A DNA stretch of 64,000 nt, from positions 68,448,001-68,512,000 of the forward strand of contig OX597824.1 in NCBI GenBank assembly GCA_951406725.2, in the 5' to 3' direction. This document shows, in pieces, positions 1-64,000 of the stretch. Both the position numbers and the translations under genes were made by a program. The notes under the pieces were generated by a model. It ran no database searches. It worked only from the letters and a program-made list of their open reading frames with translations, and had not been told where the DNA came from. Numbering within the stretch: position 1 is the first letter of the stretch; each line of letters opens with the position of its first letter. Source of the stretch: Octopus vulgaris. Its lineage: Eukaryota.

Positions 1-127
1 AAAACTTTTCCATTCTTCGAGAACGTTAAACTAATACACCTGCTTATTGTTCCTTCATCTGTTTTCATCTTTTGTCTTCTGTAAATTTGATCTAATGTAC
101 ACACACACACACACACACACACATACT

Positions 128-285
128 ACAGGCTCATTTCAGTTTCCGTCTACCAAATCCACTCACAAGGCTTTGGTCGGCTCGAGGCTATAGTAGAAGA
201 CACTTGCCCAAGGTGCTACGCAGAGGGACTGAACCCAGAACCATGTGTTTGAGAAGATAACTTCTTACGATACAGCCACGCCTGT
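128..285 (-). mobile_element. tRNA-derived SINE family B (CORE-like), 5' part
   Basis: Reverse complement of GGCTGTGTGGTAAG...GGTTCAGTCCC...CCTTGGGCAAGTGTCTTCTACTATAGCC, repeated many times in the window. Confidence 0.8.
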
Positions 286-499
286 GTGAATATATTTATG
301 TATGTGTTACGTATGTGAGTCAGTTAAATAGTTAATTAAATAACAGATGTTTATGTACAATGCTACGGGAATCAATAGCTGTCAGACATATAATGTAACT
401 AAATGTAAATGTATATTTGAAAGCTTTAGTCGTGAACCATGCTTAAGTTTTCAATCGACCAGACTATCGGGTGTTGTTATACACCACTGATCACAATGT

Positions 500-1625
500 T
501 TTTCCAATTCTTTGTTGACTGCGTCATTTCCATCTTGACTCAAATCGATTAACTAAATCGTCTTTCCGTCGTCGTGGAGGCCTTCTGAATGACCGTCGTC
601 TTTTCCGAAATTTTGGATACCACTCATGCAACTACATGGCTCCACCTATTGTCTGTGTACCTTGCGACATGTTTGGTCCAATGGAAAATGTGCTTTCCGT
701 ATTTTTGATCACTTCATTTTACTCCCGATCCGTTCTCGAATGAACTCATTTCGGATATGCTCTCGCAACGATATTCCCAGCATAACTCTTTGTGTCGTAA
801 CTAATCGATGTTCTTCCTCCTTCGTAGTAGCCTTCGCTTCGCTTGAGCACAGGAAGGGCAGTGCTTTTGAAGAGTCTGGTACATATGGTCTTGTTCAGCT
901 TTGATTTGAGCACATCTATCACTGAGGTAAATGCCTTCCATCCTACCCTTATTATCTTCGAGATTTCAATATCCATACCTCGGCGCATATTCATTTTGTT
1001 CCCTAGACGCATTCCTTTATCTCCTCGATTTCATCGTTTTGCACCTCTATTCGGTCATGTATTATGCTTTCAGACCGCATCTATTTTATTTTCAAGCAGT
1101 TCATTTTAAGGCCTTCTGTTGATCCATGATTGTCTGTCAGCATAGACTGTGATTTCGGTGATAAGTACAATGTCATCTACGAAACTGAGGTGTTAGTAGT
1201 TCACCGTTGATGTTCACGCCACCTGTTCAATCAATCTCTCTGATGACCATTTGGGAGACATGCGATCAGAGCTTTGGAGAGATAGTATCTTCTTGTTTGA
1301 CGCTCTTCCCGATTTCAACTTTTATTGTTGGTGATAGCAGAGCTATATCGTGGTGCATCTAGAATTCGCATCCCTGAGCAGTTTGTGGTATGCGCTTCAA
1401 TAATTTGCATTTTCTAGAGATTTCAACACCGCGTTATCTCGACACTATCGAAGGCCTTTCCATAGTCGACGAAAGCGATGCACAGAAGCAGATTGTATTC
1501 TTTCGCTCGTTCTATAAGCTGTTTTAGAGTATGAGTCGATCCATAATCCTGTAGCTCATACAGAAATCAGCTTGCTCCCTCGGTTGCTGGTCATCAAGGT
1601 GTTTCGATAATTTGGTGACTACGAT
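500..1625 (-). mobile_element. Decayed RTE-clade LINE, RT region
   Basis: Minus-strand remnants IAFVDYGKAFDSV, VKQEDTISPKL, SFVDDI and GWKAF, with many stops and frameshifts. Confidence 0.8.
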
Positions 1626-1639
1626 CTTTTGTGCCTTCT

Positions 1640-2030
1640 TCCCTGCTGTATGGAGCTAAACCTGGACCATCTATAAAGCCCAAGTAGAGACGTTACATGC
1701 ATATAGTAGACAGCTACGACGAATTATGAATTTCACTCCCCTTAACAAGTTCAGGAATGAAGTGATCCTAACGACGGGCTGGTCTGCCTCATAGGTTGGA
1801 AAATGCTCATAGACAGAAATTTACGTTGGTTACGTGACGTACATAGGATGGACAACAACAGACTTTCTAGACAAATCCTTTACTCCCAATTCTGTAGGAA
1901 GAAAAGAAACCATAGACGATCTAGACTAAGATTCAAAGATACAGCAAAAGGGAACATGAAGTGGAAAGGGATTGATTATAATAAATGGCAAACACAAGCG
2001 AAAAAAATCTACCAATATGGAGAAAGCTTA
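1640..2030 (+). mobile_element. Decayed RTE (BovB-like) LINE 3' coding fragment
   Basis: LYG..WTIY, RQLRRIM and LRWLRDVHRMDNNRLSRQILYSQ..RLRFKD resemble the RTE C-terminus. Confidence 0.8.
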
Positions 2031-2097
2031 TCAAGTCATGTCAAAGCCTCAGTCACAGTCGCAACGACTGTCTACAGAAAATAATGACTTTTTTAAA

Positions 2098-2490
2098 TCT
2101 CTCTCTGTATAAAGCTGAAGTTGTCTGTGTATGGCAGGTTTGGTAGCCTTCAACTAACACTATCTCCTCCGAGACCCTGCAGCGCAAGTTGATCAAAATT
2201 GAGAGTATGATAGAATAAGACTTGCTCTTCCTTCCGTAGAAGGAAAAATTCAAATCGGACCATGTTAACACCAAAAATTATTTACATGAAAAAGGTGCTT
2301 TTTTTCTATGAAAATCCCTATATTTTACGATTTTTTTGATTGCTGTGTCGCCATTTTTCGGTGTATTTCAACCAAAAAAATGTTCACTTAAAGAGAATAA
2401 CAAGCTACATAATGCAAAATTTTTACTTTTCAAAAATTCCAATTCTAAAGGGTCGAAACAAACCCGAGCAACGCCGGGCGATACTGCTAG
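2098..2490 (+). mobile_element. Non-autonomous Helitron
   Basis: A|TC 5' end, CTAG|T 3' end, subterminal hairpin CCCGAGCAACGCCGGG; closely similar copy at 14797-15186. Confidence 0.8.
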
Positions 2491-3271
2491 TAACTTATAA
2501 AGGTGAGACTAGAGGCGTATGGGGCACCATTCAACATCGGAAGCGATCAAAACTAGCTATGGGCAGAGATCATTAAATCAGTGAGAAGAAGGCTCTGCAC
2601 AACTCGATGCAAAAAGATCAACGTATCAGGATCTTGATGTGTCGCAGTTACAGGAAGCTATCAAGCGGGGGAAGTTTGGAGTTAGCTTGGAAGAGGTTGA
2701 TGAAGGCGAGAGATGCATGTAGAAAACACAAACTGCAAACTAGTGGGGGGGATGGGGGGGTGGGTCTAACGGAAAAATTTCGGACAGGCAAGGGTTTAGG
2801 CAGAAGTAAATGAAATATAATGATTCGATTTTACTGCGATTGTATAAGTTATAAAATGACTGAATCGTTATAACTCGACAATAATACAGCTAGATGCGCG
2901 CGTGTGTGTGTGTGTAGATATTTTCCCTGAATATAGATATGTCTGTACGATGATTTATGCACACACATATGCACGTCTATATACAATATACATATACACG
3001 CCTATATTTATTTATTTGTGTTTCTGTCTGTGTTTATGTTTAAATCGATCTATAAACCTTGTGTTGTTTAGGCTTATGCTTTCTTTTATGTAGCAAACAT
3101 AGTGGATAGACAAATAGAGATCAATAGAAAAACAAGTAATGGGATCAATATGACTCGCTTTAACCCTTGATGGTATAGTGATGCGCCAGAATATCCGCAC
3201 TCAAACACTGAATCCAGTAAAATAATAAAAGACCTACTTTCAATCTGTGCTGTCCCCTCTTTCTACCTTTT

Positions 3272-3332
<61 letters not shown>

Positions 3333-3661
3333 AGCGACCACGGTACCTTAGAGCTGATTATTGTCGTGTTACTTTCATCCATGTCCAATGGACATAATCG
3401 TCTCCCCTTTCTTCGTGACCCATATTGTGATTGCATATACCTCCCTCACAGACCCAACATAAAACACTACGTCCAATCATGCTTTTCCCAGAACAGGAGC
3501 TCTGGGTTTACAAGCAGTTTATGGGCGTAAAAAAAAAGTGAATGAATATTGTCCAAAAAATGAAAGTAAATTGCAATAGAAACCGCAAGTTACGGGAGAG
3601 TGACATCCCATAATTTCATGTAAACAATGTGTATGACATAACCAATGTATAAAACATACAA

Positions 3662-4062
3662 AGCGGCTGTGTGGTAAGTAGCTTGCTCACCAACCAGATG
3701 GTTCCGGGTTCAGTCCCACTGCGTGGCACCTTAGGCAAGTGTCTTCTACTATAGCCTCGGGCCGACCAAAGCCTTGTGAGTGGATTTGGTAGACGGAAAC
3801 TGAAAGAAGCCCGTCGTATATATGTATATATATGTATATGTGTGTTTGTGTGTCTGTGTTTGTCCCTCCAACATCGCTTGACAACCGATACTGGTGTGTT
3901 TACGTCCACGTAACTTAGCGGTTCGGCAAAAGAGACTGTTACAATAAGTACTAGGCTTCCAACGAATAAGTTCTGGGGTCGATATGCTCGACTAAAGGCG
4001 GTGCTCCAGCATGGCCACAGTCAAATGACTGAAACAGGTAAAAGCGTAAAAGAGTAAAAAGA
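3662..4062 (+). mobile_element. tRNA-derived SINE family B, full length, with internal (TA)/(TG) microsatellite
   Basis: A/B-box-like head, CCTTAGGCAAGT CORE-like motif, internal microsatellite, 3' GTAAAAGA repeats. Other copies at ~19304, 28738, 30534, 36055(-), 48225, 49066, 51553, 52818, 57305, 58585, 58792 and 61541. Confidence 0.85.
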
Positions 4063-4661
4063 GAGTATATATGTTATATAATATGAAAAACTATACATAT
4101 ATATTTTTTTTAATAAGATGAAAGCAATCACATTTACGGGAAACAGAACAGTTATGCACGAAAACGGTATTCGTGAATAATTTTTCACGATCTCTAAATT
4201 TGTTTTACCACACTTGCACATGAAGATCTATTTCTTCCTGGTGTATTCATCGCCCTTCAACAGTCTCGTCACTTCCAGTTTCTATTGCAAATTACTTTCA
4301 TTTTTTTAGGACAATTTACTTTCACTTTTCTTAATGTCTGTAAGCTGCATGTTAAACTTTTCCCTGCATCTGTCGCTTTGCAGATCTTCAAGAATGACAT
4401 TACCACGCTAATCTTATAGCTTTTGGTGGTAGAAGAGTAGCCATTCTGCAGCACAGCCATCAAGGGTTTTAACGGATCATATCAATCCCATTAGTTAACC
4501 AAAATCGATCTCTATTTGTCTAACCACTATATTCGCTACATAAAAGGAAGCAAAACATAAAGCCACAAGATTTTAGATAGATTTAAACACAGACAAAAAC
4601 ACACACAAATATACACATGTATCTGTATAGAAACATGTGTGTGTATGTATGCATGTATGTA

Positions 4662-4707
<46 letters not shown>

Positions 4708-5135
4708 TACACATACTCACATATTCATATACATATATGTCTCTCTGGTGGGCTAAGAAATGTAGTGTTTAGACAGCTTAAAGCAAGAATTGGTAATCTT
4801 TTTCGAGAAGTCGGCCGTGTAAGACATGGCATATCATCAGGCGGGCCACACTAATAAAAACATTCATAGTCAATTTTTCGTTGGAATGCTGTTCAGAAAG
4901 TCACGTGCACTTCAGTTTTCCCATGACTGGTTTAAAATAACTTCCGCATACCAATTTCATTTGGACTGGAATTTGAAGTTAGTGAAGAAGAAAAGAAACC
5001 TAACAAGCAGCAATTCAATTTATTGAATTTAAAAGCTGAAATATTTCAGTAACCCTTTATCTACATTCTGGTTATATTCCTGATATTTATTTAAAAGGGT
5101 TTAAAATTTAAGAAAGAGAAGAAAAAAGTTCACTG

Positions 5136-5804
5136 GGATCTTTACCTTTTGACCGACAGATTTAAAAATTAATTTTTTTGTAACTAAACATTTTCAAACT
5201 TCGAACACTGGTAGAATGTGTCATATAAAACATCTTTTACTCTTAGCATTTTTGAGAAAATCTTATATTTACGAAGTTATTTCACGTTAAAGTTGGCCTA
5301 TTTCGGTAATTTCAACTAATCAATGACGTATATTCTTGAATAAAATTACTGCTGTCATTTGTCAACAAGAACTTCCGGCGGTGTATATTTCGCTTGTCAC
5401 TGTTATTTATAACAACCCTAACCCTAAAACCCAAACCCTAAAACCTTAACCCTAACACCTTAACCCTAACACCCTAACCCTAACCCTAAAATCTTAAAAC
5501 CAGTACAAATGCACGAACGATGTCAAAAATAACAGTGACATACGAAAAATACACCGTCAATAGTTGATGTTGACAAACAACGGCAGTAATTTTATTCAGC
5601 TGAATACACGTCATTGATTGGTTGAAATTACCGAAATACGAGAATTTTAACGTGAAATAATTTCGTAAATATAAGTTTTTCTCAAAAATGCTAAGAGTAA
5701 AAGATATTTTATATGACACATTCTACCAGTGTCCGAAGTTTGAAAGTGTTCAGTTACAAAAAATTATCTTTTAAATCTGTAAGTGAAAAGGTAAAGGTAG
5801 AACC
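5136..5804. mobile_element. Fold-back MITE with ~280 bp inverted arms and central (CCCTAA)n-like array
   Basis: 5136-5410 is an imperfect reverse complement of 5522-5804; the centre 5414-5490 is degenerate AACCCT repeats. Confidence 0.8.
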
Positions 5805-6161
5805 ATTGGTGATGACATCATCAACGTCCACCAATGAAATCTCTACTAGTTGTACTAGTGTGAAACAAGCACCACCAATGCCGGGGATTGCCGCTGCTAA
5901 CCTATTCTATTTGATTCTAATACAAAAAAGACAATCGCCTCTTCTCTACTCCTTTTTTTTTTTGAAAAGCGGGTATGAAAGACAGGATTTACAAAGAAAG
6001 TTTAAAACAGTAAATGCTCGTGTTTTATGCTCCTTCAAAAAATATTGCATTGGCTGAGGAAACAATTCCAGAGAAATGTAGATTCTAATATACAAGAGAA
6101 GAGAAAGAAAAAAAGCTCTCTTCTCTACTCCCTTCGTGAAAAGGAGATAAGCAAAGAGAGG

Positions 6162-6583
6162 GGTTCTTTTCGGTTTGAACGGTAGTTTTTTCTAGCGGTG
6201 TCATATGAAATTGTCACCCGTAATTATGACCCTAGTATCGATCTATTGCATTTCAATCTATTTTAGGGTTAGGGTTAGGGGTGGGGTGGGGGAGGGTATC
6301 TTTTTTCTTCACAAATGTAAATAAACCCAATCTGTTTCTTAAACGAGGGACATATTCATACGGCACAGAATGTTTTTTTAGCTCAACAGATGTCAGTGAT
6401 TGGTTGAAATTGAAGAAATTGAAGAAAAAAAAAACAGCAAATATCTTACAAACTATAGAATTTTCTCAATGAAGCCAAGAGAAAAAGATGTTTTATAAAC
6501 ACATTCTACCAGTATACGAAGTTTAAAATCTTTTGGTTACCTAGAAATTATGTTAAAAACTGCCGTTCAAACCGAAAAGATTC
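6162..6583. mobile_element. MITE with short TIRs, 8-bp TSD and internal TTAGGG repeats (Merlin-like, inferred)
   Basis: TIRs GGTTCTTTTCGGTTTGAACGGTAGTTTTT / AAAAACTGCCGTTCAAACCGAAAAGATTC; flanking duplication AAGAGAGG at 6154-6161 and 6584-6591. Confidence 0.7.
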
Positions 6584-6937
6584 AAGAGAGGATCTACAAA
6601 GAAGGTTTAAGATAGTAGGGCTCATGTTTATTAATCAATAACAAATTTTTCCAAAACACCTTTCCATAATAACCAGCCACAAAACCTTATTTTACCATCT
6701 CACACAAACACACACATCAAAGGAAGAGTTTAACTCTAAAAACACTATGTAGAGTCAAGACTAACTCTAATGCATTGTAGTCTGCTGATGGCTTAGCTGA
6801 CCGAAACTTCGAAGTTACTGTCAGCAACATTTTTGTATAAGAATGATGAATTTGTACACTACAAAAATAACCCATCAAATTAATGTAAAATTGTTTTTAT
6901 TATAACTGTACATAATAAAACAAACATTAATATATCC

Positions 6938-7154
6938 TATTTATTTACTACCCACAAGGGGCTAAACACAGAGGGGACAAACAAGGACAGACAAACGGAT
7001 TAAGTCGATTATATCGACCCCAGTGGTACTTATTTAATCGACCCCAAAAGGATGAAAGGCAAAGTGGACCTCGGCGGAACTCAGAACGTAGCGGCAGACG
7101 AAATACCGCTAAGCATTTTGCCCGGCGTGCTAACGTTTCTGCCAGCTCCCCGCC
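6938..7154 (-). mobile_element. tRNA-derived SINE family A (Meta-domain-like central region) with TSD
   Basis: Family head GGCGAGCTGGCAGAA..GAGTTCAAAT; central GACTTTGCCTTTCATCCTTT(C)GGGGTCGAT; TSD TTAATATATCC at 6927-6937 and 7155-7165. Confidence 0.85.
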
Positions 7155-7698
7155 TTAATATATCCACCGTCTGTTATTCATTTAATTATAATACACCATG
7201 GGAATTTACGACTTGTCGGACATCTAGAGTATACCAACAACGTACTACTCAAAGTAACGTGTAATCTGGATCAGTGCCTTATGAGCTAAATACTCATGGG
7301 ATTGGTTTTCTCTGTGTATACAACCGAAATATCCTATCTGATATTTCTATTCTCACCAACCACTGTCATTACCCGACCCTACCTGATGCATACCTATCCA
7401 AGTACCTGATTCTATCGGTATCTTCATCTTACTTCTAATATATATATGTTTAAGTAGTTGAATGAATTATCCTAGTATGGATAATTCGGTTAACCGATAC
7501 CCGGGTAACAAATTCACGTCAGAAAGCACGGTTGAAGCTACATGCCAAGGGCAGAAATCACGTGCTTTCGTGTGGAAATTTGTGAGTTTTTTTACTATAA
7601 ATAAATGAAAGAATAGAAGAATTGAGAATATGCAATCTTCGAAACATATGTCGAGAATAAAGGAATTTTGTTAAATCGTCGTTCGACTCCATTCTTCC

Positions 7699-7732
<34 letters not shown>

Positions 7733-8696
7733 AGCACTCCGTCGGTTACGACGACGAGGGTCTCAGCTGATACGATCAACAGAACAGCTTGCTCGTGAAA
7801 TTAACGTGCAAGTGGTTGAGCAATCCACAGACACGCGTACCCCTAACGTAGTTCACAGCTACTGAAATGATATAAGTAGGTTGTATTAAACGGATGAACC
7901 GATGCCTAAGTGGTAGCAACAATTGCCCGTTCCCGTTGTACCATAGGTAGCAATTTGTTGGAATTAAAAACCTTTTGGAACGCACTATGTTTATTATGAA
8001 AAATATGCTAAAAGATGTTAAATCCTGAGCAACTGTTCAACTATTTTCTTTTAGCTTCAATTTCAAAGTCTTCCTTCTAAGCTTTAGACGAAGCCCATAC
8101 AAATATTCTTCACCTATTGATTACAAACCGAATTACTAATTTATGGTGCCTAAGACCCAGCCACGTTTGTTAGAGAACGTGTCCTTAATGTGACCTTGCG
8201 TGCCCGGACGCTGCATGCAGAGCTGTTTTCGTTTGGGAGCCGAGTTGTCCTCACAATGGTCGCACGCTGTTTACGCGAAGGAGTGCATGGTTGAGCCACG
8301 ACTATAGATTCCAAACCAAAATATTGCATGACAGTGTTGCTTTCAAGCACTTCCTTGGCAACCCCCCCCCGTCACTTACCACATCATTTCTTTCATGTAG
8401 ATTTCTCTCATGTAGTGCTGTTGAGCGCACCCCTAGGCTTAATTTACCACATAGATGTAGTTCCTATGTCTGTTGATTGTTCAGCGTGGTAGCGGCAATG
8501 CCGACAGCCGCAAAGGAGAGTATATCCATTGAGAGCGATTTGATGCGTTCAAAAATCACATACCCACCATCAACCTTTTCATGACAAGGTTAGGTCCTGG
8601 AATCTTCCAAACAGACGCATGACATGTCACTGAGTCGAATTTACTCCACAAATGTTCTGTCGTCAATGCTGCACTTCCCCCCGTATCACATATTTC

Positions 8697-8931
8697 TTAT
8701 TTCTTTACTGCCCACAGGGGGCTTAATAATAGAGGGGACAAACAAGGACAGACAAAGAGGTTAAGTCGATTACATCGATCCCAGTGCGTAACTGGTACTT
8801 ATTTAATCGACCCCGAAAGGATGAAAGGCAAAGTCGAGCTCGGCGGAATTTGAACTCAGAACGTAACAGCAGACGAAATACTGCTAAGCATTTTGCCCGG
8901 CGTGCTAACGTTTCTGCCAGCTCGCCGCCTT
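8697..8931 (-). mobile_element. SINE family A with TSD
   Basis: Full monomer; flanking duplication TATCACATATTTCT. Confidence 0.85.
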
Positions 8932-9479
8932 CATATATCACATATTTCTACTTAACTGTACCATATATGGAAGCACTCCGTCGGTTAAGGCCGGCCCCCT
9001 GAAATACAGGTACAACAGAAACAAGAAGTAAGAGAAAGTTGTGGTGAAAGAGTACAGCAGGGATCACCACCATCCCCTGCCAGAGCCTCGTGGAGCTTTT
9101 TAGGTGTTTTCGCTCAATAAACACTCACAACGCCCGGTCTGGGAATCGAAACCGCGATCCTATGACCGCGAGAGCGCTGCCCTAACCACTAGGCCATTGC
9201 GTACCATATATACAAACTAGGCCATTTAAATTCCAAGCAACGCCGGGTATGCCCGCTAGTATACACACACACACACACACACACACATATTTGTATATGT
9301 ATATATAATCCTTATACTGACTTAAGCGCTTAGTGACCTGAAACAACTTATTAATATCCAAATAATCATATACTTTATTTCAGCATGATAGAGTGAGAGA
9401 GGGAGAGAGAGAGAGAGAGAACAACTGAATGAACAACTAAAAAAAAATCCAAAAAAATAAATAAATAAACAGAACCAAA

Positions 9480-9702
9480 AACACACGCATTTATACAGGA
9501 TTGGTTTCAAACTCAAGTGTAACAGTTTAACTAAAGCATAATCAGACAAAAGAGTTAACGATGTGAATTAATGGAATCAAGACAGTAAGAAATAAAGATA
9601 GATAAAATGCTTCTGTGTAGAATCACCTCGCCTTGCCTCGCCTCGCCTAGGAAATAACTTTGAAACGTCTATAAATTTATGGTTAAGATCTTAGTGTAAT
9701 TT
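9480..9702. repeat. Dispersed duplicated block, copy 1 (copy 2 at ~35440-35652)
   Basis: Core from TATACAGGATTGG to GACAGTAAGAA appears identical between copies; flanks diverge. Confidence 0.85.
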
Positions 9703-9860
9703 AGTGGAGAGAAAAAAAAAAAAATGTAGCATTCTGCCTGATTACTTCCTCTGTCTAATTTATGATACTCCTGGGTTGGGTAACTATATATCTAGCGATG
9801 GGAGATATTGATTCACTGTTGATTTTGTTTTGGGAACAAAGCCATATATATATATATGTA

Positions 9861-9955
<95 letters not shown>

Positions 9956-10284
9956 GTATGTGTATATATACATACATATTTATATATGTATTTGTGTGTA
10001 TACATACATACACACACATATATATGTATATATATATGTGTGTGTGTGTATATCAATGTATATGAGTATGTATATGTATGTCTATATATATATATATACA
10101 CATACATAATATATATATATGTATGTGTATATATACATACATACATACATACAGACATACATACACACATATTGCATACATTTATGTATGTATGCATGTA
10201 TGCATCTATCTATCTATCTATCTTCTCTCTCTGTTCTGTCTCTTCCCCCCTCCCACACATATATATTTATACACACACACACAC

Positions 10285-10326
<42 letters not shown>

Positions 10327-10439
10327 CATGCATATACATACACAGACACTTATATACACACATACAAACACCCATATATATGCATACACACGCACGCACA
10401 ACACATACACATACATCCGGACACACGTACACACACGTA

Positions 10440-10620
10440 TTTTAGACAATACAGACGCATTAGTTACTGCAGCTAAGAAAAATCTACCACAAAATATTGC
10501 TCTTAAGAATATGCTTCCATATAGAACCGATATAGAACCATTACTGAGAATAAACCAAAAGCATTTCAATTCAGGAAGATCAACAGTATCGCAAAATTCT
10601 TACAAATTGGAAGATTTACC
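10440..10620 (+). mobile_element. Highly decayed RTE-like RT fragment
   Basis: [21 protein letters not shown] resembles the NQ.GFR.GRST motif. Confidence 0.45.
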
Positions 10621-10674
10621 GAACGTATCAAAGATCAGAACGTAAAAGCTGTCTTATCAGTTATAGACTATACA

Positions 10675-11447
10675 GAGCGGTGAGTTTGGCAGAAACATTA
10701 GCACGCCGGGCGAAATGCTTAGCAGTATTTCGTCTGTCTTTACGGTCTGAGTTCAAATTCCGCCGAGGTCGACTTTGCCTTTTACTCTTTCGGGGTCGAT
10801 TAAATAAGTACTAGTTACGCATTGGGGTCGGTATAATCGACTTAATCCGTTTGTCTGTCCTTGTTTGTCCCCTCTGTATGTAGCCCCTTGTGGGCAGTAA
10901 AGAAATAAGAAACGTTAGCACGCCGGGCGAAATGCTTAGCAGTATTTCGTCTGTCTTTACGTTCTCAGTTCAAATACCGCCGAGGTCGACTTTGCCTTTC
11001 ATCCTTTCGGGGTCGATTAAATAACTACCAGTTACGCAGTGGGATCGATGTAATCGACTTAATCCCTTTGTCTGTCCTTGTTTGTCCCCTCTATGTTTAG
11101 CCCCTTGTGGGCAATAAAGAAATAAACTTTAGCACGTCGGACGAAACGTTTAGCGATATTTCGTCTGTCTTTACGTTCTGAGTTCAAATTCCGCCAAAGC
11201 CGACTTTACCTCTCATCCTTTCGGGGTCGATGAATTAAGTACCAGTTGCGTACCGGGGTGGATCTAATCGACTGGCCCCATCCCCCAAAATTTCGGGCCT
11301 TGTGCCTAGTGTAGAAAAGAAAAGTTAGCACGTCGGACGAAATGCTTAGTAGTATTTCGTCTGTCTTTACGTTCTGAGTTCAAATTCTGCCGAGGTCGAC
11401 TTTGCCTTTCATCCTTTCGGGGTCGATTAAATAAGTGCCAGTTACTT
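10675..11447 (+). mobile_element. Head-to-tail tetramer of SINE family A
   Basis: Four consecutive units restarting at TTAGCACG; units 1-2 carry the Tx1-like tail, unit 3 carries an alternative tail, and unit 4 is truncated. Confidence 0.85.
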
Positions 11448-11595
11448 ATTTATGTATATACGTACGTATGTTTGTATTTATGTATGAATTTATGTATATA
11501 TATGCACATTGAAAATAAACAGCTGGCCTTAAAAGTCAATTTGCCTTTGAATCTCATTAGTCATGCTCATTATTGAGCTGGGTCTCCAGCTTGTG

Positions 11596-11660
<65 letters not shown>

Positions 11661-11756
11661 GTGTGTATGTGTATGCGTACGCGCACATGTGTCTGCCACT
11701 CGCATATATATAATCCAGTACAACTTTTTCATTGTCTTTTTCGCCAGTACTACCAA

Positions 11757-12060
11757 TTTGTTTTTGTTTGTTCCTTCTGGAGCTATGCCTGGCTCATAAG
11801 GGTCGGTTTCCCGGTTTCCTTGGCGTATAGGTTCTCCACCTGGACGGGACGCCGGTCCGTCGCAGGTGAGCTGCAAGATGCAGGAGGAAAGAGTGAGAGA
11901 AAGTTGTGGTCAGCAAAAGTTCGCCATTACCTTCTGCCGGAGCCGCGTGGTGCTTAGGTGATTCGCTCATAAACACACACATCGCCCGGTCTGAGATTCG
12001 AACCCGCGATCCCTCGATCGCGAGTTCGCTACTCTAACCACTAGGCCATGTGCCTCCGCA
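11757..12060 (-). mobile_element. SINE sharing the family C head but with a different 3' half (V-domain-like motif)
   Basis: Head ATGGCCTAGTGGTTAGAG..GGTTCGAATCT; 3' half has CCTGCGACGGACCGGCGTCCCGTCCAGG. Confidence 0.7.
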
Positions 12061-12503
12061 CTACCAATTTAAGGTGATGAAGATGGTTACTAAAAACCGA
12101 GTTGGACAAAATCCAGACCCCTTCGAAATGAAAGAAGAACCCAATATACGGCCTACAACTATATAACAGCAATTATAACGGAATAGGTACGTATTACCTT
12201 GGAAAATCTCCCGACGAAGCTACGTCATGTGCCCTGCTCTAATTAAGCAGGATTTTACTGGTTTTATCAAAGATCTCAACCATGGTAGCAGATGGTCCGT
12301 TACGTCACATTACGTGATTTATATATGCTATTTCGTTGTATTCCTTTTGTGTCTGAAAACCACTGCGGTTTTCATATCTTTTGTTTTATCTTTTACTTGT
12401 TTCAGTCCTTGGACTACGGCCATTCTGGGGCACCACCTTGAAGGGTTAAGTCGAAGAAATTGACACCGGTACTTAAATATTTTGTAACACTTTTTTTAAG
12501 CGT

Positions 12504-13065
12504 AAGGCGGCGAACTGGGAGAAACGTTAGCACGCAGGGCAAAATTCTTAACGCTTTACGTTCTGAGTTCAAATTTCGCAGAGGTTGACTTTGCCTTTTA
12601 TCCTTTTAGAGGCGATAAGATCAGTACCAGTTGAGCACTGGGTCGATGTAATCGACTTAGCCCACCCCCGCCCCCAAAACTGGTGGCCTTGTGTCAAAAT
12701 TTGAAACCCTTTGTTACCGTATTTCTGTTGACAAATGCTGTCTTTGTTTCAATTAGTTTTTAAAATAATGATAAATTAAGTACCAGTTATGCCCTGGGGT
12801 CGATATAACCGACTTAATCCGTTTGTCTGTCCTTGTTTGTCCTCTTTGTGTTTAGCCCCTTGTGGGTAGTAAAGAAATAGGTATTTCGTCTGCCGTTACG
12901 TTCTGTGTTCAAATTCCGTCGAGGTCGGCTTTGCCTTTCATCCTTTCGGGGTTCGATAAATTAAGTACCAGTTACGCACTGCGGTCGATGTAATTGACTT
13001 AATCCGTTTGTCTGTCCTTGTTTGTTTTCTCTATGTTTAGCCCCTCGTGGGCAATAAAGAAGCAA
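12504..13065 (+). mobile_element. SINE family A cluster (monomer plus partial dimer)
   Basis: Same head and central domain; both tail types present. Confidence 0.8.
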
Positions 13066-14039
13066 GAAGATAATTTACTTCACAACTTTGTTACCAAGTG
13101 TGTGGCAGGTGAAAATTTACTCTAAGATTAAAAAGAGAAGATCACGCGCGCGCACACATGTATATATTTGTATGTATGTATGTATGTATGTATGTATGTA
13201 TGTATGTACAACAGGTTTCCACACTGCTTCCGTCTACCAAATTCCCTCACAAGGAGCTATAAATAGAAGACACTTACTTGCTCTAGGTGCTGCGCAGTGG
13301 GACTTGAACTCGAAACTACATGGTTGCAAAACGAACTTGTAAACATGCAACTCCACCAAGTGAAATTTCAAATATGATTTTCGACTGCGATAATAATGAA
13401 GATCACAATCGATCCGATTTGGTTTTGCATTTATACCCCCCGTAGCACGGTACTTTTGTATCGGGTAAGTGACACATTGTGCTCCAATTGAAAGGGTAGG
13501 TCTCCATTCAAAATATACTCTTTGAGCAGATGTTCAGTAACAACTGTTGTCATGATGTTTATTTAGAAATTTTTTTTAAAAAATTAAAATTTTTGTTTTT
13601 TTATAAAAGTCCTGAGGCAATGATGTCAAGGACAGCAAAACAGGTAAAATATGTTGCTGGCGGTTTTTGATTCTGATTTTTCCAGTTTCAGCTCATGAGC
13701 TGTGGCCATGCTGGGGCACCGCCATTTCCTGAACATTCATACATGGTTCTAGACAGGAGAGACTGCCATATATATGTACGTCATCGTCATCATTGTCGCC
13801 GTCGTTTAATGTTCATTTTTCATGCTGGCACAGGTTGGACAGTTCGACAAGAACCGACACGCTAAAGGACTTCGTCCCACTCCACTATCTGCTTTGGCGT
13901 GGTTTCTACAGCTGGATGGATGCGCTTCCTAACGCCAGCTACTTTACAGAGTCTACTAGATGTTATTTTTTTTTCGTGGCCACACAGTAGCACTAAATAA
14001 CTCGCAAGACGAGACACCTCAACTGGTATAGTATTGAGG

Positions 14040-14455
14040 AAGGCGGCGAGCTGGCAGAAACGTTAGCACGCCGGGCGAAATGCGTAGCCGTATTTCGTCT
14101 GCCGTTACGTTCTGAGTTCAAATTCCGCCGAAGTCGACTTTGCCTTTCATCCTTTCGGGGTCGATAAATTAAGGACCAGTTACACCCTGGGGTCGATATA
14201 ATCGACTTAATCCGTCTGTCTGTCCTTGTTTGTCTCCTCTGTGTTTAGCCCCTGGTGGGTAGTAAAGAAATAGGTATTTCGCCTGCCGTTACGTTGTGAG
14301 TTCAAATTCTGCCGAGGTCGACTTTGCTTTTCATCCTTTCGGGGTCGATTAAATAAGTACCAGTTACGCACTGGGGTCGATATAATCGACTTAATCCATT
14401 TGTCTGTCCTTGTTTGTCGTCTCTGTGTTTAGCACTTTGTGGGTAGTAAAGAAAT
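14040..14455 (+). mobile_element. Dimeric SINE family A
   Basis: Second monomer starts at GGTATTTCG directly after the first tail; flanking duplication TATAGTATTGAGG. Confidence 0.85.
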
Positions 14456-14796
14456 ATCTATAGTATTGAGGGAGATGAAAGTACGATAGAAGAAGATACA
14501 TCTGCCTGAAGAGAAGACATATGACTTTTCTAGCTGGAAAAATAGGGAGAGTTATGTAACGGATATGAGAGAACGAGGTTAGAGGATATATAGGGACACG
14601 GCCAACACTAGGAAGTGCAGGGCCCTATTAGGCCCAATTACAGAATTGTCAGTGAGGCCCTCTACTCTTCAAAAACCGAAGATCGATGTTTTATGCTTCA
14701 TGTAGTACGCCAGTCCCAGCCCCAAAACGTTGAGAGCTTTAGGCTCCATCATTAGCCACTATGAAAATTTTAATGTTTTATTACAAGTCAAGATAA

Positions 14797-15186
14797 TCTA
14801 TATATATAAAGCTGAAATTGTCTGCGTGTGGCAGGTTTGGTAGCCTTCAACTAACACTATCTCCTCCGAGACCCTGCGGCACAAGTTGACCAAAATTGAG
14901 AGTATGATAGAAGAAGGCTTGCTTTTCATTCCGTAGTAGATAAAATTCAAATTGAACCATATTAAGACCAAAAATTATTTACATGAAAAAGGTGCTTTTT
15001 TTCTATGAAAGTCCCTATTTTTTACGATTTTTTTACTGCTGTGTCGCCATTTTTCGGTGTATTTCAACCAGAAAAATGTCCACTTAAAGAGAATAGCAAG
15101 GTACATAATGCAAAATTTTTACTTTTCAAAAATTTCAATTCTAAAGGGTCGAAACAAATCCGAGCAACGCCGGGCGATACTGCTAG
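14797..15186 (+). mobile_element. Non-autonomous Helitron (same family as 2098-2490)
   Basis: A|TCTATATATATAAAGCTG...CCGAGCAACGCCGGGCGATACTGCTAG|T. Confidence 0.8.
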
Positions 15187-15572
15187 TTAGTGATATAACT
15201 TTTGAGAATAGGCCTTCTAAAAACAAACTTTTCTGGCTTTTTTTATGAGAAGTCTTTCAAAATCATTTCAAAGTCAATGGTTTTGTAGTGTCATTTTCAT
15301 CGCCAAATTATTTAGTCTCTCTTGTGAAATTGTTGACCCTAGATTAATCAGTTTTAGTTTAGAAAAAAAATCTTCTTTCGACTGATGCGACGTTTGCGAG
15401 TATTTTTAAGTAAATCCTCAAAGCAATAAAAAAAAAAAATAGGAAATGTTTCATTCATCCGCTCGAGCGAGTGGGCCCAAATTGAAGAAATCTGTCTAAT
15501 TAGCTTAAAACTGGTCCTGTATAAGAACATGTGTGTGTGTCTGTGTGTACTTGCGTGTGTGTATGTGTGTGT

Positions 15573-16165
15573 GCAGGAGTGACTGTGTGGTAAGAAGAAG
15601 GCGGCGAGCTGGCAGAATCATTAGCACGCCGGGCGAAATGTTTAGCGGTATTTCGGCTGCCGTTACGTTCTGAGTTCAAATTCCGCCGAGGTCGACTTTG
15701 CCTTTCATCCTTTCGGGGTCGATAAATTATGTAGAAGTTATGCACTGGGGTCGATGTAATCGACTTAATCCGTTTGTCTGTCCTTGTTTGTCCTCTCTGT
15801 GTTTAGTCCCTTGTGGGTAGTAAAGAAATAGAAATAGGTATTTCGTCTGCCACTACGTTCTGAGTTCAAATTCCGTCGAAGTCGACTTTGCCTTTCATCC
15901 TTTCGGGGTCGATAAATAAAGTACCAGTTACGCACTGGGGCCGATGTAATCGACTTAATCCCTTCGTCTGTCCTTGCTTGTCCCCTCTATGTTTAGCCCC
16001 TTATGGGCAATAAAGAAATAAGAAGTTTACTTCCCAGCCACATGGTTCCGGGTTCAGACCCACTGCGTGGCACCTTGGGCACGTGTCTTCTTTTATATCT
16101 TCGGGCCGACCGAAGCCATGCGAGTGGATTTGGTAGACGGAAACTGAAAAGAAGCCTGTCGAACA
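15573..16165 (+). mobile_element. Dimeric SINE family A nested in the head of a SINE family B copy
   Basis: B head GCAGGAGTGACTGTGTGGTAAGAAG is interrupted at ~15598 and resumes at ~16019 with duplicated TAAGAAG. Confidence 0.8.
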
Positions 16166-16168
16166 TCA

Positions 16169-16230
<62 letters not shown>

Positions 16231-18553
16231 GTGTATGTGTGTGTGCGTGCGTGTGTTAGTGTGTGTGTTAGTGTGTGTGTGTGTGTGTGTGTGTGTAATA
16301 GGTGATATAATTGTTAGTTGGTTGGTCGGTTGATTCACTAGCTATGCTTTGCGTTACATCATATAGAAGGAGAGGGGAGAGAGAGAGAATAAAAGAGTTA
16401 CAGAGCGAGTTCACATAAGTGGAACAGACGAGTGAAGACAGAGAGCGACAGAGGAGGGTAGGGGAGAGATAGGGAAAGGGAGAGAGGGAGAGCAACAGAG
16501 GACAATGAGGAAGAGAGGAAGCATTAGCGAATGAGTAGCTGTGAGAGGAGCTATTCAAATCAGATATCTGCTTTTATCCAATTTTATTTTAAAGTAATAA
16601 ATATTTTTTCTCTTAAAAATTACTATTCATCTCAGCATTTTGTGTAAGTAGCAAGAAATTAAATAAAAGTTAAATTATATTTATTGCATGTAGGGTATAT
16701 TTTTTGATGTTACTCACTCTAGCAAAAACACACTTCCGAAGCTATTCATCATATGCTACACAACACTGGTATAAATACAAACCCACTTACACACACATAC
16801 ATATATCATATATACTAATGCATCAGCATGGCCGCAGCTCTGAGCTGAAACTAGAAAGGAAAAAAAAATATATATATATATATACATACACACATAAGTG
16901 TATCGTTCTACTGGAACCAAGGTCGGGTATCTGCTGTGCTGGATGAAGTCTACTGAGGCAGAAACAATTCACAACAGCTCTAGGCAGTCAGACTAATTTT
17001 TTGTGTTGTGACGGCATTTAATTTGGTAGAATTCTTAACCCATAAGATACCTTCCTATTTTCGTTTGGTATTGGACCAAATTGCCACCAAGCGATTTTTC
17101 GACCTTCTCTGGATTTGGAGATAATTTCAATAAATAAAAAAAAAATCTTTTATGATATTTAATGTATCCCTATTTGTCTGTTGTTGTTGAGTTTTTCTCT
17201 TGAATCATCTTCGTTCCATTCATACAATATATACGTAATGACTGCAACTCGATTCTGAGAAATGGAGATATACGCGTGGCAGTATGGTAAGAAGCTTGGT
17301 TCCGAGTTCAGTCCCACTGCATAGCACCTTAGTCAAATGTCTTCTGCTACAGCCTCTGGTGAACCAAAGGCTTGTGAGTCGACCTGGTTGACGGAAACTG
17401 AAAGAAGCTATTTCTTTATTACCCACAAGGGGTTAAACACAGAGAGGACAAACAAGGACAGACAAACGGATTAAGTCGATTACAGCGACCCCAGTGCGTA
17501 ACTGGTACTTATTTAATCGACCCCGAAAGGATGAAAGGTAAAGTCTGAGTTCTGAGTTCAAATTCCGCCGAGGTCGATGTGATCGACTTAATCCCTTTGT
17601 CTGTCCTTGTTTGTCCCCTCTATGTTTAACTCCCTGTGGACAATAAAGAAATAAGAAGGCCTTGCACAAGATCACTCCAACTGACTAAACAATGGATGAA
17701 TTTGCCCAAAAAGGACGTCTGCATCATTGGATGTTACGAAGTCGCAGGTAGATACACCAAAGTTTTCTTTCTTCAAATAAGATGTCTAAACAAAGTTTTA
17801 GGGTTCTCTCACTTCCAGCTGTCGGATGGTCGTTGACTCTACCTAGTTCATCAGCCCCGTTGATAGGCTTTTCAGGGTGTCCACTGAAAATCACCCATCG
17901 CATCAATCGGGCATTGAAGGGTTACCAGTTTAGTCGGCGGTGACCCGAATATGCGAGCGGCTGAATAGGATTACATATTACAAGTACCATTAAGAGTTAC
18001 CTGGCATTCAGAAACACACACAAACACATTTGAGGAGTAACACCTGTTACTTACGCCAGAAGATTCAATCTTAAAAAATCAATGTAATGTGACTGTGTAT
18101 ATACACACATATATATATATGCATGTGTGTGTGTATGTATATATATATATATATAAACACACATAAATGTGAAACAAGGTGGAAAAAAAGAGTACTCAAA
18201 TACCAGAGGTGGAGTAAACTGCTTTATTTAAAGCAGCAGAAATATAACAAAAGCTGTTGTGAAACTCTGAGTAACAGCTTTTGTTATATTTCTGCAGCTT
18301 TTAAATAAAGTGTATATATATATATATATATATATAAAATGAGGGTGAAAAATTGGATATTGATAACATCAATTTTAACACTAGTGGTCTAGCATATAAA
18401 AAGGGTTCAGTAAATAGTATTACATACATATAAGAGGGAATTTACGACTATGTGGAAACCATTACGCTAGCAGAAGATCCGTAAGACCATAGCGGATCTT
18501 CGTCTAGCATAAGGGTTTCCACATAGTGGTAAATTCCCTCTTATATGTATGTA

Positions 18554-18617
<64 letters not shown>

Positions 18618-19078
18618 GGTACAGTCCCACTGCGTGGCACCTTGGGCAAGTGTCTTCTACAATAACTCGGGCCGACCAAAGCCTTGTGAGCGGATTTGGT
18701 AGACGGAAACTGAAAGAAGACCGTCGTATATTCTATAAATTCTCCAAGGCGGTACCCCAGCATGGCCGCAGTCTGATGACTGAAACAAGTAAAAGATAGA
18801 TGTTTGTTCTCACACTTAATTATATTAGAGGGCACGCGAAACACCAGCTTGCTAGAGAGTGGAAGTAAAAACCTCCAGATTAACCACTAATCTCACTGAA
18901 AGCATGTACTTTTCAGTGAGATTAGCGGTAAAGTTGGAGGTTTTCACTTCCACTCTCTAGCAAGCTTTTGTTTTGTGTGCCCGCTAATATAATCAGGAAT
19001 TTATTGGATAGCTGTTTAATACTAATGTCGCTTGCTCTTACTAATGTTATTCTTACCACTTATTTAGATTTGCCCCTG

Positions 19079-19137
<59 letters not shown>

Positions 19138-19303
19138 CATCTTTACGAGTATTTATTTTGAATATTTACTCATTCTTATATATGTGTGTGTGTGTATGTG
19201 TGTATAGTATGTTTGAAGTGCTGTACCCCATCAAAATCAAAATCCCTAGAAAGTGCTCTTTGTTGATCGTATGGCCTATAGAAACTCACTGAATGTAGTC
19301 AAT

Positions 19304-19495
19304 GCGCAGGAGTGGCTGTGTGGTAAGTAGTTTGCTTTCCAGCCACATGGTTCCGGGTTCAGTGCCACTGCGTGGTACCTTGGGCAAGTGTCTTCTACTA
19401 TAGCCTCGGGCCGACCAAAGGCTTGTTAGTGGATTTGGTAGACGGAAACTGAAAGAAGCCTGTCGTATATATGTATATGTGTGTGTGTGTGTATA

Positions 19496-19531
<36 letters not shown>

Positions 19532-19765
19532 TGTATGTATGTATGTATGTATGTGTATGTTTGTGTGTCTGTGTTTGTCCCTCCAACATCGCTTGGCAAC
19601 AGATGGTGATGTGTTTACGTCCCCGTAACCTAGCGGTTTGGCAAAAGAGGCCGATAGAATAAGTACCAGGCTTACAAAGAATAAGTCCTGGGGTCGATTT
19701 TCTCGACTAAAGGCGATGCTCCAGCATGGCCGTAGTCAAATGACTGAAATAAGTAAAAAAGAAAA
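19304..19765 (+). mobile_element. SINE family B, full length
   Basis: Colinear with 3662-4062; internal (TATG)n. Confidence 0.85.
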
Positions 19766-19814
19766 AAAAGAAAAAAGAAAAATGCCCTTATTGTCGAAAA
19801 GGGATCGTCATGGG

Positions 19815-20207
19815 CTTTCCGGCGGGCTTGCTTTACCTGGCCTCTTGTGCTCTCGAAAAACATATCCTCGGTTCATGAAAATGAATCGATAAGCAGTCGG
19901 AAGCATTTCATGAGATTCTGTAGCGCTTCTGCCCAGTTTAAGACAAAACCTTTTTGCATAGCAGGTTTCCAATTTGTCTTCATGCCCCAACTTTATTCTG
20001 CACACTACTCGGCTATGGCAAGCAGTTAATAGTAGGGTGTGTTCAGAGCGTTGTTACAGCCGCTTCCTTCAATTTGCAGCGACAAAATTTGACAGGTCAC
20101 CATATAAGATGTACAGTAATGATGTACTCCAAAAGAATTACAATATTCTCGCACAATTATAACTGCTGGTCCTAAAAAAAGTCCCTAAACTTCTGGAATG
20201 CATTTCG
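19815..20207 (-). mobile_element. Mariner transposon 5' relic
   Basis: EDKLETCYAKRFCLKLGRSATESHEML..AY..MNRGYVFREHKR resembles the mariner N-terminal HTH; TIR-like end at ~20175-20207. Confidence 0.7.
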
Positions 20208-20758
20208 TATATGCGTATGTATGTATGTATGTATGTATGTATGTATGTATGTATGTATGTATGTATGTACGTACGTACGTACGTACGCACAGACAGACAG
20301 ATAGACAGATAGGTAGATAGACAGACAAACAGACAGAAAACCAGTTAGATACAAACAGACGAACAGACAGTCAGGTAGATACTGACAGACAGACGGATAG
20401 ATAGGCAGACAGACAGACAGACAGACAGATAGACAGCTAGATAGATAGATAGATAACTTTCTTTTATTAGCCACACAGGGCTGAATACAGAGGGGACAAA
20501 TACAAATGCAGAGCTTTTCTTTTCGAGGGTGGAAAAAAATAAAAAATGTAAGATTGCGATCAAAAGGGATCGAGAGGAGGAAAAAAAGGAAAAAAAAAGA
20601 AAATCGTGTATCACAGAAATAATGGTGTAAACATTGATATAACAAGATTGGGTTCATCCGTGGGAAGAAAAGCCTACAGAAATGACCACGGGAACCCCAG
20701 TCAGGGAGGAAATAAACACATGAGGTCAAAAATGCTCTCTTTCTTTCTTTTTTACGAT

Positions 20759-23359
20759 CTACAGGATCATGCTCAAAATGGTTTCGTTACTAGCACGCAC
20801 CATCTTTGCAACATTCACCCATCTTTTTTTGAATCTTTCGCGAGACAAAACTTCCCTCTCCATTCTCACCTTCCTTTTCAAGTGGTACTTGAAAAAGTTG
20901 ATGAGCGATTGGCCAGAGAGGTAAGTGTTTGTCTCTAATCCTTTCGCTCGAGTCCACCACACACATTCTTTCACCATGGCCACCAGTACGATGAAAACTG
21001 CCTTGCCTTCCCGGTTGAGGGAAGGGGGCGGAGCAATTCTCACGATAGACTCGGCCGATAGGCGGATTCGTCCCACACGTGACAGCAGCCGTTCGGCATA
21101 AGCCCACAGGTCGGAAATGGTTGGACATTGCACGAGTGCGTGCAGAACGGTTTCGTCGCTCTGACCGCATCTCGGGCAAGTCGGTCCAGTGTGTCTGGAA
21201 CCGTGTCTGTAGAGCTTATCCCGAACAGGTAATGCTTCTCGATAGCACTGCCAGGCCAGGGATCTTTGGTGATTGTTCATAGGTCCCGGCCCGAAAGTTG
21301 TCCTGAACAGGCGGGTCAGGTGTTCCTCGTCGACGCCCAGACTCTGCCCGAGTTCGTCGTCGCACCTCCCCTCCACTAATCCTCTATAGAATGCCTTTGT
21401 TGTGATGGAGTCGCACAAGTTCGATCCCGGACGGCAGAGTTGCTTGAGAGCAACGCGACACTCGCGGTGCCATTCGCCTAGCCTCGGTCTCTGCTTGATC
21501 CATGACTGTAGTTCGTCCAAGGAGACGAGCTGCGGGAAAGCGCGCCGCACAAAAGGCGACCACCCCTGTTCACCGTTGTCTATGAAGCGCCGGAGATGTC
21601 GCAGTCTCAGCGCATGTCTGCGCATCATCAACCACGGCATGCCCAGCCCTCCATTTAGCGGGTGTTGGCAGCAAATGGATCGCCTAACCATCGGAACGTT
21701 TCCCTTCCACAAGAAGCGGAAGAGTATGCGTTCCAGTTTGGTGATGGTAGGGTCGGGACAAGGCACGACGGTCAGACGATACTCGATGACGGATGCGATG
21801 TACGCGTTCGCCACCTGCGCCCGACCTTTTAGGGATAGCTTTCTCTCAGTCCATTTCTGGGTGAGAGTAGCCACCCTAGTCGTTATCTCGCCCCAGTTCT
21901 TCTCCATTTGGAGGTCCGGACCGAACCAGACCCCGAGCAATTTAACCGGTCCGTCCGTCCAGCGTCCCACGATGGAGACGCTGTTGGACGGCATGGGCTT
22001 GCTTCTCCAGTTGCCGAGCCGCAAGCCCACTGACTTTTCCCGGTTAATTTTTGCTCCCGTTACCGCTTCGTATTCTTTCAGTGTCTCGCCGACCAGCTCG
22101 ATGTGCTCGTAGCTCGACACTATGACGGTGACGTCATCCGCGTATGCAGACACGCTCCTCCCGCATCCCAGCTCTCGTGGGATGCCCCTCAGCGTCGCCA
22201 GTTTCCGCAGTAGTGGCTCAAGAGTCAGTACATACAGCAGCGATGAGAGGGGGCATCCCTGACGAACCGAACGCATGATGTTAAAAGGTCTGGATAGATG
22301 ACCATTTACGCGAACTACTGAGCGGATGCCGCTGTATAAGGCAGCGATCCAACCGCGGAAAACTGGACCGAAACCAGCCGCTTTGAGGACAGCCTCCAAG
22401 TAGTGATGGTCTACCCTATCGAAGGCTTTTGATTGATCCAAATTGATCAGCGCCCCACCCATGCCAGGATTTTTAACTACCCTGTCTATGATGTAGCGCA
22501 TCAGATGGAGGTTGTCATGAATACTTCTACCCGGCACGGCGCATGTTTGCGCCTTGTCGATTAGTTTCTTGATGACAAGCGCCAACCTCTCGGCTAACAC
22601 CTTGGCCAAAATTTTCAAATCTGCGTTGAGCAGAGTGATGGGCCTGAAATTATCTATGACGTCCCCCTTGTTTGGGTCTTTCTTGATCAGTGCCACTGCT
22701 CCTCGCTTTACAAAAGCAGGAATACTCCCGTTCTGCTGCCAGTTGCAGTAGACAGCTGCCAAGACGCCTCCAAACAAGTCTGGCATATGAAAATAAAATT
22801 CGTAGGGCAGACCATCCAAGCCTGGTGACTTATCTCTCGCGCAGCCTACCATCGCATCCTGTACATCCGCAGCTGTGATAGGCTTTTCACAAGACTCCAC
22901 CTCCCTTGCTGAGAGTCGTGGCAAGGCATGCAGGTAGGCACTAAAGTCCACTCTGCTTTCTGACTCACCACTTGTCCCAAACAGTTGGGTGAAGTGTTGT
23001 TGAAAAACCCCACACATCCTTTTAGGCTCGAGCAATTCGCGCCCCTGTTCATCTATAAGAGACTTGATGGTGGCTCTGTTGCCTCGTTGCGTCTCCACCA
23101 CTCGGGCCTCTTGGGCGGCTCCAACTCCTTCGTTCCTCAGAGCACGCATCCTAGCTCTGACAACGCATCCCTCGTGTTTGGCGTTGAGGTGTTGGTCGAG
23201 GGCCAATCTCGCCGCCAGTACGTTGGACGCGATGCCAGTTCTAAGTGCCTCTTCTAAAACCTTAACTAATTCTCCCTCTATTCTATTTCGGTCTAATGCT
23301 AGGGCTCTACTGTATCTGACTGATTCTGCTTTAATCGCTTTTTTAGGGCATACCACCAT
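20759..23359 (-). CDS. ORF2 reverse transcriptase and C-terminal zinc-finger region (Tx1/L1 type)
   Basis: 866 aa with KSPGLDGLP, FRPITLLNADLKIL, DQSKAFDRVDH, VRQGCPLS, YADD, GGLG and CPRC..ETVLHALVQC; no internal stops. Confidence 0.95.
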   Translation of the reverse strand: MVVCPKKAIKAESVRYSRALALDRNRIEGELVKVLEEALRTGIASNVLAARLALDQHLNAKHEGCVVRARMRALRNEGVGAAQEARVVETQRGNRATIKSLIDEQGRELLEPKRMCGVFQQHFTQLFGTSGESESRVDFSAYLHALPRLSAREVESCEKPITAADVQDAMVGCARDKSPGLDGLPYEFYFHMPDLFGGVLAAVYCNWQQNGSIPAFVKRGAVALIKKDPNKGDVIDNFRPITLLNADLKILAKVLAERLALVIKKLIDKAQTCAVPGRSIHDNLHLMRYIIDRVVKNPGMGGALINLDQSKAFDRVDHHYLEAVLKAAGFGPVFRGWIAALYSGIRSVVRVNGHLSRPFNIMRSVRQGCPLSSLLYVLTLEPLLRKLATLRGIPRELGCGRSVSAYADDVTVIVSSYEHIELVGETLKEYEAVTGAKINREKSVGLRLGNWRSKPMPSNSVSIVGRWTDGPVKLLGVWFGPDLQMEKNWGEITTRVATLTQKWTERKLSLKGRAQVANAYIASVIEYRLTVVPCPDPTITKLERILFRFLWKGNVPMVRRSICCQHPLNGGLGMPWLMMRRHALRLRHLRRFIDNGEQGWSPFVRRAFPQLVSLDELQSWIKQRPRLGEWHRECRVALKQLCRPGSNLCDSITTKAFYRGLVEGRCDDELGQSLGVDEEHLTRLFRTTFGPGPMNNHQRSLAWQCYREALPVRDKLYRHGSRHTGPTCPRCGQSDETVLHALVQCPTISDLWAYAERLLSRVGRIRLSAESIVRIAPPPSLNREGKAVFIVLVAMVKECVWWTRAKGLETNTYLSGQSLINFFKYHLKRKVRMEREVLSRERFKKRWVNVAKMVRASNETILSMIL

Positions 23360-24194
23360 CTGTTGTTGATGATGGTACCCGTCAAAGCTCTCTTAACTAA
23401 TGTGCTGATCCGGTCCCTGTAAACCTGTCGTGCTGTAAAAGACGCGTTCAGTTTCCAGTAACCAGGACCCTGCCTATGTGTCTTATCTAAGTCAAGTGTA
23501 CAAGTCACAAACTTGTGATCTGTGTAACTGACTATATGAAATTGTGGACAACCTACACTATTTTTATCTATTGTCCTACAGAATACTCTATCTAAGTATG
23601 ATCTGGACGACCCGATGCGGTTACTCCATGTCCACATTGGCACATTCGGGGGTCCAGTCGGTACCTGTCAGACAGTTGGAAACGTCTGAGCAGGTCTTTG
23701 AGGCATTTGCATCCCCTTCTATTGCTATCTCTGCCCACGTAGTCTAGATGCGTGTCCAGGGTGGCATTCCAATCCCCCACTAAAAGTAAAGGACGAGACG
23801 TTCCCATGAAAGACTCTAGACGTCGAAAGAAATCTGGTCGGCCTGTTAAGGACGGAGCATAAACTGCTATCAGTCGAAAAGCACACTCATTGCTGCCATC
23901 GACATCCAAAACGACCAGCCTACCCTCCGGGTCTAGGAAATTTGCTCTTACTTTGAGATCCAGACTCTTCCGGATAAGCACCGCGGTGCCACCTCCGCCC
24001 ATTCTCGGTAGACACGGAGAAAAATAAATGTTGAAATGTGTACCGAAAATGTGCTGGAGTGCCCGCAAGCTGTGGAGTCTGGTCTCACTGATGGCTATGA
24101 TATTTAGATTTAGTGACTTGATGTCATTTAACAGGTAGCCTTGTTTCCAAGGCGACCCCAAGCCACGTACATTTATACTACCTATTCTGAGCAT
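23299..24194 (-). pseudogene. ORF2 N-terminal apurinic-like (APE) endonuclease, split by two frameshifts (~23645, ~23340)
   Basis: Motifs NVRGL, ISETR, VYAP, GDWN, LDRV, TDH, GPGYWKLN across ORFs 23592..24212 and 23299..23643; ATG at 24194 (MLRIGSINVRGL). Confidence 0.9.
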
Positions 24195-24613
24195 GTTCCG
24201 ATAAAAGTGCAAAAAAGGAAAAGGAGAGAGAAAAGGTTACTTGTTTTCCGAAAGTTCTTTGTCTTTCACCTCACGGTCTTCTTCTATGAGGCTTTTATAC
24301 AGTTTTTTCGATGAGTACTTTTGAAATCTCCCTACTGCATCAGGGTAAAGAGATTTCAGGGTGCTGTATGTGTTCTGTGTCACGTGTATTATTTTAATGT
24401 GTTGTGGTGGTGTTGTGTGTGGGTGGTTACTTGTTTTTATGTCGTTTTCAGTAATGTTAGTGTTTGACCTAATGTGTTCCATTAGGTCGTGGTTGTTTGT
24501 GTTTATGGCTGTCAACATTTTTGGGGGGTTTGATGATGGTGTGTTTGTGTTGATGTGTGTGTTTTCTGTGGATGTTTTTGTTTCGGGAGTGGTGTATCTT
24601 CCCGCTTTGTTTG

Positions 24614-26431
24614 TTATTTTTTCTTTTCTTTTTTTCCCCTTTTTCTTCTCCCCCCTGTGGCTATTTGCCAATCTTCCGTGTCTTCTTCGTCTAATGACAG
24701 ATCAGACGAATCGGAGTCTGGAAGAGGGAAAGTATTGGGGTCTATTGTCGACTGTGTTGGTTTTGTTGTTGGTGTTGGTTGGTGAGCGTTTGGTTGTGGT
24801 GTATGCGGTTTTGGATGTGGGGTTTGGGTATTTTGTGTTTGAGTGATTGTGGGTATTGTTGTGTTGTTTAGGGTCTCAATTTTGTGGGGATTTGGAGTTG
24901 TAATTGTTTCTTCATTTTTGCTGGGTGTCTTTTTGGCAGATGTCCTTGGTTTGGGAGTTGGTATATTCTTGGTTGTTGTTGTTGGTGATGCTGCTTCTGT
25001 TCTTGGTGCTGCAGTTGGTGTGGTTGTTTGTTTGGTGAGGTTTGTTCCTGCAAAAAGTGGTGTGGGTAGTAAACCTTGTTTATTTGTTTTTGTTTCCGGC
25101 TGCTGTTGTTGTTGCTGTTGTTTTCTTGCGGCAGATTTGCAGTCTTTTTTGAGGTGTTGCTCACTGCCGCATATGTAGCAACGTGGTCTTCTGCCATCGA
25201 CGACCACATATAACTTGTGGTCGTCTGATACACATATCTGGGTGGGTATTTTTTTTATATCTTCATGATGTATATGTAGAAGAAATTCTATTTTTCTTCC
25301 CACCCAGTTTTTATGCTCTGTGACTGTGGTTTCCAAAATAGTATAATTCGCCATTTTTATGCATAAGGCCTTTACAAGCCATAGACTATTGGCTATTTTG
25401 GGGACATTGTTTAGAGTGATCTTAGTCACTTTCTGTCCCCGATAGCTTGGTGTAAGTTGGAGTTCATCTGAGTGAAGAGTTAGCGTTGAGAAATGTCTAG
25501 CTAACTCTTCGGTGTAGAAAACGACTTGTATGTGGGCAAATTTGTTCCACCAGGTTACATATTCTTTATGATCCCAGATGGGTTTCAAGCACTTCTCTAT
25601 TTTGCTTGTGTTGGCCTTCTCTGGGATTTTTGTTTTTTTGTTAACTATTTTATAAATGATTGTTCGTCTTTTTTCATTTTCCAAAATATCTTCTGGTATG
25701 TTTATTTTTACTATACCTTCTGATTCTGTTATTTTGAAGTTCGTGTCCTGTATTTGTTGAGCCGTAAAGTATATTGTTGTTTTTTTTTCTTTAATCGCCT
25801 CAGCGAAATTTGTTGTTGTTTTGTTATTGTTGTTGCTTGTGGTGATGTTGTTGTTGGCTGCAGTTTGTAAAATTGGTGTGTTTGGTTCGATCGTGCAAGT
25901 AGGAAGGGGTGGAAAATTGCCTGCGTACTTTAGTCCTGCACTAGGGCAAAATTCGACATTTCGTTTGCTTGTCGTCGTTATTTTTTCACTTGTTGGTGAT
26001 GGAGTGAGCAGTGGTTGAAGGGAATTGTTGTTGTCGTCGTTGTTGTTGTTGTTGTTGTTGTTGTTATTGTCGTTCTTGGTGACGGCGGTGGTGTTGGTAG
26101 TATTAGTAGCATTGACGGCACGGTCTTTGGTGGCGGTGATGGTGATGTTGGTGTTGTTATTGGTGGCGATATCTTTAGTAGGGATAGCAGTTTTAGTAGC
26201 AGATTCTGCCATGGTGTTGGTGGTGGTGGTGGACTCACTGATGGTGTTGACGGTGCTTGGCCTTGCGACCTTTGTTTTGTATTTGTTGCTGTTGGTGGTG
26301 GTGGAGTTGTCAGGTTCGGCGTATGCTAACAGAGCATACTGTTTTTCTGTTTCTGCGTCACGCTTCACTTGCAACTCAGCCTCGTGGTGGCCAGTGGCCA
26401 TTTTGGAAATAAAATGGCTAAATGAAACCAC
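24614..26431 (-). CDS. Retrotransposon ORF1 (gag-like zinc-knuckle protein); probably continues to 24237 across a homopolymer frameshift
   Basis: 605-aa ORF with CYICGSEQHLKKDC (CX2CX4HX4C) and T/N/Q/P-rich low-complexity flanks. It lies upstream of ORF2. The frame 24237..24671 overlaps its end at an A-run. Confidence 0.85.
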   Translation of the reverse strand: MVSFSHFISKMATGHHEAELQVKRDAETEKQYALLAYAEPDNSTTTNSNKYKTKVARPSTVNTISESTTTTNTMAESATKTAIPTKDIATNNNTNITITATKDRAVNATNTTNTTAVTKNDNNNNNNNNNNDDNNNSLQPLLTPSPTSEKITTTSKRNVEFCPSAGLKYAGNFPPLPTCTIEPNTPILQTAANNNITTSNNNNKTTTNFAEAIKEKKTTIYFTAQQIQDTNFKITESEGIVKINIPEDILENEKRRTIIYKIVNKKTKIPEKANTSKIEKCLKPIWDHKEYVTWWNKFAHIQVVFYTEELARHFSTLTLHSDELQLTPSYRGQKVTKITLNNVPKIANSLWLVKALCIKMANYTILETTVTEHKNWVGRKIEFLLHIHHEDIKKIPTQICVSDDHKLYVVVDGRRPRCYICGSEQHLKKDCKSAARKQQQQQQQPETKTNKQGLLPTPLFAGTNLTKQTTTPTAAPRTEAASPTTTTKNIPTPKPRTSAKKTPSKNEETITTPNPHKIETLNNTTIPTITQTQNTQTPHPKPHTPQPNAHQPTPTTKPTQSTIDPNTFPLPDSDSSDLSLDEEDTEDWQIATGGRRKRGKKEKKK

Positions 26432-26623
26432 GAAGGCTATGAGAATTTTTTCTTTAAAATTTTGCCCACAAGGGGCAAAATTTTGTGTCGATATTTATCA
26501 AAGGTTTACAGTGGATGTTGTTACACAACTTTTAAGCACAAAATGTTTGTCAATATACACTTTTAAATAGTCAAAATAAATGATTACCTTCGGAGCTGAA
26601 ACGACATCACATCCGTCAGAGAT

Positions 26624-26687
<64 letters not shown>

Positions 26688-27156
26688 TGTTTCTTTATAA
26701 GCCACACAGGGCTGTACACAGACGGGACAGATTACAAAGTAGAGCTTTTCTTTTTGAGGGAGAGAAGAAAAATAAAAGAGGTGGGTTAGGTCTTCAATCA
26801 AAAGGGATTGTAAAAGGGAAAGAAGAAAAAAAAGGAAAAAAAGGGAAAAAAACGATCAATAGGGATCATGTATCACAGTGTCGTGGTGTAAAGTGTAAAG
26901 GGGGAAGCAGATAAGGTTTATCCGTGGGAAGAAAAGCCTACAGAAAAGACCACGGTAACCTCGGCCAATGATGCTACATGTTACCACATTTGTTTGCAAG
27001 TAGGTAACCCTCTGTTTTAAATTTTCCGGCTTCATAGGATTATGCTCAAGGTGGCTTCGTCATTCATACGTGCCATCCTTGCTACATTCACCCATCTTTT
27101 TTTGAAACATTCGTTAGACAAAACTTGCCTCTCTACTCTCACTTTCCTTTTCAAAC
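26688..27156 (-). mobile_element. 5'-truncated copy of a related Tx1 subfamily in the same (GATA)n tract
   Basis: Encodes LKRKVRVERQVLSNECFKKRWVNVARMARMNDEATLSIIL*, paralogous to the ORF2 C-terminus LKRKVRMEREVLSRERFKKRWVNVAKMVRASNETILSMIL*. 3'UTR is homologous; GATA repeats flank both ends. Confidence 0.9.
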
Positions 27157-27202
<46 letters not shown>

Positions 27203-27582
27203 GATAGATAGATACACAGATTTATTCCATGTACTTACCCATTTTCCAGCTCCTCCCATAAAATTGGAAGATTTATAAATTTATATTAAGAATGGATTTA
27301 TTGATTAATTTCACTACATTGAAGCAGTCGCTCGATATACATACATACACATATACATACATACATACATACTTACATACATACATACATACACACATAC
27401 ATACATACTTACATACTAACATACATACATACATACATGTATACATACATACATATATACATACATATATATATATACATACACACATATATATATATAT
27501 GTACAGACATGTATATATATACATGTATGTATAAGTATATATATGTGTGTGTATATATATATATGTATATATATATATATGT

Positions 27583-27631
<49 letters not shown>

Positions 27632-27988
27632 TATGGTTAATTTGTTTTCTCCCTGGGCAGACTTTAAAATCGATGCGAACGACTATCGGAAAAGCGAATG
27701 AAGAAGGTGGAGGTGATCCTAGGGGTGGCTGTTTGTAGTGGTGGTGGTCGTATTCTTGAAGAAAGCTTCAACTTGAGGCGGGGTAGCTGGAAATTTTTGG
27801 CGTTTAATGGCATTATTCTTTGGAGAATGCATAAAAACGTATATTGCTCTAACATCATAAACGCACCACCAACAGACAGACAGATTGGCAGATAGAACGT
27901 GAATCTACCTACCTACCTACATACCTTCCTACCTACCTACCAACCTACCTACTTACCTACAAACCTACCTACCTACCTACAGATTTAC

Positions 27989-28034
<46 letters not shown>

Positions 28035-28039
28035 GTCTA

Positions 28040-28122
<83 letters not shown>

Positions 28123-28336
28123 GTGTATCTAGCTATCTATCTATCCGCATATATATATATATATATACATGTTATATATTATATATTTTATATATACATA
28201 TGTATATCTGTATACATATATATTACATGTATACACATATACACATACATAAATATATACATACATATATCTATCAATAGATAGATATGTAAACGGGAGA
28301 TAATACACACACAGACACATGCATACATACATACAT

Positions 28337-28387
<51 letters not shown>

Positions 28388-28737
28388 CCTATCACCAAAG
28401 AATGGGACAACCGTCTCACTTCACCGTCAGTGTCGACATGGCGCAGGCCACAACAATTGATAATGTGTTGTAATACTTATTGTTTAAGCTGTTGCTACTT
28501 TCGATTTTGCTACAGTGTTTAGTCTCTGCTTCGATATATTCTGTAATAGCGTTAAATATTATTGGATTATTGATTTATTATCTTCCGATACCTTTTATCT
28601 TAGCGGCTTTTCCCGAAATATTGAAGACGTTGTACGTGTGCGTGCATGCTTGTATAAAAAATGAGTGCGTTTCTGTGTGTGTTTGTATTTACGTTTATAT
28701 ACATACATACATATATGGAGTTGATGTAATCGACTTA

Positions 28738-28898
28738 CAGGAGTGGCTGTGTGGTAAGTAGCTTGCTAACCAACCACATGGTTCCGGGTTCAGTCCCACT
28801 GCGTGGCATCTTGGGCAAGTGTCTTCTGCTATAGCCCCGGGCCGACCAATGCCTTGTGAGTGGATTTGGTAGACGGAAAGTGAAAGAAGCCTGTCGTA

Positions 28899-28960
<62 letters not shown>

Positions 28961-29182
28961 TGTGTGTTTATATGTTTGTGTGTCTGTGTTTGTCCCCCTA
29001 GCATTGCTTGACAACCGATGCTGGTGTGTTTACGTCCCCGTCACTTAGCGGTTCGGCAAAAGAGACCGATAGAATAGGTACTGGGCTTACAAAGAATAAG
29101 TCCCGGGGTCGATTTGCTCGACTAAAGGCGGTGCTCCAGCATGGCCGCAGTCAAATGACTGAAACAAGTAAACGAGTAAAGA

Positions 29183-29183
<1 letters not shown>
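28738..29183 (+). mobile_element. SINE family B, full length
   Basis: Colinear with 3662-4062; CpGs retained. Confidence 0.85.
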
Positions 29184-29227
<44 letters not shown>

Positions 29228-29254
29228 AATGTAATGTGTGACAGTTATTCGGTA

Positions 29255-29329
29255 GCCAAGATAAAACTCCGAGTTTCGGATGCCGAGGTGGAAATGAAAT
29301 CCACGCCACGATCTCTTCAGTTATCCGGC
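29255..29329 (-). ncRNA. Type I hammerhead ribozyme motif
   Basis: GATAA-CTGAAGA-stem II-GAAAC-TCGGA-GTT-TTATC; stems I and III pair. Confidence 0.75.
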
Positions 29330-29919
29330 CATCGGAAAAACGCTATGAAAAATGACCGTTATACAAAGGGAAATTACGGTATTATTGACCGTTATTAAGA
29401 CAAAAGAGCTATTCGAATGACCGCCAAGTAAAGTAAGGGGGAAAAAAGCTCATAGTATTCGCGTAAGCGCGTCTGTTCATACCTTTGAGTGGATATGGTA
29501 GACAGAAACTGAAAGAAGCCTGTCGTACATATGTATATATATATATATAACGGGAAGCTTTATGAAAATAGACAAAAGACGAAGGCAGGTTTACGGAAAT
29601 AAACAAAAGACGAAGGCAGGTGGAATACAAACAAACAATTGTATTAGTATGGCGCCCAGGAATATAAATAAAACAAGTCTTTAACGTTTCGAGCCTATGC
29701 TCTTCAACAGAGAGATACACAGAGAAGAAACACAGAAAGAAGGATAGAAAAAAAATGCGTGCAGAGGCTAGTGAATCAACATGGGTGTGTGTATATGTTT
29801 GTCTCCCCCTCCCCAACATCGCTTGATGTTCATATTTACAGATATATTCCTCTATTTACATAATATCGAGGTCTCTTTCTTTCTTTTGTTATCTTACCGT
29901 TTTTATCAATATATATTAC

Positions 29920-30110
29920 CATGATAGATCGTTAGCCATTACACACACTTTTTTTTCTCTCCTTGTTTTTTTTTCTGTGTACCTTTCTGTAGAAGAGCGT
30001 AGGCTCGAAACGTAAAAGACTTTTTCTATTCCTTAGCGTTATACTAATACATCTGTTTGTTTTGTACACCACCTGTCTTCGTCTTTTGTTTTTTTTCGTA
30101 AACATTCCCT
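29920..30110 (+). mobile_element. ~190 bp dispersed element with A6U hammerhead-like core; copies at 1-95 (partial), 29550-29780(-), 33000-33170 and 46926-47105(-)
   Basis: Shared sequence CTGTNGAAGAGCRTAGGCTCGAAACGTWAAAGAC..CTAATAC..CACCTGTCTTCGTC; copies lie in or next to microsatellite tracts. Confidence 0.7.
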
Positions 30111-30687
30111 ATACATATACATTAATAGGTATGCGCGTTCGTAAGTGCACACCTATCACATATGTTGTGAATGTATGTATATATATGTCCGTGGGTAGAT
30201 AATTAATGTGTATATACTTTTGCATCTATGTTTTAGCTTGTTCAATCATTCAAATAAATAATCCCTATAAAGAAGGAAGTGGTTTCTACCGAAGGAACCA
30301 GGCTCATCGGTCGGAATTCAATACATCCAAAAATACTCGGGAAATATGCATGCATGTTATAAGCTGACAGATGGACAAATGCTTGCTAGCTCTGTATGTT
30401 TTGAGTTCAAATGCCACTGAGGTCGTCTGTGCCTTTTTTTCTTCCTTCCTTCCTTCCTCCTTCCTTCCTTTCTTTCTTTCATTCTTTCTTTCTTAAGAAC
30501 CAGTTGAACGCTGGAGTTGATGTAATCGACTTACAGGAGTGGCTATGTGGTAAGTAGCTTGCTTAACGGCCACATGGTTCCGGGTTCATTCCCACTGCGC
30601 GGTACCTTGGGCAAGTGTCTTCTACTATAGCCTCGGGCTGACTAAAGCCTTATGAGCGGATTTGGTAGATGAAAACTGAAAGAAGCC

Positions 30688-30760
<73 letters not shown>

Positions 30761-31626
30761 TGTGTGTCTGTGTTGGTCCCTGAGATCGATGTAATCGACT
30801 TATCCCTATTCTTTGTAACAAACAAAATTTGGCATCAACAAGTGCATCGAATCGTATGCAAAGTTTTAGAAAATTTTTACTCATATTCACTGTTCTAATT
30901 ATCGAAAAAAAATTTCGGAGTATATCTTTTATCTTTTATTTGTTTCAGGCATTGGACTGCAGCCAAACTGGAGCACTGCCCTGAAGTGTCTAGTCGAACT
31001 AATCATCTGCAGTACTTACTTTTAAATCTGGTACTTATACTATCGCTAAGTTACGGAGACGTAAACAAACCAACACCGGTTGTCAAGCGGTAGTAGGAGC
31101 AAATACATACGCACATATGTATATATATATATATATATACATACGTACACATTGTAATGGAGGAAGACTCGAGGTACATGGATATTATGAATAATCGTAA
31201 ATAATATCTTACTAATGAATATGTGGGATGCAGAAACATATGTCGCGATACATTTATAAAGTCTATAAATTTTCATCCGCAAATCATTATCGTTAATACA
31301 CACACGCTCAAACACATACACACGCACATCATACATACATACATACATGCATACATACATGCATGCATGCATACATACATAAAGTTAATCCAAACATAAA
31401 AACACAGAGAGAAAACACAACAACGCGAGGACGTGGAACAAGTATAGTGTTATTGGACGCTCAGGAAAGGAAAAAATGGAGGAGGATTTAACGTTTCGAA
31501 CGGAGCTCTTCGTCAAAAACATAGGAAAAGGAAAGATCCAAGGAAGGGAAGACGGAGAAAGAAAATCGCCAACGATACATACATACATACATACATACAT
31601 ACATACATACATACATACATACATAC

Positions 31627-32483
31627 ATAGACAACCGATGCAGACTTTGTGGGATTGACACCCGAAGATATCACCCATACCATAAACAGTTGTCCGAAAA
31701 TGTCATTACAATATTATCTACCGATGAGACATGATATTATAGCTCGGACACTCGATAACGAAATCCGTCAGAAGGATAACCCCGAGGACAAAGAAATAAG
31801 AACCCACAGTATGGTAGGAGCCATAGCTGCTCATAATAAAAAAGGTGTACTGATGGAATGTCCTAGTGAAAACCTCAGTAAAATGTAAGCACAAAAGACC
31901 TGATGCAATGATTTGGGATTGAGATGACAAACTGTGTACAGTTGTGGAAATAAGCTTACCAGCGTATATTGACATAAAGCTGAAGATCAGTAAAAAAGAG
32001 AATACCTATGCTGAACTATTGAGAAATCTTCAGCTACTTTATCCAGATTACAAATTCAGGTTTATACCTGTAATTATTGGGACCCTGGGATATGCAATAC
32101 ACTGCCTAAATACCAATCTTGAGAAATAAGGCTTCTCAAAACCAGAAAGGAGAAGGCTGATTCGAAGACTACAGATCCAATCCATCACTGGAACAGTAAA
32201 ACTCTGTTAAACTTTCCAGAAGTTTATCATTTAAATATATATGAGCATGTCTAGATAAGCAGCTATATGCATGAGAATATATACATAAAACAAAACATAC
32301 AAATCTGCACATATACATACATACATACATACATACATACATACATACATACATACATACATACATACATACAAAAATACCCTGTTGTTGATGTTGAAAT
32401 TCCAATGAAGGAACCTTGAATCTAGGTTAGAAACCGGCTCTTTCTCTATTGGCAAGAAATCTTGAAATAAAATTGAACAATGG
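31627..32483 (+). mobile_element. 5'-truncated R4/Dong-like non-LTR retrotransposon (restriction-like endonuclease domain) in (CATA)n
   Basis: CRLC..EDITHTINSC (CCHC), RHD, KRPD, VEIS and IPVIIGTLG motifs with stops and frameshifts; (CATA)n at the left end and CATA-like repeats at the right end. Confidence 0.8.
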
Positions 32484-33187
32484 CATACGTACATACACGC
32501 TGAAAGAAACCCGACGGATAAATATACAACAGGTTTCTTTCAGTTTCCGTCTGTTCGCATGAATTTGACCTGTTCAGGGCTATAGTAAAAGAACGTGACC
32601 CAAGGTGCTACGAAATGGGATTGAATCTGAAGCCATGTGTTTGGGAAGCAAGCTTCTTGTCACACAGCCATGCCAACGCCTGTGTTAGCTCATTTTATAC
32701 ATTTTTTTTAGATAGATATTTAAACACTAAAAATAAAAGCAGCAAAGCATAAATTTCACGAAGAGTTCTTAATTTAATTTCGTCCAACATAACTAAAAAA
32801 TCAATAAATCATAAATAATTTGTGAACTTTTATGATTTTTCTGCTTTTATTTCTAAATATATGTTACTCGTAATGATAGTTTTAACCGATTATTTGTATA
32901 CACACAAGAGTTTAACACTCGGATTTACTGCAATGTCATAACATCTTGTAGATAAACGACCTACCATTGATTGAGCCCTTAATTACTGCAGATAAATATT
33001 CTCTCTCATTTTTCATTCTCTCTCTATTTTTACCCTCTTATTCCATTCTGTCGAAGAGTGTAGGCTCGAAACGTTAAAGACTTTTCCATTTTTCTTGAGC
33101 TTTAAACTAATACACCGGCTTGTTGTTCCTACACCTGTCTTCGTCCTTTGTTTTTCTATTAATTTGAACTATACATACATACATACA

Positions 33188-33218
<31 letters not shown>

Positions 33219-33497
33219 TATATACTGTTTTCTGGGGGAGTCATTTTCTTTTTGTGCTTTATGATTTAACACACTGACCGGTTAAATTTCCACTTATTTC
33301 TTATTTTTATTTTCCTAAAATTTTCGTTGCATCTTGCAACCTTTTCGATGGTCTTGACTCAATTTTACCGGTGAGTGTGTTAAATTATAAGGCACAAAAA
33401 GAAAATGACTCCCCAGACACAACAGAATATGCCTCAACACACGAACTCGTATAAAGAATCTTGCAAACCAAATCCCAAAACGAAACATACTATGTAT

Positions 33498-33557
<60 letters not shown>

Positions 33558-33856
33558 GTGTGTGTAGATACATCACTTTATGAGCATAAACACATAGTAA
33601 CGTACTTTTTTGAATAGATGTGTAAGCATGTGTTTTCTCAATATTTTTATTTTCTAATCGTTAAGAATCTCCTGTTATGAAGAGGCTAATTTGTAACAAA
33701 GAAGCGATTCAAATAACAACTGTGAAGTATTATATGCTAAATTTTGCAAAAGTCTTGTATATTTTCACTGTTCTGATCACAGACTGTATATGTGTGCGTG
33801 TATGTGTGTGTGAGCGTATATGTGTGTGCGAGTGTATAATATATATGTATATATAC

Positions 33857-34140
33857 GATGGACTCTCCTGTCGAACACGACGTAAGAAGGTCGGCTTTTG
33901 CCGAACGATCTGCCCAAATGATTTGTTTGTAGTGATCAAATGTATGTGCTGTACATTAGCACACTCTAGCTTAAGTCGACGTTGTCTGAAAAGGTGCACG
34001 GTGTATCACGCGTCGAAGTGATCGCAGACCAACGTAAAATGGAGTGTTCTACTGAAGAACACAACGCGCCGCACGGTCTAGGAATTGAAGTTACGATCGC
34101 TAGATCGTGAGTGCAACACCTTAATCTCTAGGCCATGCCC
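33857..34140 (-). mobile_element. Older tRNA-headed SINE related to family C
   Basis: Head GGCATGGCCTAGAGATTAAGGTGTTGCACTCACGATC..TTCAATTCC; diverged body. Confidence 0.55.
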
Positions 34141-34742
34141 ATTCACATGTATGTATGTATGTATGTATGTATGTATGTATGTATGTATGTATGTATGTAT
34201 GTATGTATGTAGGTAGGTAGGTGGGTAGGTATGCATGTATGTATATGTATGTATGTACGAGGGGTATATGAAAAGTCTTGAGCATCAAAAAAAAACATGG
34301 TAAAGACTTCTGATGAAGGTACAACTTTTCATACATCATCACCATTTAACATTCGTTTCCATATCTATACACACACACACACATATATATAAGCATTTTT
34401 TGCGTAATAAGATAAAAAAAACCAAGGCTGAGTAGATTTTAGAACATTTATAAATTGAAGGTCTTATAGCTGTTTCTAGGGCATTTATTTTACCCCTTCA
34501 TCGGAGACGGTTAGTTAAGTAATAGTTAATTTAGATATGATACAAAATGGAGAGTGAGGTGGAGGAAAGAAACTAGATGTGAGATATGTATGGGTATTGA
34601 AGTTGTAAATCCATTTGTTGTGCATAATAGAATATATATATATATACAATATTCCAATATCCTATGAGTAAAGTCCAAAAGTCTAACAGAGTTTAAAATG
34701 AGTCCTTCCAAATATAGAGTTCATAAGCAATGTAAGATTCCC

Positions 34743-34777
<35 letters not shown>

Positions 34778-34793
34778 CAACAATAATAAGGAT

Positions 34794-34840
<47 letters not shown>

Positions 34841-34999
34841 GCAGCTTTACATAGATCTACGTATGTTTCAACTTCACCGGTTATTAACCGTTGAAATTGC
34901 ATATATTTATATATATATATATATAAGAAACTGTATCGGTATTATAGTAAGGCTGCAATTTCAACGGTTAATAATCGGTGCAGTTGAAACGTGCGTAGG

Positions 35000-35052
<53 letters not shown>

Positions 35053-35919
35053 ATAAAGAATTAAAAGGAATGCTATACTACTTCGTAACATACTTTATTG
35101 TTATTGCTGATATTATATACTCCAGGAAACCTATATGCTTAAGGTAATAGATTCAGAATTATCCAACGGAATATATCTCTAAATTCTTATCTTATAAGAA
35201 TATTATTGGATTTGTCTATTAACTGTTGAATAACCTATTTTGAATGCCTAACTGAGAGCGAACCGTTAAACGTTTGGGGGTAATCCCTTACTATTAACAT
35301 CTAATCCTTATACAAACTTAAGAGCTTAGTGTCCAAAAACAACTTACAACTATCGCAATAAACATAGTTTATTTCAACTGAGGAAAGAGAAAGAAAAAGA
35401 GAAAAACTGAACGAACAACTACAAAAGCAAATCAAAGCTAAAAGCACACGCATCTATACAGGATTGGTTTCAAACTCAAGTGTAACAGTTTAACTAAAGC
35501 ATAATCAGACAAAAGAGTTAACGATGTGAATTAATGGAATCAAGACAGTAAGAAGTAAAGATAGATAAAATGCTTCTGTGTAGCATCGCCTCGCCTAGGA
35601 AATAACTTTGAAACGTCTATAAATTTATGGTTAAGATTTTAATGTAATTTAATATTGAAAAACGCCTGCCATATTTATAGATGTGGGTTCGAGTCACATG
35701 GACGACCTTCGACATTTTATATGTAAAAGGTTTTTTTCTTTCTTTAACTCACTGTTTGTACGCTATTATATATAGCTCATTTGCGTCGAGATCCAACGCT
35801 TCAAAGAAGAATTATTTCATGTACTCTGGAAGTTTTTAAATTCCCCTGACGTCAACAACATACAACTCTCGCTGATAAGAAAGGAGAAAGTCTCTAACTG
35901 GTAAGATAAATGTAATTGG

Positions 35920-36001
35920 TTGCTTTGCTACAATGGTGGAACGTCTGTCATGTTAACAGATGTGGGATCTAGTCCCACGGACAGCATTCGTTTTTTTTTT
36001 T
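35920..36001 (+). pseudogene. Degenerate tRNA-like sequence followed by a T-run; second, more decayed copy at ~35660-35710
   Basis: Anticodon-like stem TCTGT/ACAGA with loop CATGTTA, T-arm GTGGG/CCCAC, end GGACAGCA then poly-T. Confidence 0.4.
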
Positions 36002-36054
36002 AACCAGTTGGTGTTTTTTTTTACCCAATGTTTACACGCTATTATTTGTAGTAT

Positions 36055-36343
36055 ATCTGCTTCTATCGGTCTCTTTTGCTGAACCGTTAAATTACGGGGA
36101 CGTAAACACACCAGCATCGGTTGTCAAGCGATGTTGGGGGGACAAACACAGACGCAGAAACACATATATACATATATATACGACGGGCTTCTTTCAGTTT
36201 CCGCCTACCAAATCCACTCACAAGGCTTTGGTTGGCCCGAGGCTATAGTAGAAGACACTTGCCCAAGGTACCACGCAGTGGGAATGAACTCGGAACCATG
36301 TGGTTGGTAAGCAAGCTATTTACCACACAGCCACTCCTGCGCC
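36055..36343 (-). mobile_element. SINE family B
   Basis: Reverse-complement copy, 3'-truncated. Confidence 0.8.
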
Positions 36344-36458
36344 TAGATTTTTTTTATTACTGACTTTAGAAAAAGTTAATGCGATTTTCATCATCACCAA
36401 GCAAAACTACACCAATGCAAATTAATTTTTCTTTAAATTCTGGTGCAAATTTGAAATA

Positions 36459-36927
36459 CAATAGGATCTCTATTTACGAATTTAATTCGTTCCTGAAGAC
36501 CGTTCGTCAGCCGAAATGTTCATAGACCGAAATTATTTTCCCCATAGTAAATTCAAGAGAAGCTAGGGCAAATTCGAGTAGGGCTGTGCACTGAGGGAAA
36601 GCTAGACAGCAACTGACGTTCTTCCGAAGGTACTCCCAGCTTGTTGCCAACCGTCAAGCGCAGTCCCAGGAATTTTTCGAAGGGTGGGCACAGGGTCAGT
36701 AAGGAATACAATTCCAAGAGAAAAGGGCGTAATTACATTATTTAGAAGGGCGCACTTATTTTCTTGCGGGAAGCACGTGCCCCTCAACCGCCTCTGAACC
36801 ATTGATACCGGGGTGCGTGTTCGTTATTCGAGATACCGTTCGTCGCCCGAGACGTTTTATGTTCGAAAAATTGTTCGTAAACCGATTTGTTCGTGATGAG
36901 AGGCGTTCGTAAACCGAGGTTCCACTG
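36459..36927. mobile_element. Tigger/pogo-like non-autonomous DNA transposon
   Basis: Right TIR reads CAGTGGAACCTCGGTTTACGAAC on the minus strand; degenerate left TIR; TA flanks. Confidence 0.65.
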
Positions 36928-37439
36928 TACTTCAAGTAACTGAGAAGATAAGATCCCATAAGGGTTTTTTCTTCTTTTTTTTTTAAGAAAGGGTGTTGCG
37001 GGTGTACATCCAGCAGTGTAGTTTAGATTCATCTAGAATGATCGGATAATCATGACAGGACTGCAGCTGGATCATAAGCCTGCTCCATCAGGAAGTGATC
37101 AAGGACTAAACAAAAAGCAGCAACAACGACGTATTTCACCATCACCACCACAAACAACAAAAAGAGCAAAACCACCACAACCATCACCACCACCACCACC
37201 ACCACCACTATCACCATCACCACCACTAAATGACCTTCACCTACTTCCAATCTCGGTTTTCACAAAGTAACCACACCTGTGCATACACACACCTACACAT
37301 TATCATTCACATCCAGCACTTCCACGTGTATATATCGTTAACAAATAGGTGAGTATATTTACTTACATATGTATCTATATCGATCTATATGAATATATAT
37401 ATATGTGTGTGTGTGTGTATGTATATATATATATATTTA

Positions 37440-37563
<124 letters not shown>

Positions 37564-37686
37564 TATAAAAAGCAATAAAGATTCAAGTTAATTTAAATGA
37601 ATTTACTTGAATATGGTACCTAACTTAGATGCACCAAAAAAAAACTATACTGATTTAACAATACAGTAATGTGGGGTGATTATAAG

Positions 37687-38945
37687 CGAGAATGAAGCAA
37701 CAAGAATGGATAGGTTTTTAGTACAATCGTTTCATACAAGGACAGGTTTTATTAAAAGTTGCAAAAATTACAGCATATAAACGTGTCCCGTACTCATCAG
37801 CTAAAATACATGTGAGTTCTCTAGACATCCTAGTGGTTGAGGCTATACTCATGAAGTAATGTAGATAATTAAGTAACATAAACAGATTTCAAAAGTTCAT
37901 TAAAGTTCTTTAAAGATGATGTACAGTCTTATCACAGAATTTTAAAAAAGTCTTAATAGCATCACAGAGAAGGTGACCTAATCCATAGTGCACATATGAA
38001 TTTCCAGAGATATGATGAGGGATTACATACTCACAGAAGACAAATTTATCCATTGTTAATTACAACGAGGTGGGTTTCAATTCCTGCTTATTAGCATTAC
38101 AGAGAGGGTGAATTAATCCTTTGTATAGATGCACAATTTCCAATGGTGTAGGTGTAAATTTCCAAGGAATTTCATATTCACAGGCGATAAATTTATCAAT
38201 GGTTGAACACAATGAGGTAGGTATCAATTCTTGCTATATGATTAGGTATTTGCCACATTAATCACATTACTGCTATTTACAAGAGGCTGTAGCTATTTAA
38301 CTTTAAAAGTTAAATAGCTACAGCCTCTTTTAAAAGTTAAATAGCTACAGCCTCTTGTAAATAGCAGTAATGTGATTAATGTGGCAAATACCTAATCATA
38401 TAGCAAGAATTGATACCTACCTCATTGTGTTCAACCATTGATAAATTTATCGCCTGTGAATATGAAATTCCTTGGAAATTTACACCTATACCATTGGAAA
38501 TTGTGCATCTATACAAAGGATTAATTCACCCTCTCTGTAATGCTAATAAGCAGGAATTGAAACCCACCTCGTTGTAATTAACAATGGATAAATTTGTCTT
38601 CTGTGAGTATGTAATCCCTCATCATATCTCTGGAAATTCATATGTGCACTATGGATTAGGTCACCTTCTCTGTGATGCTATTAAGACTTTTTTAAAATTC
38701 TGTGATAAGACTGTACATCATCTTTAAAGAACTTTAATGAACTTTTGAAATCTGTTTATGTTACTTAATTATCTACATTACTTCATGAGTATAGCCTCAA
38801 CTACTAGGATGTCTAGAGAACTCACATGTATTTTAGCTGATGAGTACGGGACACGTTTATATGCTGTAATTTTGCAACTTTAATAAAACCTGTCCTTGTA
38901 TGAAACGATTGTACTAAAAATATCCATTCTTGTTGCTTCATTCTC

Positions 38946-38946
<1 letters not shown>
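37687..38946. repeat. 1.26 kb inverted repeat (~615 bp arms) flanked by (TA)n; probable Penelope-like remnant
   Basis: Arms are near-perfect reverse complements; the centre holds a tandem duplication of TTAAAAGTTAAATAGCTACAGCCTCTT; each arm contains a hammerhead motif. Confidence 0.85.
38829..38922 (+). ncRNA. Type I hammerhead ribozyme motif (mirror copy at ~37710-37808, minus)
   Basis: Stem I TTTTAG/CTAAAA, CTGATGA, stem II GTACGGGACA/TGTCCTTGTAT, GAAAC-GATT-GTA. Confidence 0.75.
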
Positions 38947-39002
<56 letters not shown>

Positions 39003-39239
39003 TATATATATATTTATATATATATTTATATATATATTTATATATATATTTATATATATATTTATATGTGTGTGTGTGTGTGTGTATATATGCCCAATAT
39101 ATATATATATTGGGCATATGAGAGGTAGGCCCCGAAACGGCGCGCATTCTCTCCTGATGACCCCATACACTTATTGGCTTCCGATATGCGGAGTTTTTGA
39201 CTGGTAGCACTTGCATGTGCAAGTTGTTTGCAAGACATA

Positions 39240-40250
39240 TATATTGGGTTGAGGAATAATTCATGAGCGTTTTTTTTTTTTCAAATTCCAAAATGCACGC
39301 AGAAATAAAACACATTGGTAGTATATTTTATGTTATTCGAAAGAGATTTTTTTGCTTTGCGAGATAGTGTTTTGATTTTTAAAAATCTTATTGATTTTTG
39401 TGTATTTTCAGATCATTGAAATGGAATGTCAAGTCGACAAAACCGAACGTTTTCGACACCGTTTGCATTTTGCATTTAACGCCCTGCTCGCCATGGGCCC
39501 CATTTGGGGATGTGCTAAAAGCAGTCTCACTGCCGGTTGTTCGTTGTATTTAAAGTGAATTTCTTATGTACATTGCATTTTCAGAGGTGTGTTTAACAAT
39601 TTTCTGAGTTCAAATTTCGCCGAGTTCGAATTTGCTTTTCATTCTTTCGGGATCGATAAATTAAGTACTAGTTGCATACTGGGGTCGATCTAATCGACTT
39701 CACCCCCCACCCCAAAAAAAGATTTCGGGCCTTGTGCCTAGAATAGAAAAGAAGTATGTTTAACAGTATTTAGTAGTTAAAGTTTGTCATTATTTTCTCT
39801 AGCTAATTCTGGAGGACATTTTACATCATAAATCGCAATTTTTGAACTACAAAAATATTGACTGTTTTGAAAACGATTTTTTTTAATTTTCCATCTATAG
39901 CATTCATTTATATTTCATACAGATTCGAATTTGGTGCTATAGTTTCAAAAAAAATGTTTATTATTGCAATTGAATTGAAAAGGATAAAAATGCATTTTTT
40001 TCAGCGATCTTCATTTGCGACTTTTCGAAAAATTTATCATCATTTCCCATATAATTTACATATGAAGAAAATTTTAATTCTATATATTATTTTAACTCCT
40101 GAGACACCTGGTAAAGCCAAAAAATATGAATAGAAAATTCGTGCGATTTGTGCTGTGTATGGAGAAGGAGCAATGCCTCAATGAACCGTCTGTTGTTGGT
40201 TTTCGCGCTTCAGAAATGTCAATTTTGACCTCAAGGACGGACCACACACC
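39240..40250 (+). mobile_element. Mariner 5' relic interrupted by other repeats
   Basis: TIR-like TATATTGGGTTGAGGAATAATTCATGAGCG; MECQVDKTERFRHRLHFAFN at 39421; AICAVYGEGAM..WFSRFRNVNFDLKD at ~40140. Confidence 0.75.
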
Positions 40251-40889
40251 GAGTGTGCATGGTGTATTCACCGGTTCTTGTGAGGTGACAAGGTAACTCG
40301 CAAAATAAGAGAGAGAAACTGAGGAGAGGTGGCTTTACACAGGTGTTGAGGGGCTAAAATGTGGTAGAAGGATAGAAACGGGTGTCTTGCTGCGGAGGAA
40401 ATATGTCTCACAGCATCGGCTACCCTGCAATATATAAGGGTGGGTAGGAGTAGCTGGAAAGTGTATGTGTGTGTGTGTGTGTGTGAGAAAGAGAGAGAGA
40501 GAGCTGGTGGTGGTAACGTGTCAGAGCGTACCCCAGGGGTAGAAGAGATAATAAGGACAAGGGATCGGAAAGGGTGCATGGGTTAGTTTACTAGGGTGTC
40601 GGAGAAGAGTGATAAATGGCTAGTGAACGGTGAACACGGGTAGAAGCGTGGTTGATGGTAAATATGAGTTGGCGGGGCGGGGAAGTGAGGTGAAAAGAGA
40701 ATGCCTCAGGATGGGAGGAAGTGACATGTGACAATGCATACCAGGTGGATAGCAATGGTATAAAACTGTGAGTTGATGACACACAGGGAGATTATGCGAG
40801 GGGTGCGTGGATAAAGGAGATGAGTGGAGGAAAGAGAGAGATGTACAACGACAGAGATTGAGGTTAGAGATATGTAGGGTTGGATATGT

Positions 40890-41280
40890 TACGGCCTTAA
40901 GAACTATGACGAATAGCAGAAGACTGATAACAGAGCCCTGATGAACTACCTGCATATTCATTTCCTTACTGTTTCCGTTCTTAACTTTCATCGAATACCA
41001 GTACATGGCTTGAATACCTCTGAAAAGTCATTCGTATATATATGTTGCTTCCGCAGCGACCACCAAATCACTGAGCAAGGAACCCAATGGAAGGCTTTCT
41101 TCGTGTCAACGAATGCCAAGTTCAGCGGTTTACTTTTGGCTAATTATTTCTCCTGAAGTTGCCTTACTAGAAAGTTGTATTTCTCCCTGGCACGAAACCA
41201 AACTGCATTTTATCTAGCTTAACTCACTTCCTAATTAATTGAGAGCTATGACATCTTTCTGTACCTTCCATGACCTGGCT
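40890..41280 (-). mobile_element. Decayed LINE RT fragment (RTE-like)
   Basis: DKMQFGFVPGR and VHQGSVISLLLFVIV remnants. Confidence 0.65.
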
Positions 41281-41306
41281 ACCAATTTTATATATATGTA
41301 TATATT

Positions 41307-41691
41307 GGAAGCACTCCATCGGTTACGACGACGAGGGTTCCGGTTGATCCGAATCAACGGAACAGCCTGCTCGTAAAATTAACGTCTAAGTGGCTGAGCA
41401 CTCCACAGACACGTGTACCCTTAACGTAGTTCTCGGGGATATTCAGCGTGACACAGAGAGTGACAAGGCCGGCCCTTTGAAATACAGGTACAACAGAAAC
41501 AGGAAGTAAGAGTGACAGAAAGTTGTGGTGAAAGAGTACAGCAGGGATCACCACCATCCCCTGCCGGAGCCTCGTGGAGCTTTTAGGTGTTTTCGCTCAA
41601 TAAACACTCACAACGCCCTGTCTGGGAATCGAAACAGCGATCCTACGACCGCAAGTCCGCTGCCCTAACCACTGGGCCATTGCGGCTCCAC
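41307..41691 (-). mobile_element. tRNA-derived SINE family C (OR-like), full length
   Basis: Head GCAATGGCCCAGTGGTTAGGGCAGCGGAC..TTTCGATTCCC; partial copies at 7730-7855 and 8968-9201. Confidence 0.8.
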
Positions 41692-41849
<158 letters not shown>

Positions 41850-42041
41850 AAATAGAAAGATGAATAATCTTGTAGTAGATTAATCAAAAGTTTAACCGAT
41901 ACCTTGGTACCAAAAATCACAGCAGTAAACAGCACGGTTGGAGGTACAACCATATGGTGCGGATAATTGAAATTAAAATATTATTGGTGAATTGAAGAAA
42001 TGGAGCTGAACGCAGATTGAACAGAAATCGTTTTATTTCAT

Positions 42042-42122
42042 TCTACACGTGTTTCGAAAGGCACAATTTACCAAAATCCGATTGAATAATGGGACCATAT
42101 TGTGTCTTTCTCTTCAGGAAGA
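42042..42122 (-). ncRNA. Type I hammerhead ribozyme motif
   Basis: TTC-CTGAAGA-GAAAGACACAAT..ATTGTGCCTTTC-GAAAC-ACGT-GTA-GAA; palindromic stem III ACACGTGT. Confidence 0.78.
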
Positions 42123-42198
42123 AAATAGGAAATCCGTTGGAAAAAACAAAAACAGAACAGAGGCGGAGCAAAAACAAATCGAACTAGGCTCCTAAGAG

Positions 42199-42263
<65 letters not shown>

Positions 42264-42378
42264 AAAAAACAAGTCAAAAATAGAAAATGCTAAAATAATT
42301 TTATAGTGAACATTTCAGTACCGGTTTCGGTCATTTTGAGACCTTTTCAACTGTAACGATTTAATTATTTAATCGTTA

Positions 42379-42416
42379 CAGTTGAAAAGGTCTCAAAATG
42401 ACCGAAACCGGTACTG
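42379..42416 (+). ncRNA. Minimal type I hammerhead with U3-A8 core, inside a ~100-bp-arm palindrome (42262-42470)
   Basis: CAG-TTGAAAA-GGTC(TCAAAAT)GACC-GAAAC-CG-GTA-CTG; mirror copy on the minus strand at ~42315-42353. Confidence 0.72.
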
Positions 42417-42509
42417 AAATGTTCACTATAAAATTATTTTAGCATTTTCTATTTTTGACTTGTTTTTTCATATATATAAACTCGTGTGTTCCTTTTCACC
42501 CTTATACAT

Positions 42510-42578
<69 letters not shown>

Positions 42579-42787
42579 TTAGTAAGAGATTATCAAACCA
42601 GGCAAAATACTTCGCAAGCTCTCTATTAGTGCAAATACACCAGGCTAACAAAATGTTCTCAGATTGGTATAGAACTCCAGGTAATCCTAAAGTAAAGTCC
42701 GAAGTCGAAAGCCATCATCAATCGATTTTCTAAATCCATGGTTGCATTCCTCAATTAAATTGGTCTCTCTCTTTTGTATGTATGCAT

Positions 42788-42840
<53 letters not shown>

Positions 42841-45335
42841 GTTCTTTACTACTTAAAGTTTCTTAGCTCGTAAGACGGACCCACCTCATTAGGTGTCAAG
42901 AGAAGAGTAATGTGTGTGTGTGTGTATGTGTGTATGTGTGTGTGCGTATGTGGTAGAACAAATACATGTCCATAGATATGGACACTTACACGCGCATACA
43001 CACATACACACACATGTGCACACACATACACACATACACGCACGCGCGTACGTATTTGCACAGCCCCACACATACATTTTACTGCATTGTGCACGGCAGC
43101 TGAGAACGTTTGAAGCAATCAGCTGGGGACATTGTGACGTGTGTGTGTGTATGATGAGGAGGGATCGATAGATCAATAGAGATATAGAAATGAAGAAAGA
43201 AAGGAGAAATGCTATATAACAGAGAAGGCAACAGCAAGTTTTAAATAATGCATTTACTCCATTAGCCGGCTATAAGACAACACGTTGTGAGATAATAACA
43301 GAAAGATAGTGTCGAAGTGTAGGCGGTGATTGGAGGAAAAAGGGGTGAGGGTTGCGGGGAGAGAGAGAACGAGAGTGGATGATGTAACAGTTAAGACACG
43401 GCTGTGTATAGAGTTGCCAATTGAAAGGTAACAGGCGCTCAGACGTACAAAATCTCCACCTTCATTCTCCCGCTTTTTCTCTCAGCTTCCGTCCCTCTTT
43501 CCCTCTCACCCTCCGTTACTCGCTCCTCCCCACCTCTCTCTGTCTCTGTCTCTCTCTCATCCTCCGTCCGTCCTTTCCTCTCACTTTTTCTCTCGCCCAC
43601 CGTTACTCCCACTCTCTTTCTCTCTCTCTTCCCTCCTTCCTCTTTCTCTCTCGCCATCCATCCATCCCGTTCTCCCACTTTCCCTCTCACCCTCTCTCTC
43701 TCCTCCTTTATTTCTCTCTCCCCCTCCGTCCGTCTATTTCTCTCTCTTTTCCTCTCCCCATCCGTCCGCCCCTCTTTCCACCTCACCCTCCGTTATCCCT
43801 CCTCCCTCTTTCGCCTTCTCTTTCACTCTCTCTCTCTGTCACTCTTACGCGGGGGTTTATATCGAAAATAATGCAAAAATTGTCATAACTTTTTTATTAT
43901 TTACTTGTATTAGTCGTCCATGTTGCTCATGTTGGTAGAGTAATTCTTCCTTTACTCAAAGGTTTCTACTCAACATAGTCTCTATTGCAAATGTATTTTC
44001 ACTGCACTCAATTCTTAATATATTTTTGGAAATATTGTGGAATTCACAGTTGTACCCACTTCTTCACAGCCACGTCACATCGTCCGTGTCATCAAATTTT
44101 TGTCGCAGAAGTTTGACCTTCATTAGCCAAAAGGTGGAAGTTGTAGGGTACCACACCCATGATGTATGGTAAATAGTGAACCACTGACCAGTCCGGCTTG
44201 ACGATTGCTTGATTTGTTGTCAAAGATGTGTGTAGTCACACACGGTCATGGTTGAATGTAGTCTAATTTCAGAGCCACTGATTTTTCTAAGTTATTTTGA
44301 GCTTAAATTACTCTTCAAAATGTACTGCTCACTTACTGCTTAAAGTACAGCTATGTTCCAAAAAAAAAAAAAAAAAAATCAAAAAGAATTATGCTCCTGT
44401 TATACCCCTCCCCACAAAAAATAGTCACTAAGAGTTTCTGTGTATATCACTGACTCTTGAACTTGTAGCAGTGATTTGAAACCGAATTGCTGGATACTTG
44501 GTCCAACATCACAAGTGAGCCACCATTGTTTCACAAGATCGATCTATAAACCAACAAATTAACGTGAGGCAAATAGCATGGCAGAGTTTTCTCGAATATT
44601 CTAGAATTTGGCTCCTGGGCCCCTATAAAAACCATTTGGCGCGCAGTTTAGAGAACAGACGACTGAGGTCAGATGAGCAAGGACCTTCGTCGCCATGAAG
44701 ATAGCGCAGCTGATTTCAGATAAGTTGGGCCGACCGCATGTTGCCATACTGATAACTTTCTGTAATCTCAGAGTAGTATCTCTCTCCCAGTCTGTAATTA
44801 TTGTTGTTGTTAACTGTAAATGGCCAACGCAGTTTTTATGTACGACAATAAATACATTAGTAAAACGTTTTTGGGTGCTGTTTAAGTTGTTTTTCAAGTA
44901 GCCAAGAAACATATTATTCACCTATTTAACCATGACACAGCAAACACCCAGCATCTTCTTTGGTGTTGGAGAAGAGATATGACACTATTCTATGGACTGT
45001 CTTCATTTCCAGAGTTACGCCTGTGTTCCATCCCCAGTCATCAGATTGGAAAACGAACATTGGTTTTAAAAGATTCCAGCAAATCACAGTTGGCTTTTAC
45101 TCCTCTCCTTCAAAATGAGAATCAACTACTGAGGTACACACTTTCTGTTACTCAAATTCTTCCATCATTTTCTCAAATGCACTGTGAATGCAGTCCAGTT
45201 GTATAGGAAGCTCATGGACTGTGACTTGATTTTATTAGTGATTCACTTTGTTGTTTCGTATCAGAGGCTGCAGATTATAATCTCCCACTGCGTGGTTTGT
45301 CTTTAGAGTTTGTTTTTCATTCTTTAAACGTCTTC

Positions 45336-45568
45336 TTATTTCTTTATTACCAACAAGGGGCTAAACATAGAGGGGACAAACAATGACAGAGAAAAGGATT
45401 AAGTCGATTAGATCGACCCCAGTGCGTAACTGGAACTTAATTTATCGACCCCGAAAGGATGAAAGGCAAAGTCGACCTCGGTGGAATTTGAACTCAGAAC
45501 ATAACGGCAGACGAAATACCGCTAAGCATTTCGCCCAGTGCGCTAACGCTTCTGCCAGCTCGCCACCT
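45336..45568 (-). mobile_element. SINE family A inserted into a mariner relic
   Basis: Full monomer with 13-bp TSD TTTAAACGTCTTC. Confidence 0.85.
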
Positions 45569-45994
45569 TTTAAACGTCTTCATCCATCTGTGCACATCGC
45601 TTTTGTCAATGTGTCATCTCCTTAAACAACCTCGTATAGATGTGGGACAGCCTGCTTCCCTCCCTCCTTCGTCAAGAACTTATAGGAGCATGTGATATTG
45701 GCACTTGTTGAGTGCCTCACATTTCCTTACATAGTTGTAGAAAGGAAAAATAGCAGGAACACGAATCTCCAAACAAATAACAATAATAATTCATTTGGCC
45801 AAAATAAGCATTTCATCTCTGGACATCGGTAGCCTGGGGTTGGAAACAGCAGAGTCGGTTTAAATCACAATTGTTGAAGGCATTCTTCACAGCTCGCCAA
45901 GTCGTATTTCGCCTTTAATGGAGCTTGTCTGGTTCTCTCGGCAGCAGGAACCAAAAAGAAAGAATAGAGGTAAAAGCAAGCTGCTGCTGATTAC

Positions 45995-46077
45995 TGCGCA
46001 TGCGCATAAGGGACTTCCGGCAGGCCTTCCGGAAGACTAATACTTTCACATGCATAGATGAAAATCCCAAAATGGCG
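45995..46077. promoter_or_regulatory. Candidate housekeeping promoter: NRF1 palindrome, two ETS sites, YY1-like site
   Basis: TGCGCATGCGCA (45995-46006), ACTTCCGG (46013-46020), CTTCCGGAAG (46026-46035) and CAAAATGGCG (46068-46077) within 83 bp. Confidence 0.55.
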
Positions 46078-46883
46078 TCTGGAACCTGGCATCACTACAA
46101 ACTCAATAACAGCTCATTGCTTCTGCTTAGATCTAATTATTTACCTGCACGGAAGTGTTTATTTATACTAACCTGTACAGTTTGAATGCCCAATGTTATT
46201 TGATGAAAAAATATTATAGCCTGCTTTTGCATTACTTTCGATATAACCCATGTATGTATGTATGTATGTATGTGAGTTGTTTTGTTTGCATGTGTGTTGT
46301 ATGTATGTATGTATGGATGGATGGATGGATGCATGCATGCATGCATGTGCGAGAGTTGTTTTGTTTGCGTGTGTGAGTGTGTGTGTTGTATATTAAGTAA
46401 AATATTGAAATGTCATACATGTGGATAAATCTTAAATCATTTAATATCACTGCATATTATAAACATAGATTAAGCCTTGAGTTCTCTCAGAAGAACAGAA
46501 CACAGAATAGCTCAGCTAGTTTCACCTGGTCTTTGCCGGCTCATCACAATGTCTGCTCCATCCTGCTCATGGTACACATTATTCTATTTTTCATATGTGC
46601 CTTACAGCTAATGACGAAGAGTGATATGACTAATGAGCGTCGACTTCGCCTATTTGCATTTTGTTATATTCACTAACAGTATGGTGATGACCTAAATTAC
46701 GGTAACAGCATGAGCATGAATAAGTTTTATGGTTAATAAATACACTAACAGACATAATTACAATGTGTTTATACATGCATATCTAGGTGTGTGTATGTGT
46801 TGGTGTATGTACACACACACACTATCTATCTACATATATATGTATATATGTGTGTGTATGTACATATATAGAAATATATATGC

Positions 46884-46929
<46 letters not shown>

Positions 46930-47111
46930 AGAGTTCACGAAAAAACAAAAGACAAAGACAGGTGGTGTAGAAAGCAAACAGATGTATAAGTATAACACTC
47001 GGGAATTGAAAAAGTTTTTAATGTTTCGAGCCTATGCTCTTCCACAGAAAGGAACACAGAAAGAAACAGGGAGAGAAAAAATGTGTGTAGTGGCTAGCGA
47101 TCTATGATGAC

Positions 47112-47147
<36 letters not shown>

Positions 47148-47151
<4 letters not shown>

Positions 47152-47748
47152 CACTTGTGAAGACCTGTTGAGGCAAGTGAAAATCAAGCCAAATCAAAAT
47201 AGAATGGAATTTGTATCTTTGTGGTACCAGTGCCGGTGGCACATAAGAAAACCATGCGAACGTGGCCGTAGCCAGTACCGCATCGACTGGCCGCCGTGCT
47301 GTGGGCACGTAACAAACACCATCCGATCGTGACCGTTCGCCAGCCTCGTCTGGCACCTGTGTCGGTGGCACATAAAAAACACCATCCGAGCGTGGCCGTC
47401 TGCCAGCCTCGTCTGGCACCTGTGTCGGTGGCACATAAAAAACACCATCCGAGTGTGGCCGTTCGCCAGCCTTGTCTGGCACCTGTGTCGGTGGCACATA
47501 AAAAACACCATCCGAGCGTGACCATTCGCCAGCCTCATCTGGCACCTGTGTCGGTGGCACATAAAATCACCCACTACACTCTCGGAGTGGTTGGCGTTAG
47601 GAAGGGCATCCAGCTGTAGAAACACTGCCAGATCTGACTGGCCTGGTGCAGCCTTCGGGCTCCCCAGACCCCAGTTGAACCGTCCAACCCATGCTAGCAT
47701 GGAAAGCGGACGTTAAACGATGATGATGATGATGATGATGATGATGAT
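47148..47748 (+). mobile_element. Non-autonomous retroelement with internal 63-bp tandem repeats and RTE-like (GAT)n tail
   Basis: Four 63-bp units (47315-47567), motif GGCGTTAGGAAGGGCATCCAGCTGTAGAAA, end GCATGGAAAGCGGACGTTAAACGATGATG. Relatives at 13785-13990(-), 59968-60300(-) and 56846-56885. Confidence 0.7.
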
Positions 47749-47804
47749 ACATGCATACACACACACACACATCTAAATTTAGGGAATGGAATGGAGCAGG
47801 TAAA

Positions 47805-47895
47805 ATCCAGACTACATTTGTTTCCTAGCAAGCAGAACCTCGAAATTAGTAATTACTCAATGAGGGGTACTCTGCTAGTTAATCATCAGGCCATA
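47805..47895 (-). ncRNA. Hammerhead motif within inverted repeat 47775-48120
   Basis: GGC-CTGATGA-long stem II (AGCAGA/TCTGCT)-GAAAC-AAAT-GTA-GTC. Confidence 0.6.
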
Positions 47896-48224
47896 GATAT
47901 CTTAGTCAAATGAAGTTTATGTTGTCAAGGGATCCCATGTTAACTTACAGGAGATTTGATTGGTCAAATTTCCTGTGAGTTAACATGGGATCCCTTGATG
48001 AAAATGTAAGCTTCATATAATTAAGGTATCTTCAGCTTGATGATTAACTAGTAGAGTACCCCTCATTGAGTAATTACTACTCCGAGGTTCTGCTTGCTAG
48101 GAAACATTCCCTAAATTTAGATTTTTATTCACATACACTGCAATACCTGTTGCTCACTGCAAACTATAAAATGACATTTTTCTGCTTATTGAAGTTTGAT
48201 ATGGGAAAAATTCATGGATAGCTA

Positions 48225-48723
48225 TAGCTGTGTGGTAAGTAGCTTGCTTACCAACCACATGGTTACAGGTTCAGTCCCACTGCATGGCACCATGGGTAAG
48301 TGTCTTCTACTATAGCCTCGGGCCGACCAAAGTCTTGTGAGTAGATTTGGTAGACTGAACTGAAAGAAGCTTGTCATATATATATATATATATATTTGTG
48401 TGTGTGTGTGTTGTGTCTGTGTATTTGTGTATGTATCTGTGTTTGTCCCCCCAACATCGCTTGACAACTGATGTTGGTATGCTTATGTCGCTGCGACATA
48501 GCGGTTTGGCAAAAAGACCAATAGAATAAGTACTAGGCTTACAAATATAGTTCTATATTTAAGAGATGAGGAATTATGTACATTATTTACATTTGACAGA
48601 TATTTGTCCTCTTCTTGCTTGTTGTTAACACAACGTTTCAGCTGATATACCCTCCAGCCTTCATCAGGTGTCTTGGGGAAATTTCAAACCTGGGTTCTCA
48701 TTTCTAAGGTATTTTTTATGTTG

Positions 48724-48776
<53 letters not shown>

Positions 48777-49228
48777 CAGGTCACTGCCTGGAATCGAACT
48801 TGGAATCTTGGGGTTAGTAGCCAGTGCTCTTTACCACAATGCCATATGCCCATGGTATACAAAGAATAAGTCCAGCATGGCCACAGTCAAATGACTGTAA
48901 CAAGTAAAAGAAAGAACCTTCTATGTCAATAAACCACAACTGTTCCTGAAAGTTACTTTATATAGCTCCTATGGACTGCTTGATGCTTACTAACTTCCTA
49001 CACCTTGATCCTTGGGTCTGACCTTTACATATTACTATATATATGTGTGTGTGTGTATGTATATATAGGTGTAGAAGTGGCTGTGTGATAAGTAGCTTGC
49101 TTACGAACCACATGGTTCCAGGTTCTATCCCATTGCATGGCACCTTGGGCAAGTGTTTTCTACTATATCCTCATGCTGACCAAAGCCTTGTGAGTGGATT
49201 TGGTAGATGGAAACTGAAAAATGCCCGT

Positions 49229-49269
<41 letters not shown>

Positions 49270-49490
49270 GTATGTGTGTGTATATGTTTGTGCATCTGTG
49301 TTTGTCCCCACAACTTTGCTTGACAACTGATGCTGGTGTGTTTACATCTCCGTAACTTAGCGGTTAGGCCAAAGAGACTGATTAAATAAGTTCTAGGCTT
49401 ACAAAGAACAAGTCCTGGGGGTCGATTTGCTTGACTAAAGGCAGTGCTCCAGCATGGCCACAGTCAAATGACTGAAACAAGTAAAAGAGT
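48225..49490 (+). mobile_element. Two SINE family B copies; the first is interrupted by a hammerhead-bearing insertion (~48550-48855)
   Basis: Heads at ~48225 and ~49066; CpG sites mostly converted to TG/CA. Confidence 0.8.
48624..48670 (-). ncRNA. Minimal type I hammerhead ribozyme motif
   Basis: GACAC-CTGATGA-AGGCTG..CAGCT-GAAAC-GTT-GTGTT. Confidence 0.75.
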
Positions 49491-50007
49491 ATCTATCTAT
49501 CTATCTATCTATCTGTCTGTCTATTTTCCCCATCTCCCATTCAACAAATCAAACCAAACAAGATTAAGTGCCACCATCCATTGTCCAGTTCATTTTCCTT
49601 GATTACATGATTTCCTGCCCATTACACAAACATACTAGAAGCCACCCTAGTCCACATTACTTTTAATCACAAATTATTACAAAGCTGCTAATCCCATTTT
49701 TGTTTTCTATTTTCAGATTCTTTTTTTTTTATATCCATAAATATGTCCTGTTATTTGTATGTTAAATACACATCTCACTTCTATTCAATCTGTTATTCAC
49801 TGGACTGGTTGTTGCATATGTTTACCTCTTTGTCTGTGTGACCCATTGTCTTTTTTTTATAGGACTATTCCGTCAGCATCTATCACCCTATGCAGTCATC
49901 TACCATATCTCTTTCTCTCTCTCTCTCCCCCTCTCTCTTTCTCTGTCTCTTTTTGTCTCCGTCTGTCTATCTGTGAGTCTATGTATGTATGTATGTATGT
50001 ATGTATG

Positions 50008-50046
<39 letters not shown>

Positions 50047-50660
50047 ATCTATCTACCTATACACACACACACACTTACACACACTTATATATATATATAT
50101 ATATCATCATCATCATCATCACATATATATATTTAAAAGCAACAGAAATTCAACAAAAGCTTTTGTTGAATTTCTGCTGCTTTTAAATAAAGCATATTAC
50201 TCTACCCCTGGTATTTGAGTACTCTTTTTTCCACCTTGTTTCACATTTATGTGTTTACTCCGGTATATATATGAGTAAAACGCCCTCAGTCCAATGGATG
50301 GTGCTGAGTTGTCAAACATTTAAACCAAATTTTCTCAAAACAACTTGACCGACCGTCCCATAGGCCACCCCTTTGAGAAACACTGATTTAACCTAAATTT
50401 GAGATACCAGCAAAAGAAGAAATAAAGATAGACTTTTTTTCTATTCCAAAGAAAAACGATTTTATTCACTTTATCGACCACATTCTCACCTGGAATCGAT
50501 TTTTGTAATTTTTTCAAGACTTATACATGCCTTGATACCATCGGTATCTACATATCAAATTTGAGCACAATCGGATGGAGGATGCCCAAGATCCTAGAAG
50601 ACACACACACACACAGACAGAATGGATTTTATGTTATATATATATATATATATATATATA

Positions 50661-50706
<46 letters not shown>

Positions 50707-50725
50707 GATAGACAGATAGATAGAG

Positions 50726-50769
<44 letters not shown>

Positions 50770-51552
50770 TGGCAGACAGACTGATAGATAGATAGATGAA
50801 TAAATGGATAAAAGTATTGTGTATGTCTTCAGTTTAAAGTAAAACTGTTTTTATTATAACTTGACATAAAAACAACACTTAATGTGTGTATATTTGTGTA
50901 TGTGTGTGGTGTGTGTGTGTGAATACCTAATCAATAAATCCATTGATGGTCCCTCTGCTTATATTTATTATCCATTTGAAGACTCCGTATATGTGTATAC
51001 ATGTCCTTCTATTTGTACATAGCTGCATTTACGCATGCACACACAGACACAAACGTATACACACAAACACACATACATATGCATACATGCACACACACAC
51101 ACACACACACATGCAGATGCACATACACAAATGCAAACATACACACATGCACACAAACACCCACCCACAAATGTGCATGCACACACACATACACACACAA
51201 ACACACATACAAATGAATGCACACAAACACATATACATAAGTACACATGCACATGCACACAGACACACAATCACACACACATGCATGCACACACATACGC
51301 ACACTCACACAAAAATGCACACATACACACATAAACATCCACCTACAAATGTGTGTGTGCACACATACACACATAAACACCCGCCTACAAATGCGTGCAC
51401 ACACACACACACACCATTATTTCATTTTATGAAGGTTCGTTGTGACAAAGCTCTATGTAGAAGTAATTTGATAACCAAGATTACAGAAGAAAAAAAAATT
51501 GATTCCTTCTTAGTCGTTTGCCATCTCTGGAATTTCTCATTTAAATTCAAGC

Positions 51553-51723
51553 AGGCATAGGAGTGGAGTGTGGTAAGTAGCTTGCTTACGAACTACATGA
51601 TTCCGGGTTCAGTCCTACTGCATGGCACCTTGGGCAAGTGTCTTCTACTATAGCCTCAGGCCGACCAAAGCCTTGTGAGCGGATTTGGTAGACAGAAACT
51701 GAAAGAAGTCTGTCGTATATATG

Positions 51724-51772
<49 letters not shown>

Positions 51773-51990
51773 ATCCTCCCAACATCACTTGTCAACCGTT
51801 GCTGGTGTGTTTACGTCCCCGTAACTGGTGTGTTTATGTCCCTGTAACTTAGCAGTTTGGCAAAAGAGACTGAGAGAATAAGTACTAGGCTTACAAAGAA
51901 TAAGTCCTGGGGTCGATTTGCTCGACTAAAGGCGGTGCTCCAGCATGGCCACAGTCAAATGACTGAAACAAGCAAAAGAGTAAAAAGAGA
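51553..51990 (+). mobile_element. SINE family B, full length
   Basis: Colinear with consensus; small internal duplication at 51803-51848. Confidence 0.85.
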
Positions 51991-52002
51991 TTATTCTTTT
52001 AA

Positions 52003-52223
52003 CCCTTTAGTGTTCACATTATTCTGCCAAAATTAATGCTTCTTTATCCACAGTGTTTTGAACTAATCATGCGTAATCTTGTAGCTATGAGATTTTGATG
52101 AGGTAGCTGTTCATTTTTAAGATGATATTGTAGGATTGGTGTGAGAGACCAGATCTGGCTAGTTTGAACATAAAACAGGTAGAATACTTTTGGCCGGATA
52201 TGGCCGGTTTAAATGCTAAAGGG
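52003..52223. mobile_element. piggyBac-like MITE
   Basis: TTAA|CCCTTTAG ... CTAAAGGG|TTAA. Confidence 0.75.
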
Positions 52224-52329
52224 TTAAAGAATCATTTCATTGTTTGAAGAAAAGAATGCAATAATTCAGTCACAATTGGCTTCCAATTGGCTTCCATATT
52301 GTACAACTTGCGTAGCAAGTAATTTGCAA

Positions 52330-52683
52330 TCATATTTGATGGCCTATAAGATGCACCCTAGCCTAGGCTATGCTTTTGTAAAATAATTTACCACTAAAAT
52401 AATATTTTAATTCCTCCACTTACCTGTATAACCTTATATTATTACTGGTAATTATAAGCAATTTATGGCAACTACATTTGATAAAAACATACTGTAGGCG
52501 ATTGTCCACCAACAGATGGACAATCGCCTACAGTAGGCTATGTTTTGTAAACATACCTCTGATGTATAATTTCAGCCAACAGTCACGCATTTTGTGTCTA
52601 CATTGAGTGCATTGGATGTAGGGTGATTTTTTAAAGCCATTTTAGGGTAAAAAAAGGTGCAACTTATAGACCATCAAATACGG
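52330..52683. mobile_element. Tc1/pogo-like MITE with internal hairpin
   Basis: TIRs ATATTTGATGGCCTATAAG / CTTATAGACCATCAAATAC; internal 17-bp stem CTGTAGGCGATTGTCCA..TGGACAATCGCCTACAG. Confidence 0.65.
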
Positions 52684-54109
52684 TAATTTTAAAAATTTGT
52701 TTCAGTACTCAGGTTATCTCATCATATCACATGAGCAATAGCAATAGCTGCTAAATATCAATAGTGTAGAAGGTACAGGCAAAAAAAAAAGTGATGTGGT
52801 GAAATCATTAATATTTGTAGGCACAGGTGTGGCTGTATGTTAAGAAGTTAGCTTCCAGGTTCAGTCCCACAGTCTGGCACCTTGGGCAAGAGTTTTCTAT
52901 TATAGCATTGGACCAACCAAACCATCGTGAGTGTGGTAGACTAAAACTGAAAGAAGTCCATTGTGTTTGTGTGTGTGTGTGTGTGTTTGTATGTGTGTGT
53001 GCATGCATCTTTGTGTCTGTGTTTGTCCCTCACTGCTACTTGACACCCAGTGATGGTTTGTTTTACATCCCCATAACTTAGCAGTTTGGCAAAAGGGATC
53101 GATAGAATAAGTACCAGGCTTTGAATAAGTATTGGGGTTGATTTATTCAACTAAAAATTCCTTCAAGGCGATGCCCCAGCATGGCCACTGTCTACTTTAA
53201 AAAAACTAAGTTAATGAAACAACCTGACAATCTGATACTATGCAATGTGGTCTCAAAGCAAACAGACACTGGATATTTGCCAGGAGGTATTACAGATCTA
53301 GGGGGCCCAGTTCTGGTCCAAGACCCAAATTCTGATCTCTGTATATTACGGCTTGTTGCCAATGAATAAATACCATATGGCCCAGTGCATCATTTTGCCT
53401 GGGAACTTATAATGCTGATATCCCAGTCCTATTGCTATGCAAAATTCAAATGAGCATAACACTTCTTAAGTAGCATCCACACAATAAAATCATGAAAAAT
53501 ACAGCAAAATTTCTAAGCTTTCTAAAAATGAAATGTCACAGTGTTACAGACCTGTCTCGCTAGCCAACATCCAGTAAAATTGTTAAATTCATTGAATTAT
53601 TTGACACAAAGTGAAGCCAAAGAACCATACTAATGTTTGATGCTTCAAAATTATGGTTTAAAAAATTCTAGAATTAGTCTAACATCTATATCCTTTAAGT
53701 AACATAAGAGTAAACAAGTGCTGATATCTTAGATACATCAGAATTTCCAGAATTATTGAAAGATATTTATAGAAAGAGATAAATATCCATTATCTCTGGT
53801 TCTTAATATCAACAATGTGAGATGTTTTGGAAATGTTTACTCTCAAATGAGCAAAAAAAAAAACAAAAAAAAAAACAAGAAACCAGCTATAAATCTGTAG
53901 AAGATTATCTTACATTGTTATTAGGAGCAATACTACAGGAGACCAAAAACTTAAGTTAGTACTTGCTTACCATCCTGAGGTGGCACCAAATATAGTCTAA
54001 ATGCTGCATGGAAATGTAAGAGAAAAGTCTTGGTTACACAGGCTCTTTTTGTACTGGATGGTTCATTGACTAGCGTCTTGACATCAAATGTTACTATGAG
54101 GAAAATATT

Positions 54110-54449
54110 AACACCTTATGAGAGCTCAAAATCTCTCGTGGAAGCATCATCCAACCAAAATGCAAATATATGGGAAACTACCACTTGTGTCATCTCTTGT
54201 GAAGGATAGGAGAGTCCAGTTTGCTGGACATTGTTGTAGAGCTGAAACCGAGGCAATTTCTACTCTTCTCTTCTGGAAGCCATCTACTCGCAATACCAGA
54301 GGGCGCACACTCTCCTCCCTGATGTAATCTCCAGGGATACAGGCATCCAGCAACAGGACCTCCGTAATGCTATGATGGACTGTGAAGTCTGGCGTAGCAT
54401 GGTAAATTCCATTGTCTCGACCACGGTCAAACAATGATGATGATGATGA
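54110..54449 (+). mobile_element. RTE-clade LINE 3' end with (GAT)n tail
   Basis: SWKHHPT..RRVQFAGHCCR..AMMDCEVWR followed by TGATGATGATGA. Confidence 0.8.
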
Positions 54450-55576
54450 ACATCTTAGGCACTTCTTGAGATGAATGTCACTGGTTGTCTTTCAAACCTT
54501 GATTCATTTTAAATATATGGACCTCATGAAATCATTTAAATTCCACCAAACACAACTTCACCACTAAAGCTAAAAGTTCAAGTTGTCTTTTCTAGAAAAG
54601 ACTTGGAAACAGCTTACTTGAGTAAGTACTGTTAATAGAAGTCTCTGCATACTGAACACTAATAGTGTTCAGATACCATGAAGAGAGAATGTGCACCACC
54701 TCAGGGCCTTCCTCTCAATGGCTTTACAGCACACCAGATACCCCCAAGCTGAAGTGAGGCCCTCAGCTACCGAATCAACTGACTAGCATTTGATCTTAAA
54801 TCTATCTTGGATCATCTGCACCATTCAGAACGCAAAGGGCAAGAATACAAAGGGCCAGAATGTAATGGGCCAGAACATGTACTACAAGACATCTTGACCA
54901 ACCCTCTAACGGTTCTGTTAATCCACTGACCTAGCTCGTTACTTCTTTTTAATCGACACCTAAAGGATGGAAAGCGACATTGGCCTCAGTGTGATTTGAA
55001 CTTATGAGCGCAGAGAGTCAGAATAAATATCGTGGGGCAATGAATACAAAACTCTTACAACTCTATCAATTTGCAGCTTTTATGCACACACACACACACA
55101 CACACACACACGACTAGGAAAGCATCACAGAAAAGCATAAGCTCAAATTTTTTTTGGGAGCTATTGCGTTTTTGGATAAGGTGTACAATAAACATACATG
55201 TACACAAGCATACATATATGCATACATATACAACAACACACGCACTCCCATATATACATACACAGACATGCACAGGCACATACATGTGGCTAAGAGACTA
55301 ATATGCACAAACATGAGTTCAAATTTTATTAGAGCTATTGTGTGTTTGGACAAGATGTACAATATACATACATATACATCCATATACACACATATACACA
55401 TGCATAGCCATATATACACATATACACAACCACACTATTGTGTATCTGGACAAGATGTACAATATACATATATGTATACACACATATACACATGCATAGA
55501 CATATATACACACCTACACATACACACAATCACACACACACACACACACATATGCACCCACCCACCCACACACACG

Positions 55577-55632
<56 letters not shown>

Positions 55633-56057
55633 GCTAAGAAGCTACGAGTTCAAATTTTATTAGAGCTATTGTGTCTTTGGATAAGGTGTACAATAATATT
55701 TTTTTTTTGCTATGTTTAACCTTTGCAAATAAAAACGTAAATTATACACACACACATACACACAACACACACATACACACAACACACACATTTGCACCTA
55801 TATCTATCTATATTGCAATCTATCTACCTTTCTCTCCGTTTTGCCTCCCATTCAACAAATCTAACTGGGGAAAAAAATCTAGGTGCCTCAATTCACATCA
55901 ATTTGCTTGCTTGATTGTTTGGCCTGCCTGTCTACTTGTCTGACCACTACGCTTGTATCTTAGAAACTACTAAAGCTAAGAAGTTCACATTTTTTTTTCT
56001 TTTTGCTAAAATCTGAGACTGTCATGTTATTTTTTTTTTGCTTTCTGTGCTTAAGGT

Positions 56058-56104
<47 letters not shown>

Positions 56105-56685
56105 GTATATGATTTCTATGTAGTTATTTCCATGTTAAATACACATCTCAACTCTATTCAGAATATATACATCGTTTACTGGACGACCTACTGCTTCTGT
56201 TTATCTTCTTATCTGTGTGACTCTGTCTACTTCTCTTCATAGTCAGTCTATTTAGACACACACACACACAGATGTACAGGCACAGACACACACATGCACT
56301 CACATGGAAACATACACATATTCTCACAAACACACACACACGCGCATATATATAAAGACAATTGCACCAATCAATTAATTATTAAGCAATCAATTTATTG
56401 ATTCATACATCTGTCTGTTGGTTTCTTTGTTGTATTACTATCCACATAGAGTGTGAGCATGCATGTAATTATGTATGTGTGTATATGTATGTATGTATGT
56501 GTGTGTGTGTGTGTGTATGTATATATACATACATATGAACATTACATACATGCACATGCGCACACAAACATACACATAAATGTATGTACTCACATATATA
56601 TATATATATATGTATGAGTGCATATATATACTGTTGGGACAAACAGGAGGAATAGAACTTAATACACAAGAGTATATATATGTGC

Positions 56686-56726
<41 letters not shown>

Positions 56727-59700
56727 ATTCAGCTGGTAACTGATGCAACTTTGCAGCTGAATAGACTCTCTCTCTCTTTCTGTAGGCATACACACACACA
56801 CACACACACACAAATATATGTATGTATATGATGATATATATATATGCCAGCATGGAAAGTGGACGTTAAATGATGATGATGATGTATGTATGTATAAATG
56901 TATGTATGTATGTATGTATGTATGTATATGTACATATGGCTGCTTTTAGGCAAGCAAGCAAATGCAGCAGCAGCAGCAGCAGTAGCAGTAGTAGTAGTAG
57001 TAGTAGTAGTAGTTTTGGTGGTATTAGTATGCTCTAATTAGTCCATTGGGAGCAATTTCTTAAAACAAGCACAACACCAACATAAATTAGTAATAAAAAT
57101 GAAAAAAAAAAGGAAAAATGTTTATATCTAAATATGATCAACCCACAGATAGCTGAAAAGAAAATTGAAACCTTGGCAGGATTTGAACTCACAATACAAA
57201 TAAGTACATTGAAATACAGGAGCTGTCAGACATAGTTCGGTGGTACCTTGTACAGACTGGTACCTTGTACAGTACAATATTAATAAGCTTGTATCATTTG
57301 TACTAGGCACAAGAGTAGCTGAATGGTAAAAAGCTGCTTCCCAACCACATGGGTCCAGGTTCAGTCCCGCTGCATGACACCTTGGGCAAGTGCGTTCTAC
57401 TAGAGCTTTGGGTTGACTAAAGTCTTGTGAGTGGATTTGGTAGATGGAAAGTGAAAAAAGCCCATCGTATATTTATGTGTGTGTGTGTTTGTCTCCCACC
57501 ACCGATTGAAAACTGGTGTTGGTGTGTTTATGTCCCTGTAACTTAGTAGTTAGGCAAAGAGACTGATAGAATAAGTACCAGGCTTAAAAAATAGAAAGTA
57601 CTAGATTTGATTCATTCGACTAAAATTTTTCAAGGTGGTGCCCCAGCATAGCTGCAGTCTAATGATTGAAACAGGTAAAAGAATAAAATTATACTAATGG
57701 ACAGGTACCTGTATTTCATTTTAATAACTGAAGTAAATTTAAGGAGGAGATCTGGCAGAATTGTTAGCATACTGGAAAAAATGCTTAGCAGCATTTTGTC
57801 CATCTCTATGTTCTGAGTTCAAATTCCAGTAAATTCAATTTTGCCTTTCATCTTTCAGGGTCTGCAAAGTAAGTACCAGTTGAGTACTGGGGTTGATGTA
57901 ATTGACTTATCCCCTGTTCCAAAACTGCAGACAATGTACCAAAATTTGAAATCAATTATTTAAGTAAATTAAATATCTAATTTAGAGTTTGTTGACCATG
58001 GTAACCACACTTGGTTTGAGAAAATCAATAATGTGGAAAGACTTCGGAACAAAATGTTCCAGAAAATATGAGAGAGTGCTAAAAAGGTCTGAGCTTTGGG
58101 TAACAGAAAATGCAAGCGGATCAGTTAATTATGACTGTATTCAACATATTCCACTCTCAGATTCACACACCTATTTCAGTGGTCCTTCAGTTTTTCTATG
58201 CCCTGCAAAAGAGCTCAAAAGGTTGGGCCTCCAGCCAGGCCAGTTGCAATAGCATTAACACCAGGAACTTTTCAGCACACAATCATAAATATTGTTCTTA
58301 TACCCTAAATCACCTAACCAACCTCTTTTGACACCCCAAGGCATTACATTAGTTCCACTCTGCTGAATGGAACCTTGAGAAACTAGCAAACCAATTTTTT
58401 ATCTCTTATCACTTTTCAGATTCCTCTCCAAACTAAAAGATTAATGTTTTCCTTGTGCTGGTTTTTTTTCCAGTTTTTGGTCGAAGGAAACATTTGAAAT
58501 ACAATAAAACTTCCAATTCCACTTAGGGAAGTAGATTGACAGAATCAGTGGACTATCTGATAAAATGCAATGTATTATTAAGCCACAGATGTGGTCTTGT
58601 GGTAAGAAGTTTCATTCTCAACTCAGATTCAGCTCCAGTGCATGACACGTTTGGTAAGTGTCTTCTACCATAACCCTGGTCCAATCAAAGACTTGTGAAT
58701 GCATTTGACAGACAGAAACTGAAAGAAGCCTATTGTATATGTGTATATATGCATGTATGTCTGTCTGTCTGTCTGTGTGTATGTATGTATGTAGGCGCAG
58801 GCATGGCTGTGTGGTTGAAAGCTTGCTTCCTAACCAAACCACATGGTTCCAGGTTCAGTCCCACTGCTTGGCATCTTGGGCAAATATCTTCTACTATAGC
58901 CTTGGACTGACCAAAGCCTTGTGAGTGGATTTGGTGGGTGGAAACTGAAAGAATCCTGTAATATATATATATATATATATATATGTATATCTTTGTGTGT
59001 TTGTGTTTGTTCCCCCACAATCACTTGACAACCATGTTGGTGTGTTTACATCGCTGTAACTTAGCGGTTTGGCAAAACAGACCGGTGGAATAAGAACTAG
59101 GCTTACAAAAGAGGTTGATTTATTCGACTAAAAAGCAGTGCTCCAGTATGGCCGCAGTCAAATGACTGAAACAAATAAAAGAATGTTTATATGGTCACAG
59201 TTTGGAGTAGTCACAATGGAAATATGCTTTCTTGTAACTGTAAGGGTTTTTAACTCTTATTACTAGCAATATAGGTGCCACCTGACACCCTCAGTCCCAA
59301 TCAATGGATGTTGATGGTGATGAGGAGGAGTATGAGGAGGTATTTAGATCCATTTCCTCATCTTCTTAGATTCCTACAGGACAGGGTCCTTGTCTTTGAT
59401 CCTTTCATTTACAATAAAATAAATACCAGTTATATTATCAGGTTTATTGAAATCCATCCTTCCCTCCTACTCACAACAAGCCTTCTTAGAAATAAAGATC
59501 ATAACACACATACACACACATGTGCGCACACACACACACACCTACACACACACTGTCTTGTATTTTCATACTTTCTGTCTGTCTTTTATTTTCCCCCTCT
59601 GTATGTATGGTAGGATGTACAATATATTCTTTCCTAATCTAGGCATAAATTTTGGGGGTGGGGGCCAGTTGATTAGATCAATCCCAGTACGTAACTGGTA

Positions 59701-60531
59701 CTTAATTTATCAACCCTGAATGGATGAAAGGCAAAGTCGACCTTGGCAGAATTTGAACTCAGAACGTAAAGACAAGATATACAATATATTTGCATGAATG
59801 AATGTATATATATATATGCCTGTATGAATATATAAATATATGAATGTATGTAAGTATACATGTGTGTGTGGTGTGTGCGTGTGTGTGTATTTTTGCGTGA
59901 GTTTCTACATTCCACATGCAGTAAGCTGGGCAACTATATATGGGCTCCTTCAAGTTGAACATCAATACTAGCTCACTGGCTGGATGCCCTTCCTAACACC
60001 AATAACTTTACGGAGAATATTGGATGCTTTTTCATGTGACACCAGCACCTTTGAGATCACATAATAATTTACGAGACCAGATCCTTTAAATGAGTGTAGT
60101 GGGTACTTATTATGTGCCAGTTGCGTAACACCGGCATTGGCCATAACTACAATCTCACTTGGCTTGACAGGTCTTCTCAAGCACAGTATATTGCCAAAGG
60201 TCTCAGTCACTTGTCACTGCCTCCATGAGGCCCAACGTTTGAAGGGTGCCTTTTACGTGCCACTTGCATGTGTGCCATTTGCATGACACTGGCATTGGCC
60301 ATACACACATGGTTAGACTCTTATTGATCCACTCTGATGAAAGAGGCTCTAGAGTTTACCAATGTTTGTTTGATTCCATTACTGGCAGCAAAGGTTTGAT
60401 CAGTTACATCTACTAACATTATGCAGTAAGTCTGAACACTCAGAAACAGCTGTTGGACTTGTAACACTTTCTGCCCGCTATGTAATCTGAGTAAATTTGC
60501 TCTATAAAAATATATATGTATTTATACTTGA

Positions 60532-60875
60532 CTAGCTGGACCCACGAAAACTTCATGGAAAACATAAAAAATGTAAGCCTCTGTAAACGGTGACTTCATT
60601 TAACAACTATCGAATAATAATGTATGAACAGGCTTTGGGAAATTGTACGAAATACAAAAAATGTAAGCATCTTTAGAGACCATGCCACCTTTCTTTCAGT
60701 CAGCGCTCACTCTCTCTCTTTCTCTCTCATTCCATCTCTGTCACTTCTCTTTGTAGCTTTGCCACTCACTTCTATTCTGCTCTGCTTAAACACTTTTTAT
60801 TTGTGTTTGCCTTTGTATCTCTCCCTTGAACTGTAGAAAAGTAACAGCAATATCGCCAGGTATTTGCTAAGAGAG

Positions 60876-60914
<39 letters not shown>

Positions 60915-61424
60915 GACAGACAGAATAAGTGCCAGATAAATAGATAGATGGATGGATGGGCAACATTTCTTTTGCAATTTCTATATTTTCAACTGCTTTA
61001 TCATTTATGGTCAAAAAACCAAAAAGTTTCCCAGTGTTTTCTCTATGATGATGTGAGAATGGTTTCATTCTCTTTCGCTATTATTCTCTATCCACTCCCT
61101 TCCTTCACTCAATGCATCTCTCTAACTCTCTGTCTCCCCCTCTCTCTCTTTCTCCCCTCCCCTTTCCCTCATCTATGTCTTCTTGCCTCTCACCCATCCT
61201 CCTGCATTTAACACATTACATTTGTCTTACCTGTCAGCTCTATGAATCTCCTCTCTCTCATCCCTTTTCTATCCCTCCTCTTTGTCGCCTTGCTTCTCAT
61301 TTCAACTATACTTCCTCTGCTTAATAACGAGTTTTATTTCTCTCTTTTTACCTCTTCCTTTGAAGTGAGTGTGACACACACCACCGATACATCCGTAAAA
61401 AAAAAAGCATATTAATAGTTAGGA
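60532..61424 (-). mobile_element. Non-autonomous Helitron (second family) with internal (CT)n-rich sequence
   Basis: Minus strand begins A|TCCTAACTATTAATATG and ends ...CCATGAAGTTTTCGTGGGTCCAGCTAG|T, with a subterminal hairpin. Confidence 0.65.
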
Positions 61425-61540
61425 TTGTTTATCATCTGAAAACATCTGAAAATTTTGAATCTGCTTTCTCTTATTACATGTATACATGTATATGTATTTT
61501 GCACATTAAAACCCAAGATTTTATTTGTTTATTTGAATCA

Positions 61541-61950
61541 TAGGCGCAGGAGTGGCTGTGTGGTAAGTAGCTTGTTTACGAACCACATGGTTCCGGGTTT
61601 AGTCCCACTGCGTGGCACCTTGGGCAAGTGTTTTCTACTATAGCCTTGGGCCGACCAAAGCCTTGTGAGTGGATTTGGTAGACGGAAACTGAAAGAAGCC
61701 CGTTGTATATATGTATATATATATATGTATGTGTGTGTGTTTGTGTGTCTGTTTGTCCCCCTAGCATTGATTGACAACCGATACTGGTGTGTTTATGTCC
61801 CCGTTACTTAGCGGTTCAGCAAAAGAGACTGATAGAATAAGTACTGGGCTTACAAAAGAATAAGTCCCGTGGTCGAGTTGCTCGATTAAAGGCGGTGCTC
61901 CAGCATGGCCGCAGTCAAATGACTGAAACAAGTAAAAGAATAAAAGAATA
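61541..61950 (+). mobile_element. SINE family B, full length, relatively young
   Basis: Colinear with consensus and still CpG-rich within CpG-poor surroundings. Confidence 0.85.
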
Positions 61951-63293
61951 AAAATTGTCTCCATATATACACAAAGATATACGTATATATGTGTGTATAT
62001 ATTTCGTTTTTGGATTTGATTTGCAAGATTCTTTATGTGAGTTCGTGTGTTGAAGCATATTCTGTTTGTGTCTGGGGAGAGTCATTTTCTTTTTGTGCCT
62101 TATAATTTAACACACACACCGGTAAAATTTCCACTTATTCCTTATTTTTATTTTCCTAAAATTTTCATTGTGTCTTGCAACCTTTTCAATAGTCTTGACT
62201 ATTGTGTGTATATACATATTTATGTATGCACGTAGGAATGTATAGGTGTGTGTGTGTGTGTGTGTGTATGTATTTGCATACACATCTGTATATATTTGTG
62301 TGTGTCTTGTGTTTGTAAGTATATATTCCTTTGTTTCTGCAAACACAAACCAGCTAAAAATCTCAAAACAATACAAGTATGGTGTCAACCAATGATTTCT
62401 CTTGAGAATTACTCCAACACCTAGTTGTCAATCAACCAGTCAGAGACAGTTATTGGCGCTTCTTGTGAAGAAACCCAGAAGTGCATCTCATTCAATATTC
62501 AATAGGGAAATTTGTGCTGTGCATGTACGTATTTGTGTGTTAGCATATGAATGTGCTAATATATGTATATGATGTGTATATGCTTGTGCGTTAGTATATG
62601 TATATGTTGTATATGTGTTTGTGTGTTAGCATATATATATGTGTTAGTATATATACAGTAATCATTCATCATATCACAATTCACTTATCATGCACTCAGT
62701 ACATCTTGGGTTCTTCTGATTAATATATGTAAATTTATATCACAGACTTCTCAGTATATCATGGGTTTCTGCAGCTAATAGGTATACAAAAACAGGACAA
62801 CAAAACATCCAGATAGACGATACAAAGAAAACAAGGACGGGTTATTCAAAGTCTTCTTTCCTCAGTCAAGTACCAGATTATCTTCACAATTTCGGCTGAT
62901 TATACTTGAGATTGCTCCAATCTGGCACCAGCTCAATTTAATTTGTCCTTAGTCGAAAGGCACCTGTTGTTATGTCCTGTTATTATTTTTATTGTATTTT
63001 TTTCCGTCCTTGTTTTTTTATACATTCTCTGCTTTCTTCCCAGGAATCTAATGCTCTTAGCTTAGTTTTTCCTTGGGGCTGGCCATATTGGAGCAATCTC
63101 AAGTAAAATCAGCTGAAATTGCAAAGATAATCTTGACTGAGGAAAGAAAACTTCGATGACCCGTCCTTGTTTTCTTTGTATCGTCTATCTGGATGTTTTG
63201 TTGTCCCACTTTTGTATCACCTAACTGTCTGGATGTATATATATATATTGTGGTGTACGTATATTTTGGTCTATCTATCTATCTATCTATCTA

Positions 63294-63339
<46 letters not shown>

Positions 63340-63525
63340 TTGTTGAAAAGCAGCAAAAATATCACAAAAACTGTTACTCAGAGTTTCACGTTCCCATTCG
63401 TTGGACAGTTTTGTTTGGAATGTTTTTGTAATATTTTTGCTGCTTTTCAATAAAGCATAATACTCTACCTCTGGTATTCAAGTACTATTTTTTTCTACCT
63501 TATTTCACATTTATATGCTTGCTCC

Positions 63526-63581
<56 letters not shown>

Positions 63582-64000
63582 TATATGCTAAGCTAAATGT
63601 TTTTTGGAATGGCCAATAACCTGTTTTAGAGAGCAAAGATGAAGAAAAATATATGGTATATGAAATACTGTACGAGATAAAGTCATGATTTACTGAAATC
63701 ATTTTTGCCTTGAGATAAGGTAAACAAACATAAACTGAAAAGAGCAGCTACAGCTTTAGATTTCTAAGATTAGTCCAGTTCTTGAATGAACTTAATCAGT
63801 GCTGGTATAGAGAATGCAATGAAATTCATTATAAATAATTTGCATGTATTATATAAAACCAGAAAGTTCAGCAATACCAGACCAATAATGGGCAAAATTA
63901 TGTGAGAGACAGGCTAACAGATGGGAAGAGAGAGGGGGTGGAGATAAGGGAGAGGTGTTGAAAAAGGTTGGTGTGAAAGAAAATGAGAAGCAAATACAGG

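Follow-up and report, generated by a model that had tools for sequence, protein, structure and literature searches.

A 43-nt sequence, at about 80% identity, is common to the T1 tail of SINE family A and to the 3′ terminus of a GATA-landing LINE family, and this shared tail is real and statistically strong. Both elements are found in the window, by which we mean the whole 64,000-nt stretch of Octopus vulgaris DNA analysed here, and their coordinates are collected in Table 1. Tail sharing between SINEs and LINEs is textbook, with the L1-group LINEs as the known exception. The sequence suggests a likely partnership of SINE-A with a Tx1-type lineage of that group. Our reading, which we hold at a probability of about 0.65, is that the T1 tail comes from a Tx1-type lineage lacking poly(A), the enzyme of which would copy the SINE by recognizing this tail, and that the lineage in question would be a sister family and not the GATA family itself.

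The sharing had been proposed by a sequence-only reading, which set the LINE end (minus strand, 20500-20458) beside the SINE end at 10864-10905, and it is confirmed by the alignment. The terminal 43 nt of LINE1 are identical to the SINE-A T1 majority tail (majority, 9 of 13 copies) at 35 of 43 positions, with a score of 49 that was reached by 0 of 20,000 dinucleotide shuffles (mean 14.7, maximum 31). The top-scoring site for the SINE tail in the whole 6.2-kb LINE is the LINE terminus. Within the 64-kb window, blastn joins the LINE end to the SINE end over 43 columns at 81% with E = 3 × 10−5. The homology is on the same strand, is 3′-terminal on both elements, and lies within the LINE 3′ UTR. 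Copy by copy, all 13 T1 tails are identical to LINE1 at 30-35 of 42 nt and to LINE2 at 27-32 of 42 nt. A tail census by blastn in the window has 16 matches, consisting of 13 SINE ends, the 2 LINE ends, and 1 site in the LINE1 leader. The first 16 nt had also been described as identical, which is so in 1 of the 13 copies; the others share exact runs of 6-14 nt only. Chance similarity of two AT-rich ends might be suspected from the shortness of the region, and from the quoted 16-nt run being the best of 13 copies, but it is refuted by the shuffles, by the strand and terminal position on both elements, and by the control tails, as T2, T3, and family B have no match to either LINE end (73-997 of 1,000 shuffles score as high). 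We give it next to no weight. Upstream of the clear match, the T1 module continues for another 25 nt or so, about 10 of which can be aligned, at 7 of 10 positions. The divergence of the SINE T1 tail from LINE1 is about 19%, and the SINE copies differ from their own majority by a mean of 6.2% (10 T1 copies).

Table 1. Coordinates of the LINE, SINE, and microsatellite features in the window.
Feature	Position	Strand	Remarks
LINE1, near full-length L1/Tx1-type non-LTR retrotransposon	20458..26620	-	flanked by GATA/TATC arrays, no poly(A)
LINE1 ORF1, 595 aa	24614..26401	-	one CCHC knuckle, low-complexity ends
LINE1 ORF2 (endonuclease, reverse transcriptase, zf-RVT)	20759..24194	-	three frames, breaks near 23650 and 23343 (tblastn)
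LINE1 3′ UTR	20458..20758	-	ORF2 stop codon 20761-20759
LINE1 terminal 43 nt, common with SINE-A T1 tail	20458..20500	-	predicted 4-bp stem, 6-nt loop
Leader hairpin, 12 bp, CTTGT loop	26449..26484	-	in LINE1 5′ leader, matches last 27 nt of SINE T1b tail
LINE2, 5′-truncated 3′ end (465 bp) of a diverged relative	26690..27154	-	tail present, between GATA arrays
GATA array at LINE1 3′ junction	20396..20455		further arrays 26620-26687, 27157-27214
Array of four SINE-A units	10675..11445	+	contains tail 10864-10905
SINE-A pair	12770..13068	+	T1a end (12877) enters position 48-49 of a T1b copy
SINE-A pair	14042..14456	+	T1a end (14270) enters position 48-49 of a T1a copy; 13-bp duplication around pair
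SINE-A pair	15600..16024	+	T1a end (15828) enters position 48-49 of a T1b copy; 7-bp duplication; in family-B SINE head
SINE-A monomer, T1 tail	6940..7154	-	11-bp duplication
SINE-A monomer, T1 tail	8700..8929	-	about 14-bp duplication
SINE-A monomer, T1 tail	45339..45567	-	13-bp duplication (by eye)
Two partial SINE-A copies, T1 tails	17409..17657		back to back in opposite orientation; ends 17411 minus, 17651 plus
SINE-A with T3 tail	12503..12706	+	tail 12660-12706
SINE-A with T3 tail, second	57743-57951		tail 57908-57951
T2 tails	11272-11320, 39700-39753, 59647-59670		last one partial

The tail is a trait of the LINE family, since many LINE 3′ UTR variants are joined to it and run into GATA repeats. 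LINE1 ends with AAAGAAA directly into the microsatellite without a poly(A); at the 5′ side, where it blends into the TATC phase, its limit can be placed only to within a few bases. LINE1 and LINE2 are arranged head to tail inside one GATA microsatellite region (20396-27214). Two LINE copies had been credited with the tail; both do have it, but they are diverged relatives and not twin copies, with agreement at 99 of 123 columns of the ORF end and 192 of 299 (64%) of the UTR. The tail agrees at 38 of 47 columns (81%), so it is better conserved than the UTR around it. Contigs of 4 public runs (3 studies, 3 organisms) were aligned to the LINE 3′ UTR, with read depths in this and the SINE mapping not equated with copy numbers. 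Among the contigs listed, at least 133 in run X2 and at least 160 in run X5 leave the 5′ side of the tail as LINE-type UTR variants, and at least 3 in X3 and at least 6 in X16 leave it as SINE body. Past the 3′ end of the tail, the contigs listed have a GATA consensus in X2 (131), X5 (157), and X3 (8), at an agreement of 0.56-0.86, and the fourth run has a less clear consensus (10 contigs). A local insertion of a SINE into a single LINE copy is ruled out by the tail in LINE2 and in the many contig UTR variants, which agrees with what had been expected from the window.

The clade of the LINE was examined by its ORF2. Pfam finds the endonuclease PF03372 at E = 4 × 10−10, the reverse transcriptase PF00078 at E = 8 × 10−32, and PF13966 at E = 9 × 10−8, and the element has the features of the L1 group, which are two ORFs and an ORF2 with APE, RT, and zinc knuckle, nearest to L1 among the solved retroelements. 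The scores there are 170-172 bits (E = 10−49) to human L1 ORF2p and 59-76 bits (E = 10−20) to R2, in a comparison set that showed no CR1, L2, or RTE protein. That the element belongs to the L1 group is well supported. Higher scores, 225-293 bits, are obtained with six fish proteins whose source annotation is TX1 or pol-like, and the proposal of an L1/Tx1-type donor lineage gains support from the tail match and from the fish TX1-named scores exceeding those to L1. The nearest named relative is from Argonauta hians at 65% identity. A 28-row RT tree without an L1 outgroup gives starred support to a clade of the element, Argonauta, and unnamed proteins; this clade joins the fish TX1-named clade without starred support, all names being source annotations. 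A target-sequence preference is common in the Tx1 clade, if not universal, and one is found here in the GATA junctions of the window and of the 131 and 157 contigs mentioned above. Membership of the Tx1 clade is likely. Metagenomic relatives consist of 5 distant loci at 24-37% identity, uninformative on tails, three of which are rows in the tree; a first metagenome scan for LINE relatives with 3′ UTRs found none, and longer proteins searched for the endonuclease domain gave no match.

Upstream of ORF2, a Pfam search of LINE1 ORF1 had no match. Its look-alikes in the Atlas are CCHC and ZCCHC3-type proteins at scores of 0.88-0.92, to be taken as a lead only. For residues 200-440 (25090-25800, minus strand) the look-alikes include clusters with ZCCHC3-type RNA-binding domains, at 0.88-0.90. 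The resemblance to ZCCHC3-type domains is a lead on the architecture of Tx1 ORF1. An open frame of 154 aa (24237-24701, minus strand) shares an A-rich run with the end of ORF1, which it overlaps there, and it may continue ORF1 in another frame. Rfam finds no ribozyme in the LINE1 leader, all matches being far below gathering scores. No RNA data set is on record as containing the LINE, a result that has no bearing on its expression.

SINE family A is about 230 bp long, non-coding, and interspersed, with 22 blastn pieces in the window besides the LINE end. Its target-site duplications measure 7-14 bp, which is a wider range than the 11-14 bp first given. The head has an A-box-like and a B-box-like stretch, as read by eye in the alignment against the A and B box consensus, and ARAGORN and Rfam recognize no tRNA in it. 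One head and body carries three tail types, T1, T2, and T3, parting at one point, of which only T1 matches the LINE. T1 itself has two variants, T1a and T1b. A Meta domain was considered as the identity of the body and was dropped against published alignments; compared by eye, the body is unlike the BivaMeta-SINE1, BivaMD-SINE1, and Lottia Nin rows, and we assign it to neither the MetaSINE nor the Nin/Deu superfamily. One of the two partial copies at 17409-17657 has an internal deletion. The window also holds a second abundant SINE, family B, with about 18 copies by self-blast (3661-4084, 19304-19778, 51553-51994, 61536-62200, and others), and a GC-rich tandem array at 47222-47566 with a 63-bp unit in 4.2 copies at 92% matches.

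A shared tail could also have moved the other way, or come from a third party. In that case the end of SINE-A, or that of a non-Tx1 LINE, would have been acquired by a Tx1 ancestor, and an RTE, CR1, or L2 enzyme would drive the SINE. RTE, CR1, and Dong-R4 are also recently active in Octopus vulgaris according to Table 1 of PMC13282606, and duplications of 7-14 bp with a 3′ overlap are compatible with RTE-type insertion as treated in the available text of PMC13295347. That such pieces can be acquired is suggested by the second SINE-tail-like hairpin, the one in the LINE1 leader. Its fold has z = −3.7, with 0 of 200 shuffles as stable, and its match to the end of the T1b tail has a score of 36 that 0 of 200 whole-LINE shuffles reached, which was a post hoc find. 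Matches to the T1a, T2, and T3 tails are not significant (11 to 86 of 200 shuffles). The hairpin precedes ORF1 by about 50 nt and has AAAGAAA behind it, and in the loop region it is closer to the T1b tail end than the LINE's own tail is. It may belong to the leader, or it may be the 3′ terminus of a different element that became fused upstream. Against this rival, the SINE body is absent upstream of the LINE tail, and LINEs that are only 64% alike in the UTR retain the tail at 81%, with the contig UTR variants behaving likewise. Also against it, we found in the window no further fragment with an RT and no further tail donor, and nesting at fixed sites is a habit that PMC4494074 describes for Tx1. 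On the evidence of the window and the contigs, we regard transfer into the LINE or from a non-Tx1 donor as unlikely, and continue with a Tx1-type source for the T1 tail.

Which Tx1-type family would do the copying is a question of landing sites. Both LINE ends (2/2) lie in GATA and none of the T1 ends (0/13) do, as had been noticed for the SINE copies in the sequence-only reading. GATA arrays make up 452 of the 64,000 bases of the window, so that all the 0/13 rules out is strong GATA targeting. The insertion signature of the SINE differs from that of the GATA LINE family, which lowers the claim of the GATA family and not that of the LINE lineage. Contigs of 4 runs from one organism were also aligned to the SINE T1 tail, with 52,859, 79,918, 32,398, and 1,122 placed. 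The 14 downstream loose-end rows listed are mixed and AT-rich (agreement 0.39-0.58) without a GATA consensus. The 10 upstream rows listed are SINE-body-like, with no non-SINE donor among them, in a mapping that is insensitive to other donors because LINE tails sit at its 80% threshold, and that has 199 loose-end rows beyond those listed. Head junctions are invisible to these rows, as a contig whose match includes the end of the stretch does not count as a loose end.

The GATA-targeting family might nonetheless mobilize the SINE itself, if its specificity were relaxed in trans. The window shows no donor besides this family, its match extends to the last bases, and it is abundant and near-identical in 20 public runs of three organisms, where sampled words of LINE1 are present at 0.75-0.83. 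Its tail, however, is 19% diverged and has another loop length, an upstream part of the SINE module is unmatched, and GATA junctions are missing both from the 13 T1 ends and from the 14 loose-end rows listed. Furthermore, PMC4494074 attributes target choice in the Tx1 clade mainly to the endonuclease. We consider relaxed specificity improbable. Given 0 of 13 ends in GATA, a SINE module longer by about 25 nt, and a loop of 5 against 6 nt, the GATA family is probably not the driver of SINE-A.

Of the 13 T1 ends, five join another SINE-A head, 3 at position 48-49 and 2 at position 15-19, and so does 1 of 2 full T2 ends at 15-19. In the array of four units, the T1 ends at 10905 and 11122 and the T2 end at about 11320 each enter the next head at position 15-19, in the A-box-like stretch. 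All three inserts at position 48 are T1a, and their hosts are T1b, T1a, and T1b; position 15-19 receives other T1 ends and T2. As the hosts belong to two subfamilies, more than one event at position 48-49 is likely, and a single dimer master for all three pairs was rejected on that ground; two masters could account for them. In two of the nested pairs, one duplication surrounds the whole pair, so nested pairs could be dimers copied as units. The remaining 8 of 13 T1 ends are at unrelated sites. Several T1 ends overlap the start of the target by 3-6 nt. The SINE-A ends at 16018 and 17411 are inside family-B sequence. The two fixed head spots point to a target preference of a sister Tx1 family's own. 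A non-specific sister family had been suspected as the true partner; the sister part of that is supported, and "non-specific" is probably too weak a description with 5 of 13 T1 ends at two fixed positions of the SINE-A head.

The next question is whether the tails have a feature that an enzyme could recognize. A CU(G)UGU loop on a 4-bp stem is seen repeatedly, in the three SINE tail types and in both LINE ends, with thin support. Single-sequence folds of the LINE, T1, and T2 tails give the 4-bp stem at a stability no better than shuffles (z from +0.5 to −1.0 for LINE and T1), and the T3 stem appears in a loop scan and is absent from the T3 fold. The loop is 5 nt in the SINE and 6 nt in the LINE. 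Within the T1 and LINE ends there is no two-sided (compensatory) change, with the stem of the LINE offset by one base. Across the tail types, 42 of 44 cells are paired and 3 of 4 pairs have a two-sided change, versus at most 54.5% in slid controls; the 11 rows of the set stand for only 3-4 independent tail types, and the T1 ends among them, 5 of 13, were picked for having the stem intact. In this register one pair is broken in each of the two LINE rows. Among the T2 and T3 tails, 3 of 5 have a stem around the same loop as T1. CTTGT occurs at 169 sites in the window, of which 12 have a stem of at least 4 bp, and these are 9 SINE-A tails, the LINE1 leader, and 2 others. There is thus a hint in the alignments that the loop letters stay constant while the stem letters swap across tail types.

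The weak folding and the lack of covariation inside T1 would suit a reading of the tail as a Tx1-derived relic, with recognition now loose, the hairpin incidental, and the nested pairs being dimers or local duplications copied as units. The single duplications around whole pairs and the 8 of 13 ends at unrelated sites would suit it too. It does not sit well with a stem that T1, T2, T3, and the leader all have at the same loop, with its letters altered, with SINE-A tails making up 9 of the 12 stemmed sites out of 169, or with hosts from two subfamilies at the same junction. On balance a relic is quite improbable, and recognition of the tail by a sister Tx1 family is the reading we carry forward.

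By that reading, SINE-A would be transcribed by Pol III from its A/B-box-like head. Its tails would have been captured by template switch at the point where T1, T2, and T3 part, a process of the kind proposed in PMC4824008. An ORF2p would bind the short stem with the CU(G)UGU loop. Binding of a stem-loop by ORF2p is described for zebrafish L2 elements in PMC4176376, in the available text of which the 29 strings "TX1" are mutant names and not the clade. Target-primed reverse transcription may be aided by the 3-6 nt overlap of the last bases of the tail with the target, and the real driver would be a sister Tx1 family preferring SINE-A heads.

To judge how unusual such a pair would be, we compare it with what has been described. 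In the portion available of a survey of 58 SINEs, 3 have L1-clade tails, in maize and Chlamydomonas; these 3, confined to plants and algae, compare with over 800 families of the L1 clade (PMC3472496). ZmSINE2 and ZmSINE3 with LINE1-1_ZM in maize, and SINEX-3_CR with L1-1_CR in Chlamydomonas, resemble the octopus pair in combining a tRNA-type SINE, putatively so in the octopus, with an L1-group LINE by a terminal sequence in common, which in the maize lineage is a conserved, hairpin-forming last 45 nt (PMC3472496, PMC3747384). The octopus case differs from these in its animal host and in a LINE that is Tx1-like, target-specific, and without poly(A), where the algal pair ends in poly(A). Table 1 of PMC3747384 has no row for a Tx1 or mollusc pair.

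The one Tx1-driven SINE we found described is the crocodilian SINEU, linked to Tx1-Mar by targets in common and not by a tail (PMC4494074). It resembles the octopus case in that a SINE is assigned to Tx1 machinery, with different Tx1 families proposed for different SINEs and sites. SINEU differs in having U1/U2 heads and poly(A) tails, and in the text available no LINE with the 3′ end of SINEU-1 was found (PMC4494074); the octopus pair has instead a putatively tRNA-like head and a shared tail for its link, with visible LINE and SINE targets that differ. As an APE-RT LINE in a microsatellite, LINE1 is like Kibi in (TC)n, Koshi in (TTC)n, and the crocodilian Tx1 families in (TTCC)n and (TTTC)n, but its target is (GATA)n, a term absent from the main text of PMC4494074, and its starred clade with Argonauta and unnamed proteins is its own.

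Bivalve SINE-LINE pairs also have one SINE body with exchangeable tails, sharing 35-61 bp at 72-95% (PMC11481361, PMC4824008), and the octopus tail match falls within the range accepted there (PMC11481361). The bivalve partners differ, being CR1, CR1-Zenon, L2, and Nimb in the pairs available from PMC11481361, where the term Tx1 is absent. The supplement of PMC5786205, as far as available, has no match to Tx1 or Octopus. In the literature we found no Tx1 tail shared with a SINE; Repbase, Dfam, the Zenodo library of PMC13282606, the 1994 octopus SINE paper, and the 2015 genome paper are outside this coverage and may record the pair.

The finding names a candidate engine for an abundant class of octopus SINEs. 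According to the text available of PMC13282606, all SINEs together are 11.6% of the Octopus vulgaris genome, SINEs and LINEs had a burst at a Jukes-Cantor distance of 0.065, to be set beside the mean 6.2% of the T1 copies here, and 13 L1-Tx1 families were recently active. If an animal Tx1 lineage has a shared tail and no poly(A), stringent recognition would also cover animal members of the L1 group, which bears on whether it is ancestral. The tails and targets provide a natural series for testing RNA choice by ORF2p. As a tentative wider picture, which we regard as doubtful on present sequences, there may be an octopod radiation of target-specific Tx1 families without poly(A) that read the CU(G)UGU hairpin. 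SINE-A would swap its tails among T1a, T1b, T2, and T3, and would inherit with each the landing site of its carrier, including two sites in its own head, while the last bases of the tail would help to pick the site. If this is true, SINE-A is a passenger that builds landing pads for its own carrier, and octopods would offer an animal L1-group system with stringent RNA recognition, by which it can be tested if the poly(A)-only recognition of mammalian L1 is derived.
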